Source: Vezdaea acicularis (lineage: Eukaryota). Taken from it: a stretch of DNA of 64,000 nt. Under the pieces are notes generated by a model. That model was not told where the DNA came from, did no database searches, and was given only the letters and a program-made list of their open reading frames with translations. Each line of letters opens with the position of its first letter. Positions within the stretch are counted from its first letter, which is position 1. Of the stretch, positions 1 to 64,000 are shown one piece after another. The stretch lies in contig JAPEUI010000018.1 in the NCBI GenBank assembly GCA_026025075.1, forward strand, positions 62,001-126,000, given 5' to 3'. Both the position numbers and the translations under genes were made by a program.

Positions 1-201
1 TGGACAGGGGATATCAGTTGAAGGCCATTTTCTCAGCAGGTTGAAAAATTACCAATCTTGGACGAGGCATCCGTCAGACTACCTCGTCGCGATCAGACTT
101 GCCCCATTGGTTCAGAGGGAGCGGTCGGCTCACCTGTTGAGCGTAGAGCTCTTTCCGGAGCTGGGCTTGCCAACCAGGGCAATCAAAGGGTCTCGGGGCA
201 T
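1..201 (-). CDS. Obg-family GTPase (YGR210C-like), 5' part only, runs off the window start
   Basis: Minus-strand ATG at 201 reads MPRDPLIALVGKPSSGKSSTLN (P-loop). A GTGAGC intron follows, then SLTDASSKIG. This matches the N-terminus I recall for YGR210C-type GTPases. Absent from the ORF track. Confidence 0.85.
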
Positions 202-419
202 GTTGGAAAGAACCTGGACTCAATCCAGCAAAATGTGGTTGAGTAAACCGTCATGTAGGACCGAGATTGTCGGGGATAAAGCGGTCATGTAGTTCGGTTC
301 CGCGGTCACAGCAACTTTTAGTAACTTCACAAGCAAGACTCCATCACACTATATCAATGCGGTTAAATAACGTAGTTCCCTTCATGAAGTTTAAAATCGT
401 GCAATTTCACTTTTCTAAA

Positions 420-1205
420 TCACAATGTCTCATCATTTCCTAGGCCACCATAAGTGTTCCCTGACGTACCACTAGCAGTCACAGGCAAGCCCGCCGCTTT
501 GTCCTCCTCATTCTGCTGCGATATCTTCGCCTCTGCAAGCCTTGCTGGGTCATTCTCCCCTCCAATATCGGTTGGATCCGCATAATGATCCTTCTCATCG
601 TCAAATCCTTCCGACGTCAAATTCTTTCCCTTTGGCTTCCGATCAGTCGGGTCCTGTACATAAGCAGTGTAGCCTGGGGCCGTGGGAACGGAGCTTTTCT
701 TCGAAGGAATAGGCCCGTCAGGTCCAGTACTACCGCCGCTCCCCTGCCCTGAGCCTACGTAAGAGCTTTCATTCAAAGAGGTGCCCCTTATGCTATAGAC
801 CCCCCTTGTACCTTCACCCTCCTCTCCGCCCTGCCCACCAACTCCCTCTGCATACTTCGGGCCACTCTTCCCCATCTCCTCGTCCGGCCTACGCTCATCC
901 TCCTTGTCCGCTCGCTCTTCTTTATTAGATGCTTGCTCAAGCTCAGTCACGCCTTGAGTATCTATATTCGTGAAGGTCGATTTGCCCCCTTCGACGTCTG
1001 AGGGCGTGCTATTGTGGTTCTTTGAGAAAACACCCTTGTTCTTCGACGACTCGGCAGCGAGAGAGTCAGCAGGTATGGGACCGGGGTTTTCCTCTTTTTC
1101 TCCTTCTTTAGAGTAATCCTGGAGGCTTTGGTTAGTGCTAAATGTAGGAAGGTGAAGCAAGTGGACTGGTGGGCGTACGTATTTGGTGTTGGTGTGGAAA
1201 GACAT
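420..1205 (-). CDS. Conserved fungal hypothetical protein, low complexity Gly/Glu-rich
   Basis: 261-aa ORF with ATG. The C-terminal KPKGKNL...GFDD...DIG...DPARLAE motif is typical of a fungal hypothetical family. Confidence 0.65.
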   Translation of the reverse strand: MSFHTNTKYVRPPVHLLHLPTFSTNQSLQDYSKEGEKEENPGPIPADSLAAESSKNKGVFSKNHNSTPSDVEGGKSTFTNIDTQGVTELEQASNKEERADKEDERRPDEEMGKSGPKYAEGVGGQGGEEGEGTRGVYSIRGTSLNESSYVGSGQGSGGSTGPDGPIPSKKSSVPTAPGYTAYVQDPTDRKPKGKNLTSEGFDDEKDHYADPTDIGGENDPARLAEAKISQQNEEDKAAGLPVTASGTSGNTYGGLGNDETL

Positions 1206-2209
1206 CTTTGGAGCTGTAAAGAATTAGGTAATAATTGCAATGATTATCCAAGTTTGGGGTGGATATGGGAACTTTTGGAACGATAGTTAGAACTTCTCCT
1301 ACATATTGTCATCCTGTACCTGACTGCGTCATCGAAAGCTTGACCGAGCATTGACGTCATATTGAAGGTCGCCATCACATCACAATGGAATTTTTGCAGG
1401 AATGAGGGTCTTAGTACCAGAAGTAAAGAATGGAATGGAGAGAGCACCATGTCATTTAAGCGCAAAGAGCTTGAGGATGATAAGGTATCCTGCCAGTGAA
1501 ATCTTCCGCAAATTATATATCTTCATCCCAGCACTGATACCAGAAAGCTCCATCGTGAATAAGGGCAATGCGCCCTAGTTTTCAACCTTCAACGAAGCTG
1601 GATACTCCTTGCAACGCTGTACGCTTCGTTGGCAGTGACTACCATCAGGAGAAAAGGGGCGTTGGATAGGGTTGACAAGATACGCTCAATCCTCTGCATT
1701 GCTCGTCTCCCCACTAGTGGAAGACAAACAATAAAACCACGTAATATCATGAGTCTCATAGTAATGGTGGATTTCAACCCAATGCGGTTTCATGAGATAT
1801 CTTGTCTAGGCAAAGCACTAAAAGCGCGGATAGGTAATGCATGAACAAGAAATAGCTGTGCCGCGGAAACATATCGCATGAGCATCGTAGTACAAGTGAA
1901 AAACGAATCTCGCCAATGTAGGGAATTACAGCAAACCTATGCTGTAGAATTCCTCTGGCAGTGGGCACGGTACGGGTGGGGGTATGAATGGATGGATGTG
2001 TTTGGGGAGTTTCCAAATCCGAGATGTGATCTTGTGAAATGCGCAAGTTCAAATGCGGCACGACACGCCAATAAAAGTGCAGGAGATTGTAAGCAAAGGA
2101 ATTTCCAAAGGCCCCCATAAAACCGAAGGGAAGTATAATTCGCTAGAAGACCCAGACTCCTGCAATCAAAAAGTGAAATAAGAAATAGGGCAACCATTAA
2201 CGAGCACAT

Positions 2210-4370
2210 CTATCCATAATAGACTGGTGGGCCTTGTGGAGCTTGCTGAGAGTAATGGTAGAAGTCAGGGCTAGGGGTCGGAACACCGCCTACTCCAACA
2301 ACGCTCCCCTGATACGGCATCGGGTAACCGGTGGTTACAGGTGGGTAGCTCGGAGCATTGTAGAGCTGAGAAGAGTCGTAGTAATAAGTCATCCCATTAA
2401 CTTCTTGAGCCACCATGTTACCCTGCCCCGTGGGTTGTGGAACAGTTGGCGCGGCCTCTTGGGGAACAACGAATTGAGCTGGCTGGGCTGGAACATAGCT
2501 GGGAGCCGGGGCATTGGAAGCAACAACTGTGGGATACTGCGGTCCTGGATTTGGCACCATGGCTGGAGGAGGGCCATAATAGTAACCCGCATGTTGTGGG
2601 ACGGGCGCGTATGATTGAGGGTAGTATTGACCTGCGAAATGTGGCGGCTGAAAAGGTTGCGCATGGATCGCTCGCTCAGGAATATTCGATAGCGGAGTAC
2701 CTGTGGAATTTTGACTTGGATAGGATGAAGTACGGCCATGTGCACTTTGCGACTGGCTTGGAGCATACTGGTGCCCGTTGACATGAGGGACTTGCTGATA
2801 GAAAGGCTGGTGTTGCTGTTGAGGTGGTGGGTGGAAAGGCATTGACGCTGGCGACTCGATATCTGCAACTGAAACCGTCTTCTGTGGGCGAGGTTGATGC
2901 ATTTGAAGCGAAACGCGGTTCTCTCGGTGCGTTGGGTCCTCGGGAAGAGGGTAAGAATGTTGGTGAGATGCTGGCATGCCGTTGTGATTTGTGGGCTGGT
3001 ATTGAAGAGGGGGGTGAGGCTGCAGCGCGGAGGGTGGTAGTCGGACGACAGGTTTTCCAGCTTCGGCCGGCAGTCCAGCTCGAGACATAGTAGACCCTGC
3101 AGGAGAAACCAGACTATCGCGATTGACCTCGTGCGCTAGCGATGAACGACGGCTCATGGCAACGCTTGGTGAGTATATGCTCCCACCGTAAACACTTGTG
3201 CGACGACTAGAGATGCCACCATACATGCCGTATCCGCCTCTTCCTCTGCCCGTGTTCCACCTCTGTTGGTTGGGTCTCATAGCTCGAGGAATGAAGATGA
3301 ACGACCTCTCAACAGCTGGAAAGATGTATCGTGGGGGGTGGTTTGGAAGGGAGATACGGACAGGTTTGTCGCGGCGGAGTGGAGGTCGGTGATTTGGAAG
3401 TCGAGTGTGCTGCTTAACAGGGAGTGCGGTAAAGGTTATTGGGTCTGACATCCCCGGAAGGGAGACACGAACTTGGACATTGCCAATTTGAATTGATCTT
3501 GAAAATGAACGGTTTGGAGGGACTGCTTTTGGCATAACCTGTGTTGTTTTTGACTGGTTTTCAGAACCTAAGGCTGCCGTCGGTGGCAAATTCGGCTGTG
3601 ATTCAGATTGGGCGACAGCTTCATGCATATCATGTGTCCAAAGGGCGTCTGTCCCTTCAGTAGCTTGGGTTCGAGCACTGGGACGTCCTTTAGCAAGTGA
3701 GAACCAAATGTATGCGAAGTGAGGTGACCTACTTTGCGGGTGAAAATGGGCCACCAATCTGACCCCTTCCTCGTCCTCTACCAAAGGGTCTGAAGCCATT
3801 CGCGGCTGGTCCAGCATGTCGATGATCGTGCATAAAAAAGGCTCCACGATTAGGCACAAAGGCCGGGTCAGCGTCCCTTTTTTTCTTGTAATCATCATGT
3901 TCACGCTTTCGACGGTCGATTGGGGATTCCTGCTTTGACGCATCTTCCGTCGCTACGTTCTCATTATCCAGTCCCATTTTATCGAAGTCAATAGCTTCTG
4001 GTTCCTTCGATAACTTGGCTTTGGATCCGTTCGGCCCATTGAGGGCTTTCGAGAGACCGTTCATCATAGCATCGTTATCTGCTGTCGCGGCATTTTTGTG
4101 TACCATCGGCACTTCTTCAATATGTTTCGAAGTATTGCCGTTGCTGGCCTTGGCAAGCTTGTCAATTTTTCCTTTCTGCATAGGGCCGTCGTCCTCGCTG
4201 AGATCACTCCCTGATGCTTCAGCATCCGCTTCATCTTCGTCGTCACTTGGGATGGTGCCCTCGCTCAGCGAGTCATCTTCTAACTCCGCCACGTCAGGTC
4301 CACCTTCTTCTCCTTCTTCATCCACACGACGCCGGCTTGCGATACCCTTCTTGCGGCCATTAGCAACCAT
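2210..4370 (-). CDS. Btz/CASC3 (Barentsz eIF4AIII-binding) domain protein, 2 exons (intron ~3732-3678)
   Basis: REHDDYKKKRDADPAFVPNRGAFFMHDHR is the Btz signature. A GTAGGT donor at 3732 joins the 213-aa ORF to the Pro/Gln/Tyr-rich ORF ending at 2210. Confidence 0.85.
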
Positions 4371-5156
4371 CCTGGAAGTGAATTAAATATAGAATAGACT
4401 TCGCTGTGCGGCGAGGTGGACCTGAGCGTGGGCACCAGGGAGTATGAGGAGGCAAACGTCGTATGATGTGAGGTGTCGGATTTCGGAGATAGCGATGCCG
4501 GTAGGCAGTGGTTGTCGGTCCAGCAACGAGCCAAAAGGATATGGAAAGACGGTTGGAAAGTATAGCTTCGAGCGCTCAATGAGGCTGAGGAAAAGATGAA
4601 AAGAAAGAAAAGTGTGTCGGCTGAAATGTTGTTGATGTGTGTCAAGGACCATTCTCGACTACGACATCAAGAAATGCTTCTCGCTAAAAGAAACATCCCT
4701 GTGCTTAGTGGAGGACACGCTTAGGATTTAAGCGGAACGACATGTTCGAAATTCTCATTGGTGAAGTATATGACTATCACTCAAAAGTTAGATATAAGTG
4801 AAGATAGCGGATTTAAGTAAAGACCTCAGGGGATTTTGTATGATTTTTAGATGCTAAAATGTAAAATAAATGAAAAGAACCTTCGGTGGTTGCGCCATAG
4901 AACGGGAGTTAACGCTAGGGTTTGGTGGAAGGGGCTCGTCGAAATGGAATTGCTGAGGCTAATTTAAAAAACAGCAATCAGAACTTAGCTTCACCTCATG
5001 CAGCAAAGCTTTGCTTTGTGGTAAGAATTGGACACTTTAACATATAGTTGAGCTTTCATTATGGTCTACTGTCCAGCATTAACTGAACAGACAACCAAGG
5101 GTTATTAATTTTAGCCTCAGCGGCGCTTCAAAACGTAAAACTTTCTTAGGAGACCT

Positions 5157-6470
5157 CTAAAAAACGGTCTTCTTCCCTTGACTTGACACGATTCCACCAG
5201 TCAGTCTAGGTGCGCCTGCGAGCGCTCGTCCTGGACTGATTGAGGTTTCCTCGGTACGGCGTTTTAGGACTTTCTGCGGCCTCTTCATAACTAGTGATCC
5301 ATTTCTGAAAGGCCTTACATCCCTCGTCTCGGACGTACTCTCTCCATTCATAACTCTGTCTGATTTGCCGTCAGAAGTAGTCCGCACTTCGTCTTTGCCA
5401 TATCGCTTTTTGTATCTGACAGCCTTGTCCTCCGCAAATTCAGTCCGCAACAGCCGTCCTCTTAATCGATTCACAAACCACTTCCGTGTCTTCTTATTCC
5501 TTTCTGAAGATTTTCCAGCATCCTTGAACTCGGTATCCGTATCGTCGCCCAGTTCCTCAACGGGTATTCTTACCCATCCTTTGATTACAGATTCAGCCGC
5601 CTCGACATCCTCAAATTCTATCCATGCGAAGCCTTTGCATTTGCCTGAATCCTCAAATGTTGCCATATGTATACCCTTTATCTTTCCACAACGGCTGTAA
5701 TGTTCGGATAGATCATCCTGCGATACATCATAACCAAGATTGCCAACGAATATGCGATTGTTTGGAGCGACAGAAGTAGCTGCGACTCCATTGCTATTAA
5801 TGACACCATCTTTAGGCTTTTCAGGCCTTCCTTCGAACGACTTGGCGTCTTTGATCAGCACCCTGCGTCCAGACAAGAGTGTTTCGGATAGTGCAAGCGC
5901 AGCTTTCATGGCCTCGGTGGTCTTGAAGTCCACATATGCGAATCCTTTATTTTGTGGCTTCAGGCGCTGCAACCCCGCGGCAATGAGCCCGGGTCCTCGA
6001 GAACCCTCTCTAGGGGCTGGAAGGTGAATTCTAGTAATCACTTCGGCTTTAATCGAGGAATTTTCTGTGAAGAAATCCTGTAAGGTAGCTTTGGTCGTTG
6101 TGAAAGGCAGGTTGCCAATCCATATGCCAAACGTAGGCTGATTTGCGGGGCGCGAGGGTTCTAATCTCTCGTCATCTGAATTCGCCATAACTCGCTCTTG
6201 GGCAATGCCGCTCTGCGGTCTAGCAACTATAAGTAAAGCGCTAGTGGGCTTAATCTTTTTGGCCTTGCGCAGGGCTTTTTTGGACGGTGGCTCCGGAGCT
6301 GCAATATCAATCTCGATCTCCTCGGCTGTACTTTGGTTCCGCTTCCTCTTCTTCGGTGTCATATTCCGAGGGCTGGCCGAAGAAGTGCTGCCCTCATACG
6401 GGGAGCTGTACCTAGAGTCAAGGCCCTCGTCCGGGGCACTTCTTTTCTCTTTGGTAGTGATAGGGGCCAT
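5157..6470 (-). CDS. NOP13: Nucleolar two-RRM RNA-binding protein (Nop13/Rnp24-like)
   Basis: Two RRMs (IWIGNL...KGFAYVDF; IFVGNL...KGFAWIEF), basic N-terminus, C-terminal PGRALA...QGKKTVF. Confidence 0.8.
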   Translation of the reverse strand: MAPITTKEKRSAPDEGLDSRYSSPYEGSTSSASPRNMTPKKRKRNQSTAEEIEIDIAAPEPPSKKALRKAKKIKPTSALLIVARPQSGIAQERVMANSDDERLEPSRPANQPTFGIWIGNLPFTTTKATLQDFFTENSSIKAEVITRIHLPAPREGSRGPGLIAAGLQRLKPQNKGFAYVDFKTTEAMKAALALSETLLSGRRVLIKDAKSFEGRPEKPKDGVINSNGVAATSVAPNNRIFVGNLGYDVSQDDLSEHYSRCGKIKGIHMATFEDSGKCKGFAWIEFEDVEAAESVIKGWVRIPVEELGDDTDTEFKDAGKSSERNKKTRKWFVNRLRGRLLRTEFAEDKAVRYKKRYGKDEVRTTSDGKSDRVMNGESTSETRDVRPFRNGSLVMKRPQKVLKRRTEETSISPGRALAGAPRLTGGIVSSQGKKTVF

Positions 6471-6802
6471 TTTCGAATCCTCAACGAGGATAGAAAGCTC
6501 GCCAATGATATGTGTGTAGGTTTACCTTCAAAAATTTGGAGCTAGTGCCACTGGCGAAAGCCTCACCATCAGGAGACCCGCATGTGTCGCTTCAACCACA
6601 GGAGTCAAATCTCGGCCCCGGAGGATCGACATGCCGCGTAAGACCCGCTAGAACGGGCAGAGAGAAACAAATGAGATATCATCACACATTCACACGCGTC
6701 CTGCGCTGTAATCTAAGCCCGCGTACTGCATGGTCCAGAGCATTCATTCTGTCAACTTAGCAGACGTGAACGCTGTTACATTCTCTTGACTTGAGGGCTA
6801 TA

Positions 6803-7797
6803 ATGTCCATCGAGAATATTGCATCTACCGCTGAGGGTGGACAGGCAATGAGCTCTACTCTTGAGTCTGGTAAACCCACTTACAAGTCATGGAAAAAGAA
6901 ATTTCGCAAGATGAAGTACCAGTTCGATCAGGTTATGAGGGATTGCGACCACTTATATCAAGAGGAGTTGAAGGGTCACGAAACAGCTCGGAGAATCGCA
7001 GAGATGAACAAGTGAGTTATGACGCTATCTCAATGGCTCAACCGGCTGATTGCTCTTTTAGCATGATACTCGAAGTCCTTCTAGACGTCAATAGTTCTAA
7101 CCATATCGACCCTCGCCTTCGAATCGACCTTGGCTCTGCAACGTTGAAGGCGCCTGGACCTTCAGAAGTGCCTGGCTTGGACACCGACGACACTCCAACA
7201 TCAGAAGATGATCCTGCCCCCATCAGGTCCTTTCAAAGCTTGCTTATAACTCCTCATGCGAGTCTGGCTTCTGTCCAAGAAGAAGACCTACCAGAAGATT
7301 TGACTGCGGAGAAGCCGGCCACGTACCTGGGCATTGAGCAAGAAGAGGACTATTACGTAAATTTGGACAGACTTCTCGGTAACTCGCCTGTTCCGCTCAT
7401 ACCGGAGTTGTCTAGTGCTGGGGAAAAGAGCAGTGACAAGGAAAAGGATATCAATGTAAGAAACCCGATGTCAGTGTACAACTGGCTGCGTAAGCACCAG
7501 CCTCAAGTTTTTCTTCAGGACCATGAGGTCAGCTCGGACAAGTCAGCAAAGACGGGCGACAAGCGTGGTGCTGGGAAACGGGCGAGCATCGCAGCAGCTA
7601 AGGCTACTCCCGAATATCTCGACGAGGACGGCATATCGTACGGGGCTGATTCGAGTAGTGCTTTTGGTAGCCGTGGGAAAAGAAAGCGCGATGACGACCC
7701 AAGCTACCGTTCCAAGGGAGGTCGGCCGACCAAGAGAAAAAGAGAGGATTCTGCTCCTGGAGGAAAGAAGCTTCGTAAGGCAACCAACATGGCATAA
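6803..7797 (+). CDS. IEC3: INO80 complex subunit IEC3, 2 exons (intron 7012-7061)
   Basis: YKSWKKKFRKMK coiled-coil N-terminus and RNPMSVYNWLRKHQPQVFLQD motif. The GTGAGT...TTTAG intron joins two ORFs. Confidence 0.85.
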
Positions 7798-8572
7798 TGT
7801 ACAGAAAGTCAGCTGTAGAAGGAGAGTTTTTCGTTCTGTTTATATGTATCTGTGGTTGGAGTTTGTGAGATTGGCCTGGGATCGGGACTATGGAGGCATG
7901 GGCGCAAAGAATATTGGCAAGGACGTGTACCATCTCAGCATGTGCTCAAGACCAGGTGTTGCATAACAATTGATAAAAATTCATAATCAAACAATTCCGC
8001 CGTCCAATAGCGGGCTTGCCAAGGATTTCGATGCTAGTCCCTCCATGAGAGCTACTCTTCTAGAACCTGTCTGAGCTATTGCTTTTACTTCAATCTACTG
8101 ACTGGGTGAGAAGCTGAGAGATTTGGTAAGGAGTGTTTTGAGCGAACGTGAAAGCAGCAGTCGAATAACGGGAAGTTGCGAATCACGTTGCCGCTAGAGG
8201 CATCCGCCGGCGAAAAGATCATGAGCGTGACCTTTGTCCCTCGCAACTCGCTTCCACCATGGACCCTCCGGTGTGATCGTTAAGCGAAGGCAGCCAGTTG
8301 CGTATGCTCGTCTCTAAGGTCTCCGCATCGTCACTCCACTCCCACCCAACACACCCTCGACAGCTCCTTCACGAGCCTCAACACTCGACATCGATAATTC
8401 GATAAAACGAGAGTCTACTCATCTCATCTAGACTCTTCGCCAACAGACCCACTCCACATTCGATCCACTCTCTTTCAGGACCTTCACTGCAACAAACGCA
8501 GGAGTGGAGGCTAGCTTACCGACCGACCTTCTGCCTGTCGTCACCTCATACGTTGCACGAATACGTCTGATC

Positions 8573-11346
8573 ATGGCCACTCAGACTGCAACCAACCCCG
8601 ACACCCAGATATCTATCAAGGTCTCTCTTGATGGGATCAACCGAAGATTTAGGGTCGCCCTTCGCGAACTCGGTCCGAATGTCTTCCCAGACAAGGTTGG
8701 TTTATCTCTCACTGTGCCCGCATGAGGTTCGGCAACCAGGCTGTAGCCGGTAGCTCTATATCATACTACTCCCCGTCACTCTTTCATCTCACATCAGTAC
8801 GTCGTTGAGATTTACTAAAAATTCTTTCTCTAATTAGCTTCGGAACCTCTTAAATATCCCTGCGAAACAGCAGGTTATCTTTGAGCGCTTCTCGGACAGT
8901 GCTGGAGCCTTTATCACGCTTGATTCAAACAATCCTTCCATTTATAAGCAACTTTACCGTGCTGCTAAAGCTAAGTTGAAGCTTCGGATCCGAGCTACTG
9001 TCATTACTGAGCCTACGAATTCGACCGAGACCAGCAAACAAGAAAATGCCTCGGCAGCTACCTTTTTGCAACCTCCTAAGACTGAGACTTTAGGATCGAC
9101 TCCACTCCACAAGCTCATCGAGCTTGCTAACACTGCCCCAATGGTGGTCAACGGCTCACCTGATCAGCTTCCTTCTGAGGAGAAGCTCACCAAGGCATCT
9201 TACAAAGAATCATCTTTTTTGCCGCAAGAAGTCGAGCCTCAGCTTAGTCTTGCCACAAGACCGAAACCTTCGGCGGAAGCTCCAGTACCGCAACCATTTT
9301 CCATCATTTCAGACAGTTTCCCCGCTGAAATCGCTGCTCTTAAGGAGCGCCTGAGAGCGATAGACCCGAAGTTCCCTTGCGGACCCCCACGTCCTCTCCA
9401 CTCGGACTCGCATTACACTGTCTATTGCAATAAATGTGACAGCGCTATCCCTGATGATCACTATCACTGTAACATCTGTGATAACGGAGACTATGATCTC
9501 TGCAAGAATTGTGTGGACTCCGGAGTCACCTGTGAAGGACAAGGTCATTGGTTGATCAAGAGATATCTTAAGGCTGGCAAATTTGTCACCAGCACCACCG
9601 AAAAAATATCACCGAAGAAACCCGAGAACCCGGGGTCATTCAATGGGAGTGCACACTTTCAAAAGATGGCCTGCATTGGCGATCTCAAGACAGACAGCGA
9701 AAAGGCATTCGACGTGGCCGCTCGTACCTGTAACAACTGCATCGAATGTAAGTTTGATTCGAGGTTTCCAAGCAAGTTATAAGCGAAAAGTAAAGCTCAC
9801 AATGACATAGCACTGCCGGAGAGTCAATTCGTCAAATGTGCCTCATGTTACGATTTTGATTTATGCATCTCATGCCTTGTTGAAATGAAGCACGGCCATC
9901 ACCCCGCCCATCCGTTCGTTCCTGCTGGGGAAAAGGTCCTTCTGAACCCGTTGTTGAAGAAGCTCTGCGAGCCTGGTCGTGACAGGCATCACCTAGCGAT
10001 CTGTGACGGATGTGATAAAGTACGTATTTCCCCTCATGATGTAATGCTATAGTCCGCTCACACACGATTGATAGAATATTCGTGGTATTCGCCACAAGTG
10101 CCTGGATTGCCCCGATTGGGATTATTGCTCTGAATGTATTCTCAGTGCAAGGGATATTCATCCTGGACATCGTTTCACTCCTATCTATGACCAGCTTGCC
10201 CCTGCCAGGACTCGTGTTGTTCGCCACCACGGCATCTTCTGCGACGGAGTTCTTTGCCGTGGCAAATCACTACAGACATACATTGTCGGTGATCGTTACA
10301 AGTGCGCAGTCTGTCATGATACGGATTTCTGCGCCAACTGCGAAGCAAGCCCAGCCAACCTCCATAACAAGACGCATCCTCTCATCAAGTTCAAGACCCC
10401 TGTCAGGGATGTCACTGTAAGCACCGAAGGCGAGAAGATCAATGGAGAATCCATGCCAGTGATGGGAGATGCGCATGCTCGAACTCGTTCTACAGGCACT
10501 GATTCGAGATCTTCAATCTCGTCAACCAATGCCGCCACACAAGTGCAGACTGTCGCAGATCTTCAGCCTACAGTCGAAGACGTTCCTGCAGAACGTGAAC
10601 CTCAAAGTGCGCCTCCATCGCCCAAGCCTCTACAAGCTCACTTCGTTTGCGATACAATTCAGGACGGGAGCTCCCTTCCCACTCAAACCCTTTTCTATCA
10701 GACATGGACTTTGGAGAATCCAGGCCCAGCTTCTTGGCCCGCAGGATGCACTGTACAATTTACTGGTGGCGACCGACTTTTCAATCTCGACTTGAATCAC
10801 ATCTGCGACGTGGTCGAACTCAAGAAGGCCGGCGAGACGAATGCAACCACTTCTGAAATCCCAGCTGGCCATCTATTCAACTTCACGGTCGAGATGCGTA
10901 CCCCCAAGACTCCTGGTCGTAAGGTCTCGTACTGGCGTCTGGCTGCTCCTAACGGCGAAAAGTTCGGACATAAACTTTGGGTGGACATTCACGTTCAAGA
11001 CCAGGTTGCGGCTGTTGAGACGATTAAGAATGCTTCCGTTACGACCACCTCAAACTCGGAGCTGACAGAAGTACCAAAGATTCAGTCACCGGTACAAGAA
11101 AGCGCAATGATCTTCCCAAAACTTGAGAAGGAATCTCCCGTCTCCAGCCAGCACGAGGCTCAAGCCACTGGCCCTTCGGCGAATGAAGACGACGTGGAGA
11201 GCCTTACCGAAGAAGTTGAGGGCCTCGCCATCGAAGGCGATGAGGACGATTCCTATGACGAGGGTTTCTTGACAGACGAGGAATACGATATTCTCAACGC
11301 CAGCGACGAGGAGTTTCTAGAGGCAAGCATGAAGGCTACCAAATAA
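8573..11346 (+). CDS. NBR1: NBR1-like selective autophagy receptor (PB1-like, 4 ZZ zinc fingers, FW domain, C-terminal LIR-like motif); introns 8696-8837, 9748-9810, 10020-10074
   Basis: Spliced product has four ZZ fingers (CNKC, CNNC, CDGC, CDG..CAVC), an FW domain (QTWTLENPG...YWRL) and an acidic tail EEYDIL. Confidence 0.85.
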
Positions 11347-12131
11347 CTGCCGCCTGACCCAATAGCTCGTACAGATTATGGTGGATGGAATAAATTGCAA
11401 GCTACCAACCAAAATCGGGTGCGAAGGACCTTAATGGAGTTTGAGGCGCATAGCCTCGCCGATTCCAGTCTCCTAACTCTTCAACTTTCCTTATTCTGTT
11501 TCTCTGTTTCTCTGATCTCTCATCTCTGCGTGTTTCCAATTCATCTCCTTGAGCAAACAAATCAAAGAGCCTTTGCGTTCGCCCCCAAAGGTTCTGCGTA
11601 ACGCCCTCAAAAGGCACGCACGTCACATAAGCGGCTTAACTCCCTTGCTCTTAGCTACCCACTTACCCGCTGAGATTGAGCTTCGTGCGCACCTACGAAC
11701 AAAGGGGGAAAATGTTCACATGGGAAAACATGATAACCGTGATGAATCGGTAGACTCTGCTAGTGGCAGTATGAAGAAGCGCCTACGAAGATTACTCACT
11801 CACTCCTTTTCTGCTGCGATGAGATTTGCTGGTGTTATGTAGGCAATGGAATTTGATATCTCATTTGAGCTGTTATTCACCATGCATGCACGGTTGTGAT
11901 TTGAAAAGTATGCAAAGAGAGAAGTGTTGAAAGCGAAAATGCGAAGCCAAGCAAAGATGCAGAGTAAGGAAGCAAAAGCGTAAGGTAAGGCTAGCCAAAT
12001 GGACACTATGGGCACATCCCCTCCATCCCACTCATCACCCTCCACCATCCGCCCCTTCCCCCCTGCACCACCTCCGCAATCTCCTTTCCGATTGAACAAA
12101 ACGAAAAAAAACCCCAAATGAAAAAAGCCAA

Positions 12132-12842
12132 TCAATGCTCGAACCAGTCATCCTCCCAAGGCGGCGCAAGCCTCCAAAACGCAGCTTCTAGTTCTTCGTT
12201 GTGCCGTAGGCTCATTATCACTGGCGACTCAGGCCTACGTAGCGCGGCTTCCACTTCCTCGTTGTGCCGTCGGCTCGTTATCGCCGGCAACTCAAACTCA
12301 GGGGCGGGCTGTGCGGTGGGAACAACGGAGCCCTCCCGGTAGCGTGATGGTTGGTATGGTGCTACTGGTGGTGGGCGTTGTGGTGGTGGTGGTGGTGGTC
12401 GTTGTTGTTCCATTGGCCGGGGCGCTGCCTGGTTCTGGTACGGATTGGCGGATGGTCGGGCTGGAGCAGCAGGGTCAACGAAAGAAGCTGGCTCTCCCCC
12501 ATAATTTGGATGAGGCGGCGCAGCGAAGTAGTTGGTGGTGCTGGCCCCCGGGAAAATGGGCTCTCTCCCGTAGTATGGGAGAGGAGGTGGGGCGGCGTGG
12601 TAGGTGGGGTATGGTCCGCCGCCTGCTGCAGCAGAGCCAGGAAACATCCCCTGGTGATAGTAGAGGGGCATGGGGTCAAAGAAAACGTGGACAGAGTCGA
12701 AAGAAGGTGCGGAAAAAACAGGCACTCCCCCATAGGTTGACGGAGGGGGCGCAATGACAGGGTAAGAGGAGGGGTCACGGGCTGGGACGGCGACTGGACG
12801 AGGACCGGTCGACTGCGCCGTGTTGCGCTGCTTCTGCATCAT
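12132..12842 (-). CDS. Proline-rich orphan protein (start uncertain)
   Basis: Long P/Y/A-rich ORF. An internal 63-bp duplication keeps the motif RHNEE.EAA, which suggests coding constraint. Confidence 0.4.
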   Translation of the reverse strand: MMQKQRNTAQSTGPRPVAVPARDPSSYPVIAPPPSTYGGVPVFSAPSFDSVHVFFDPMPLYYHQGMFPGSAAAGGGPYPTYHAAPPPLPYYGREPIFPGASTTNYFAAPPHPNYGGEPASFVDPAAPARPSANPYQNQAAPRPMEQQRPPPPPPQRPPPVAPYQPSRYREGSVVPTAQPAPEFELPAITSRRHNEEVEAALRRPESPVIMSLRHNEELEAAFWRLAPPWEDDWFEH

Positions 12843-13496
12843 CTTGTCATTAACGAACTTTAGAGAACGCCAAAGCACGTTAATATAACGAAACGCTGCG
12901 TATATAACGTGTTCGTGTTAGGCTTTCCGGGAAGAACAGCAGGAATCTTCAAAGACTTTCAGAAATAATAACGGCAAATCCACCCTGAAGTGGGAGCTAA
13001 GTTACGCATAGTAGGAGGTGAGACGAACGAGGTATGAAAGCGAAAATTTGGGGTGGCGGAAGGAGGGCTTTGCAGGGTAAAGCCCTGATTTCTTCCGCCT
13101 AGCTTCATCCACTTCAGGTACCCCAGTGAGTTTTCCAGACATTTCGCTAGAACGCTTATCATATCTGAGGTATAATAAAGAGTCTGGGTATCTTTGGCTC
13201 TACCACTGGAACAATGCACTCATAATTCTGAGAGGCTACAAGCAATGGCTTATATGCATACGACAAGACAATAGGGGAAATGGCTTAAGGACAAAAAGAA
13301 GAATGCTCTTCTGGAGGAGGTTAATGAGTTGCGGATAAGCTTTGACAATTAAGAAGAGTATCCAAACATAAACATTTTATAGAAAGTAATCAAACAAAGG
13401 GAAAGTATTGGTTCTAGCGTCCCTGAGGGAGCTGCTAGTCGCAATATCTGTTTGCAGCACGAGAAAGAAGGTCTCAAAAGGGTCATGTTAAGTCAT

Positions 13497-14558
13497 TTAG
13501 CTGATTGATTGCTTCAGGGTATCTACTTTGGCCTCTGGAAAATACTGGTCTAATACCCGATTTCGATGGTCGACTAGATTTTGCCTCGCGATGACTTGAC
13601 TGGCAAGCTGGCCATCACTCCAATGCATCTCCTCATCGAGTAACAAATGGGTATATGCGAAAACACTGGCATCAAGAAGAGTAGGCTGGTCAGTTCCTAA
13701 GAACCAATGTTCTGTGCCAAGTAACGTAGACAGCGCGTCAAAGGCGTTGCTTGACTCTCTGTAGATATCCTCACTGTCTATTGAAAGGGTGTTTTTTAGG
13801 ATCTCTGCTTCGGCAGCCGACCTTACTTGATGGATAAGTGCGGCGTGCACTAAGAAGCTCGTGGATGTGGACCTGATATACAAAGGTTGGGCCACTGTTG
13901 TGAAATTGGTTGGGTTTAGATACAGAGCAAGAAGCTTGAACCTCTACATTAGCTTCTTCAGCCTTGCACAGAGCTATTAAAAAGATACATACCCAAGCAT
14001 CCCGTACTCTGTGTTCCAATAATGCCAGATATGCTTCATACTTTGTCCCGGGAGGGTCTGAGGAGTTAGATCTGTTGTCCTCAACCCAGTCTTCGATCTT
14101 GTGAGACGGAATTGGCGCTGGAACATCTGCTGACAGCTCAAACGAAGGGAGGAGGAAGGGCAGTATGCCGGATGGCGACGCATGGTTATTGGACGCCCTG
14201 ATGCGATGGCGCACCTTGTTGAAGCGGAGATATGCCTAGCACAGGGTGTAAGCAGGCGGAATACATTAAGGGTGGTCTGGAAGACACTGACCTGCCATTT
14301 CAGGCAGCTAGGATTAAAGGATGGCTTTCCACGCCCGACATCTTCTAGGCGCGCAAATACATACAGGATTGACTCGTCGTGTTGTTTGAGAGAACGAGTA
14401 GGAAGGGCGTTAGGGGAGTATGTGACCAACGGCACCTGGTCAAAGAGCCATCTTAGGGGCGCGGGAATTGAGAAGATTCTGTTGAGTCGGGAGCTAGTTC
14501 TTGACCCGGAGCGCAACGATGCGTCTGGTGTCCTATGTGCAGACGTGTCTTTTGACAT
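13497..14558 (-). CDS. SAM35: Mitochondrial outer membrane SAM complex subunit Sam35/metaxin-like, 3 exons
   Basis: FSIPAPLRWLFDQVPLVTY, SFNPSCLKWQ, SNNHASPSGILPFL and GST-C-like PTLLDASVFAYTHLLL are spread over three ORFs linked by GT-AG introns. Confidence 0.8.
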
Positions 14559-15057
14559 TTTAGTTCGTGATACTGCCAGCGCAAAAGCTCCCGAGCATTT
14601 CGTGCCTGAAAGAGCCATTTTCTCCTGCCCGAACCTTAAGCGAGGCGCGGACCAGGGCATACAGGGGTGCCGAGGCCTGCCAGTGGAGGCGGAGGCATCA
14701 CCAAAAGCAGCAATGAACAGCGATGCTGACGACCGGTCAGGTGCACTTAGGGGGCGCTCCGTGCGTCATACGCAAATATCGGGTACACGTCCGAACAAGC
14801 TGTATTCACTGCTCGGTGATTCGAGGGGTAGTTTTTCTTATCTGACCGTTCCTGAATACGCAGCTCAGCTAGAAAGCCTTGGACGCCCTTACTCCTTGCG
14901 TCCTCCTACCGACATTTAAATCCTCGTGCCTGGACCTCACTCACCCTGAGAAAAAACAAAACGAGCCACACGGGACTCAAGGCTGAAGGATTCACAACGC
15001 AGCAATAGTATAACAACATAACGCTTTGTCATATATCTTTAGTAGCAATCGATAATA

Positions 15058-16086
15058 ATGGAGACCTCGGAGGCTGCAGTAGACGCTCCGAATCGTGAAG
15101 GAGTCTCTGCTCCTGTGCGACCATCAAATACCGACGGCGATGCGCAGAAAGAGGAGAGCACCACGACGAAATCAGTAAAGCGACGTCTCTTCGGCTTGGT
15201 GAAGAAGAAAGATGATGACAAGTCCCTGAAGCCTGAACAGGGAGGGAGTACATCAATCGCCGCAACACCTCCGAGAGACACAGCACGAACATCCAGTCCT
15301 TTCGGATCGGAGAGGGCGCGTCCCTCATCGCCAGGAACCCATCACTATACATCCATCCCGAGACCTGCTTCACCAGCATCATCCTTCATATTCGAGCGAA
15401 ACGTTCAAGAGACGGCAATACCTGTACCAACTTCCCCAGCCATTCCAGGTCACATTCAGACCGAAAACCATATTCCTCCTGTTCTAGAAGCTTCGTCCCT
15501 TGCTATAACTAACGATCACCTCAACCCTGACAACGTGGAGATTGTCACGCATGCTGCTCACCAGCCCGCTGCCTTGACTGTGACCGGCACAAGTGCGAGT
15601 GAGGGCCCCTGGCAAGAAGAGCCGCCAGTCCACTCGGATCACGAAGATGGTGCATCTACATATGGTGCCCTCGATACGAACGACGTACGCCGACTCAGCT
15701 TCATATCTTTTGCCGACGTGGTCCAATCCGAGCATGTAGAACAATCCGCCAGTAAGGAGTCAGTACATTTAGCGGGTCTCACCTCTACAACGCGGTCAGC
15801 AAATAGGTCGCCATCTCCGATGCGATCGCCCGGTTCCTCCCACGGACCACTTGGAACATCACCACCCACCAGTGCCCCTGGCTCTATTATCGGATCTCCA
15901 GGACGCGATTTCAAGAATCCTATCAGTCCCGTTGTCTCAGCTCATAGCTCTCTAACTGGCGGTGAGCTGACTATAGAGACGATGAGGCAGGCTTTGAGGA
16001 AAACAGGAAGCGGAGATTTGAGCGGTGCCAGAAGCCAACCGATGAGCGCTGTGAGTGAGGGAGCTTCTGATCGACCTTGGACTTAA
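15058..16086 (+). CDS. Conserved fungal Ser/Pro-rich hypothetical protein
   Basis: 342-aa ORF with conserved-looking islands IFERNVQE, ENHIPPVLEASS and RRLSFISFADVV. Confidence 0.75.
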   Translation: METSEAAVDAPNREGVSAPVRPSNTDGDAQKEESTTTKSVKRRLFGLVKKKDDDKSLKPEQGGSTSIAATPPRDTARTSSPFGSERARPSSPGTHHYTSIPRPASPASSFIFERNVQETAIPVPTSPAIPGHIQTENHIPPVLEASSLAITNDHLNPDNVEIVTHAAHQPAALTVTGTSASEGPWQEEPPVHSDHEDGASTYGALDTNDVRRLSFISFADVVQSEHVEQSASKESVHLAGLTSTTRSANRSPSPMRSPGSSHGPLGTSPPTSAPGSIIGSPGRDFKNPISPVVSAHSSLTGGELTIETMRQALRKTGSGDLSGARSQPMSAVSEGASDRPWT

Positions 16087-17561
16087 TCTGGTGCTTTCCC
16101 CGCACAAGTCGACAATAGTTTCTAAAGTGGGGCATATCTAAAGATATGCTTGCTTTGCCTATACGACATGATTCTACTCTTTGTTCTGTTGCTTCAAGTG
16201 GGCAAGACGCGTTCGGATGTGCTGCAGAATCGCTCTACGTTTTGATCTTTTGCTCGCAATGCTTCTGCTAGGGTAATTGGGATGTACAGCGATCGAGTCT
16301 TTTAAAGGCTCATGGGCGTTCGTAAACGTTGCTTGTCTAGGTCGATCACTTCTGCTGTTCCTGACGAAATGAAACTATATTACTGGCTTGACAGAGCTGA
16401 AGATTGAGATGCCATAGTGATAATGCATGATACTGCAGAATCCTAAGCTGGCACGAAAAGCAAAACTCATCTCTGGTACGAGGCCCAACACCAAACGTTC
16501 GATCCCCTAGACAAGATTTAGCCGCAACTCCTGCTCGTATGCAGACCAAAACTTCTTATCCAGGGGGTGAAGTCGACATCGGCGATAAGTATTAAAGCTG
16601 CTTCGAAGCGGTCGTAAGACATGAAGTCCATCGGCTTTCGCCTACAGCGCATCTGATGCTTTTTGTGATGAGCAAAGCCTTTAGCAACGACCTTCCCAGG
16701 CTGTTGTCCCAAGCCGTGTTGCCTTCTTTTTTGCAGCTGAACATCGAGTAAGCGGCGCACTTTACAGCTCCGCATCTTGACGGGATCGATTGGAGTGGAC
16801 GAGATGATCCTTGCCAATCGCGCCATCAAAACCTTTCGCTAACAACGCCCTGGTCTCTCTGACCTTTGACAATTCATCCAGTCGTTTCATTGGATCGACT
16901 CTCGTGCCTGGAAAACGTTCCGACCTTTTTGGCGGGGTATCAGCCGAGCTCTCCTCAGCGATTTTCGTCCTTTCGCCTCTTTCGGACATCACCTCGGACA
17001 TTCGACACGCGCCACTTGCTGAGCTGTATATTTTGCTGTTCATTGTCTCATTCTGATCTTGAGCGAGTTATAAAGTAAGTTAGGTCCCTCCCTGCTTGAG
17101 CATAGCTCCTAACGAATAAGACAGTCATTTAAATCTACGTAAATAGAGTTCCATCCGAGTGCGTTGTCGCACTCCACTAAAATTTGGGAGTTTGTAAAAC
17201 GGTTTTATTGTCAACGAAAATTTCTCATTCAGCACCGTCGGAACTGTACCATGGTTCAATCTGTAGGGTACCCTTAGCCAAGCCGTAGCAAGCCGTCCAT
17301 TTCGGAAAATTGCGAATATCAAAGTATCAGCTCTTGGGCCCCGTCCCCCAAAGTACGCCCTCCATTTCGAGCATCTAAGCTTCAAACATCAATTCATTGG
17401 GAAAAATTCGACCATACGCCATATTACCATGATCTTGACCTTAGCCCTTAAGAGTACTATTTCCCAATGCCTGGGACTGTCTAGAAGAGTAATGTTTCCT
17501 GCTGGAGCCCTTCCGTAATCCTGCTTGACTGCCTCTGTCAGAGCCCTGAGGATATTAGACG

Positions 17562-20500
17562 ATGGCTCCTTCTGGAAATTCTAAGATGAAAGAGAAGAAA
17601 ACGAAGAAAAAGGATCGCCAACTTAGACTCCCCAGTGTCAATGGCGCTACCCCCTCCAGCACGAGTGTTCCTTCCAAGGCTACTTACGATGGACCCACCC
17701 CACGGGAAACTGACGAAAGGTCGCCTTCATCTCCGCTGGAATCTCCAAATCTGGGTAGTAGGCACCGAATTGGATCCTCGTATTCAATTAGCTCGTCACC
17801 CTTCTTAGGTAATACCACAACTATAACGGTAGGTGCAGGCCTAGTTGACGACAATGCGATCAACCTGTCCCGGAAATCTCCCTCTCCAAGAATCGGTGCT
17901 GCCTTCCCTCGAATTGACCAAGCAACTATCGAAAGGCGACAGCAAGGGTCTGCTAATCCGTCTCGGACGGGCTCTCCTCTTGTAAATCGGCCCCCCAAAG
18001 AGATTCCTGCTAGGAAGGTTGTCAGCATCTCGAATGGCAAGAAAGTCCTTGAACTTATTAGCCAAAAGAATGGGCGGATGCAAGGGCATTTGCGGTTCGC
18101 AAAAGGCTCAGATGGTCAATACTCATCTGCCATATGCTTCATAGATCATGAAAGGGGGAGTCTCATGACTAAATCCACCGAGCATACTAGAGCTTCCAAT
18201 ACTATCGTACCAGATCTTCGGGGTTGCAAGGTTCAGGTTGTCATACCTCCTGAAGAGAATGTTACTTGCATAAGGCTTGTGACTCGCAGCAGCGGGATTC
18301 AAGTTCTCTTAAGACCCTCGCCGGGCGAGGAGTTTGATCAATGGCTTGCCGCATTCCTGGCCTGGACACCGTTACTATCAAAAGGCTCGCACAATAAAAG
18401 CATGGTCCTCCAACCACCGCTCGTGGAGCGGCGCTCAAGCGATGAATCACAGAGCTCTGATATACTACCTTTCAAAGATAAGATTGTTAAGACTGGGAGG
18501 CTTTTATATGTCGACCAGCCTATACTGCCCTTTTCGTCGACATCGCGTGCAAACAGCCCAACAAAGGGTCGACGCCGTCGTGGCTCAGTGCCTTCCCCAT
18601 GGCGCGAAGTCTCTTGCACGTTGAAGCCAAATGGAGTTTTCCGGATCAGTGCTGAGACTGGGCCAGAAACACTGGCGATTGTCGATCTTTCCCGACTCTC
18701 AAGAAGTGCCGTCCAATCTTTAGATGTGTCAGTCTTTCAAGAAGACTACTGCATTGCAATATACCCTGATCGAATTGCATCTTCCAATAGAATATCTTCA
18801 GCTCGTCCAATTTATCTTTCTGTGGGGTCTCGCGTTGTTTATGAAGTCTGGCTTGTATTGCTACGTGCTTTTACTACTACCGGGCTATATGGACCACCAG
18901 AAACAAGCGCTGGTCTTAATAATAATGTATCACACGGCATGGCTAACCCACATCTGGCATCTTCCAAGGCTGAGATGTTCCGAATTGAGCGGTCGCTGTC
19001 GGTCCGAATTACAGAAGCTAAATTAAAACGATCTCGCCCTCAGACATCACCGGAATATTCTTCTCTAGTGTCTGACTACTTTTGTGAAGTGCTTGTGGAT
19101 GAGGAAGTTAGAGCTCGTACTACTATCAAACAGAATACAAGTAATCCTTTTTGGCGTGAGGAATACCAGATATTGGACTTGGCCCCGGTTGTTTCTAACT
19201 TCTCCATCTTGCTCCACAGACGAAAGGAAAGACGGAAAGATTTCCGCAGAGGCATTGGCTTAGTAGGCAATGGAGATGCCCCACTGACTAGCGCTCCGGC
19301 TGAGTATCCGACATTTCCTATTACTGATGAGTTATACGGCCGAATCGAGCCTCCGGCTGATCTTATCGACGTTGTGAACAAGAGTCAAGAAATGGAGGGT
19401 TGGTGGGCTATAATAGACCACGATGAGGAGAAGATCGGAGATGCACTAGTACAAGTCAAAGTCGAGGAACAGGTAGTATTGATGGCAGGAGATTACCAGC
19501 CACTCTCAGATCTATTACATCAATTCTCTACAGGACTGACGGTACAGATCTCAAGAGCGGTGGGTTCGGAGCTTCGTCAGCTTTCAGATATGTTCTTGAA
19601 CATCTTTCAGTCTTCAGGAGAAGTCGACCGGTGGTTTAAGAGCCTAATTGAAGACGAGATCGATGGAGATCAAAGACCAACACGCTCAAAGCAGAAGTTT
19701 AATCTGGGAAGAAGGGGAGGGTCAAATGACTCGTATGACTCTTCTAGCGAACGGGAATTGGTCATAAGGAAGTTCCACAAGTCAGCGACTGTCGAAGCAA
19801 GTCTCTTGTTCAGAGGTAATACCTTGCTAACAAAATCGCTGGATCTACATATGAAGCGGCTGGGAAAAGAATACCTATTCGAAACCCTGGCTGGCCCTCT
19901 CAGTGAAATTGAGAGTGGTGAGCTCTCATGCGAGGTTGACCCAAATAAGATCGACTTCAACCAGGAAGACCTTGACACGAACTGGGACAACTTAATCGCG
20001 GTTACAGAAAGCGTTTGGGAAGCAATTGTCGGCTCAGCTTCAAAATGCCCAGCAGAATTAGGGGAGCTCTTCCGTCATATACGATCTTGTGCTGAAGAGC
20101 GCTACGGGGATCTGCTGAGATCCGCTTCGTACAGTAGTGTATCGGCATTCCTTTTCCTCAGATTCTTTTGCCCTGCGGTCCTCAACCCCAAACTCTTCGG
20201 TCTCCTTAAACGTAAGAATCCGTTTGTGGACAAGATGTAACTCATGCTTACCATTTCCAGATCACCCCCAGCCGAAGTCACAACGGACCTTGACTCTTGT
20301 CGCAAAAAGCCTGCAAGGCCTGGCAAACATGACCACCTTTGGTAATAAGGAAGGGTGGATGAGCCCCATGAATCAGTTTCTCACCGAACGTCGTTACGAG
20401 TTTAAAGAGTTCATCGACCACGTCTGTACTATCGCCTCTCCATCTCCAAACCTAGAGATGCGACCCATTTATGTTATCCCTAATTCAGTGTATAATCGCC

Positions 20501-21174
20501 TACCACCATTGTCAAGAGAGGGTTTTCCAACCCTCCCATATCTCATCGACCAACCGCGAAATTTTGCCTCTTTAGTCGAGCTTTGGCTTTCTTCCCCGGC
20601 CGCTAAGAAGAGCGCCGATCTAGACGGCGACCTCTTTATCTTCCATCACATGTGCGTCGGCCTCCAACAGCGTGTGGCCGATTGTCTTGACCGAGCAGAA
20701 GAAGCCAGCATCCCCACCCTCGACCTTCTACCACAATGGAAAGAAGCAGTTGAAGAGCTCGAAAACCCCCCCGCTGATAACTCATACGCCAATTCCAACA
20801 TTTTCTTCGAAGAGTCCACCCGCGCTCCTTCAGCCCAGAAAGATAACGACTCCTACGTCGAAGCTGCTGAAGGGCACACTGGTCTAGACAGCGATATAGG
20901 CGGCGGTACAAGCATCTATAGCTCCCGCACCTCGCGCGATGGGAAACCGCCCACTACCCCTGGAAGCGGCGGGAAAGAGGGCACGAAAAATAAGCTCAGC
21001 AATCTGATTGGAGAGTTCAGGCGGAAGACGAAGATGAATAGCACGGGCTGGCTAGAACCAGCTGAGCACCTGGAGCGAAGAAAAAGAAAGGATGATAAGG
21101 ACGACAGGCGCGATGAGAGACAAGACGATCTAGATGATCAGGCTTTTCGGGAGGAGAATTATCCGCGGAGATGA
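17562..21174 (+). CDS. BUD2: Ras GTPase-activating protein with PH-like and C2 domains (Bud2/Cla2 type), intron 20212-20260
   Basis: C2 (NPFWREEY), LLFRGNTLLTK arginine finger, FLFLRFFCPAVLNP RasGAP signature, RTLTLVAKSLQGLAN in exon 2. Confidence 0.85.
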
Positions 21175-21492
21175 GGGTGAATAAGAGTATGGCAATGGTG
21201 AAAGAGGGACTAGACTAACATCAAGCGCAGGCGTTTTCTCTGCGTTGGGCTGGACGATTCTTGGGATTGCGAATCTGCATGGGGATTGGATATACTGGCT
21301 TTGGGTTGGTAGATTGTAATACACATGAAGGAAATTCACGTGAAAAACGTAAATCCTGGCTTTCGCCGCAGGAACGGTCTAGTGATTGCTGCTATCTTCA
21401 TGCACTTATGACTTTTCAAACCATCCTAACGCACGCGGGATGCACCATCGCCAATGCGGCCCATAGATGACTACTCCTCCTCCATCAAACCC

Positions 21493-22718
21493 CTAAGCAA
21501 AAGCCTTCCTATACGCTGCCTTCTCCTTAGCTTTCCTCTCTTTATCCCTCTTCCTCACGGCCTCCAGCTCCGCTACAACCGCCCTATCTCCCGGCGCCAG
21601 CTGTAATGCCCTTTCCAAATCCGCAACCGCACTCTCCGTATCCTTCAGCCCGCCATATGCCAGCGCACGCCGATACAGTGCCTTCACCGTCTCAGCCTCG
21701 CCTGCGCCTTCCAGTCTCAATGCCCGGCTCGCACTCTTCTCTGCCTCGTCGTAGTGTTTGAGCTTGTTCTGCAGCAGTGCCAGGTTGGAGTTCAGGGCGA
21801 AGCGCAGGTTCGTGAGCGTTTTGTTTAGGGCTGGGGGGTCGCTATCAAGGGGTTCGGGATACTCGTCTAGGTACCGCAACCCCTTTTCGTATTTCTCGAC
21901 GCCAAGGGCTAGGTCGCCGGATTTGAAGGCTTTGTTTCCATATTCCTTTAAGTCTGTGGCGATCTTCGCTATTTCCTGCCCGGTCAACTCGGTGCCCTGA
22001 TCTTCGGGGAAGTCCTCATAGGAATCGCCTGTCGGGTCCGCAGGTGCGGTAGCGGCTGCCAAAGCGGCTTCGTCCAGTTCGCCGCAGTCAACAATCGTCA
22101 CCTCTGAGGTGGGCTTGTCTCCTGTCGCGGTAGGAAGTTTCTCGATGCGGCGTACGATTGACTTCCCGGTTAGAACTGTGCCGAAGACGACGTGTTTGCC
22201 ATCGAGGTGAGGGGTTGGAACTGTAGTGATGAAGAATTGGGAGCCGTTTGTGCCGGCACCTGCGTTGGCCATTGAGAGCAGGAATGGCGTCTCGTGCTTT
22301 AGCTGGAAGTTCTCATCTGCAAACTTTTCGCCATAGATAGACACCCCGCCAGTGCCATCGCCACGAGTGAAGTCCCCGCCTTGAATCATGAATTGTTTGA
22401 TAATGCGGTGGAAGCCGGAGCCTTTATAGTGCAGAGGGATGCCATCTGGGCTCTTGCCCTTTTCGCCGGTGCACAGGGCGCGGAAATTCTCCGCTGTTTT
22501 TGGAACAATGTCATTGTACTGGGAGGGGAATCAGTTGGGAATGATTAGAGAGGTTTGAGGATAGAGTACCAGTTCGAATGTAATGCGTCCGGCTTTCGCT
22601 TTGCCAATCTGGATGTCGAAGTAGACACGGCTTCTGCCTTCTACTACTTGAAGGTGTCAGCAAACACGCCCTTAGAGTTGTGGGCATCTACTCAGTCACC
22701 TTTTGATTCTGTCGCCAT
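21493..22718 (-). CDS. CPR6: Cyclophilin-40 peptidyl-prolyl isomerase with TPR domain, 3 exons
   Basis: [50 protein letters not shown] and a C-terminal TPR (KALYRRA). Confidence 0.93.
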
Positions 22719-23276
22719 ATTCAGGGCTGGGTCTGAAGCACGAGCTCAAGTAATGTGAGATTGAATCAATATTTCAGGAAAATTGAGACAATTGAATCAT
22801 AGGAGTAGACTGATGAGCCTTGGATGGCTAAAAGTTTCAAGAAGATTCTATGGAGGTGCCGCAGTCCAGCCTACAGCGCAGTTCCGTACCTGAGGTGTGG
22901 CGGGGCTGCGGGGCAGGAGTTCCCGAGGCTCGCTTATCCTTGCCTACGGACCAGACCGCAACCTTACCACGAGATAATTTTCTGTGACATCGAGTGCACC
23001 TTTATTCCTTTATACACTTTGAGGTTTCCTGACGCCTTCATATTTCATGTCACAAGAGACCTGATAGTACGCTATTATACTCACGCCCTAAATGCCCTGA
23101 CGCATAAATCTACATGCTTGTTCTTCATTAACCTTTGTCAAATTTGACAAGCACGATAACAGATAACAGACTATCTCAAGCAGCGCAATTGCTCTCCTCT
23201 TTGTCGACATACGGAGCTGCTGACACGTCATATATGAATATTATGGAGTCCAAGCCCTGTTGAAACCTACGCGATC

Positions 23277-24939
23277 ATGGCTGCTCCAGTGACAAAGCTT
23301 CAGCCGATCAAATTGCCAGCTGGCCCATCTCCAGTCACCCCCGAACAGCAGTACTGGACGCAATTCAAACCACAGCAATTAGTAACATCAGCGTCCTCCT
23401 TCCCGGTAACGCATATCTCTTTTCCTTCAATCGCTTCGAATACGTTCAACGCCTCCTCGAATGACTATTTTGCGGTCACAGCTGGCCCTCGAGTCGAAAT
23501 ATTTTCTTGCCGCACAAAAAAGCTCGTGAAACAGATCTCCAGGTTCAAGGATATCGCGCATAGCGGAGAGATACGACGTGATGGCAGACTTATTGTTGCT
23601 GGAGATGATACGGGTGCGATACAGGTCTTTGACATTGGATCGAGGGCTATTCTGAAGACATGGGAGGTACACAAACAGCCAGTCTGGACGACGAGTTTTT
23701 CGCCAAAAGACTTAACTTCATTGATGAGCACGAGCGATGATAGGACGATACGTCTATGGGATCTGCCGTCGCAAGATCCTATCACTACATTCTCAGGCCA
23801 CAATGACTATGTGAGAGCGGGCGCTTTCATGCCTGGGTCGACCTCCGGGCTGCTGGTATCCGGCTCTTACGACGAGACAGTCCGAATATGGGATCCAAGG
23901 GCACCAAACAGATCTGCCATGACTTTCAAACACGGTGCGCCAGTTGAGAGCGTCCTACCCATGCCATCAGGCACAACAGTGCTTGCATCAGCAGACAACC
24001 GGATATCGGTCCTTGACCTAGTCGCTGCAAAGCCTTTGACCCTTCTCAAGAATCATCAAAAGACTGTTACATCGCTCTGTCTCGCTTCGGAAAACACGAG
24101 ACTTGTCAGTGGAGGTCTGGATGGTCACATGAAAGTCTTTGAGACAACAGGGTGGAACGTTGTGGCTGGCTCAAAATACCCATCGCCAATCCTATCCCTG
24201 AGTATAATTCCTACAGGAAATCCTCGAGAAGACAAACACATAGCCGTTGGCATGCAGTCAGGTACACTTTCAATACGCACGAGATTCTCAGGGCCACAGC
24301 AAATACGCCAAAAAGAGAGGGAGAAAGTGATGAAAGCGCTCATCGAAGGCAATATCGAAGCCTATGATGCGAAGAATGCCAAAAAGCGGCCACGAGGCAT
24401 AGAGAAGCGGCTGCGAGGCAGAGACTTCTTGGGGGAGGGCGCCGACGTCATCATTGAGGGAAATGATCGACGGAGGAAGAAGACAGAGGCGCCATGGGAG
24501 GCGAAGTTACGAAAGAACCACTTCCATTCGGCGCTTGATTTAGTCCTAGAACAAGGTGTATGCAAACTTCTTGCCTTTGTATATCGCTCGTGCTAACAGC
24601 CATCTTTAGCGCTACCCCCCTTTAATCGTCATAACATGCCTAATAGCCCTCCGTCATCGCTCCGCCATGCGTACAGCTCTGCAAGGTCGCGACGAAGTGA
24701 CACTACAACCGATGCTCCGATGGATAATCAAGCACATCGTCAGCCCGCAATACCAAGCCATCTGTGTAGAAGTGGCCATGCATCTGATCGAGCTATATTC
24801 TGGAAATCTGGGGCTCTCGCCAGAGATAGACAATTTGATCAGACTGCTACACGGAACGGTCAAAAAGGAGGTGGAGAGGGCGCAGCAGGCCTTTCAGGCC
24901 AAGGGGATGATTGAGATGTTGGTAGCCGGTGCAGGATGA
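23277..24939 (+). CDS. UTP15: U3 snoRNA-associated protein 15 (WD40 + UTP15_C), one intron ~24558-24609
   Basis: TPEQQYW N-terminus, WD40 repeats (GHNDYVR, SGSYDETVRIWD), C-terminal ALQGRDEVTLQPMLRWI...AKGMIEML. Confidence 0.92.
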
Positions 24940-25028
24940 GTTTGGTGGTTTCTTCGACACCGATGAAGGGAAGACAGAGCTGCATTGGTGGCGTTGCCGG
25001 GATAGTATAGCATAGCGTTGCATCAACC

Positions 25029-25296
25029 GAAGCTAGGGACAAAATTGATGGCGCATAGTGGGCATGACTACAGTACCCATCGGCATGCGCTACTTTCAGC
25101 AGTTTCAAGATCGTTGGCAATTAATGATGATTATTCTTAGTATTAGCTAAATAGTCCTACGCCCTTACCCTTGTTAGATTCTTATACTCCAGGCTATATC
25201 CGCGGCCTGGCAGGGTCGTTTTGTGCTTTCGAGTGAGAAGCAATTAGCTATGGGGGAACCCCTGTTTAATACGCCATCAATTTTGTCCACAGTTTC
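25029..25296 (-). repeat. ~270-bp inverted-repeat-bounded dispersed element, copy A (reverse orientation)
   Basis: Ends are GAAGCTAGGGACAAAATTGATGGCGCATA and TACGCCATCAATTTTGTCCACAGTTTC. The interior is the reverse complement of copies B-F. Confidence 0.85.
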
Positions 25297-25934
25297 GGGC
25301 GGATCAACAACAAGCGAATCGCGTGACCTGGATCTGTGCAGGCGAGACGATCGCAAAGCTACAGCGCTAGGAATCAGACCGCCTGAAACTGGACAAAACT
25401 ATTACGGACTCATCCATTGGACCAGGGAAGGAGTAGCCAATGCGTTCCTCACAATGTGGAGAGATTTTTGCACACGACCTTTGAGAGCACTTGGGACGGT
25501 CTATGTCTGGCTGAAGACAAGGACTGAAGGGCACATCGCAGAGAGTACCTCAGGCATCGAATATAAGACCTCGCTCTCATCATTGCGTTTATCGTAAGGC
25601 AATACTTTTTCCCACGCGGGGTAATTATGCCTAAACGAATGCCTGAACGGCCGGTAGACCCTGGTTCTGGACCCTTTGGTGCCCCGTTTCAGCCTCGCTC
25701 GAGGGCTCGGCTGTAGCCCCGACCTCTGATATCAGCGTACGCATTTACTGTACTGTACTTGTACATATGCAAGGTGAAAGACTGTGGCAATGTGTAGGCG
25801 CCCAGCCTCAGCCACCAGCCATCAAGCTGGAAGCCAGCCTGATTCAAAATAGCTGAAAAGGCTGAAGCACCCATCCAAAATCCGATCATACGTCTTATTT
25901 CGCTTTTCGTCGGATGCTCTGTTCCATCACTAGT

Positions 25935-27746
25935 ATGGCGGAAGTTGTCGGTATCGCTGCTAGTGCAGTCACACTTGCGGCATTGTTCAGTAAATGCATC
26001 GACTGCTTCTCTTACTTTAAGGCGGCGCAAAACTGCTCCGCTGAAGCTGAAATGTTACTAGTGAAGCTTGACTGCGAGAAGGCCAGGCTGCTTGTCTGGG
26101 CGAATACTGTGGGCATCCTGCATACGGATGACCAGGGGCGATATCCACAGTTGGCCGATTCAGAACAGGAAATGCTGATTCGACGCTGTATTGATCAGAT
26201 CATTAGCCTCCTGACAGATGCCCAGACACTCCAGGCTGATTATGGGGGCTATCCAACGAATCAACAGGAAACCCAGCGTTCTGTCGCAGTGGTAAGCGTC
26301 AACAGCATGAACATATTCATGATAACAAAACGGGGATTCTTTGCTCGCGCTGGTGGACTTAATCAAGCGCCAAGCTGGTTAACTCGAATCAAATGGGCAA
26401 TTCGTGATGGAGCCAAATTTCGAATCCTTCTTGCACACCTGAAGGACTTTGTGGACGACATCATCATGCTTGTGCCAGTACCTCCAGAGGTCATCAATAA
26501 CACAGTTGAAGAGGATATCACAAGAATCATTGACATTAGTACTCTTCGACTTGCTGAGAGCGCTTGCGAGGAAAGCTATCCAAGCTGGTCGACGCGAGCA
26601 AGCGAGGTCATTAAAGAAAGCGAACTTGGAACTCTGGATCCCCGCGATCTTGAAGAGATAAGTGAGGACATGAATCAGCCTGAGATCGCCCAAAATGGAT
26701 CTGGGTTGAATGCAGGCCAAGATCTTCATTGTAAGCCAATAATTTGAAAATTGTCGACGAAGACTAATCTGCGCTAAGGGGGGTGGCCGCTCTCGCCAAA
26801 GATTTTCCTCGTTCTCACCGATAAATGTCTAGATCTTGAGGCCGATGGTCATTGCGAATCCGCTAGAATAGGTGACTCAATATCTCGAAGGACAGATATC
26901 TCGTTTGCCTGTCCACACACAGCCCGCTGGAATCTTGGCCGCCGCGTTTTGGCTAATGTCAAGATGCCATTCGAGTCGTCGGAAGAGATGAGCAAGATTG
27001 AAACCATGAGATTTGAAACTTCAAAACATACCGGTGAATTACCAGAAGTCCGCCCAGTCAGCAGGATATATATTCATTGTGGTCCATGTGCTTGCGCTAT
27101 CGAGACAGCACTGGAATTCACTCTCAATAATGATATGTCAGAGTACTTTGACCTCTCAATCCGCATTGATGAACGACTGGAAACAAGCTGTCGTCGGAGC
27201 AGCACCATAATTAACGTTCTTGCTGCATTACGCGATGTCACAGCTAGCCATGAGGTCAAACACTGGGACTACAAATCAAGATCTCTTGGTTGCATTGATT
27301 GTCCAGAGCTTGAGAAACAGATATATGACCTTGAGCAGGAACGGTCTGGACATCGCGAACCAACAACTGTCCTGCAAAGAATTTTGCATGACCATTATAA
27401 AGTTAACGAAAGCAGTCTCACAATTGGAGCAGTTGTCATCATCGGTGAAGCTAACCTTTGTCACCTCTCACTAGAAAGCCGGCCATTTCATGCTGAAGCC
27501 AGGAAGCCACAGGAAACAGATATTTACTCTATCAAATCTCTTTATACACATACTGGGTGGATATGGCGGAGGGAATATGCTGGATCTTATAGTAGAAGCA
27601 AAAACGCAATCGAGAAAAAGAGAGCCGAGTCAAGTTTAATCACACACCGGGCTTCTCCGTCAACGTTTGGCGTAACAGCTACGACGCCAACGACTCCGCG
27701 CACTAAAAGGCCCCGATCAGAATCCACTGCAGAAACAACTAGCTAG
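25935..27746 (+). CDS. HeLo (HET-s/LopB prion-inhibition) domain protein with unknown C-terminal domain; intron 26731-26778, ~587 aa
   Basis: MAEVVGIAASAVTLAALFSKCIDCF...LLVKLDCEKARLLVWANTVG and RIKWAIRD are HeLo hallmarks. The GTAAGC...CTAAT...AAG intron joins in frame to the 26949 ORF. Confidence 0.85.
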
Positions 27747-28343
27747 TAATGTAAATCTGGGATTACCAGCTCAACATCTAATGTTGTAACAAACGTACAG
27801 CGGGGGGTCGCAAATGTCGTACATTTACGAGACCGCTAGCATATGGTATAACACCCAGAAACCAAGAACTGGCTATACTTGATAAGGCATTTATTTAATT
27901 GATATATGGGGGACCTCCCTAGGTAATCTGTGAACTAGGTTTCTTACGAATGTATTCGTTGATCGCCATGCTTAGGGCATGACAAATGTGAGAGGCACAA
28001 TTTTTGCGGATATACAACACTACGACCCCCCACTGTAGTATGTGTAATCTGTCATGAGAGATCTTCATTAGATGCCCATCCCAATTAATCATAGGAGCGC
28101 TCATGGGGGATAGAATGGAATTGCTATTGCTGTTATCCTACTTAGTCTAAACTAGCCCGACAGTGCTTTCGTGAGTGAATAGTACATTCCCGCAACCGGC
28201 TTTACTTGCTCCTGTCACCTTGACGCCGTCATTCAGAACATAATGCAAAGGTCTCCAGGTCTATTCCTCTTGCCTAAGACGCCAAAAGCAAAAAGAATTA
28301 TCTCTTCCCCTTGCTGTCTCGTCTTTAACTCGCTCTTTGGTCT

Positions 28344-29989
28344 TTACAAATCATGCCTAGCCATCTTACTCCTTGCTCTAATCCTCTGCCCATAGAAGTA
28401 CAAGACGAACGGAATCGGAATGAACGCGATCGCTAAGAATCCCAGCAAGCTGCTCGCCCACGCGACCCCTAACTTTACATACATAGCGTTTGCGAACAAT
28501 GGAAATGCGGCCCCAAAAGCGGACCGAACCAGGTCGTTCCCTGCGTACACGGACGCCACGTACTTGGGATAGGCGTCCCCGAGATAACTCAGGACAGCCA
28601 TGAACAGCAGGAATGCTCCCATGGAGAAGAACGAACTCCCGATGATGGGCATGATCCAGTGGACCGAAGGACGTGCAGACCACCCAAACCAGAAGAGACA
28701 GATAGGAATGAAGAAAGCGCCGACGAAAGCGGGCTGTAGTCTGATTTCGGGGCGCAGTTCACCGTTTTCGTTGAATTGAGGCTCAACTCGCTTGTAGATA
28801 TAGTAGAAGAAGGGCATCATGACGGTAATGGCTCCAAGCAGGATACCGATGAAGGCAAGACCTTCAGAGCCTAGAGAGAAATGGTAGATTCCGACAAACA
28901 CGATGGGGAAAGACTCGAACCAGAGGTAGAGAAGGCCATAAATGAGGGCAATATACATGTTGAGGAGAAAGCAGATGGGCTCGGTGAAGCTGAGGGTAAA
29001 GGGGCGGACAAAAACCATGAGAGCAATTTCCTTCCCAGTCATGCCCTCGGCTTCGAGTTCTGGCTCGCATTTTAGTTTGTCGTTACCGGTGAGCTTGCGG
29101 ATGCGTACAGTGCGGCGGTACAGGATGTTCGCTGCGCTTGTTTCGGGGAGAAAGAAGGTTAGAAAGACCAAGCAGAAGCCTGAGAGCCACATGAGCTCCC
29201 AGATGGTCCACGTCCAGCCTTTGTTTTCCGCCGCGAAGCCACCAATAAGAGGACCCATTGCTGGTCCAAATACTGCAGCAATTCCCCACACCCCTATACC
29301 GTAGACCTGCTTTGATGGCTTATACATATCCGCTATAGTAGCTCCTCCTGTAGCGAGCACAGGGCTTCCGACAAAACCAGTAATGAATCGGAAAACTAGA
29401 AGCATTCCAAAGTTCTTGGCGTATATAACTGCGAGCTGTAGGAGAACGAATGCAAATAAGGTGCCAATATAGACAGGGTTGCGACCAATGTAAGGAATTT
29501 CTGACATCGGAGCCTAGGAAGATATGGATCAGCAAATGTTTGCCAGAAAGAAGTAAGGGCTCTTACCCAAATCATTGGACCAAGAGCATAACCCAAGACG
29601 AAGAGGGTCAAGCCTAGAAGCGCAGCAACTTCACTGACTCGAAATTGCTTCACGACATCAAGAATACCGGCGGTGTAGATTGCAGATCCAATGTAGACGG
29701 AAGTTGTTAAAAGGCAGACCTGGAATGTCACGAATATCTTCTTTGGCGTGGACCAATTCCTAGGGTTATGGGGGTCATTCTCGCTCCATTCGATCAGGCG
29801 GCCGTCTTTGCCCTTCTCCATGTCGGCATTGGGCCCCTCGGAAGCTGAATTCGACGAAGTCTCGGAACCTACAGTTCCATATTTCTGAATTGCAGAGGAA
29901 TCTAGTCCATCATCATGGGCAAGAAATTTGCCTCTAGATATGAAACGGACCAAGTGTCCGAAGACTGTGTCTCGGAAGAGGTCTTTCAT
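28344..29989 (-). CDS. MFS drug:H+ antiporter (DHA1, Caf5/Flr1-like), one intron ~29514-29567
   Basis: WSENDPHNPRNWS, GRNPVY, GSPVLATGGATIADM and LPETS motifs; about 12 hydrophobic segments. Confidence 0.92.
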
Positions 29990-30527
29990 GAAGAGAGATG
30001 TAATGATGAATTACAGTACTACGAAAGGTGAAGAAAGAAGAGAAGGCGTCGTAGAAAGTCGACTGGAAATTATGAACGACATCAAGTGAATGAAGGTAGT
30101 AATATAGTCGGCGTAAAACATGACTTAGGAGATTGACTATTGAGGCTCGCTGTACGTCATGACTTTCCGACATAGACGCGGCAGAAGTTCCCTTGTTCCG
30201 AGCGGGTGTGAAACACTGAGCACTCATGTCCTCTTGTTCAGCAAGCTAAGCCAAGACGGAAAACCTATTCCCAGACGTCCGTTTACCTATGGTGCAAGCT
30301 GCTATATTAGACGCGCATCGGGAAAATAGCTTTCGGCTCGGAGTGACGGAGTCGGCATTTGATTTCTTAGGGATCCGTGCTAACCATTTCTGGCGCACGC
30401 CTCTGTCGGCTTTTGATTGTCGGGACCGCCACTAACCACATCTGTCGCGCTACCTCTATCGGCTTTTGTTTTCACACGCAATTCCGTCTTGACGAGTTGA
30501 TTAATTTTCCTTCCATCGTCCCTTGCA

Positions 30528-32934
30528 TCACAGGAAGGCACTTTGACTAGATATGACGTCATCTTGGACTTGTATATCATCGACGAAATTCCTCCAATTC
30601 ATCCATGCCATATGATTCGTATCGTCGCTATACTGACCTTGGCTTGTTGGTCCCATTGTCGACGGCATTGCTGCCATAGCCAACCATGGGTCCCAATCGA
30701 AAGGCACAAAAGTAGAAGTTGAAGGGAGTTGCTGAACCGCATCTGTAGAAATTATGTCGCCGTCAATCGTTTCCATCGTAAAATCATTGATACTATACAT
30801 TGCATCTGCCGTGTTGGCCAGAGGACTCATTTGCCCTGACATAGCCAATGGGACCTTTGTTGCTGATAAGTCGGCTATCGCCGAGCGTGAGTCGAGATAC
30901 TTCTGTCTTACGCCTTGAGCTTTGTTCATCAGCTTCTTGATAGGACGCCATAGCATGCCCTGATTCGAGTCGGCCACGTGTTGCGCCGTTTCCTTATAGG
31001 TGGGCTCTAGGATTGCCCATGCTCTCTCAACCACTGGACCCTCAGTCTTCACGCACAGCTCAGCAGTTGTCACAGCCAATGCGTGCCACTGTACGTAGGT
31101 GTGTGACAGCCATCTCAAAGGACTTGCTGCTGGGTCCGTATTTATTTGGTGGGCCTTCTCAAGAACCTCGACCGAAAGACGAAGAATGCCTGGATCTGGC
31201 ACTGCAGAGGAAGAGACACTTTCAGGACGCCTCTGCAAAGGCCGATATACCATTAGCCACATCGTAGCGGTGATTATGTCAGCAACCATTCTCGTCGCCC
31301 ATTGGAAAGGACGAGTCACATTAAGATGACGCAAGTACCTGTCTTCGATACGGCGTTGCATGTTGATAACCGTGCTTATCCTCTGGTTCCATATCTCCTT
31401 AGATCTAGCCTGCGGTTGGCCAAGCTCTCGTGCAGGTACGTAATTGAGTTGTCTTTCCACGTCAAAAACTTCTTGGCAAATCAGGCAGAATGTCATATCA
31501 GTAAAGCTGTCTCGTTCCTTCACCTCTTCGGATGAACCAGAACGCAGATCTTCATCATTGATATGCAAGGGCAACTTGGTGTTGAAAGAGTTAGCAGTGA
31601 CCACAGGGTCTGAAGCACGATCTCCAGCTGCACGAGAATCAAGGACGCATATCTGCCACCACAAGCGGCGCCCCATTTCTCTTTCCAAGGGCTGAAGTAA
31701 ACATAATGTACTGTCATAGTGTAGCCCCATAGCTTGAGCTATTCGGACCGCCAAGCTTGTTAAAGTCCAGCTAAGGCGGGTGTTATCGTTGGCGCGGACA
31801 GAAACCTGGAATTATAGATTAGCACCGCTAGCAAAAGCCGCGATATAAACTCGAATGGAGCTAGGAACATACTAGGTATATGACGAGTGCCTGTAGTGTT
31901 GATGTTTCGACCGTGTTAACAAAGTCCGCCTTTGCCAACGATAGCTCCGTTCCTATCCGGTACCTTAAAAGCAGTACCGCCTTGTCTTCACCGATGCGTT
32001 GTCTGCATTCCCATTCTGTCAAGCTCGAGGTAGCAGCATAATATATAGCAAATTTTAATGCCTCTCTTCCCTCTACACCTGGGCTACAATCAAGCTCCAC
32101 TGCATCTTCCTGTAGATATCGGCGCAGGGACGGGCCATGTAAAATCTTGAAGACTGGATCGACATTGGCCAGATAGACGTCGCAGAAAGTGTGGACCTGA
32201 TGACGCGTCGGATAGGAAGGATTTTCCGTGGACATCGTCCGAGATATTACGAAACCTGAATGATTGGACTGCTGTCGCCTTGAACTTGGCAGATTTAATG
32301 CAGGAGTTCCCCTATCATGGCCTTCCTCTTCTTCATCAGACGTACCGCCCAGCACATCCTTGAGTCCACTGATCTCGTCGCTCAGCGCCATCCAAAACGA
32401 AGTTCCCACGTACCGATCAAGTCGTGGCATGGTGGCTTGACTTTGATCAGACTTAGCTCTAGCTCCTTGTTCGGTTTTGCCACTGCTCCAATTCAATTGG
32501 CCACGACCTTCAGAAGGGACGGCAACGTTTGCAAAGCCACCCTGCCCATCTCCACTAATAGTACTAGCAACATCACGGCTCCCCACGGTCGTCATGTCTT
32601 GCACTTTTGCAGCCCCTTCGTTCTTTTCTATCTCTTTAACCAAGTCCTCCAACTTCGAAATCCGTTCCAGTAGCTCCTCATCTGTCCTCTTCCTCTTCCT
32701 TCCACCCTGTCTACCCCGTGGCATCCGCAAAGGAACGGATGGCACGCATTCTGCTCCTACCCGTAGACAGTAGCCACAAGGATTGGATCGATCGCATTTT
32801 ACCTTCCGGCGGCGACAGAGCGTACAGCTTGCTAACGTTTCATGGTGAGAGTTCATGCTAGATAACGATCCAGCCTCAGTGTTCGACTTTGTGACGCCAG
32901 ACGGCTTAGGTGGAGGTACGGCGGTGCTATCCAT
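30528..32934 (-). CDS. Zn(II)2Cys6 transcription factor with fungal-specific TF domain, one intron ~31806-31874
   Basis: SCTLCRRRKVKCDRSNPCGYCLRVGAEC; middle homology region AVRIAQAMGLH...EREMGRRLWWQI. Confidence 0.92.
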
Positions 32935-33386
32935 TAGTGTGGTCTTCGTCGTGGTAACTGAGTCACTGTGTTGAGCAGAACGCCTCTCAATAGCGCTGTC
33001 TGCAGGTTCCAACGGGTTCCATTGCAAATCTCACGATACTGTTTGGTTCTAGATGTTGATTTCCACACTTGCTTTCCTCTCGGAACGGCGGATGACAATA
33101 CTTCTTCCAGCACATCTATACATTGCATGAAACCTCAAACATGAACAGAATAATAGGATTCAATCCAAGAGATCAGGTATTGTCGAGGGCTGTGTTCACG
33201 TACTGCACTGGACGGTACTATCCCGAAGACTTTAGAGTGGAGCTCGACAAAGACTCAACCGCTAAGCACTTTCAAATGTGGAATATTTTAATGCGTGGTT
33301 CACGCGTTGGACATCACACCCTAAGTGCACAGTCTTCATAAAGAGAGTTTGAGAGATTCAGACTTAGATGATTGGCTCGAGACCTT

Positions 33387-33682
33387 GAAGCGGTGGACAA
33401 AATTGATGGCAAATAAACGGAGGTTCCCCCATAGCTAAATGCTACTAATCGAAGGCACAAAACGGGAGTTCCCCAATGGCCAAAAGCTACACACTCGAAG
33501 GCATAGAACGGCCCTGCCAGGCCGCGGGCTTAACCCGGAGCAGTACTATTGAGCTCATACTAAGAATAATTAATCATCGATTGCCAACCATCTCGGTACT
33601 ACTAAGAGTAACGTATAACGTATACTGTAGGCAAAAATGCCCAGCGCTCGCTTATGCGCCCATCAATTTCGTGGATCACTTC
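33387..33682 (+). repeat. ~270-bp inverted-repeat-bounded element, copy B (with internal ~48-bp tandem duplication)
   Basis: GAAGCGGTGGACAAAATTGATGGC ... TTATGCGCCCATCAATTTCGTGGATCACTTC; shared interior GAGCTCATACTAAGAA. Confidence 0.85.
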
Positions 33683-34283
33683 ATCACGATCATCCTCCCG
33701 ATGAGCAGGTGCGGCTCGCCTGCGCGACCCCTGCGGCATACCTGTGAGCGCTTTCTTGGCAGCCGCCGTGGCCTCGCCGACGCCCTGCTATGGGGTCGGC
33801 GCTGGTCCTCACAGTATGGCGGAAAGGCCAGACCACAAAGAGTAATCTAGATATCTGCAAGTATAGGCTCCTATTTATGAAGGTTTGAACTGTAGATATC
33901 GATCTAGCCCTAATGTATGATGGGCAACTCCAGGTACAGGAAGCAGTTCAGCCTTGCATATACAGAGGTCTAGGCTGTAATTCGATCGATATAAGGGCCT
34001 AGACTTGGCAGAATACATGTTTTCATACTCGGTTGGCAAGGTGGTATGATTATTGGCTACGTTGACTAGTACTTTTGCTGGTAGCGCAATATTCAAAGTG
34101 TATAAATAGTGTAAGGCTCGTACGCTGTATGTATTCAGCAAGAACGAGAAGGCGAACGAATAACGTTGATTCTATCCTAGTCAAAACTTTTCGATGATGC
34201 GCATTGTTTTCAACTCTAAACCTGGATTCAACGCCTCCGTTTCCGGCGCACTGTTTCTACGAACGCTACATCAAGAACTGTCC

Positions 34284-36117
34284 TCAGCAACACTGCAAGC
34301 ACTTTAGGCTTTTCTGCTTTAGCACCAATATGCATGCAAAGGTCAGAATAGTCAGAAACATGGAGATCACGATGAAAATCCAGAATTGTGACGATACCAC
34401 TATGTGCGTCGCATTGGTAGTATTATGGGCGCCGTTGGGTTGCCATTGAATAAGACCGGAGCTGAAGATGGTCTGCTGCAAGTCAGTATCCTATGCGAGA
34501 GTGGAATTGGCTGCACATACCGCCGTCAGTGTGGCTGGAAGATAAATTGTAGCAACGGTGCTCAGGGCTTTGAGGAGCTTCGAGTCATGTTGACCTTGAC
34601 GCGCTATATCAACGGCTACAAGGCTATTCTGCTCGCTGCCAATGGCAACTTGGCGCAATAACTCGAGCGTGCAATGCATCGCGCCATTAGTCTCGGAGAG
34701 CGTCGCGTCATTGCGGAATTCGAGGATCTTGAACAGCTATTGGGGCCCGTGCGCACACGTCAAGGGACTGATCCCATCATATCCTCGTGTATCATAGAGG
34801 ACTACTCACCAATTTGCTTGTACCAAGCGATTGCTCTATGACCTCTCGAACGCTTCGCCGATAGCTCTGGATCTGGCGGATGTGGGTTGTGAGCTCCGCC
34901 ACTACCTGCTCGCCCAGCCTGGTTAGGCCAAGAGCAATGAGCGAGTGACAGTGCTCAGCATATCCCCGCGCCGTGTCTAGACACGCATCGAGTGTCCTCG
35001 ACGTTCTGAGAAGCTTCTGGCGGAGTTGCTGCAGCTGCTGGCAATCCTCAAAGGTGATCTGATAATCGGTAGGAACTTTTTTTCCGACTCGCGAGTGACA
35101 TGCCTTTTCATCCTACAAGCTGTGAGCTCCGCATGCCTATGAAGCAGAACCCGTATCACCCACTAATTTAGATAGCTGGTCATGCAAGTATTCGAGATAT
35201 AGTGCCCAATTGCTTGCCATGGCGGAAAGAAAGTCAACGTGTAGCCGTACCTGATCCACCCCGTCGCGGCGATTGCGATACATCTTATCGGCCAACGCCT
35301 GCTCAAGTCGAGTGCGCATACCGGTAGCGATCTGCAAGATAATCCAGCATGATTGGCCATTTTTCTGGTGGAACTGATGGTATACCGCAGTCTGGCGTAG
35401 TGACCATGGATCGCCTACGCCGCGCCCATTCTCTTCCATGTATCGGAGGCTATAGCAGCATTCTAATGGGTCGTTAGACGCGGACAGCGGAGAAGTAGGC
35501 TCAAATTGCACGAACCATGCATAGTATCCGCATCCTTAGATCCTTGTATGGGTAGACTCGATCGGAAGCCACTCCATGTATGTTGATCGTCATGTGTCCT
35601 GAGGCCATATGTTGGCAGCAGGTCGAGAAAGGCGATGAAGACTCTATGCGACGCTAGAAGTGTTTGTAGAGCTAGTTGCGATATGCGAAATGGGCCCCAA
35701 GTAAACTGCTGCGGGATCAAGCTAGGAGATGTCAGGTGCATAATCTTCCCAGAACAGGGTTAAGCTGACTAGAAATAGTCTCTAGCGAAGCTACGATTGA
35801 TCTGAATGCTGATATGAATTTATGCTTGTAAATTCTGACTCTACATCATACCTGTATATGCAAGTTAAGGGCGTCAATACCCTCCAAACAATGGGTTTCG
35901 ACCTCTAAACCCGGTCAGTAATGTCTCCTAAAGAATGGAGCACGAACATATATGGACCTCCATTTACCGACAGTAATCGGAATAAAACTAGGCTATTTTC
36001 ATGGCTAGAAAATAAGCGCTGGGAATCATCCATAAGGCGACGGCGATATCGTTCCACATCATCACGCGCCGGGGTCAACAAGTCGTAACCTACTGGATTG
36101 GCATCGTGTCTAGCCAT
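34284..36117 (-). CDS. Fungal CorA-like membrane protein, multi-exon
   Basis: Short exons assembled with GT-AG introns give FYLIPQQFTWGPFRISQ...FLDLLPTYG, ECCYSLRYMEENGR..DPWSLRQTAVYHQF, a coiled stalk, and two C-terminal TMs (LKALSTVATIYLPATLTA|TIFSS ... FWIFIVISMFLTILTF). Some exon borders are approximate. Confidence 0.75.
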
Positions 36118-36457
36118 TTTCAAGCCGCGATTATGCGAGCGCAGGGTACGACGCGCATCTTATAAATTGCCTGCTCCTCGTCATAACAAGGCTACGACCG
36201 AAGTAACTCTGCTGCAGCGCCTATCGCAGGAAACCATGCAACTAGAAACAGCCACGTCTCAACCACATTGCCGCTACTGCATCTACTTGTACGTGTACTG
36301 TGAGCATGCTGCCTTGACTACAGTAGCCTGGTCGCCACGCCCTAAGCCCTACGCCCGACTTAGCTCAGCCTTTCTTCATGCTTGTGACCCCGACACGACC
36401 ATAAATCCCACGATACGCCGTGTAAGATCAATCACCGCATCTCATGACATAGCACAC

Positions 36458-36750
36458 ATGGATACTCAAGCTGTGCAGTCAAGATACTGCGACAAAGCGG
36501 CACTGTCTGGGCTGCTGACGGAGCTTTTTGGTACGAACTTCTTGATAGAGGTATATCGATTCATGATTTTAACTGGTATCAAATTGAGCTAAGCAAGCAG
36601 TAGGACCAAGGGGAGTACTTTTTGCTCACCATCCCTCGCAGACTGACCAACGTACATCGTACCCCTTGCTAGGGCTAGTGGTAGAGCGTAAATGCCGCTA
36701 ACAAGGGATAGGATGAGATCTCGAGGCTCCAGGTACAACTATTCAAGTAG
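36458..36750 (+). CDS. 59-aa three-exon microprotein of unknown function (exons 36458-36550, 36604-36651, 36712-36750)
   Basis: Two ~55-60 nt phase-0 introns (GTATAT..GCTAAG..TAG; GTACAT..GCTAAC..TAG) give MDTQAVQSRYCDKAALSGLLTELFGTNFLIEDQGEYFLLTIPRRLTNDEISRLQVQLFK*. Confidence 0.7.
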
Positions 36751-36767
36751 ATGCTTCCGCCGCGTCC

Positions 36768-39629
36768 ATGGCAGCCAAAGTCGATCCTATCGATGATCTC
36801 CGCGCCAGCATCCTCGACACCCGCCAGATAAACTATGTCAATCTGCCGTTCGTGCCGCAGGACGATTTATATCGCCTCCTATCCCCACCGGTGGTTCTCT
36901 CGGTGCTGAAGAGCAGTGGCTTGGATACTAGCCGGCTCAGCGAACTTGCCCAGAGCGTTCACCAAGGTGCCCGTAAGGTATTTGCGATTCTGGTCATCTT
37001 AAAGCAGGTCCAGCACACCCCTGACCTCGTCAGCTGGGATCATTTTCGGGATCTCGATCCCCAGCTGCCGTTCGAGCGGGATGCCCTTGAGCGCATGCTC
37101 CCTCGGGCGTTCGTCGCGACGGAATTCTATGACCAGCAGTGGCAATTCCTGGCGCCAGTCTTCTCAAAAAAGCTACTGCCACGCGAGCTCGTGAAGCGGA
37201 TCCCCCTACCGATCACTGAGAAAATCAAGGTTGGTAGCGGTAGCTTCGGGACAGCTTACCGGATTCGCATCCATCCTTCCCACAACGGCTTCGGCACGAG
37301 CGTCGACGAGAGCGTATGGCTTCCTTCTAGCTAGACATGGACGGTGCTCACGCGGAAATAGTTTGTCCTGAAGAGCTTCAGCGTAGGTGACGAATCACGC
37401 GACGACTACATAAGTGAGGCGAATAATCTATCCATTCTGAGCCATCTACGGCACCCCTACATCATCGAGCTACTTGGCGCATTCACCCACGACAATGAGC
37501 ACCATCTGATATTCCCTTGGGCGCCAGGCGGCGATCTCGCCGCGCTGTTGCGGGGTCCGGCGCCCGAGTTTCAACGCCGCGAGGACTGGCTCGTTGCTCT
37601 ATGCCGCCTCGCCTCGGCCATCGAGCGAGTGCACAACGTCACGGCGGAATCGCTGCTAGACCTCCCCCTCATTGGGTGCCACCACGACCTGAAGCCACGG
37701 AACATCCTAGTCAAGGGTACGACTCTGATGCTGGCTGACTTTGGTCTCTCCAGGTTCCGGGATGCCTCCGAGCCATCCGCGACGCGCCACCGGATCGGCC
37801 AAGGCGACTACCTGGCGCCAGAATGCGAAGATATCGAGAACAGCTTCGCCAAAGGCACCATCGGCCGTTCGAGCGACATTTGGTCCTTTGGTTGCATTAC
37901 CGCGGAGATCCTCACCTATATGCTCAAGGGCCCAGATGGCGTCAAGGACTTCCGCAATCAGCGGCGATACCGGGTGCCTAACTATCTGTTCTTTCACTTC
38001 CACCATGGCCCGCTGACGCCTAGCCAGGGCGTGGCCGGCTGGCTCTCACAGCTGGAGAGCGAGCCGCAGGTAGTGCCGATGCTCCTACCGCTGATCCGAC
38101 AGATGCTATCGGTGGAGCCCACGCAGCGTCCCAAGGCTAAGGAGGTCCAGGCACGCCTCCAGTTCATCGCCATACGCTTGATCGCGGAGGATATCGCCCA
38201 AAAGTATGCGATGGCCTGCGAGCGGAGCGGCTCAACATTCGCCTGGATCGAACGATGCAAGTTTGAAAGCTGGAGGCACGCCTGTGGGACCGCGCGCGCT
38301 GCCGAGACGCCCAATACGACGCCGGCTGAGGGATTCGACCACAACTTCCAGGCCGCCTTAGATATCCTCTATCATGTCCGAGAGCATTTAGAGTCCATTG
38401 AATCGGCGGATTGCTGGCGGCGGGAACGAGCCTTCTTCCCACTTCGATACTTTAATAAGGATCTCGCTGAACTGCTTCCCTACACTGCGCAGAAGGAGAT
38501 GGAAGGTAAGCTAGAGAGTTGCCTCTTAAACACCCTTGACACGGAGCGTTTGAGGGATATCGGACAGGCCCTACACACCCAGATGCCGGGGAAACGACCT
38601 GTGCGACTGGCGAAAATCAAGCGGATGACCCTCCTTGTGGAGCAGCATGGTCACCGGACGCAATCGAGCCTGGAGATTGACCCAGGCAGGGTCCGGCCCG
38701 GTGGGTCCGCTGGGGAGTCCGTCGAACTTCAAGCCAGCAAGATCATGGTGATGGACGGGATGCCTGTCCTCGTCGAATGGGTACAGCACGAGTCGCATGT
38801 AGAAGAGGAAATTGGCCGTGAGCGCCTTCTTCACATTGATGCTCTTGCAACCCTGCTTAGCCTGAAGGATAAACCCGAAGAGTTCCGCGTTCTCCACTGC
38901 TCCGCATACTTTCATGATCCCAAAAGATCTCGATCCGGGATAGTATTTGAACTCCCAGCCCCGTCCGTGGTCGGCGAACCACTAAAGCCACTGACGCTCG
39001 CCAAAGCACTTGCGCCACTCACCGAAGGTAAAGAACGTAAAAAACGGCCGGCGCTTGGAGACAAGTTCAAACTGGCCAGCGCTCTCGCCAATTCGATTGC
39101 CGAGCTCCATAAGGTGGGTTGGCTGCACAAAAATATCTCGTCCTCGACTATAATTTTCTTCCCGCCGTTTGGATCCTCTCCCAGGAAGCATATAACGAGA
39201 CCTTACATCATCGGCTTCAGCCATAGCCGACCGGCGTTTGGAATTACTCAAGCGTCCTATGATATTAAGTGGAGGGACTATCAACATCCCGAGTATCTTC
39301 AAAACAAGTCACAATTTACCTCAAAATTCGACTATTATAGTCTTGGCATGGTGTTGCTCGAGATTGGTTATTGGGAACCACTTCAGCAGATCACACATGA
39401 TTGGAACTGCCCGAATGAAATGCTTCGCGATCGGCTTCTAAAAGAAAAAGTGCCACGGTTGAAAGAAAAGATGGGTGAGATCTACTTCGAGGCAGTGAAT
39501 ATGTGCTTGAGCAGTAAGTTCACAGCTAGAGGAAAGAGTGAAGATGAAGTTGAAGTTGATAATGCTACGGCGGTACATCTTGAGTATGAAGAGCTTGTCG
39601 TGGCGCAGCTTGCAAAGTGTTCAGCCTGA
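36768..39629 (+). CDS. Tandem protein kinase + kinase-like (pseudokinase) protein, intron 37314-37361, ~937 aa
   Basis: Domain 1: GSGSFG, FVLK, HHDLKPRNIL, DFG, YLAPE, DIWSFG. Domain 2: LHKNISSSTII, IIGFSHSR, YQHPEY, DYYSLGMVLLEIG (catalytic Asp and DFG absent). Confidence 0.88.
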
Positions 39630-39696
39630 CTATAGCACAATTATGCTAGAATGTTTTAACTATAAAGTCGGAGTCTTGGCAATCCAAAGTTTATTT

Positions 39697-39964
39697 GAGG
39701 TTGCAGTCAAAATTGATGGCGCATACGCGATGGTTCCCTCACAAAATGCTACAGGCTCGAAGGCACAGAACACCCCCATAAGGCCACGGACATGGCTCAG
39801 AGCATGATACTGCAAAGATACAAAGGCGAAATACTCTAGAGCTCATACCAAGAACAATTACTATGAGATCGTCGGCAATCTCTGAGCTGCTGAGAGTAAT
39901 GTACGATGATGGGTAGACATGCCCACTGCTCGCTTATGCGCCATCGATTTTGACCGCAACCCTC
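39697..39964 (+). repeat. ~270-bp inverted-repeat-bounded element, copy C
   Basis: GAGGTTGCAGTCAAAATTGATGGCGCATA ... TATGCGCCATCGATTTTGACCGCAACCCTC. Confidence 0.88.
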
Positions 39965-40789
39965 GATTGTCCGATAATCAGGCAGCATGATGATTGATTA
40001 TCCAACAATCGAGTTCTGGAATATGATGTCTGAAAACCTTGATTTTGATACAGTTGTGGCGGGAAAAGAAGGTGGTCCGCCTCGGAGGCTTGCTAATAAT
40101 TGAATGTTGGACTTCCTAGTAATTGATTGGGTCGGTACTCAGTTCTTGCTCGGCTTCATGGAAGGAGGATAATAATTCAGATGGGCTAGACTATGTTGTA
40201 AGGCTACAAGCGCCTCCATAAATCGCACTTCAATATCTTCAATGATTGCTGTGCAAGCAGTAGACGTATCATTATAGGTGCACTAACGATAAGCGGATGC
40301 AGAACATATTAAACGATCAAGTTGAGCTTGAAAATAAACCATGACTGGAAAAATAACTGGGTAATTAGCTCTCTTTCCATTTGATACTTATCTACGCTAT
40401 TTGCTCCTGAACCCTGATTACCAGGCAGGAGCCAGGCCAACAAGGTTGTACAGCAGCAAGAGGTCTTTAAAGCCGCCTGCTGGTTCTTAGCTCAGCGCTC
40501 GTAACAACAATGTGATGGTAGGGCGTCTAAGGGATGAATGCAGGCGTGAAAGCCACATAAGGCATCAACGGATCGGGCGACGATATATGTGCATAGGTCG
40601 GGCGTACGTTTGTCATGCAGCCCAACTGATAGGTACGGGGCGCAGTGACTTGGATTTCAGCCGTGTCCTCTGCACACGTTGCTCGTGTCCCCACATCTCT
40701 TCTCAAAGCTTTACCTTTTGAAAATAAATATTCCATATTTTGATATATCAGTGACAGTCATATATCCTCTCACGCTCATCACGATAATT

Positions 40790-43700
40790 ATGGCTGTCGT
40801 TACACCCATGGGTGTCTCGATATCTCAAACACGCTGGTCATTCGATGAGCGATGGAGCTCCTCCTCCTACAGCTCTGGCATGGCTGAATCTATACATTCC
40901 GAGCGGTATGACTTCATTACGTTTTTAGAAGTATGTCAGAACCTAGAGATCGATTTCCTTCCGATTACATGGCAACCGGCTCTTGATCATCTTGGGATAG
41001 GCGCGCAGAGTGAGGTGCGTCAGTCACTGGTGAATCTAGCTCTAAGCTTTGCCTTCAACCGCGTGAATGTTTCTACGAGCCTCTCGCGAGAGAAGGAAAA
41101 CCAGATATACCAAGCTCTGATATCTCAGGTTTCGATCTTGGCAAACTCCAAGATTCAGAGTCATCTAAACATCAATCATCTCATTGGTGTATGCTGGGAT
41201 ATCATACCAGAAGAGAATAATCAGAATCAAGAATACATTCATCCCCGAAGAGACGGTTTACCTCGTGACGAAATCGAAATATGGCAGAACATTTCGTCTT
41301 GCAAGTGGAGGGTCTGGCCTGCGTTGGTGTTCGAAAAATCTAAGCATGGAGATCTAAACTGCTTCATGAGGTCAGCCTCTGGATTGAACCTAGATATTGT
41401 GGGGAGACTTAAGCTTTGTGCGGATATTGCCTGCGGAGTCCAAATTCTGCATGAGAATCGTAAGTAAAAACAGTATCAACTCGTATAGGCATCGAACTAA
41501 GCTTGTGAATAGGTGTCATACATGGGGATGTGAAGCCCCATAACGTGCTTATCTTTGAGGAAAGATCTGGGGAATATACCGCAAAACTAGCTGATCTGGG
41601 CCATTCTGTTGCTTTCAGTACTGATGATGACGATGCATTGATGATATGTACTGAGCCCTGGCAGGCTCCGGAACATAGCTACCGAATGAAGCGTGGACTA
41701 TCTTTTATGATCCGCATGGAAGTCTACACCTTGGGCATGGTATGCTTATGGCTTCTATTTCATGAACGGCTGTTTGAGCTGGGTATTACCTTCGATCACC
41801 AGGGTATGGGCCGTCTGAATGCGTTAAAGAAGGGGCATGGTATATCTGAGGTCGCCCAGAACTTGACGCGGGAAGCGCAAGGCCTATCAGCTGATCAAAT
41901 CCTGGGCTTAATCGGATTCTTTAGTTCATGCTTAACGCCTAATCATGCAGACCGAGGCTCTGATATGGACCCTTTACTGCAGCTTCTTGGAGGTAGCTTT
42001 ATTGCACCAAAGCCCTCGGTGCCTGCTGCAATAACCATAAGAAAACCAAGCAGTGAGCCTCACGAAACTTTCAAAGTAAGATCGAATTTGATTTAAACAG
42101 CATGTTTTTAACCAAACTAGTACAGATTTCGAAATCCGTCAGAGATTTTTATAGAAGTGATTATCGCCTCCGCATCTATATTACGTCTTGTCTAAGAGAG
42201 AGATTATCCCATACTGCAAAAAATGACCCCAGCAACAATCTACGATCTGAGAAAGCAGCATTCCAGCTTGCTTTATGCTTCCGGTTAGGTTTTGGAGTTA
42301 CCCCAGATGATAAAAAAGTACAAGATTTGTTGCAACGGAGCGGGAGGCCGATACAAGAGCTCAATCTGGAAATAAAATCAATCAAGCAAGGAGGCATCAG
42401 GGGACGGAACGAATACTACGCAAGTCTTTCCAATAAAGGCTTTGATGCGACAATAATTGATGCAACATATTATCAAGGAAGTAGTTTGTTGGATGAAGCT
42501 ATTGTAGAGCTGCTAGCAGACGTGTATAATCTGAATCAAGCGTTTCCGGATTCAGTATATATTATAAAGATTCTGGAATCCATATTAGGCCATCTTCTGA
42601 GTTTCCAAGGACGCTGGACAGAGGCAGAGAGACTGCGGGTGCAGGTGATGGAGACAATAAAAAGAGTGCTTGGAGAAGAGCATCCTTCCACGCTGACTAG
42701 TATGGGTAATCTGGCATCAACTTACAGTAACCAAGGACGCTGGACGGAGGCGGAGAGACTGCAGGTGCAGGTGATGGAGACAAGCAAAAGAGTGCTTGGA
42801 GAAGAGCATCCTTCCACGCTGACTAGTATGGGTAATCTGGCATCAACTTACAGTAACCAAGGACGCTGGACGGAGGCGGAGAGACTGCAGGTGCAGGAGA
42901 TGGAGACAAGCAAGAGGGTGCTTGGAGAAGAGCATCCTTCCACGCTGACTACTATGGGCAATCTGGCATCTATCTACCATGATCAAGGACGTTGGACAGA
43001 GGCAGAGAGACTGGAGGTGCAGGTGATGGAGATAAGTAAAAGAGTGCTTGGAGAAGAGCATCCTTCCACGCTGACTAGTATGGGTAATCTGGCATCAACT
43101 TACAGTAACCAAGGACGCTGGACGGAGGCGGAGAGACTGCAGGCGCAGGAGATGGAGACAAGAAAAAGAGTGTTTGGAGAAGAGCATCCTTCCACGCTGA
43201 CTAGTGTGGTTAATCTGGCGTCAATCTACCGGAATCAAGGACGTTGGACAGAGGCAGAGAGACTTCAGGTGCAGATGATGGAGACAAGAAAAAGAGTGCT
43301 TGGAGAAGAGCATCCAGACACGCTGACTAGTATGGGTAATCTGGCATCAACTTACAGTAACCAAGGACGCTGGACGGAGGCAGAGAGACTGCAGGTGCAG
43401 GTGATGGAGACAAGCAAGAGGGTGCTTGGAGAAGAGCATCCAGACACGCTGACTAGTGTGGTTAATCTGGCATCAATCTACCGGAATCAAGGACGTTGGA
43501 CAGAGGCAGAGAGACTGCAGGTGCAGGTGATGGAGACAAGAAAAAGAGTGCTTGGAGAAGAGCATCCTTCCACGCTGACTAGTATGGGTAATCTAGCATT
43601 TATTTACTATGATCAAGGACGCTGGACAGAGGCAGAGAGACTGCAGGTGCAGGTGATGGAGACAAGCAAGAGGGTGCTTGGAGAAGAGCATCCTTCCACG

Positions 43701-45665
43701 CTGACTAGTATGGGTAATCTGGCATCAACTTACAGTAACCAAGGACGCTGGACGGAGGCGGAGAGACTGCAGGTGCAGGAGATGGAGACAAGCAGGAGAG
43801 TGCTTGGAGAAGAGCATCCTTTCACGCTGATTAGTGTGGTTAATCTGGCGTCAATCTACCGGAATCAAGGACGTTGGATAGAGGCAGAGCGATTGCAGGT
43901 GCAGGAGATAGAGACAAGCAAGAGAGTGCTTGGAGAAGAGCATCCTTCCACGCTGACTAGTATGGGTAATCTGGCATCAACTTACAGTAACCAAGGACGC
44001 TGGATAGAGGCAGAGAGACTGCATGTGCAGGTGATGGAGATAAGTAAAAGAGTGCTTGGAGAAGAGCATCCAGACACGCTGACTACTATGGGTAATCTAG
44101 CATCAACTTACGGTAACCAAGGACGCTGGACAGAGGCAGAGAGACTGGAGGTGCAGGTGATGGAGGCAAGAAGGAGAGTGCTTGGGGAAGAGCATCCAGA
44201 CACGCTGACTACTATGGGTAATCTGGCATCAACTTACCGGAAACAAGGACACTGGACAGAGGCAGAGAGATTGCGGGTGCAGGAGATGGAGACAAGCAAG
44301 AGGGTGCTTGGAGAAGAGCATCCTTCCACGCTGACTAGTATGGGCAATCTGGCATCTATCTACCATGATCAAGGACGTTGGACAGAGGCAGAGAGACTGC
44401 AGGTGCAGGTGATGGAGACAAGAAAAAGAGTGCTTGGAGAAGAGCATCCTTCCACGCTGACTAGTATGGGTAATCTAGCATCTATTTACTATGATCAAGG
44501 ACGCTGGACAGAGGCAGAGAGACTGCAGGTGCAGGTGATGGAGACAAGCAAGAGGGTATTTGAAGAAGAGCATCCTTCCACGCTGACTAGTATGGGTAAT
44601 CTGGCATCTATCTACCAAAATCAAGGACGCTGGACAGAGGCAGAGAGACTGCAGGTGCAGGAGATAGAGACAAGCAGGAGAGTGCTTGGAGAAGAGCATC
44701 CTTCCACGCTGATTAGTGTGGTTAATCTGGCGTCAATCTACCGGAATCAAGGACGTTGGATAGAGGCAGAGCGATTGCAGGTGCAGGAGATAGAGACAAG
44801 CAAGAGAGTGCTTGGAGAAGAGCATCCTTCCACGCTGACTAGTATGGGTAATCTGGCATCAACTTACAGTAACCAAGGACGCTGGATAGAGGCAGAGAGA
44901 CTGCATGTGCAGGTGATGGAGATAAGTAAAAGAGTGCTTGGAGAAGAGCATCCAGACACGCTGACTACTATGGGTAATCTAGCATCAACTTACGGTAACC
45001 AAGGACGCTGGACAGAGGCAGAGAGACTGGAGGTGCAGGTGATGGAGGCAAGAAGGAGAGTGCTTGGAGAAGAGCATCCTTCCACGCTGACTAGTATGGG
45101 TAATCTGGCATCAACTTACCGGAAACAAGGACGCTGGACAGAGGCAGAGAGATTGCGGGTACAGGAGATGGAGACAAGCAAGAGGGTGCTTGGAGAAGAG
45201 CATCCTTCCACGCTGACTAGTATGGGCAATCTGGCATCTATCTACCATGATCAAGGACGTTGGACAGAGGCAGAGAGACTGGAGGTGCAGGTGATGGAGA
45301 TAAGTAAAAGAGTGCTTGGAGAAGAGCATCCAGACACGCTGACTACTATGGGTAATCTGGCATCAACTTACAGTAAACAAGGATGTTGGATAGAGGCAGA
45401 GCGATTGGAGGTGCAGGTGATAGAGACAAGCAAGAGAGTGCTTGGAGAAGAGCATCCACGCACGCTGATCAGCATAAACAATCTTGCTCATACTTATGCA
45501 AATCAGGGCCGTCTCGAGGAAGCTATTACTACAATGAAGACTGTTGTCCAGCAATTTACGGCTACTATTGGCGCAGATCATCCGCACACGCTAGTTTCTG
45601 TTCAGGCTCTCAATGCCTGGTCTAACAACCGACGGCTCGAGCAAACGGACGATCCCACCGACTAG
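40790..45665 (+). CDS. Kinase-like domain fused to highly conserved 42-aa TPR repeats; introns 41460-41512 and 42076-42125, ~1590 aa
   Basis: In-frame splicing gives LGIGAQSEV, VIHGDVKPHNVL, ADLG, PWQAPE, a linker, then the QGRWTEAERLQVQVMETSKRVLGEEHPSTLTSMGNLASTYSN repeats. Confidence 0.85.
42606..45503 (+). repeat. Coding tandem repeat, 23 units of 126 bp (TPR), followed by one degenerate unit
   Basis: CAAGGACGCTGG-like starts recur every 126 bp from 42606 to the degenerate unit at 45504 (2898 bp / 126 = 23). Confidence 0.95.
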
Positions 45666-45904
45666 TCAAGTGATCAAAAATATAGCGGAGGGAGATTGCT
45701 GGAAGTCATGTAAGGAAGAACTGGACTGGACAGTTTGTACGACGCCATTAAAATAGGCTAAAAAGAGCGCGGATTTGCAGCCGATTGATAGCAGTCGGGG
45801 GGAGTCTGAGTATGTCGTAATGTTTGAGTTGTTTAATGCACATTTATTGATTCTTTCAGGTGCCTAGTATTACTCTCTTTTTTGATCACTAATTAGCCTT
45901 CGGG

Positions 45905-46229
45905 CAGCTTACGAACGCAATCGAATGGTATCATATTCCGGCAGAAAACATATACAACTAGGATGAAGAAGGCTTCCTGATTGGTGTCTTATGCTTCATG
46001 AAGCGTATCGTAGCTTTGTATGCCTTTGAGGAGGAACGAGTCCCACGTGCAAGTCTGGATGATGACTGTGATTTTGTCAGCTGGCTGGCTTGCATTTGCG
46101 CTGATAGAACGACCATTCTACCTGTTCTCATTTATTAAGGTGCCTCTCATGACTTCTGTGGTACTTGGCTTGGCTGATTGCAAAGAAGAGGAGAAAGCAT
46201 ACTTTGATTTAACGGCAAATGACTGGTGA
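45905..46229 (+). pseudogene. Degenerate pogo/Fot1-family DDE transposase fragment
   Basis: Reads QLTNAIEWYHIPAENIYN*DEEGFLIG (NIYNWDEKGF motif with TGG>TAG at 45959), later Y*GASHDFCGTWL and AYFDLTANDW, with frameshifts. Confidence 0.8.
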
Positions 46230-46406
46230 AGGTTATTAAGGAGTCGACCTTCATAGTAAATGCCAATCTACGTTTAGACAGAAAGGGGCAGCTTATGAGC
46301 GCGTCCTCGCTCGGGCAGTTTTGTACGATCAAAGTTACTGTGCTACCAATTCTTTCTCTGCTCCAGTCGTAAAATTGCCCCGCGCCCCTCATCTATTGCT
46401 TAGGGC

Positions 46407-46620
46407 GAGGGTGCGGTCAAAATTGATAGTGCATCAGCGTTGATGGCCCACAGAAAAGGTCACAGGCTCCAAGGCACAAAACAATCTTATAACGCTACGG
46501 GCATGGCTCAAAGTATGATACTACAGAAATATTAAAGGTGCAGTACTCTAGGGCTCATACCAACAAGAATTACAATGGAATTGCTGACTGTCTTGCGACT
46601 GCTGAGAGTAGTGTACGTCT
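46407..46620 (+). repeat. Inverted-repeat element copy D, 3'-truncated by copy E
   Basis: GAGGGTGCGGTCAAAATTGATAGTGCAT start; interior matches C/F up to GCTGAGAGTAGTGTACG; no right end. Confidence 0.8.
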
Positions 46621-46776
46621 GAAGCGGTGGACAAAATTGATGGCGCATTAAACGTGGGTTCCCCCATAGCTAAAAGTTCATACCCGAAGGCCCAAAACGG
46701 CCCTTCCAGATCGCGTACATAACCCAGAGCTTGATAGCCTAACAAGAGTAAAGGCGCAGCACTATCGAGCTTATGC
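46621..46776 (+). repeat. Inverted-repeat element copy E, 3'-truncated
   Basis: GAAGCGGTGGACAAAATTGATGGCGCATTAAACGTGGGTTCCCCCATAGCTAAA, closest to copies A/B. Similarity fades near 46776. Confidence 0.75.
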
Positions 46777-47178
46777 AAACTACTCTGCGGAGAAGAACTC
46801 GCAGATCTCAAAGACAAAGGACTGACGAATAATCGAGCTACAGATGTGGTGATAGTGGCCCATGTTGCCCCATTCACATGACCTCCAGTGCACTCACAAA
46901 ATGTTGAAATGGTGAATCCAGCAATCTGCTCACCTCCATGAAATTCTTTGAGTCTCTTAGGGGCAAGGAGGACACTTTTAAGGTTGGTACATGTTAGGGT
47001 TCGTTCGTATCGCTTATTGTTTTAATAGTAAGCTTTGATTCTGGGTCCATGTTTGCGATCTTCTTCCCTGACATCTGAGCCTGATAATGGCGTCATCATA
47101 TACATTTTTGAATGTGTATCGTACAAAGTAGGACTACTGAAGGAGACGTTAAGCAGTGTCTTTATAGTTCTGGTTATA

Positions 47179-47841
47179 CTAATTACCCACAAAATTGAAT
47201 TTAGTGGCCTTCGTAACAATAAGAATCCGTAATACATTTTGTTCAAGGTATTCATCCTCATCTTTACCTTTAGCATTTGTACACGCCCTTCCGCAGGCCC
47301 TAGGATTTCCGTCATGCAGAGAAATGCCTCGGGGACACTGATAAACCTTCTCTATTCCCCATGATGGATAGTATAATCGCTCCTTATCTGCATCCACCGT
47401 GGCGTCGTAGCTACTCCTATGTACTTCTTCCCCGGTTACCTCTTCGACCGAGTACTTGATCGTTATGGCTTGCATATATCCCTTATCTTGAGCCCATTTA
47501 CGAAGCGGCTCAATTCCAAAGTATTCCGCTTCCTTCTTCAATGCCACATAGAATGCATGATCAAAGCCATTGCTTTTGTCATAGATTATTGGTAGTACTC
47601 CCCGTCGCAAGTAACGCAAGATGTGCGCAAATAGGTCTGGGTCCGCATCGATGAAGTAAGAGCCGTCGCTAGATTGCGAGTCAGAGCAGCGGCCAGAAAG
47701 CAGGGATGCAAAGTAAGCAGATTCGCCAGAGAGCGTCGACGCAAGTGTGGTGAATCGACGTTCTCCAACCTGTAAGACTATGCTCTCATGAGATGGCGAG
47801 GCTGGAGGACTATTATCAGCCGACGGGGTAGGATCCGACAT
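47179..47841 (-). CDS. BTB/POZ (KCTD/K+ channel tetramerisation-type) domain protein
   Basis: IVLQVGERRFTTLASTL...YFASLLSG...YFIDADPDLFAHILRYLR...EAEYFGI; Cys/His-containing tail. Confidence 0.85.
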   Translation of the reverse strand: MSDPTPSADNSPPASPSHESIVLQVGERRFTTLASTLSGESAYFASLLSGRCSDSQSSDGSYFIDADPDLFAHILRYLRRGVLPIIYDKSNGFDHAFYVALKKEAEYFGIEPLRKWAQDKGYMQAITIKYSVEEVTGEEVHRSSYDATVDADKERLYYPSWGIEKVYQCPRGISLHDGNPRACGRACTNAKGKDEDEYLEQNVLRILIVTKATKFNFVGN

Positions 47842-48424
47842 CGCGGATTTTTTTAAACTTTTCTTAGTAGGTGGAATCACCAAAACAGATAAAGCAACTA
47901 TTGCAATAGTATTAACAAATGGTTGTCAGTCAACGAGCTCAATCTTATATTAGAGCTTACAAGAGATAAGAAAGTGAGGGGAACAGCGATTGTCTTAAAT
48001 CAGCCAGCACAGACTCAGATGTATATCAACGGATACATGAATGATGCAAGAATCCAAAAACTTTCAATGAGACAAAGGACTTGATAAAGGTTGCGAGCAA
48101 TCATCTGCGGAGTCTTGGTTATATGGGTATCGTTGACATGTTACCACATCTTTGAGGACAATACAAAAACGATTACACATTCGGAGAAGTACATGAAACG
48201 TCTGTTCGATGATTATTTAGGCGAACAAGCCTAATTTGTGCTCTGCTGCAATGAAGGCAGCCCACAGATCCAGTGTATTGCAGATTATCTAATAAGGCTT
48301 CTAGTCAGCATGAATATGTGATTTCCCTTTAAATTTTTCAGGTTGACGCGAGGGTTAGCTATTCTTCTAATGCCTTTATCGGCTCCATACAGAAAAAGAA
48401 AGACAACTGACCAGATATAATACG

Positions 48425-48702
48425 AAGCTGTGGTCAAATTGATAGCGCATAACCGATGGTTCCCACACAAGAAAATGCCACAGGCTAGAAGGCACAAACC
48501 GCCCTCACAAGGCCACGGGCATAGCGCAGAGCATGATACTGCGAAAAGAACAAAGGCGTAGTACTCTAGAGCTCATACTAAGAAGGGTTACTACAAAATT
48601 GCTGACGGTCTTTGAAATTTGTAGAGTAATGTATGTTGATGGGGTAGGCATGCGTGGCATGCCCGCTGCTTGCTTATGCGCCATCAATTTTGACCACAGC
48701 TT
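48425..48702 (+). repeat. ~270-bp inverted-repeat-bounded element, copy F
   Basis: AAGCTGTGGTCAAATTGATAGCGCATAA ... TTATGCGCCATCAATTTTGACCACAGCTT. Confidence 0.88.
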
Positions 48703-49830
48703 GGGGCTGGCGGAAGCTACGGCCCCACCCGCGGCCCGCAAACCCGCGGCAGCCGCGTGGCACTACATCGCAGTGACGTGCAGTGATTGGTTGGTGTGGC
48801 TAGGGGCGTTCTGCACAGAGCATGGGAGGCGCGTTGGTTTAGCCGAAACTTGGCAGAAGTACAACGTCATTGGATCGTGTCCTCTTGCTCACCAAGTGCG
48901 CCACTATGACCAGCAAGGGAGCATTGCATAAGCTTCTGCTGTTTCTCACAACACCCTCGAAGCCACCATTGTGCTTTTGGCTTAGCTCTAGCACTTCTCC
49001 TTCCATGGCGCGCGGAGAAGCGGCATTGCTCTGGGTTCTGGCCAATTTCTTACTTTAGAGATTATAGCTTCGTAGTCACCACAGGAGAGCTTGCATCTTC
49101 CTGGCGGAGCCCAAAGTTCTCACTGAGAGTAGCCCTCGTTTCTGTTCGCAGCTCGAACCAATCTACCATACTGGAAGAGCAGGTCGAACTATAGCGTACT
49201 GCTTATTTACGATGCTTTCCAGTCCCTACCCGGCGTCACTTGAAGAAGTTCGAGGTGTCTTGACTGATGACTTGGCAAAATCGCGGCCTCAAATCTCACG
49301 ATGCTCACATGATTTTTCTTGGCGTTTTCGTGGCTAGCTGGGGCCGTTGTGGCCAGAGTTCTACTTGCCAACCCCTTTAGCGTTGTCGTTCTAGATTGCC
49401 TCTTACCCCGCCCCAAGAAGTCTGTCAGCTGGACTAGCGAGAAGCTAGGCTCCCTTGACTCTGGTGGCGTCAAAGCTGAGAGCTCAAAAGCGGACCGGTG
49501 GCGGCTTCAAGGTCGTTGCAGTCCCGCTGTAGACAGGGGCTCTCATAGTACGCTAAGCCGTCTTGAGGGATTGTCCTCAGTCTCCTCGCGTTGTTTGGCT
49601 AGGAGTCTTGCCAATTGACATCGTATACAATGGTGCCGATTGGCTGGCACGCTGGCTATCGCACAAAATGTGGTTGCTAAATCATAATATTGAGGAAGAC
49701 CATGAGTAGAGGAGGGAATGGCTCTGCTATAAGACTTCCTATAGCTCTCCTCTACCTTCCAAGTTTTTTTTCCGGTCTATAAAGCATGAATTGATGATCC
49801 GCATCTCTGAAGAACTAAATACGACTAAAG

Positions 49831-52305
49831 ATGGCCAGCTTGACTGCAGACAATCCGGCCGCTCAGGCTCAAAACAGCAATGTCATCTTCCCCTTGCCTC
49901 GGCCAACCAGGGGGCCAAAGGCATACCGCCTTGAGATTGATGAGTTTCTTGCTGACAATGCGTTGACCAACCTGTTCCTATTGGCTCTTTCCGACATGCA
50001 GAAAAATAGCATCAAGCATGCCGGGAGCGATAAATTGAATTGGTGGAGCTTTTACAGTATTTCAGGTATTACGAACTCAACTCCTTGAATAGGGATGATG
50101 CTCACCATGTCTAGCTATCCATGGCCTTCCCAGGGAAGATTGGGCTGAGCTGGGCTATCCAAATCAGGAGACATATGGATACTGTCATCATGGCATGAAC
50201 ACCTTTCCAACTTGGCATCGTCCCTACATGTTTCAGATGGAGGTAAGTGGGGGACGTTGTCTATCAGCCAACGCGCTCTTGGCTAATATTCTCTTAATAG
50301 CAAGCCATTTACAATCAGATGATCAAGAAGGCCAATGAATATGATGACGATCACAAAAAAACCTATCTTGATGCGGCCGCCCGGTTCAGACTACCGTACT
50401 GGGACCTTGCTATGCCTAGGAATGACGACGATAGCAAAGCGACTGAAAAGGCCAAAAAGCTCGGTGTTTGGCGATGGGGTCTTCCAGAGATCCTCAAACG
50501 CACAGAGGTCTACGTGAGAAGGCCCGACAAGCCAGACGAGCTCCACCCAATGGATAATCCATTGTATAGCTTCAACTTCCCGAAGGAAGAAGAGTATGCT
50601 GGTGTCAAGAACAGGCCTCAAATTCCATGGAAACAGACTGGAATCGGATGGCGCTTTGGTGACGACAAGAAACCGATATTTCGTGATGACAACAGCGTAC
50701 AATTCAAACATACCGTACGCGGTCCTACCACAAGGACTAAGGCAGACACTGATGAAGTGTACCTGGACGAAGCTGTCCAGCTCCAGACACGAGCATTGAC
50801 GACGTATGTCTGGCAGATGCTGAATCCTGAGGAGGAGCTTGATGTATCGGGGACTGGCGCAAAGATCAAGGTCAACGAATGGCGGCCATGGAACTATTTT
50901 GCAAACCATACACGAGTGCCAGAAGACACCGCATGGAAAATTCGAGCAATCAGATCGATCGAGTCATGGCACGACAACATCCACAATTTGATCGGCACTG
51001 GTAAGAACTATACCGGCCACATGGGCGATCCATCCATCGCCGCTTTCGACCCGTTATTCTGGCTCCATCATAACAATATCGAACGACTGTTTTGTCTTTA
51101 CCAGGTTCTGTATCCTGACAAGTTCGTTTCACCCGGCAAGCGTCAGGACCAAAACCCGCCTGTGCCGCGGAATGACCCTAATTGGTTTGCCGATGATGAG
51201 CTGTATCCCTTCACCAAAGACAGCAAAACGAAGAAATGCTACACCTCAACCGACGTTCAAGAATGGACGAAGAGTGGGTTTGCCGTCCCTGGCGACCAGG
51301 ATCTTGGTGAGGTTGGTCAGAAGGCAGTAGCGCAGTACTTGCGAGACACGTATTACTGGTGAGTCCAACCCGGCTTGGAGGCTCTCTCCTATATCTAATT
51401 AGCTGCCAGGGCCACCGATCCCAAGAAACTACCCCCCCCAACTCTTCAATACCCCAAGAATCTCAAGCACGTCGAAGCCCTTACTGGTAAGATTGAAGAG
51501 ACTGTCGAGGCTCCCGCATTGCAAGTGCAGGCGATCTCGATTCAGGCTGGCGCACCACAACTGGTCGCTCGCACGATTACTGTAGAGACTGGGACAAAGG
51601 AAAAGGAGCACATTCAGAATCCGACGATCGTCGAGAACATAATCAAGAATGGGGAACAGGACTACCCCAAAGGCGCATTGATAGACATCAACAAAGACGT
51701 GGACACCAAGATGAACACTTGGAACGCTCACCTCGAGGTCAAAAAGTGAGTACAAGACATCTTGCATAGTACCCTTCCCCATTAACCACCCCGCCAGGTA
51801 CGCCTACGACGGCTCCTTCAACGTCCACTTCTTCATCGGCGACATCGAGAGCGCCAACCCCGAGAAATACATGACTCGTCTGAACGAAGCCGGCTTCTCC
51901 GGCATCTTCGCCCAATCGCAACGCTCCGAATGCACCAGCTGCGAGAAAAACCGCGACCGGGGCGTCCTCTACGAAGACGTCGTCCCCCTCACCAACATCC
52001 TCCTCGACTACCTCGACGACGCCCAAGGCAGCGAAGACCTCATCTCTGGCGCCGGCAAAACTACTATCCGCAACCTCAGCGCCGAAGAGGTCGTTCCCTT
52101 CCTCAAGCAGAATCTTAGATGGCGCATCACCGATACGAATTCTAGTCTGCTCCCTTATCTGCCAGAGTCCGGCTTGGAGATCAAGGTCGCTAGTCGTATC
52201 TTCGTCCCGCCCACGGGCGATAATTTGCTCGGTACGTACGGGCCGTCGACGCTGCACCCGGAGATCACTACGGGCAAAGATGGCGGCTACAGCGGACCTG
52301 CGTAG
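49831..52305 (+). CDS. Fungal tyrosinase (type-3 copper) with C-terminal shielding domain, ~5 exons
   Basis: CuA: IHGLP, GYCHHG, TFPTWHRPY. RLPYWD. CuB: ESWHDNIHN, FDPLFWLHHNN. C-terminal domain GSFNVHFFIG...CTSC. Confidence 0.9.
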
Positions 52306-52702
52306 TCTTTTTTACGTGGGCCGGGCTGGATTACTGCATGAGCTATTAGGTTGGATTGATGGTTAGAGCGTCAAACGACAGCAGCGTTATTGCGTTAGGG
52401 ATAGTGCGGTGCTTCAGTACATATACGAAGACATCACATAGCATTTGCGTAGATGAACAAATTTCCTATTAGTCATTCGTCCCGCGACTCATACTTTGAC
52501 TATTCACCTCGAGTGTGTGAGATACTTGCTTATAGCTATACCCCAAGCTGTCACATTGCCCCCACTTCTGATTAGGCCGAATGAGATGTGCTTCTGACGT
52601 CAGAGGGGCAGAGAGAATGGCCAAATAAATTTAAACTAGCATGATATAGGATACCCAATACAGCTATTTGCGACCATCATAGCGAGAACATGAGAAAGCC
52701 CT

Positions 52703-54423
52703 TCAAAGCCCAGCATGGACCGGCGTCTTTGCCAGAGCAAACTTACTCTTCAGAGCGGGAATGGACGGCGAGAAGAAGTATTCGCCGCCTTTCGACACCA
52801 CCCACTCAACCGGAAGGTCGAGCTTACCGGCTGGGTCGCTGGCGTTGGTCAGGATGATGTTTCTGTCTCCGCTGTCAGGAGACGCCTGGCCGATGATGGG
52901 GTCAAAGCCTGGGCCTACGGTGGAGGTGAAGCCTGGTTTCGGGTTTCCCGGTGTATCGAGGAACGGGAAGGTTGTGTTGTTGGCCCAATCTACAGGGATG
53001 CTAGTTAGTATGTATCAAGCAAGGGGTTGTGGGAGGATAAACTTTTCTGGATGAATTGGAAGCCGTTGATATTGTTGCTCTGATACGCCTTGAAGAGGAG
53101 GCCACGGTCGGAAATGGTTCCATTCTTCCTCTCCTCGTCGGTGACTTCCGGACCAAATGCAATACCACGGCGAAGGATACGATGGATCTCAGTAGTCCCA
53201 AGGTCAGATCTGGGATTAGCCTTGCGAGTGTGTGCCGCAAACGGGCACCTATCTTGGGAGAATGGATCGTAGCGGAAATTATTGTTGCGATGTGGATTTT
53301 CACCAAGCTTCTCATCGTCCTTCAGTGGGGTGACATCCACTGGAGCTCCTACTCGCCAGATACTCATTTCAGTGACATGTTCCCTTGTAAATGATTAAGG
53401 GTGGTCATGGTTACATACCGCTCTTCCAACGCCCAACGAGCCGGGCACCGAGAAGGTCTTCAGGAGCCCCCGGAGGATTTTTTGCATCAACGAATCTCTG
53501 AAATTCGGGAACAAGTTGCGAGAGATAGCGGAAGGTGAGGAAACTGCCATCCAGGGCCCAAGAAGGCCTAGCAGTAGTGTCTCCCTCACGGCCAAGGAGA
53601 ATTATACCCTGGCGCACAGTCTCCTGACCCAGGAGAACAGTCTCGTCTACCCCAAGGACCGCAGGCTGGGATACGCCATCAAGGTATCCAAAGCTACGCA
53701 CGAGGTTTAGTAAGTCGAGAAGATCGAATTCTAACGTGGGACTCACTGCTCATGACCATCTTCTTTTCCAGGTCTTACATGACCATCTGCGCGCTTAACT
53801 TCCTGTATAGTGCCCTGTAAGATCTTTTGAATCTCGTTAAGTTTCTCGTCAATAGTAGCTTGACTATCCCCTGTAACGACAATGAGGCCATGGATATCCT
53901 CCCTGAATTCAGGAAACCATGTGGCTAGCTGGTCATTGAGTGACTTGTCATTGAGCATGCCAAGTTCGAAGGCAGTATCGTTGACCTTATCTGCAGTGGT
54001 GACCTGAAATCCTAGCTGAGGAGATGAAGGTAAGTTTCAGACAAAAAGGCAGTACAAACAATACGTTGGCACTCACCTGTACCAATCCTTTCTGCGAGAA
54101 GGCTATATTGAACCCGCTCAGCTTCAACAACTTTCCATCTCTTGCCCCATGTTCTTTGTATTCAGCGATTTTTTTTCGATGGCCGAGAACATTTGCAGTC
54201 GTAGTAATTAGGGGTACAAGCTCGGAGAGCTGTGAGCGAAATGCTTTGACCTGAGTATCCACGATACGGAAGAAGAAGTAGGTCTCTGCTTTCTTTGGAA
54301 GGCCACCGCCTCTACCGAGCGTTCAGATTGGTTACATAAATAAAATGAAAAGAATATGTGAGCTTACAGGATGTCACCTTGAACATTGTTGAGGTCCAGG
54401 GGAGCGGGAGTAGGGTCAGACAT
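52703..54423 (-). CDS. Dye-decolorizing (DyP-type) heme peroxidase, multi-exon
   Basis: DLNNVQGDIL, FGYLDGVSQP (GxxDG), CPFAAHTRKANPRSD (proximal His), ILRRGIAFG (distal Arg), GGEYFFSPSI. Confidence 0.9.
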
Positions 54424-56673
54424 TGCTTTGACTGTTCAATGAGCTTGATGCTGAAGGGTGTAATCCGCGTTGGAAGAGAGAGATATCGAAAGAGGATGAA
54501 GTCCGTAGCACAAGAGAGGAGTGGTGCAAGGCTCCTAATATCATCGTAGAGCGGAGACATGGATCCAGTATCAGCTGAGTAGCAGCCACGACACTGGCGG
54601 CCTTGTCGAGATCAGCTTCTCATTCGTTTGAAGTCTCGCTCAGCCGTAGGGGAGGGTTCGCTGAGACAATAGCATCCATTCGTTTGAGATGACCGAAGAA
54701 GGCCAGATAGGCTACAAGGGTCTCTATCCCCGCCACGGTGTAAAACAGGACGATGAGGAATGAGCATCACATGCCAAGGGCAACCGCTTTCGGTCAGAAC
54801 CCCCCCCCCCAGGCTTACGAATACAAGGAACGTGGACGGTGGGTGAAGTGAGCTTGCAGTGGAGGCGCTCTCGGCTGAGGGGTTGGCTCGGGGATGAACG
54901 TCTTGGCGGCTGCTGGAGCTGAGCGGAGGAGGTGCCCCGATTGCTCAGGGATCGCTGATCACGAGGTCCATACCAATGTCCAGAGTCGGGCGTCTCCCCA
55001 GGCATCATCGTCTCAAGGATCAGCTTCCGGAGAAAAGCGAGGGTGCAGGATGTTTGCTTGCAGGCTGCGAACCTGCTGAACTGGATTCGTGTTCGCCGAG
55101 CAGTTTTCACCCAACTCTCCTCCTCCTCCCGCACCCACGCCTATCGTCACACGCACACGTTTCTAGCATAGGCCTCGTGGCAGATCCAAAAAGATGTCTT
55201 TCAGAGGTAATAGTCTCAAGCTCCTCTCCATTCAGCCTTATTACATAGAGAGGAGGGTGGATGGTTGATGGAGCCTGTGGTGAACTAGAGGGAGCTTCCG
55301 ACGGAAATCCCCGCGATCGGCGACAATAAGGCTGATCTAGGCGCCCCACGTAACGCAATGCAGGGTGTGGGGTCACAACGTGGCTGGCGGCGCAATCGCC
55401 GATTGGAAGTCAATTCCATGAGACGGCGTGACGGTCATCGAATCCGGGTCAGCTGGAGCTTTGGTCGCGGAGACTCTGCTTTTCTTGGCATCGACCCTTT
55501 CACATCTCATCGACGAATCAGAACAAGCGACTCTCACGTCAGCCAGATGAACCCTGACATGCGCTTCGATCAATTCGTCTGTCTTCCTCCAAAACGCCAT
55601 CTCTACCACCAACGAGCATTTCGCCCACCGACACCCTCGTTCGCAGCGATGTATCCAGTGCGGGGTTTCTCGGCATAGAGCTGACGGCATGCATAGAGCA
55701 TCAAGTGGGTAGATGGGCAGGGATTTGCCCGATGCATAGCGCACGCCTTTTCCGACGTGATTGTACTCGGCGGCGAACGGGTCTTTGTTCGTCGAGCTCC
55801 TATCATCCTTCAGCCAGACTGGAGCTCATTGCTACTGTTGCTGCACTTTCGTCGTTGGTAGAGGGTTGGATTACTCACACTGCCCACCAAAGTCAATTGC
55901 ACTATCTCTAGTAGCTTGTTATTCCTTGGAGATACGCTTGCGTAGACGCCGCATATAATTAATTCACAGATGATAATATTGTTTCTGAGTTTGAGGACGG
56001 CAGTTGTCCTCGCGCTTTGCCTTCAACGTGTTAGAATTAGAAACTATAAGCCTCGATGGAGGGGCACGGGACCAGAAGAGAGAGGCTTCTCTGAAATTGA
56101 TGTGGTGATTTGAAGCGTATTGCTCGATATTCAAAAATTAGCTTTCACCAAAGTTCGAATTCCATTCACGGTCACGGTAATGAATATAAGTAGGCGCCGT
56201 ATCTGACGCTCGGGCGGGTCTTAGACACTCACAAGGCCTTGGCGTAGTCGATAAGAAGCTTTTTGATAATACACCTTTTGTTGGTACATTTGCTGCTTGT
56301 GGTTTGGCTGCCACCCGTGTTCCATGAATTGTAGCTCGAGGCGTTAGCCACTTTTCTCGTATATAGTTAGATGAGCGCCGTGGACGCTAAAGGGCGCCGT
56401 TTCATATGTTGATGGCCTCCTGCATGGGCAATGCCAAGAGAACTACACCTTCTGGTTAGGGTTCAACGCGCGATATGTGATCCCGCGCTCGACTATTTAC
56501 CATAAGTTTCAGATACGTGAAGTCTCATTGTTGCTGCATAAGAACTGCCTGCTGAGCTAGCTCCTAATACTCCATCTCAGTCCTCTAGATTCCGGTGCAG
56601 ATACTGATTTCTCAATCCGGTTGATTCCCCTAGGTCGAATTCTATTCCAGTATCCTGGTGCTCTATCTTCACA

Positions 56674-57279
56674 ATGTTTCGATCAAATCCTAGTAACTCT
56701 GACCCTGCCTCCAATACTTCAAGCTCAGCTATGGCTCGTACTGAAAGAATGAAAGCCAGCAGAGAAGGGGCCTTGCGCATCAAGCAATTGCAGGAAGCAG
56801 CGCTGGCAGCTCTACCGCAACGCAAACTTCACGTTGTCTTGTATATTCGATCAGACCCTCCTATTGCCAACGACTTCCATTGGGCATTCTACTACCACAA
56901 TTTCGAAGATGGAGGGACGAAGTATCATATGAAGAATATAGGTCCTGGATGGATTGCCGATCATGGAACGACTCGTGGTGTATTCAAATCAAATTTCCTT
57001 TGCGTCATAATCGAGATAGGGGGCATTCCTGCAGCTCAAGAAGGAACGCTTGACCAGATCATGAGATCCCACGATGACTCCGCTAATGACACTCCTGGGT
57101 TCACCTGTAGAGTCTGGGTGCTCACCATCATCACACGTCTGATACAAGCTGGGTTGTTGCGTTGTGAGGACTTGGCAGCTCTGGAACAGGAATGCTTTGA
57201 CTTTGGGAATGCATGCATGGTTTTAGCTGCAAGAAATGATCAGCCACGCCCTGTCGTTGTTTCGAGCCGATGCTCCTAG
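56674..57279 (+). CDS. Fungal hypothetical protein with HW...CxxW motifs (possible permuted papain-like fold)
   Basis: 201-aa ORF containing LHVVLYIR...DFHWAFY and FTCRVWV. Confidence 0.65.
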   Translation: MFRSNPSNSDPASNTSSSAMARTERMKASREGALRIKQLQEAALAALPQRKLHVVLYIRSDPPIANDFHWAFYYHNFEDGGTKYHMKNIGPGWIADHGTTRGVFKSNFLCVIIEIGGIPAAQEGTLDQIMRSHDDSANDTPGFTCRVWVLTIITRLIQAGLLRCEDLAALEQECFDFGNACMVLAARNDQPRPVVVSSRCS

Positions 57280-57624
57280 TTTCGGTTCAGAAAGAGCGTT
57301 GAATCTTATGGATCGGTCGACTTGTGTGCTGGATTTTCGAGATATTGAGAGGTGCACGTGGGCAAGATGACTTAAAGGAGGACGATTTGCGCACAGAATT
57401 GGTAGGGCCAGCGGCAGGAGACAGAGCGGAGTCATGTGGGGAGAGGTTCCGCATTCAACACCTATCCTTGCTTGGCGCATTTCCTTTGAATGAGACCGTA
57501 GAGATTGATTCGATGGTGGGTCTCGGTCAGATACTAGAGTCTCGATGAGATTTCAATTAACATACTCCTTAAACACTTAAGCTCCAAGCATGCCCATTTT
57601 GGGAGTGCTCAGCTTTATCATCAA

Positions 57625-58575
57625 CTACCATCCAATGTAAGAGTCGACGGTCAGCTTGTTTAGAGCACGGTCATATTCCAGTTCAGGCATATACTTGTCG
57701 CCGCCCAATATCGATATCGCTTGGTACCACCAGGAGTCTCTGCCGAACCTCATTGCCGTCGTAAAGTCCCAATAGTCAGGACACCACCCAGCACACTCCC
57801 AGTCAAGAAACCCAGAAAGGTGGTAATCTTCGTCAACAAGGATATTATGGGCTTTCAGATCGCCGTGTGTAAAGACAATATGGTGTTCTATATCTATGAT
57901 CTTTCTCGCCTTAGTCAATGTTGTTTCATATTCTTCTAAAGATTTGAAGCTGTGAGACGAGGCAGCACTTAGAAGATAGTCGTGAAGCTCCCTTTCGACT
58001 TTGAAAGGGCCCATAGCGTGCCTGGGAACTCTCTGGGTTGATATGTATGTCCCTGAAGCTGAACAGATCTGCTTGTCTTTAAAAGGACTCTTCCATTGCC
58101 GCATAGCATGTACGCACTTTACAAGGTCGTCGAACCACGGTTGCTCTTCCTCCACTACGAATTGAGCACTTGGATTACTCAGCGACCAGCCTGGCAGTCG
58201 CGTCATCAAGATTGATATCGGCTCGAACGAGTCGGATGGATGTTCTCCATAGCAGAGGACCTTTGGCACTGGCATCCCCGCGGCACGGGCCATCTGCATA
58301 GCAACAGCTTCTTCAATTCGAACTCGATCTCCCCACTTGAGAATAAGACCAAAGGGTAACTCCATGATAGGCCGAGTGAATGGAATGTTGAACCAGGAAC
58401 AGTATGATTTTGACAACCGGGCAAGCAGTTTATGGAATAGTCCCCAGAGCCGACGAATTGTCGGGTTTGAAATAGAAGGAGTTGGCGGAGTTTCCGTCAT
58501 GATATTGGCTTGGATGGGCCGAGGCCAGGTATAATCAGGTCGTAAAATACGAGGTATCCATGACTTCCCCATCAT
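57625..58575 (-). CDS. Aminoglycoside phosphotransferase/choline kinase-like protein
   Basis: EEAVAMQM, PVPKV, FTHGDLKAHNILV, LDWECAGWCPDYW. Confidence 0.88.
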   Translation of the reverse strand: MMGKSWIPRILRPDYTWPRPIQANIMTETPPTPSISNPTIRRLWGLFHKLLARLSKSYCSWFNIPFTRPIMELPFGLILKWGDRVRIEEAVAMQMARAAGMPVPKVLCYGEHPSDSFEPISILMTRLPGWSLSNPSAQFVVEEEQPWFDDLVKCVHAMRQWKSPFKDKQICSASGTYISTQRVPRHAMGPFKVERELHDYLLSAASSHSFKSLEEYETTLTKARKIIDIEHHIVFTHGDLKAHNILVDEDYHLSGFLDWECAGWCPDYWDFTTAMRFGRDSWWYQAISILGGDKYMPELEYDRALNKLTVDSYIGW

Positions 58576-59611
58576 TGGGTAATGTGTTTGGTGGTGATTG
58601 AACAGTGTTTGGGTTGATGATCAGCGGTGCTTGAGCATTGCTTAAGTTCGAGGGGTCACCTGTGACAGGACATTGCTTTAGTAGAGGGCTACTTGAGATC
58701 GAGTGGTGCTTGAGTAAAAGGCTAGCGATTATTAAACGGTGCCTAAATTAACGGCCGGTGGTGGTTCGAATAATCTTGAGTTGAATAATCGGCAAGCGTG
58801 ACAGCTAAATCTATCCAAGACAGTAGCGTGTAACACCACCCTTTACAACCAAAATTTGCATATAGTCTATTTGGCAATGATAGGAATTTCTTGTGTATGA
58901 ATTACATGATTTAGCAGGTGTATCATCATGATAATAAGTATCAACCTCATCTTCAATTGCGAGCGCTTCAACGTGCTATTCGCCCATTTGCGCTGCCGCG
59001 TTTTTCTTCCACGGCTCGCGCCTGAGCGAATGCGTGCTGCTTATCGACCGCAACATGACAGCAGCGAGACATGCTTCTTATCCATCATCTCTGCTCTAGA
59101 ACAGAATTCCCCCTAAGCTACTTACGATCGCTAGCTTAAGCTACTGCTTGCTGTCGTGCCGCCCCCCCGCCAACCGTGCCACGAGCACAGCGAGTCAACC
59201 AAACTTACCCATAGAGAGCTTACTATGCTTAAATGTGCTTGAGATGATTTGAGCATATAGAAAAGTGAATTCTTTGATACATTCAACAAGCTAATGGCTC
59301 GTTGAGTGTGGGCAGCCCTTGCTTCTGAGGATGGCTTTATCGGAGATCAGAGTATTAATGTCCTAGCAAACTCCCCTCCTCCAGCGTAAGCCACGAGGTC
59401 TGTAGAGTGATTTTACTTTACCAATGGCATAAAAACGAGGTATTTATCCTCAGGCAATAATACAACCACTGAATAATGTTACACTTATAGTCTAAGTCAA
59501 GCAACTCCTTGTGTGCCCCGCCTCCACTAAAGCGGCAAATAGTTTCGTACCCACAAAGCCCAAAAAATCCCCCGTTAGATCGCATCAACCCAAATAATTA
59601 CTCAAGTCAAG

Positions 59612-60568
59612 TCAGAGATTATTTGTAACCCCCGGCTGAATCGACTCCAGTATCTCACTTAGTTCCTTCCAGACCTTCTCAGACGCTTTCCTGCCATCCT
59701 CACTCTTTACGAAATTGGAGAGGACACCGTCATTCACTTGCCCGTCGACCATGTACTTGCCATGTGACTCCTCTCCTGCTACAGCTGCAGCAACAAGTGT
59801 ACGACTGCCTACCTCAGTCGAGCGCGCAAGGAAGAGCTTCATGATCGTCAGGAACAAGCCCGCATCACGGGAGAGCTCCGAGTGACAGAAGCCCGGACTG
59901 AGCATGTTCAAGATGACGCCAGATCCCTCTAGCTTGGGTGCAATCTGTCGAACCGTAAGGACTTCAAGGAGCTTGCTGGTAGGGTATCTTTCTGACATTC
60001 GAGCGCTGGGCTCGTTATCGAGAGCGTCAAAGGTGCTGGGTGCTTTCCACTCAGGGAACTCCGTTCTGGCATGGACCTCACTCGAGACGACTATGAGCCG
60101 GGGCTTAGTACCGAACTCTTTCGCGGAAGATTTCAGCTTCGGCAGCATCAGTAAGAGCAGGAGAAACGTGCTGATAACGTTGACTGTGATCGTTCGCTCA
60201 TGGCCCGCGGCAACTGCGAAGTTTCTAGTTGCAACGCCCGCATTCTCAAGCAGGACGTCAAGACGCGGTAGGTTGGAGGCTCGATCGGCGAAGGACTTGA
60301 CCGAATCATACGAGCAAAGGTCAAGAGACCAGACCTCGATAACTGAGGCGTCACATTTGGTGCTGGTCTCGATGTTCCTCTTAGCTTCTTCGCCGGCTTT
60401 GATGTTACGGACGGCCAGTATGATTTTGGAGGCGCCCAGACGAGCAAAGTGACGAGCTGCTTCTTTTCCGAGACCGACGTTGGAGCCGGTCACGATGACC
60501 GTTTGCCCTGCGAAAGAGGTCGTGGGGTAAGTAGGGGTCACGAAGAATTGTGAATATAGGAAGCCCAT
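59612..60568 (-). CDS. Short-chain dehydrogenase/reductase (retinol-DH-like)
   Basis: TGSNVGLG, LLENAG, YPTSK catalytic motif, PGFCHSEL. Confidence 0.92.
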   Translation of the reverse strand: MGFLYSQFFVTPTYPTTSFAGQTVIVTGSNVGLGKEAARHFARLGASKIILAVRNIKAGEEAKRNIETSTKCDASVIEVWSLDLCSYDSVKSFADRASNLPRLDVLLENAGVATRNFAVAAGHERTITVNVISTFLLLLLMLPKLKSSAKEFGTKPRLIVVSSEVHARTEFPEWKAPSTFDALDNEPSARMSERYPTSKLLEVLTVRQIAPKLEGSGVILNMLSPGFCHSELSRDAGLFLTIMKLFLARSTEVGSRTLVAAAVAGEESHGKYMVDGQVNDGVLSNFVKSEDGRKASEKVWKELSEILESIQPGVTNNL

Positions 60569-61198
60569 TTTAACGATAAGACTATGCAATACGAACAGTG
60601 ACAAACTGAAGTGAAATATGAGCACACAAAGATTGGAATTGAAAATCCTGGCCTGACAAGATACTTATATAGACTACTGAAGAAGAACAAATATTAGTCG
60701 GACTGCTGAAGCAGAACGGATATAAGTCGGTCTTAAAGTTTCTAACCCCTCGTAGTTGATGGTGATCGGACTCCAATTTACCGAGATCCGACTTGGTGTC
60801 CAATTTGGCGTGTTTGGCTACAGTCCTATGTCATAAGTCTTCATCCGATTTCAACCGACTTTTTCATCAACAACAATTCGCATCACATCCACCATCACAG
60901 CGCAAATATCGAAAATCAAACCTGACAAAGCTAAAGACCTTTGGTTTTACATCAATTTGACATCTGAATTGTAGGGTTTGGGCCAAATTTGATGCTCATA
61001 TGAGATGTTTATCTAGGCAAGTATTTGATGTGGTGCTCCGTCGCTAAAATCGGACGAAGACTTATGACATGGGACTGTACATAGCCACGCGGGCAACAAA
61101 AAGACCCGCACACCAAGGCTTTAGCGAGGTACCGAGCGACCAAAATTGTGTGGAGCAGTACTTTGCTTCCTAAGCGAAACCTGCCTCTTTGGCCCATA

Positions 61199-61442
61199 CA
61201 GTGGGTGGCGGAAAGTTTGCACACCCCTTCAAAAATTTGAAGTCCCGACGACCAGTTAATTCCGACAATTAAGCTGCCACAACGCACTTTTAAGAGAGTT
61301 TTAAGGCGTCACTTGCACTGCTGTGGGACATGCTTCAGGAATTAAGTTGATAAGGTACTAATTCTGTCGTGTTGCTGCCATCGTATTGGTGCATGCAGTA
61401 TTTATTTTCGCGAGGGGTGTGCAAACTTTCCGCCACCCACTG
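61199..61442. mobile_element. Tc1/mariner-type MITE (mimp/impala-like), 244 bp
   Basis: Perfect 30-bp TIRs CAGTGGGTGGCGGAAAGTTTGCACACCCCT, flanked by TA at 61197-61198 and 61443-61444. Confidence 0.92.
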
Positions 61443-63496
61443 TACGCTGTGTGGGTTTTTTTGTCAACCGCCGTGGGGGGGACAGCTGTCAAAGCGTAGG
61501 CGGTGACACCCGCTGTGCATCTGTTCGGATAAATCTGATCCCTGGTAGTAATTTGCGGGGTCATGAGCGGAAGCGTGACTCGGGAGCGGGGAAGCCTGAC
61601 CCAACTTATCAACCAGGCAACAGTTGTTTGCCTCTTGCATCCTCACCTATTCCGACTGGTATGCCAATTTCAGCTTTCGATCCTTCTCGTCCTAATTCTC
61701 GATGCATGGGATCCATGCATCGATGAGCACTTGATGGACCAACATCCAGCCATTTGACGGTAGATATCTTCCACTCTGCCGCTCGGTCATTCTGACACCC
61801 GACATATGGAGTCGGAAAATACGCTGCTCTTCTTTCTTTTTGGCCAGTGTACTGCACTGGTGGCGCTCAGCATAGCGTTTTCTCCTGTTCCAGATACTTT
61901 CACCACATATTAGTGTTGAACCGAGTTTGATAGCGGAATATCATTTCGGGAAGCGGCTCACTGATCCCTGTGGAAGAGAAAAGACAAGAGCAATGGTGAT
62001 TATCGACCAACGCGCAGTGACCCAATCATCGCACAGGACATTTGTGCCTATCCGTGGCAAAGATACAAAGTGAAGGATGAGACAACTATGACTTCTAGTG
62101 ACGTACATCGGCACGCAAAGGGAGCGTCGAGCCCACTTGACACAGATTTGAGGGGATCACAGAACGTGTTATCATGACTGGGTGGTAAATTCTGCCGCAC
62201 ATAGCAAGGTTCTTTCCCTGCATTGAAAGTGATGCAGAGGCGGCCGTTGCGATCATAGTAGCCTTGGAAATAAGGACACAACCAGCCCCTGGCCCAGCGT
62301 AGTAAAGGGATCACACGACCCGCTATCCTGCAGATCCATAATGGTAGTGGGTCGAGGCATGGACCAATGATGCAAGTGGAGAAACACTGTGTGGGAAGCT
62401 CGAGGATACTGGATTGAAAATACCTGCAACTACTGGTCATTGACCCAAGGCCTTAAGACTCTAATGCATACAGCTAACCCGCGCGCATGGAAATGGCCTA
62501 CCCATTGTCAAGATCTACTTTCCTATCAACTACCTGTCAGCGAGGTATACAAAGGAAACTCTCAACCACGTCACTGGTAGTCCAAGTCTTCTTGCATCAT
62601 AATACCGCCATGAGCAAGGAGGTGAAAGACGAGATCCTTACCTTTTCCACATGTTACCTTGGTGGTGGTCATTTTTTGCCGAGACTCTCCGTTATGGAGT
62701 CTTTTCGCTAACCGGCAAGCCGGTATATCCACAGCTCCATCGACATCCTGTTGAGGTGCGATCGTCCCGACGATCTTCCTAAACTTATCCATGACTATGA
62801 AATGATCAAGAGAATTTGGTGGGTAGTCGACTAAATCGATGGAGCCGAAGAAGTGTTCACCCTTAGGACGTGACGCCTCTTCCGCATTGCACCTGCTTCC
62901 AAGGCAGCAAGGCAGGCTTTCCATTAGAGACAGATTCACGACAGGCTCGATGAGATTGCTTCCCCTGCTTGAAAGCTGGAATGAGAGCCGTTGGACGTCA
63001 TAAGTGGCTTTCATTGTACGCCACCTCGGTCCTATTTCAGCTATACCTGCAGGGCTAAGTTTCTGGGGCATGCACAAAATTCTCTGACAAGGGCTTCTCC
63101 GGAGGGGCAAACTTCAGCAAGGAGATCCCCCTAGTAGTGAAGGATTGATCGACACGCCAGAGGCTTTGTTGATTGATGCGTGCTTTCTGTTTCTTCTTCC
63201 GCGGCCTCACGGCTCTGTCAATATCAATATGGCTAAAGAGTATAGTGGTGGGAAGAGGGGTTTGGAGACCACATTTACTTACCGGAAGAGGATAGGGATC
63301 GTCATTCTTGGGAATCTTACATTACGTTGTGATCATTACAACCCTGCCAACGATGAAGATATTGGCGCCGGATTGGATCCAAAGCCTCCGACAGACGGAA
63401 GGCAGGGTTGGCGACCCAAGCTTTGGCCACGCAAAGAGGGAATCATGGGCGGAGCTCGCAGGATCTCCGAGACAGATGGTCCAAGGCTCAGAAATC

Positions 63497-63502
63497 TATA
63501 AA
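63497..63502 (+). promoter_or_regulatory. Candidate TATA box of the hydrophobin gene
   Basis: TATAAA, then a CT-rich box and a CAA-rich leader, ~145 bp before the ATG at 63644. Confidence 0.55.
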
Positions 63503-63643
63503 GACGCCCTTCTTTCTCTCCAATTCAGTCCTCTTTCACAACAAGAACAAGCAATAGCAACAGCAACAGCAACAGCACTCAATACAACCAAAGACAATCA
63601 AACCTCTCTCTTTCTTCAAAGAACCAATCTTACAGCCTTAAAG

Positions 63644-63917
63644 ATGCATTTCTCTACCATCACCGTCATCGTATCCATGGCCCTCCTTGCCAGCGCCGGG
63701 CCCCTCGCTCCCCGCAACAGCGGTCCATCGCCGCCAAAAACCCCCCCAGGCACCGTGTACAATAACCAATGTGCCAACTATGGCCAGGCCCAGTGCTGCA
63801 ACAGCTACGATACTACCGTCATCTCACAGATTGGGGCGGCCGGCATCCTTGATATTCTCTCCGGCGGCTTGGCCCTCCTCAACGGCGTCGGTCTATTTAA
63901 AAATTGCTCGCCCTTGA
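63644..63917 (+). CDS. Class I hydrophobin, exon 1 (gene runs off the window end)
   Basis: Signal peptide MHFSTITVIVSMALLASAG, then C-x7-CC-long hydrophobic loop-C (QCANYGQAQCCNS...KNCSPL), then a GTCAGT donor at 63918. Not in the ORF track. Confidence 0.85.
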
Positions 63918-64000
63918 GTCAGTTTCCCTTTACTCCACTCCCTTTTCACCTTCTCTCCATTTGGCCAGCCGGCCTTCCACAAAAACACTCACATATTTAT

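Follow-up and report, generated by a model that had tools for sequence, protein, structure and literature searches.

CorA/MIT Mg2+ channels are homopentamers that conduct Mg2+, Co2+ and Zn2+, and the GMN selectivity motif defines the CorA type. In bacterial type III CRISPR systems, CorA-family effectors use a CorA-fold membrane protein as a defence output that is activated by a nucleotide signal. Plant tandem kinase proteins carry a kinase and a pseudokinase in one chain, and they work with NLRs and a cation-channel output. To our knowledge, the immune-type and cell-death pathways described so far in fungi come from small clusters that centre on NLRs with HeLo or HELL domains, on amyloid motifs, or on gasdermin with a protease. 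Reviews describe fungal cell-death pathways as frequently being clusters of two or three genes.

Here, we describe a locus of the ascomycete Vezdaea acicularis that contains genes for a CorA-like membrane protein, a 59-aa microprotein, a tandem kinase-pseudokinase (K-PK) and a protein combining a kinase-like domain with a TPR array (K-TPR). We found no publication describing this kinase-CorA-like cluster. The stretch of DNA analysed, referred to as the window, is 64,000 nucleotides long.

Gene models and flanking repeats

The features of the locus are the following.

33386..33676, no strand, MITE-like repeat copy B, which flanks the unit and lies outside the module (direct-repeat families D15-D18 and five-copy alignment)
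34284..36117, minus strand, CorA-like membrane protein gene, 472 aa, seven exons (36117-35968, 35904-35852, 35721-35516, 35462-35164, 35112-34810, 34736-34521, 34475-34284; gene model and homologue alignment)
36118..36457, no strand, head-to-head intergenic region of 340 bp between the CorA-like ATG and the microprotein ATG
36458..36750, plus strand, microprotein gene, 59 aa, exons 36458-36550, 36604-36651 and 36712-36750, unannotated in the deposited record
36751..36767, plus strand, spacer of 17 nt from the microprotein stop (36748-36750) to the kinase ATG at 36768
36768..39629, plus strand, K-PK gene, 937 aa, exons 36768-37313 and 37362-39629, identical to deposited protein P0001
39696..39958, no strand, MITE-like repeat copy C between the K-PK and K-TPR genes (direct-repeat families and five-copy alignment)
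40790..45665, plus strand, K-TPR gene, 1590 aa, exons 40790-41459, 41513-42075 and 42126-45665 (model, Pfam, repeats and synteny)

The original prediction covered the first three genes, which are real, and all of its coordinates hold on re-examination, including the divergent CorA-like and microprotein genes and the short gap before the kinase. We infer that the head-to-head region is a bidirectional promoter for both genes. The prediction also placed the trio between repeat copies B and C, which are present as listed, and took the unit to be co-mobile. The repeat is a MITE-like element of ~260-290 bp with terminal inverted repeats of ~20 bp in an alignment of five copies. At least five copies occur in the window, with further ones at ~25028-25300, 46406-46700 and 48450-48698; every copy is intergenic, together they spread over 23 kb, and one parts the trio from the conserved fourth gene. 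Because the element is a multi-copy MITE, co-mobility of the trio is unsupported.

The CorA-like gene runs from an ATG at 36117 to a stop at 34286-34284 and has six GT..AG introns of 45-130 nt. Exons 3-6 agree with the partial deposited model P0121, and exon 1, with an RLF motif, and the last exon, encoding the second transmembrane helix (TM2), align to annotated full-length homologues of 469-480 aa. In the protein, a cytosolic N-terminal domain is followed by a long stalk helix and two C-terminal TM helices. P0121 carries a precomputed PF26616 label, with the UniRef name 'CorA-like transporter domain', a family on which we found no paper. The Pfam CorA family (PF01544) scores 15.1 bits against P0121, under the cut-off of 27, and is a precomputed label on 3 of 71 relatives among the matches listed. 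The evidence for the fold comes from the homologue P0274, which is 37% identical to the window protein in a full-length alignment. The best PDB match of its AF2 model (pLDDT 75.7) in Foldseek is T. maritima CorA (E ~1e-7, probability 1.00), followed by ZntB, with the top matches spanning E 1e-7 to 1e-5 at probability 1.00 and a sequence identity to solved CorA of ~11%. Judged from this model, the family has a CorA fold, with a cytosolic alpha/beta domain, a long stalk and two C-terminal TM helices. At the end of TM1, the window protein has S-S-G in place of GMN (...YLPATLTA-(Q)TIFSSGLIQW), and its homologues lack the motif as well, reading FSSN, FSSS or FGSG; the consensus of 17 sequences is FFST. 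With GMN missing and Pfam CorA below threshold, the gene does not encode a housekeeping GMN-type Mg2+ channel, an identity that the original prediction had named as counting against it.

K-PK begins with a domain of ~150 aa that has no Pfam family, followed by a Ser/Thr kinase that looks active (Pkinase at residues 152-445, 116 bits), a helical middle region and a pseudokinase of the DUF7580 family (721-907, 36.6 bits, cut-off 27). The catalytic set of the first domain is invariant in 22 of 22 sequences (G-loop G158/F160/G161, K186, E201, H289-x-D291, N296, D308-F-G and A334-P-E). Neither the catalytic Asp nor the Asp of DFG is present in the second domain, where H-K-x-I-S-S replaces HRDLKxxN and G-F-(N/S)-H-S-R replaces DFG, so that the gene does encode a kinase-pseudokinase as first read.

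Conserved linkage and the fourth gene

Linkage was assessed in a set of loci that were all reached via the kinase, the metagenome loci among them carrying no taxonomy. Where at least 1 kb of upstream sequence was available, 14 of 16 metagenome loci of the K-PK family carry a CorA-like gene on the upstream side, and all of these 14 also have the microprotein; merging the near-identical loci L006, L007 and L008 gives 12 of 14. Homologues of the trio are thus linked in other genomes, the point on which the original prediction had rested its own refutation. At the two remaining loci both genes are absent upstream: L022 has only 3.5 kb of upstream sequence, and L021 has a weak CorA-like match 5.7 kb downstream. 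The CorA-like and microprotein genes are head to head in 14 of the 16 microprotein-bearing models. Order or orientation differs in L002, L013, L020 and L030, where the genes are still together. The downstream flanks, ~106 kb in total, gave one weak CorA-like match, and 57 loci with other kinases gave CorA-like matches at two and the microprotein at one (L030, the trio on a more distant kinase). Among named genomes, the deposited CorA-like and kinase genes that flank the microprotein in Vezdaea have consecutive locus tags (M1824_001955 and M1824_001956), as do the kinase and CorA-like genes of Geoglossum umbratile (M1839_000764 and M1839_000765). Parts of the cluster are found in many fungal classes. 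The recurrence of the same gene set on unrelated contigs indicates that the arrangement is more than chance. Pairwise distances of K-PK and the CorA-like protein correlate (Spearman 0.63 over 78 pairs), as related sequences do by descent alone.

A passive relic, or co-mobility on the flanking repeats without shared function, is a very improbable account of this linkage. The MITE copies on both sides of the trio are what such an account would draw on, but the cluster genes cohere through inversions and insertions, and even where the kinase domain has diverged by 45-66% in amino-acid sequence. The wide scatter of the element, including the copy between K-PK and K-TPR, also speaks against it, as does the upstream flank of the window (24000-34200), which matched no locus (tblastx, E<=1e-6).

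Beyond copy C, and outside the unit as first drawn, lies the K-TPR gene, which is a fourth member of the conserved cluster. Its N-terminal part was detected in 14 of 23 family loci and in none of the 57 others (E<=1e-8), and it is missing at L005 despite 8 kb of downstream flank. The protein consists of an N-terminal kinase-like domain, a linker of ~190 aa and 23 tandem TPR_10 units of 42 aa; Pfam matches TPR_10 to 24 stretches. The kinase-like domain keeps HGD, DLG and APE, and its beta3 Lys is replaced by Asn in the window copy; this Lys is also missing in L003 and L004 and in L006-L008. The 23 units, of 126 nt each, are near-identical (88-95% identity), with 14 invariant and 13 variable columns of 42. 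No NOD family (NACHT or NB-ARC) appeared among the best 25 Pfam families listed for exon 3, and the short linker between the kinase-like domain and the TPRs leaves no room for a NOD domain. Given this array and the conserved presence of the gene, K-TPR is a likelier sensor than K-PK, to which the original prediction had assigned that role. Pairwise distances of K-TPR are uncorrelated with those of K-PK and the CorA-like protein (Spearman -0.10 and 0.05, respectively), so that K-TPR may be a looser partner or one whose paralogues are exchanged.

The microprotein and its tie to the kinase

The microprotein gene has two GT..AG introns of 53 and 60 nt. Its three-exon plan with two phase-0 introns is kept in 16 of 16 microprotein models, and exon 2 measures 48 nt in 12 of the 14 that were tabulated. 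Exons are more similar than introns, for example 78-88% versus 61-63% between L015 and L019. Family members are 55-67 aa long; the microprotein HMM recovered three loci outside its training set, and an exon-1 profile found 361 cluster representatives at E<=1e-3. The AF2 model of the homologue P0141 (pLDDT 93.8) has a beta-alpha-beta-beta-alpha fold with no Foldseek match at E<=1e-3. With ferredoxin-like and ACT-like small alpha/beta domains as candidate folds, the best match in VIA-align was Atx1 (Z 5.5, rmsd 2.2 over 54 residues), and every match was below Z 8, the range of common arrangements.

In 12 of 16 models, the microprotein gene immediately precedes K-PK on the same strand. The gap measures 17, 23, 35, 73 and 85 nt in five lineages, and spacers in lineages other than that of the window span 23 to 495 nt. 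Because gaps of 17-85 nt are so short, the two probably share one mRNA in several lineages. P0265 (836 aa) has the microprotein domain as an N-terminal fusion to a Pkinase domain, which aligns with the active kinase of K-PK (E 6e-13). Prediction of a complex between K-PK (P0001) and the microprotein P0141, which is non-cognate and from another organism, gave weak support for binding, with a score of 0.35 (runs 0.35, 0.37 and 0.35; best of three controls 0.00) and no interface reported. Of 78 solved complexes, 51 reached the mark, as did 2 of 108 mismatched pairs; at a score of 0.60 or less, however, it was reached by only 5 of those 78 and by each of the four passing mismatches (of 180). Contact agreement between the runs was at least 78% and partner pLDDT at least 80.

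The position of the gene also fits a conserved-peptide uORF that throttles K-PK translation, the peptide itself being functionless, and one Bacidia gene model fuses an exon-1-like N-terminus to the kinase. We nevertheless consider this improbable: in L013, L020 and L030 the microprotein lies on the strand opposite to K-PK, and in L002 the two are 5.2 kb apart; its compact fold is confidently predicted, its domain is fused to a kinase in P0265, and the annotations of Hyaloscypha bicolor, Choiromyces venosus and Tuber borchii include it as a protein on its own. The exon plan, the number of representatives, the kinase fusion and the homologue fold together support the initial reading that the microprotein is a real, conserved protein with a link to the kinase. 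A uORF role and a role as a protein in its own right are compatible and do not exclude each other.

Proposed pathway and known systems

Linkage, gene models, folds and catalytic motifs are directly supported by these results. The persistence of this linkage in many filamentous fungi that are only distantly related suggests a so far undescribed signalling module, which may act in defence or cell death; the labels 'pore effector', 'antitoxin' and 'defence or allorecognition' that had been given to the trio are interpretive. Whether the window holds one copy of an ancient, conserved Pezizomycotina cluster of four genes, running from a sensor through a tandem kinase to a membrane output, is in our judgement an even call; most likely, the cluster would serve a regulated response to non-self or stress, of the kind seen in fungal immunity or cell death.

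In such a pathway, the TPR array, which varies at few repeat positions, would act as a ligand or non-self sensor, and the kinase-like head of K-TPR would engage K-PK. The CorA-like protein, acted on at its cytosolic domain by the intact N-terminal kinase of K-PK, would then be the membrane output and work through cation flux, signalling or cell death. A presumed head-to-head promoter, shared with the CorA-like gene, would drive the microprotein, which may bind the kinase and restrain or adapt it; we propose that microprotein synthesis would then precede and limit that of K-PK.

A module for ion homeostasis or stress signalling, without a part in immunity, is rather unlikely. The CorA-like protein would be a regulated cation transporter, tuned by K-PK and the microprotein under ionic or environmental stress, with the TPR protein as scaffold. 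Transporters are commonly under kinase control, and the predicted CorA fold and the presence of cluster parts in many classes would suit such a module, as would the four genes themselves, in which neither a NOD, a HeLo domain, a gasdermin nor an amyloid motif was seen. Against it stand the absence of the GMN selectivity motif and the pair of K-PK paralogues on one contig in at least one genome (Bacidia, KY384_007119 and KY384_007185). The TPR array, with its near-identical units and few variable positions, also has the pattern that reviews ascribe to fungal immune-type sensors.

The immune-type reading has a more specific form, which we put forward tentatively. The cluster may be an ancient pathway of innate immunity or regulated cell death in filamentous ascomycetes, free of NLRs, HeLo domains and gasdermins, in which a hypervariable TPR (pseudo)kinase senses non-self and signals through K-PK to open a GMN-less CorA-fold channel. 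The microprotein, translated ahead on the same transcript, would be a brake or adaptor, and the whole a convergent counterpart of plant tandem-kinase immunity and of RIPK3-MLKL necroptosis. The cluster would add a different wiring, in which a repeat-bearing sensor signals by a kinase relay to a membrane output of CorA fold, and would give a first functional context to PF26616 proteins, DUF7580 pseudokinases and a microprotein family that lacks annotation and numbers hundreds of representatives. A spliced small ORF 17-85 nt before a large one in a eukaryote is a clean study case and may be a natural bicistronic mRNA, and the size of all four genes suits expression tests in yeast or model fungi.

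As modelled, the CorA-like protein resembles the CorA and ZntB channels of the MIT superfamily in its N-terminal alpha/beta domain, very long stalk helix leading into TM1 and second C-terminal TM helix; it differs from them in having S-S-G/N for GMN, in its sub-threshold PF01544 score and ~11% identity, and in belonging to PF26616. The links to CRISPR effectors and cereal tandem kinases are analogies and do not imply homology. With type III CRISPR CorA effectors, the cluster would share a CorA-fold membrane protein as pathway output, in a fungus and with kinases proposed in place of the nucleotide signal. With plant tandem kinase proteins, it shares by analogy a single-chain kinase-pseudokinase, a repeat-bearing partner and a proposed channel output; the partner, however, lacks a NOD, the CorA-fold channel is dedicated, and a microprotein is added. 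K-TPR resembles fungal NLRs and NLR-like sensors (ANK/TPR/WD40) in its C-terminal array of near-identical TPRs with few variable positions, and a protein kinase is listed among the N-terminal domains of fungal NLRs, but K-TPR has no NACHT or NB-ARC and just ~190 aa between its kinase-like domain and TPRs. The logic of a kinase and a pseudokinase driving a membrane-active executioner recalls RIPK3-MLKL and the fungal HeLo/HELL-(pseudo)kinase systems. In contrast to these, the four cluster genes have no 4HB, HeLo or HELL domain, and no RHIM or amyloid motif was seen in them; here, the pseudokinase is fused to an active kinase, and the membrane protein is encoded by a separate CorA-fold gene.

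Gene models, domains and neighbourhood of the cluster

A CorA-like gene, a microprotein gene and a kinase–pseudokinase (K-PK) gene form a trio in the window, which comes from a fungal metagenome-assembled genome and whose matching deposited proteins bear the name Vezdaea acicularis (Pezizomycotina), and a fourth gene (K-TPR), encoding a kinase-like domain and TPR repeats, belongs to the same cluster. The gene models and the copies of a repeat family (MITE) around them are as follows.

34284-36117, minus strand: CorA-like gene, ATG at 36117 and stop at 34284, seven exons, 472 aa
36458-36550, 36604-36651 and 36712-36750, plus strand: microprotein gene, 59 aa, two phase-0 GT..AG introns
36768-37313 and 37362-39629, plus strand: K-PK gene, 937 aa, corresponding to M1824_001956 (P0001)
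40790-45665, plus strand: K-TPR gene, three exons, 1590 aa, downstream of K-PK
About 25028-25300, 33386-33676 (copy B), 39696-39958 (copy C), 46406-46700 and 48450-48698: MITE family, about 260-290 bp, with terminal inverted repeats of about 20 bp

All six introns of the CorA-like gene are GT..AG and 45-130 nt long. The deposited partial protein M1824_001955 (P0121, 357 aa) is identical to exons 3-6, and exon 1 and the last exon, including the second transmembrane helix, match annotated full-length relatives of 469-480 aa in the alignment. The starts of the CorA-like and microprotein genes lie 340 bp apart, the latter on the plus strand, and 17 nt separate the microprotein stop from the K-PK ATG. 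Since the flanking locus tags are consecutive, the microprotein gene is unannotated in the deposit. The coordinates of the original prediction proved correct throughout. Its suggestion that bracketing repeats B and C make the trio co-mobile found no support, as five MITE copies, every one intergenic, are spread over 23 kb (25.0 to 48.7 kb), and copy C sits between K-PK and K-TPR. Copy A is inverted, and a partial second copy follows copy D.

The predicted kinase–pseudokinase identity was confirmed: in the first domain (Pkinase, residues 152-445) every catalytic motif is invariant in 22/22 aligned family members, and the second lacks the catalytic and DFG aspartates and carries invariant motifs of its own. 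Pfam places DUF7580 at residues 721-907 and assigns no family to the N-terminal 185 aa. Among solved sequences, NEK2 and NEK7 come nearest (E ~1e-22, first domain only). By their names, the hosts of the family are presumably lichen-formers, Dothideomycetes, Sordariomycetes, Eurotiomycetes and Orbiliomycetes. In Bacidia gigantensis, the K-PK model KY384_007119 (P0025) opens with sequence resembling microprotein exon 1 fused to the kinase N-domain, and is probably a merged model of two adjacent genes; its contig also carries another K-PK, KY384_007185.

The CorA-like protein belongs to PF26616, with the UniRef name 'CorA-like transporter domain-containing protein', and its match to the Pfam CorA family is below threshold. 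In the structural model of P0274, a homologue with 37% identity (pLDDT 75.7), an alpha/beta domain is followed by a helix (301-414) that runs into TM1, and by TM2; in the PDB it matches CorA and ZntB best. The GMN motif was not found in any CorA-like sequence aligned.

Several neighbouring genes were also recognized. A gene at 25866-26744 (+), adjoining MITE copy A and lying some 8 kb upstream of the cluster, encodes a HeLo domain (PF14479, E 2.6e-41), which in HET-S-type proteins is the part that induces cell death; the open frame behind it (26778-27743) matches no Pfam family and does not resemble the pseudokinase of K-PK. A gap of about 1.3 kb separates a Zn(2)Cys6/fungal-specific transcription factor gene (30528-33027, -) from the 3' end of the CorA-like gene; neither this factor gene nor the other upstream genes gave a tblastx match in any locus, and the factor gene is not conserved beside the cluster in these loci. 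Downstream of the cluster lie genes for a BTB/POZ protein (47179-47922, -), a tyrosinase (50301-51359, +) and an APH-type phosphotransferase (57625-58617, -), and upstream of 25 kb there are housekeeping-type genes (RRM, RasGAP, cyclophilin-TPR, WD40). An unexplained 44-nt inverted repeat (60808-60851/61047-61090) has arms that are 84% complementary and 195 nt apart.

Linkage of the four genes across fungal loci

A scan of metagenome contigs with the K-PK alignment gave 597 pattern matches, 393 of them encoding a relative, and the best 80 loci were kept; tblastn with four K-PK segments called a family-type K-PK in 23 (L001-L023). All loci were thus ascertained via the kinase. In 16/23 family loci the sequence extends upstream of K-PK by 1 kb or more, and 14 of these 16 contain both an upstream CorA-like gene, 0.9-6.3 kb away, and the microprotein, bearing out the predicted linkage of the three genes as a unit; with the near-identical L006, L007 and L008 merged, the count is 12/14. 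Of the two misses, L022 offers just 3.5 kb of upstream sequence, and L021 has a weak CorA-like match 5.7 kb downstream. Among the seven family loci with less than 1 kb upstream, L001, L003 and L014 retain a cut-off microprotein end at the contig edge, and the other four show nothing in the available 135-420 nt. About 106 kb of sequence flanking the family loci downstream yielded one weak CorA-like match, and the 57 loci with other kinases yielded two (L030 and L066); in L030, microprotein and CorA-like genes form a trio with a more distant kinase.

With the window counted, the microprotein is head-to-head with the CorA-like gene in 14/16 models that contain it, and in 12/16 it immediately precedes K-PK on the same strand. 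In L002, K-TPR is inserted between the microprotein and K-PK, which lie 5.2 kb apart; in L013 and L020 the microprotein is inverted, and in L030 the order is changed. Linkage that survives rearrangement argues for a functional cluster rather than one transcript. One 312-kb contig of Geoglossum umbratile (Geoglossomycetes) carries both the kinase, M1839_000764, and the nearest CorA-like relative, M1839_000765. Pairwise distances of K-PK kinase domains and CorA-like proteins correlate (Spearman 0.63, 78 pairs, 13 lineages), with the nearest pairs common to both, a correlation that common descent alone can produce and that therefore indicates co-inheritance at most. Overall, we consider it highly probable that the cluster is functionally coupled.

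The K-TPR protein comprises an N-terminal kinase-like domain (Pkinase, 40.6 bits, exon 2), a linker of about 190 aa and 23 tandem 42-aa TPR_10 units, encoded by 126-nt repeats that are 88-95% identical. At E<=1e-8, 13 loci have its non-repeat N-terminal part (aa 1-450) beside the trio, and L020 has it at 2e-9, which gives 14/23 family loci versus 0/57 others; it occurs on either side of the trio and on either strand, and K-TPR was not found within 8 kb in L005. Two kinase-like heads each are present in L002, L003 and L004, in the last with one on each side of the trio. K-TPR distances track neither those of K-PK nor those of the CorA-like protein (Spearman -0.10 and 0.05).

In the TPR array, 14/42 columns are invariant and variation falls mostly in 13, with entropy peaks at positions 19 and 31; reviews describe such a pattern of few variable positions for the sensor repeats of fungal NLRs. 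The space between the kinase-like domain and the TPRs is too small for a NOD domain. Most K-TPR homologues retain the beta3 Lys, HxD and DFG, and in lineages with these canonical residues the head is predicted to be an active kinase. In the window, L003/4 and L006-8, Asn or Gly replaces the beta3 Lys and DLG replaces DFG, and judged by these residues the head of this subclade may be, and likely is, a pseudokinase.

The microprotein and its relation to the kinase

A homologous small gene with the exon plan of the window could be modelled in 15 of the best 80 of the 393 relatives. Exon 1 has 31-35 codons, closing in a short strand-like motif before a phase-0 intron; exon 2 has exactly 16 codons in 12/14 tabulated models and is followed by a second phase-0 intron; exon 3 has 9-15 codons and ends in the stop. 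An exon-1 HMM recovered L012, L005 and L030, on which it had not been trained, with E-values of 5e-5, 0.02 and 4e-4 (44,860 fragments), and between L015 and L019 the exons are 78-88% identical and the introns 61-63%. The exon plan shared by 15 loci, the greater conservation of exons than introns, and the profile matches together indicate a real, conserved gene.

Among 1.84 billion proteins, a 33-column exon-1 profile matched 361 cluster representatives at E<=1e-3. At least 12 among the 150 matches listed are proteins of 55-67 aa in which the three exon equivalents are contiguous, and the three named ones among those listed are uncharacterised proteins of Hyaloscypha bicolor, Choiromyces venosus and Tuber borchii (Pezizomycetes). 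No Pfam family covers the microprotein; the sole sub-significant match (Mga, E 0.066) was disregarded. For several microproteins the spliced form is also present as a single open frame in assembly contigs as long as 10.7 kb, which would fit transcript-derived assemblies.

The AlphaFold2 model of P0141, a homologue of the window product, has a beta-alpha-beta-beta-alpha topology with a mean pLDDT of 93.8 (12 aligned sequences). Against the PDB, Foldseek returned nothing at E<=1e-3 and VIA-align only generic ferredoxin-like/ACT-like matches (Z<=5.5); for the protein P0134, the ESM Atlas held only Ascomycota clusters at 0.77-0.85, under the 0.9 lead level. The R-x-L-(T/S) motif of the microprotein hardly varies and has acidic residues after it; it could serve as a (pseudo)substrate site, or do no more than cap a helix.

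In five lineages, gaps of 17, 23, 35, 73 and 85 nt separate the microprotein stop and the first ATG in frame with K-PK; five further lineages have gaps of 176-495 nt. The short gaps leave no space for a terminator and a promoter, so that in those lineages microprotein and K-PK likely share one mRNA. A reading of the microprotein exons as 5' exons of K-PK was rejected: the stop closes exon 3 in 16/16 models, followed by a gap of 17-495 nt, and visual inspection turned up a single GT..AG pair that could join exon 3 to the kinase ORF, one that breaks the reading frame.

P0265 (836 aa, on a 2.7-kb assembly contig of 2706 nt) joins a whole microprotein domain at its start, through a linker, to a Pkinase domain that aligns with the active K-PK kinase (E 6e-13), with predicted transmembrane helices at its C-terminal end. 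Complex prediction for full-length K-PK (P0001) with P0141, the microprotein of another organism, scored 0.35 (runs 0.35, 0.37 and 0.35) against 0.00 for the best of three controls, which the method, run with alignments unused, grades as 'weak support'. Its complex mark is reached by 51/78 solved complexes and 2/108 mismatched pairs; scores of 0.60 or below include only 5/78 solved complexes, yet all four passing mismatches (of 180). Contact agreement between runs was at least 78% and partner pLDDT at least 80; the interface is not reported. Three lines, namely position, fusion and this weakly supported complex, link the microprotein to K-PK. Copies of the small ORF that are inverted or displaced, the confident fold and the microprotein–kinase fusion contradict a purely regulatory role as a uORF; a uORF role may coexist with a protein function.

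Working model and comparison with known systems

In our working model, K-TPR would sense a cue via its variable TPR surface, and its kinase-like head would engage K-PK, possibly through the pseudokinase. The active kinase of K-PK would then modify the cytosolic domain of the CorA-like protein and so alter how permeable the membrane is. The microprotein, whose gene is transcribed divergently from the CorA-like gene and precedes K-PK, would bind the kinase as a brake or an adaptor. The main rival is that the four genes serve as an ion-homeostasis or stress module, and we give the full statement, four-gene cluster and working model as worded, about an even chance of being right.

Full-text searches, with subscription journals and supplements outside their scope, found no publication on DUF7580 or the 'CorA-like transporter domain', and nothing relevant on a fungal CorA-like–kinase gene cluster in cell death, on Pezizomycotina pseudokinases or tandem kinases with TPR, CorA or a microprotein, or on a bicistronic/uORF arrangement in filamentous fungi. 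Going by these searches alone, the cluster is undescribed. The available parts of two NLR surveys give kinase as an NLR N-terminal domain, and 'CorA' occurs in them only within 'coral'. Fungal cell-death reviews, in the portions available, present proteins that combine HeLo/HELL with kinase or pseudokinase domains, and clusters of two to three genes combining a sensor with a membrane executioner, and CorA-fold proteins are not mentioned in those portions. The four-gene cluster has no part in common with the described clustered fungal sensor/executioner modules, but it resembles them in kind.

Follow-up and report, generated by a model that had tools for sequence, protein, structure and literature searches.

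Introduction

Kinesin light chain (KLC) binds peptide cargo in the concave groove of its TPR domain. Its six TPRs are divergent and its N-terminus, made of heptad repeats, serves the motor; it has neither a kinase domain nor a homogenised repeat array. Work on fungal innate immunity has been centred on NLRs, partly since the surveys start from the NOD. A fungal NLR is recognised by a central NACHT/NB-ARC NOD with Walker A/B motifs, by C-terminal superstructure-forming repeats (TPR_10, ANK, WD40) and by an N-terminal domain of the effector repertoire. The table of N-terminal domains in Dyrka 2014 includes PKinase, and PF13374 is the TPR signature used there. In the account given in PMC12881547, fungal proteases are fused directly to TPR, WD40 or ANK repeats without a NOD, and the S8 or CHAT fusions in fungal cell-death clusters control gasdermins.

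We analysed a window of 64,000 nucleotides from Vezdaea acicularis (contig JAPEUI010000018.1), in which an initial annotation had described a receptor kinase fused directly to 23 near-identical TPR repeats, as an NLR without its NOD. The features of the locus are listed in Table 1. We consider it probable, with some reservation, that the locus encodes one cytosolic NOD-less protein of an ascomycete family, composed of a probable pseudokinase, a helical linker and a homogenised TPR array resembling the sensors of NLRs. Like the S8/CHAT fusions, this protein has its signalling domain joined directly to the repeats, but the domain has a kinase fold instead of a protease fold, and the neighbouring gene encodes a tandem kinase, not a gasdermin. 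The NOD-less effector-repeat design proposed for this gene is present here; the idea itself had already been published for the fungal proteases described in PMC12881547.

Table 1. Predicted features of the kinase-TPR locus (positions in the window)
Feature	Position	Strand	Description
Tandem kinase-pseudokinase gene	36768..39629	+	937 aa; exons 36768-37313 and 37362-39629; 48-nt intron
Kinase-TPR gene, exon 1	40790..41459	+	223 codons + 1 base
Intron 1	41460..41512	+	53 nt, GTAAGT...CTAAG...TAG
Exon 2	41513..42075	+	C-lobe remainder, linker start; Pfam Pkinase E 2.6e-10
Intron 2	42076..42125	+	50 nt, GTAAGA...CAG
Exon 3	42126..45665	+	Linker part, TPR array, tail, stop
Linker, exon 3 part	42126..42590	+	Residues 412-566; conserved, all-helical
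TPR_10 array	42591..45488	+	23 near-identical 42-aa (126-nt) units
Block duplication in array	43473..45362	+	Units 8-15 vs 15-22, offset 7 units = 882 nt
Degenerate 24th TPR unit, 16-aa tail and stop	45489..45665	+	Unit 38% identical to consensus

The TPR array and the variation between its units

In the 1590-aa protein, the kinase domain at about residues 60-385 is followed by a linker of 181 aa and by the TPR_10 array, so that superstructure-forming repeats stand at the C-terminus as in fungal NLRs. Pfam matched TPR_10 in 24 stretches of exon 3 (E 0), together with TPR_12 (E 3e-270), and the repeats are of the type found in fungal NLRs, as proposed, PF13374 being the signature listed in Dyrka 2014. 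TRF detected one array (42606-45468, period 126, 22.7 copies, 87% matches, 0% indels), and anchoring on the HP motif placed 24 units at exactly 42-aa spacing. The 23 near-identical units counted previously were found again; the count leaves out the degenerate last unit and a degenerate capping hairpin ahead of the array. The mean pairwise identity of the 23 units, 21 of which are distinct, was 87.5% at the nucleotide and 81.9% at the amino acid level, with 88% amino acid identity to the consensus. Units 8-15 match units 15-22 at 91-100% nucleotide identity, with two unit pairs identical, and thus record a recent duplication of a 7-unit block.

In the AF2 model, each unit forms two helices of 16 and 19 residues with pLDDT above 90, which is the 42-residue helix-turn-helix solenoid of KLC-type TPRs. 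The best PDB matches of the repeats were KLC1/2 and two Podospora structures with 42-residue repeats, 4Y6C/4Y6W. The TPR domain of KLC1/KLC2 matched best both by sequence (E 2e-53) and by structure (Foldseek E 1.4e-9, TM by target up to 0.83), whereas the unit consensus shares only about 35% identity with the construct crystallised from Podospora. The fungal NB-ARC-TPR and NACHT-TPR NLRs (e.g., Podospora Pa_2_10340, 4Y6C/4Y6W protein) likewise have TPR_10-type 42-aa units of high identity, with more divergent terminal units and few variable helix positions, and growth by block duplication, described for them in Dyrka 2014, is also common to both. Unlike them, the protein of the window has no NOD. 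For high internal conservation, Dyrka 2014 asks for more than 85% identity across 100 aa or more, and PMC13449251 for a repeat similarity Psim of at least 0.7. In the window array, amino acid identity, used as a proxy for T-REKS repeat similarity, was at least 85% in 87 of the 253 unit pairs. Judged by this proxy, the array would reach the looser Psim threshold, and parts of it the stricter one of Dyrka 2014.

The unit-to-unit dN/dS, computed on non-independent pairs of paralogous units, was 0.38 overall and 0.15 across 32 stable columns, and purifying selection acts on the structural columns of the repeats. At columns 16, 19, 22 and 33, which were picked after inspection of the data, pN was 0.23-0.45 and pS 0-0.03. 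Because the pairs are non-independent and the columns were chosen post hoc, this contrast falls short of demonstrating diversifying selection. Variation occurs mainly at solvent-exposed positions of helix A and in one stripe of helix B, and on a helical wheel the variable columns of helix A all fall in the half that faces away from the invariant hydrophobic residues (helix limits from the AF2 model). Helix periodicity and the literature on TPR proteins suggest that the variable sites would line the concave groove. The column entropies correlate with those of six other arrays (rho 0.52-0.71), a correlation that partly reflects shared structural constraint, and columns 4 and 39 are among the ten most variable in all six. 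NLR-like internal conservation, as claimed for these repeats, is thus supported, with variation concentrated in few columns. Since the units are near-identical and their differences are confined mainly to exposed sites, the array behaves like the readily reshuffled, highly internally conserved binding surfaces of fungal NLR sensors.

According to the reading that we favour, unequal crossing-over or gene conversion would keep the units near-identical, and a protein or peptide ligand would bind in the TPR groove. Binding would shift the conformation of the protein or its oligomeric state, and the kinase or pseudokinase module would relay the signal. Ligand sensing is in this reading a putative function, as is any role in non-self recognition or cell death. 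If kinase-TPR proteins do sense ligands, the diversifiable intracellular receptor repertoire of fungi exceeds what NLR counts indicate, and the homogenised-repeat strategy would be independent of a STAND switch.

Alternatively, the gene may encode an ordinary kinase for signalling or scaffolding, with a fixed cellular partner bound by its TPR domain in the way that KLC binds cargo, the array being a neutral by-product of replication slippage or unequal crossing-over that plays no part in diversifying recognition. Tandem 126-nt repeats are inherently unstable, the dN/dS among units stays below 1 overall, and PMC13449251 reports high internal conservation for 5.59% of the repeat proteins that have no ATPase. 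Furthermore, none of the 21 long relatives among the matches listed has a homogenised array (identity at 42-aa offset 0.64 or less). They have 0-8 divergent units detected by the anchor, as compared with the 23 homogenised units here, and most family members among these matches combine 3-8 detected divergent units with canonical catalytic residues, which fits a conserved cellular function. However, the variation is uneven, with pN far above pS in exposed helix-A and a few helix-B columns and strong constraint in 32 others, and these columns are variable in the six other arrays as well. Homogenised 126-nt arrays were also found in 7 of 12 related metagenome loci, and transposon remnants and an NLR occur next to related loci, a setting reported in PMC13449251 for highly conserved NLRs. 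We regard the neutral explanation as unlikely, although it deserves serious weight. Even if the array is neutral, it is a clean example of concerted evolution outside the NLRs, in which an 882-nt block duplication is dated.

The kinase domain and the neighbouring genes

The kinase of the window differs from its family at several canonical catalytic residues. Its G-loop (GIGAQS) lies at residue 69, the catalytic loop HGDVKPHN occupies residues 227-234 and APE residues 275-277. Asn90 stands in place of the beta3 Lys, Gln113 in place of the alphaC Glu, and DLG (251-253) where the family has DFG, while Asp229, Asn234 and Asp251 are retained. Among the listed matches, 20 of the 21 relatives that were aligned have the beta3 Lys, and 19 of 21 the alphaC Glu; both are present in 11/11 metagenome loci, which brings the Lys to 31/32. 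The Lys, Glu and DFG of the family consensus are thus replaced by Asn, Gln and DLG, a difference within the family that does not exclude the gene from it. A kinase counts as a pseudokinase when the beta3 Lys, the catalytic-loop Asp or the DFG Asp, or more than one of them, has been lost; here the Lys is changed to Asn and its salt-bridge partner Glu to Gln. With the loss of the Lys-Glu pair that anchors ATP, the domain is probably a pseudokinase that keeps the fold, as judged from its sequence, and the three substitutions make the term "receptor kinase" doubtful for this copy. Some kinases function without the canonical Lys. With HGD, Asn234, the Asp of DLG and APE intact, the window kinase may still be active.

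The tandem kinase-pseudokinase gene is located 1.2 kb upstream. Its first kinase looks active (GSGSFG, VLK, HDLKPRN, DFG, APE), and its C-terminus is a pseudokinase-like DUF7580 domain, in which LHKN replaces HRD. One database protein, P0123 of 1911 aa, matches the tandem kinase and the kinase-TPR gene in colinear order, and may be a merged gene model instead of a real fusion. Homologues of the tandem kinase lie 0.6-3.3 kb from the kinase-TPR gene in three metagenome loci (L004, L006, L012), in three different orientations, and the neighbour is missing in 6 of the 9 loci with at least 5 kb beyond the kinase-TPR gene.

The pseudokinase domain would serve as a regulated scaffold, or as substrate or partner of another kinase, of which the tandem kinase-pseudokinase encoded upstream would be the likeliest. 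Such a functional partnership is suggested by the arrangement of the two genes. It is doubtful, though worth considering, that filamentous ascomycetes use the two proteins as a two-gene surveillance module that works independently of a NOD. In such a module, the homogenised, reshufflable array would recognise foreign or modified-self proteins, and a kinase/pseudokinase relay, not nucleotide-driven oligomerisation, would provide the read-out. The sensor's own kinase would in this lineage have degenerated to a pseudokinase dependent on its neighbour. If so, the module would be a functional parallel to plant tandem-kinase/pseudokinase-decoy receptors or to animal RIPK-MLKL signalling. The recurrent tandem-kinase pairing and the Lys-Glu loss provide concrete, testable hypotheses on signalling. 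A HeLo-domain gene lies 10 kb from the kinase-TPR gene, and no cell-death executioner is adjacent.

A family of kinase-linker-TPR proteins without a NOD

The N-terminal domain falls within the NLR effector repertoire at the level of the Pkinase domain match; a further match, to PK_Tyr_Ser-Thr at the end of exon 1, was weak (E 1.2e-4, below the curated cut-off). A central NACHT/NB-ARC NOD with Walker A/B is not present in the protein. The absence of a P-loop noted earlier was borne out, as a search of the protein and of all six frames of 39630-45665 found no Walker A motif (G....GK[ST] or relaxed), and Pfam gave no NACHT/NB-ARC match at E<=1 in any exon. No STAND/NLR chain matched by sequence (E up to 10) or appeared among the top 50 structural matches. 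Having no NOD, the protein lacks a nucleotide-dependent oligomerisation switch.

The linker occupies the stretch between the kinase and the first TPR unit (residues 386-566). At about 181 aa it is close to the 200 aa first estimated, and it yielded no recognisable NB-ARC/NACHT remnant in Pfam, sequence, structure or motif searches. Two AF2 models (pLDDT 90.2 and 83.0) contain only helices, with no beta strands between kinase and TPR, and the final two helices are a degenerate capping TPR. The sole Pfam match was TPR_7 (E 0.064), and the weak structural matches were TPR/Sel1-type hairpins. The linker carries the family motifs DYRLR and AFQLALCFRLGFG and shares DYRxR and AFQLAxC..GFG with the other family members. 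In a BLAST search with residues 360-566 against a database of 153 proteins, 19 relatives aligned beyond the kinase tail (E 4e-21 to 7.5e-6), with L23, C51 and G55 of the linker invariant among relatives, and tblastn found linker matches in 10 of the 12 metagenome loci.

A search with exon 2 yielded 866 relatives at E<=1e-3. The long relatives, i.e., all 22 proteins of at least 506 aa among the 150 listed, were scanned with Pfam. Among these matches, 20 of 22 contain Pkinase with TPR_10/12, one has TPR only (N-terminally cut) and one kinase only, and none has NACHT/NB-ARC. Two Atlas clusters, both mostly of Ascomycota, showed Pkinase in 100% of members, one (59 members) with TPR_12 in 100% and the other (52 members) with TPR_10 in 90%. 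In 9 of the 12 metagenome loci, kinase N, kinase C, linker and TPR are colinear, and the gap from kinase C to linker is 267 nt or less in all ten loci holding both. P0001 is 52% identical to exon 1 across 100% of the exon, P0005 is 55% identical to exon 2, and the window kinase shares 28-41% identity with 19 long members (among matches listed). The window gene has both the kinase motifs of the family (LPITWQ, WPVLVFEKS, IHGD[IV]KPxN, PWxAPE) and its conserved helical linker.

The window gene agrees with an ascomycete Pkinase-linker-TPR_10/12 family in its order of Ser/Thr-kinase domain, helical linker and KLC-type TPR solenoid, and in motifs, linker sequence, 42-residue TPR type and lack of a NOD. 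Its layout, which had been taken as an exceptional NLR minus the NOD, is standard for this sizeable family with a conserved linker of its own; what is unusual in the window copy is the homogenised array and the degenerate kinase. The family is widespread in ascomycetes and unstudied: our literature searches found no paper on it, and its entries are named "protein kinase domain-containing protein" or "serine/threonine protein kinase" (e.g., P0027, P0041, P0067 and P0123). With TPR_10 repeats and a kinase but no NOD, such proteins are missed by NOD-based surveys.

A different history, in which a Pkinase-NB-ARC-TPR NLR recently lost its NOD and the linker is a NOD/ARC remnant, would accord with the enrichment of high internal conservation in NLRs reported in Dyrka 2014 and PMC13449251, and with the NACHT-like (NPHP3_N)-WHD-ANK gene that adjoins the kinase-TPR gene in one related locus (L002). 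It is nevertheless very improbable, as the linker has no strands, Walker motifs or NB-ARC/NACHT/WHD match, no long relative among the matches listed has a NOD, and relatives whose kinases have only 28-41% identity share the NOD-less layout and the linker sequence. Because of this sharing, any loss of a NOD would be ancient and family-wide, not specific to this gene.

Gene model

Splicing and expression of the three-exon gene are predicted from sequence and homology. Exon 1 encodes the N-lobe of the kinase and the first part of its C-lobe, along with an N-terminal family-specific segment (YDFITFL...LPITWQ), and intron 1 interrupts the Arg codon preceding VIHGDVKPHN. It is very improbable that the frame does not represent a single functional gene, with kinase and TPR made from separate transcripts, with a gene in decay or with a mis-assembled array. 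In favour of such a reading, retention of intron 2 would give a stop 6 codons later and a kinase-only product, the four database models P0001-P0004 contain only the kinase, and the array could partly be an assembly effect, as assemblies can err where units are 100% identical, which is the case for two unit pairs. Against it, the frame is stop-free over three exons with short canonical introns, purifying selection is seen in the structural columns of the repeats, there is no RIP signature, the colinear order recurs in the long proteins and loci counted above, and the four models all end a few residues beyond the conserved intron-2 position, which points to missed introns rather than real stops.

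The joined exons comprise 4773 nt (1590 codons and the stop) without an internal stop. Junction 1 is spanned by the alignment of P0001 and by the family alignment, and junction 2 is crossed by contiguous BLAST alignments of at least eight kinase-TPR relatives. With homologues spanning both junctions, the union of kinase and TPR in one spliced open reading frame, as originally drawn, is well supported. The family motif F-x-I...LYxxDYRxR straddles junction 2.

Kinase and TPR repeats in one predicted gene

The initial annotation had placed a kinase and a TPR array in a single spliced reading frame, and this observation was confirmed. Three stop-to-stop frames on the forward strand (40649-41467, 41509-42096 and 42057-45665) can be joined through two short introns, and the coding sequence starting from the ATG at 40790 spans 4773 nt (1590 codons plus a stop) without internal stops. 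In the Pfam search, exon 2 matched Pkinase (E 2.6e-10), the end of exon 1 showed a weak kinase match under the curated cut-off (E 1.2e-4), and exon 3 matched TPR_10 in 24 stretches (E 0). Three N-terminal pieces of the protein matched only bacterial kinase models in NCBIfam, all of them sub-threshold. Homologues spanned both junctions. At junction 1, the alignment with the database relative P0001 was unbroken (LHENR before and VIHGDVKPHN after the junction in the window, versus LHKNRVVHRDIKPHN in P0001). Junction 2 (residues 411/412) was spanned by contiguous BLAST alignments with at least eight kinase-TPR relatives (query residues 360-566), and it is bridged by the family consensus F-x-I....S...LY..DYR.R, in which the Ile is the first codon of exon 3. 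This comparative evidence argues that the target is one gene.

Four database relatives of 403-501 aa (P0001-P0004) look like kinase-only proteins, but all four models stop a few residues past the conserved intron-2 position, the pattern expected of a missed intron. They are therefore probably truncated models, and a stand-alone kinase form based on them was dropped. Were intron 2 retained in the window, the frame would stop after six codons, and a kinase-only isoform of the target produced by such retention is conceivable.

Search for a NOD in the linker

The absence of a P-loop and of NACHT and NB-ARC domains, also stated in the initial annotation, was upheld. Neither a strict nor a relaxed Walker A motif was found in the target protein or in the six frames from the end of the upstream gene to the stop codon, and no NACHT, NB-ARC or any other P-loop family was detected in any target exon by Pfam at E<=1. 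From the end of the kinase fold (around residue 385) to the first TPR unit (residue 567) there are only 181 residues. The scan of this linker for NB-ARC/NACHT remnants, which had been proposed as a check, gave none by Pfam, PDB sequence or structure search. A P-loop NTPase core requires strands, as does a winged-helix module. The AlphaFold models of exon 3 residues 1-365 and of the linker alone, each with 18 relatives in the input, consisted of helices only with zero strands (pLDDT 90.2 and 83.0, respectively). In the PDB sequence search, the matches to exon 3 began at residue 139, i.e., in the TPR part, and the linker alone gave five unrelated chains and nothing relevant at E up to 10. Foldseek against the PDB returned zero matches to the linker model at E<=1e-3. 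In the VIA exhaustive structure search, the list for the linker model was filled with TPR/Sel1/HAT-type hairpin proteins with a top Z of 7.7, a level that the calibration of the tool does not treat as decisive for this type of repeat, and neither the helical nor the winged-helix module of NLRs was present among the best 50 rows. The most that can be said from these models is that the linker resembles a degenerate solenoid extension, not a NOD relic.

The kinase-linker-TPR family

Exon 2 was searched with HMMER in 1.84 billion representatives and gave 866 matches at E<=1e-3; the 150 listed were mostly fragments of 180-200 aa from single exons. A Pfam scan covered all 22 proteins of at least 506 aa among these listed matches. 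Pkinase together with TPR_10/TPR_12 was found in 20 of the 22 long relatives among the matches listed, the other two being one N-terminally cut TPR part and one kinase only, and a NOD was detected by Pfam in none of them. Ankyrin repeats occurred in two and a second kinase in two. P0146 and P0149 carry ankyrin repeats besides the TPRs, and in P0149 there is a second kinase at the N-terminus; thus, several kinds of repeat and additional kinases occur within the family. Two eukaryotic ESM Atlas clusters, mostly from Ascomycota, showed the same domains: Pkinase 100%, TPR_12 100% and TPR_10 98% in 59 members, and Pkinase 100% and TPR_10 90% in 52 members. The taxonomy of the relatives is based on these Atlas summaries and on one named match, a hypothetical protein from the lichen-forming ascomycete Trapelia coarctata, which is the sole named close relative of exon 1 (52% identity).

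When proteins of 648-2064 aa were searched by word index with the linker (exon 3 residues 1-165), 533 candidates were obtained, 0 of them at E<=1e-3, and exon 2 gave only one match among longer proteins. The blank for the linker reflects a sensitivity limit, because BLAST of residues 360-566 later matched the linker in the fetched relatives: 19 of them matched beyond the kinase tail, with invariant Leu, Cys and Gly in an AFQLAxC..GFG motif.

A metagenome scan provided 12 loci (L handles) with full-length matches to exon 2. The order kinase N, kinase C, linker and TPR on one strand was observed in 9 of the 12; one of the remaining loci lacked only the N-lobe match, and two were cut at contig ends. 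In all ten loci having both a kinase-C and a linker match, the two were 162-267 nt apart, which leaves no space for a NOD. Because it is shared across the relatives and the metagenome loci, the NOD-less layout appears to be the ancestral state of a sizeable family and not peculiar to the target. This survey of kinase-TPR architectures, which the initial annotation had suggested, supports its interpretation of an NLR-like sensor in part: the NOD is absent, but the layout is family-wide and ordinary for the family rather than special to the target.

A long homogenised repeat array

TRF detected a single array at 42606-45468, with a period of 126, 22.7 copies, 87% matches and no indels. Anchoring on the EHP motif gave 24 units at an exact 42-residue spacing, of which the first 23 are near-identical and unit 24, with 38% identity to the consensus, is degenerate. 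The description of 23 units of 42 aa behind a linker of about 200 aa was right in essence and is corrected to 23+1 units and a linker of about 181 aa. The 23 units showed mean pairwise identities of 87.5% for nucleotides and 81.9% for protein, and a mean identity of 88% to their consensus; 87 of the 253 pairs reached at least 85%, and 21 sequences were distinct. When the units were compared at an offset of seven units, two pairs were 100% identical, and the 882-nt block in the array (Table) would be either a recent duplication or an assembly effect.

A comparable array was not found in any of 21 long database relatives from the matches listed; the highest identity at a 42-residue offset was 0.64 in P0041 and 0.48 or lower in the other 20, among which homogenised arrays may be under-represented as they assemble poorly. 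On the other hand, 126-nt arrays visible to TRF were present in 7 of the 12 metagenome loci, and therefore, homogenised arrays recur in the family. The nearest to that of the window were in L009 (7.2 and 6.5 copies, 85-88% matches) and L004 (81%, cut at the contig end); the array of the window is the longest and among the most uniform. L009 has a second TPR_10 array of 13 units (5753-7810, forward strand), located 2 kb upstream of its kinase-TPR gene and preceded by a 288-aa ORF without a Pfam match.

The unit consensus of the window was about 83% identical (35/42) to the array consensus of L002 and L011, and about so for L003, L005 and L009. Individual units showed mean identities of 59-70% to the window consensus in loci with internally similar arrays, and 26-56% in members with divergent repeats. 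The kinase domains were about equally distant throughout (27-41% identity), and those attached to the arrays of L002, L003, L005, L009 and L011 were only about 30% identical to that of the window. Two explanations would fit these comparisons: homogenised arrays may be kept close to one shared ideal sequence, or repeat cassettes may travel from gene to gene. Repeat movement between NLR genes is reported in passages of PMC13449251.

Variable columns of the TPR unit

Sixteen of the 42 columns were invariant, and the entropy was highest at columns 4, 16, 5, 33, 2, 19, 22 and 23. The Nei-Gojobori analysis of all unit pairs gave a dN/dS of 0.38 overall and 0.15 in the 32 stable columns; the value of about 1.0 in the ten variable columns is circular, since these were picked for their variation. 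At columns 16, 19, 22 and 33, pN was 0.23-0.45 with pS of 0-0.03. Helix A, by the limits in the model, comprises columns 32-42 and 1-5. Its variable columns (33, 36, 37, 39, 1, 2, 4 and 5) all lie on the half of the helical wheel with the invariant Asn40, and the opposite half (Thr34, Leu35, Met38, Leu41, Ala42 and Tyr3) is invariant or conservatively varying hydrophobic. We take columns 36, 39, 1, 4 and 5 to be the canonical TPR positions 2, 5, 9, 12 and 13, which face the ligand in helix A. In passages of Dyrka et al. 2014, the polymorphic sites of NLR TPRs are mapped to the concave side.

Six other arrays, taken from five metagenome loci, had column entropies that correlated with those of the window array (Spearman 0.52-0.71), a correlation that is partly trivial structural constraint; in this comparison, unit 16 of the window was left out by the anchor and unit 24 was used in its place. 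In each of the six other arrays, columns 4 and 39 ranked within the top ten for variability. RIP as the origin of the repeat variation was ruled out, as the indices in the array (TpA/ApT 0.79, (CpA+TpG)/(ApC+GpT) 1.49) were similar to the rest of the gene and only 9 of the 25 C>T or G>A site changes were in CpA/TpG context. The unit data are compatible with a scaffold under constraint whose exposed surface varies, and do not prove diversifying selection.

The kinase domain

The family consensus of the kinase contains a GxGGT G-loop, AFK with the beta3 Lys, LxxE with the alphaC Glu, IHGDIKPxN, DFG and PWxAPE. The corresponding motifs in the window are GIGAQS, FAFN (Asn90 for Lys), LISQ (Gln113 for Glu), HGDVKPHN, DLG and APE. 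The beta3 Lys is kept in 20 of 21 aligned proteins and the alphaC Glu in 19 of 21, and both are kept in 11/11 metagenome loci; among the aligned proteins, the combination of Asn and Gln was found elsewhere only in P0001, the Trapelia relative. The loss of both salt-bridge partners in one lineage argues against productive ATP binding by the target kinase, and the retained Asp and Asn of the catalytic loop and the Asp of DLG leave some doubt on this prediction. L002, L009 and L011 have fairly uniform arrays together with canonical kinase residues, so that the loss of catalytic residues does not appear to be tied to array homogenisation.

The neighbouring tandem kinase

The gene upstream of the target encodes, in its first part, an active-looking kinase by its motifs (GSGSFG, VLK, HDLKPRN, DFG and APE) and, at its C-terminus, a kinase-like DUF7580 domain with LHKN at the place of HRD. 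It falls in Ascomycota clusters with Pkinase and DUF7580 of 113 and 53 members. Both window genes have their counterparts, in colinear order, in one database protein, P0123 (1911 aa): the neighbour was matched by residues 1-932 (36% identity, E 8e-131) and the target by residues 933-1908. P0123 may be a genuine fusion, or adjacent genes may have been merged in its model. In the metagenome loci L004, L006 and L012, a homologue of the neighbour with both kinase halves adjoins the kinase-TPR gene, each time in a different orientation (Table). This is 3 of the 12 loci, or 3 of the 9 holding at least 5 kb beyond the gene, the neighbour being absent in the other 6 of the 9. Three linkages in about 120 kb of flanking DNA would be far more than expected by chance for a family of tens of genes, and are suggestive of a two-gene module of kinase-TPR protein and tandem kinase.

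Table. Coordinates and arrangement of features in the window and of neighbour homologues in metagenome loci
Feature	Position	Strand	Description
Intron 1 of the target	41460-41512	+	53 nt, GTAAGT...TAG
Intron 2 of the target	42076-42125	+	50 nt, GTAAGA...CAG
Apparent block duplication	43473-45362		array interior; units 8-15 vs 15-22, offset seven units = 882 nt, nucleotides 91-100% identical
Neighbour gene	36768-37313 + 37362-39629	+	48-nt intron, 937 aa, 1.2 kb upstream of the target
Tyrosinase-domain ORF	50301-51362	+	
APH/choline-kinase-like phosphotransferase	57625-58620	-	
Weak hydrophobin-like ORF	63296-64000	+	window edge
Neighbour homologue, L006			same orientation as the kinase-TPR gene, gap about 0.6-0.8 kb
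Neighbour homologue, L004			divergent from the kinase-TPR gene, about 3.3 kb
Neighbour homologue, L012			convergent with the kinase-TPR gene, about 2.2 kb

Proposed function and known systems

The target is best assigned, by its sequence, to the Pkinase-linker-TPR family. In the best-supported reading, a TPR solenoid with a reshufflable surface would bind a protein or peptide ligand, and the attached putative pseudokinase would turn this binding into a signal, probably jointly with the neighbouring tandem kinase. In its working, the target would resemble the sensor part of fungal NLRs; it is no NLR itself, as the defining NOD was tested for and is absent. PKinase is among the N-terminal domains of NLRs in passages of Dyrka 2014 (PMC4986451). 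Effector domains joined to repeats with no NOD between them are described for fungal proteases (PMC12881547), and a passage of PMC13449251 gives high internal conservation for 5.59% of the repeat proteins that lack an ATPase domain, versus 22.04% of those that have one; taken singly, neither of these two elements is new. The passages of Kaur et al. 2020 on 'directly fused' domains concern bacterial systems. In the literature, the supplementary tables of Dyrka 2014 and PMC13449251 aside, no description was found of the kinase-TPR family, its homogenised members or its pairing with the DUF7580 kinase; no mention of DUF7580 was found, and TPR_10, Pkinase and fungi together led to one paper only, which lists domain counts in Emmonsia. 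The combination of a long homogenised array, a lineage-specific putative pseudokinase and a recurrent candidate partner gene offers a useful entry to NOD-independent sensing in fungi.

Genomic surroundings

The window is fungal by its gene content, with domains of the Zn(2)Cys6 and fungal-specific transcription factor types, a HeLo domain and further typical genes (Table). The ORF with the HeLo (pore-forming cell-death) domain lies at 25866-26747 on the forward strand (E 2.6e-41), upstream of the two kinase genes by about 10 kb, and is followed by a 322-aa ORF (26778-27746, forward strand) without a Pfam match. Among the metagenome loci, an NLR gene of NACHT-like (NPHP3_N), winged-helix and ankyrin domains lies beside the kinase-TPR locus in L002 (2794-5796, forward strand), and a copia gag remnant in L005 (2408-3520). 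In L011, an integrase-core ORF (12248-12982) cuts the TPR array in two.
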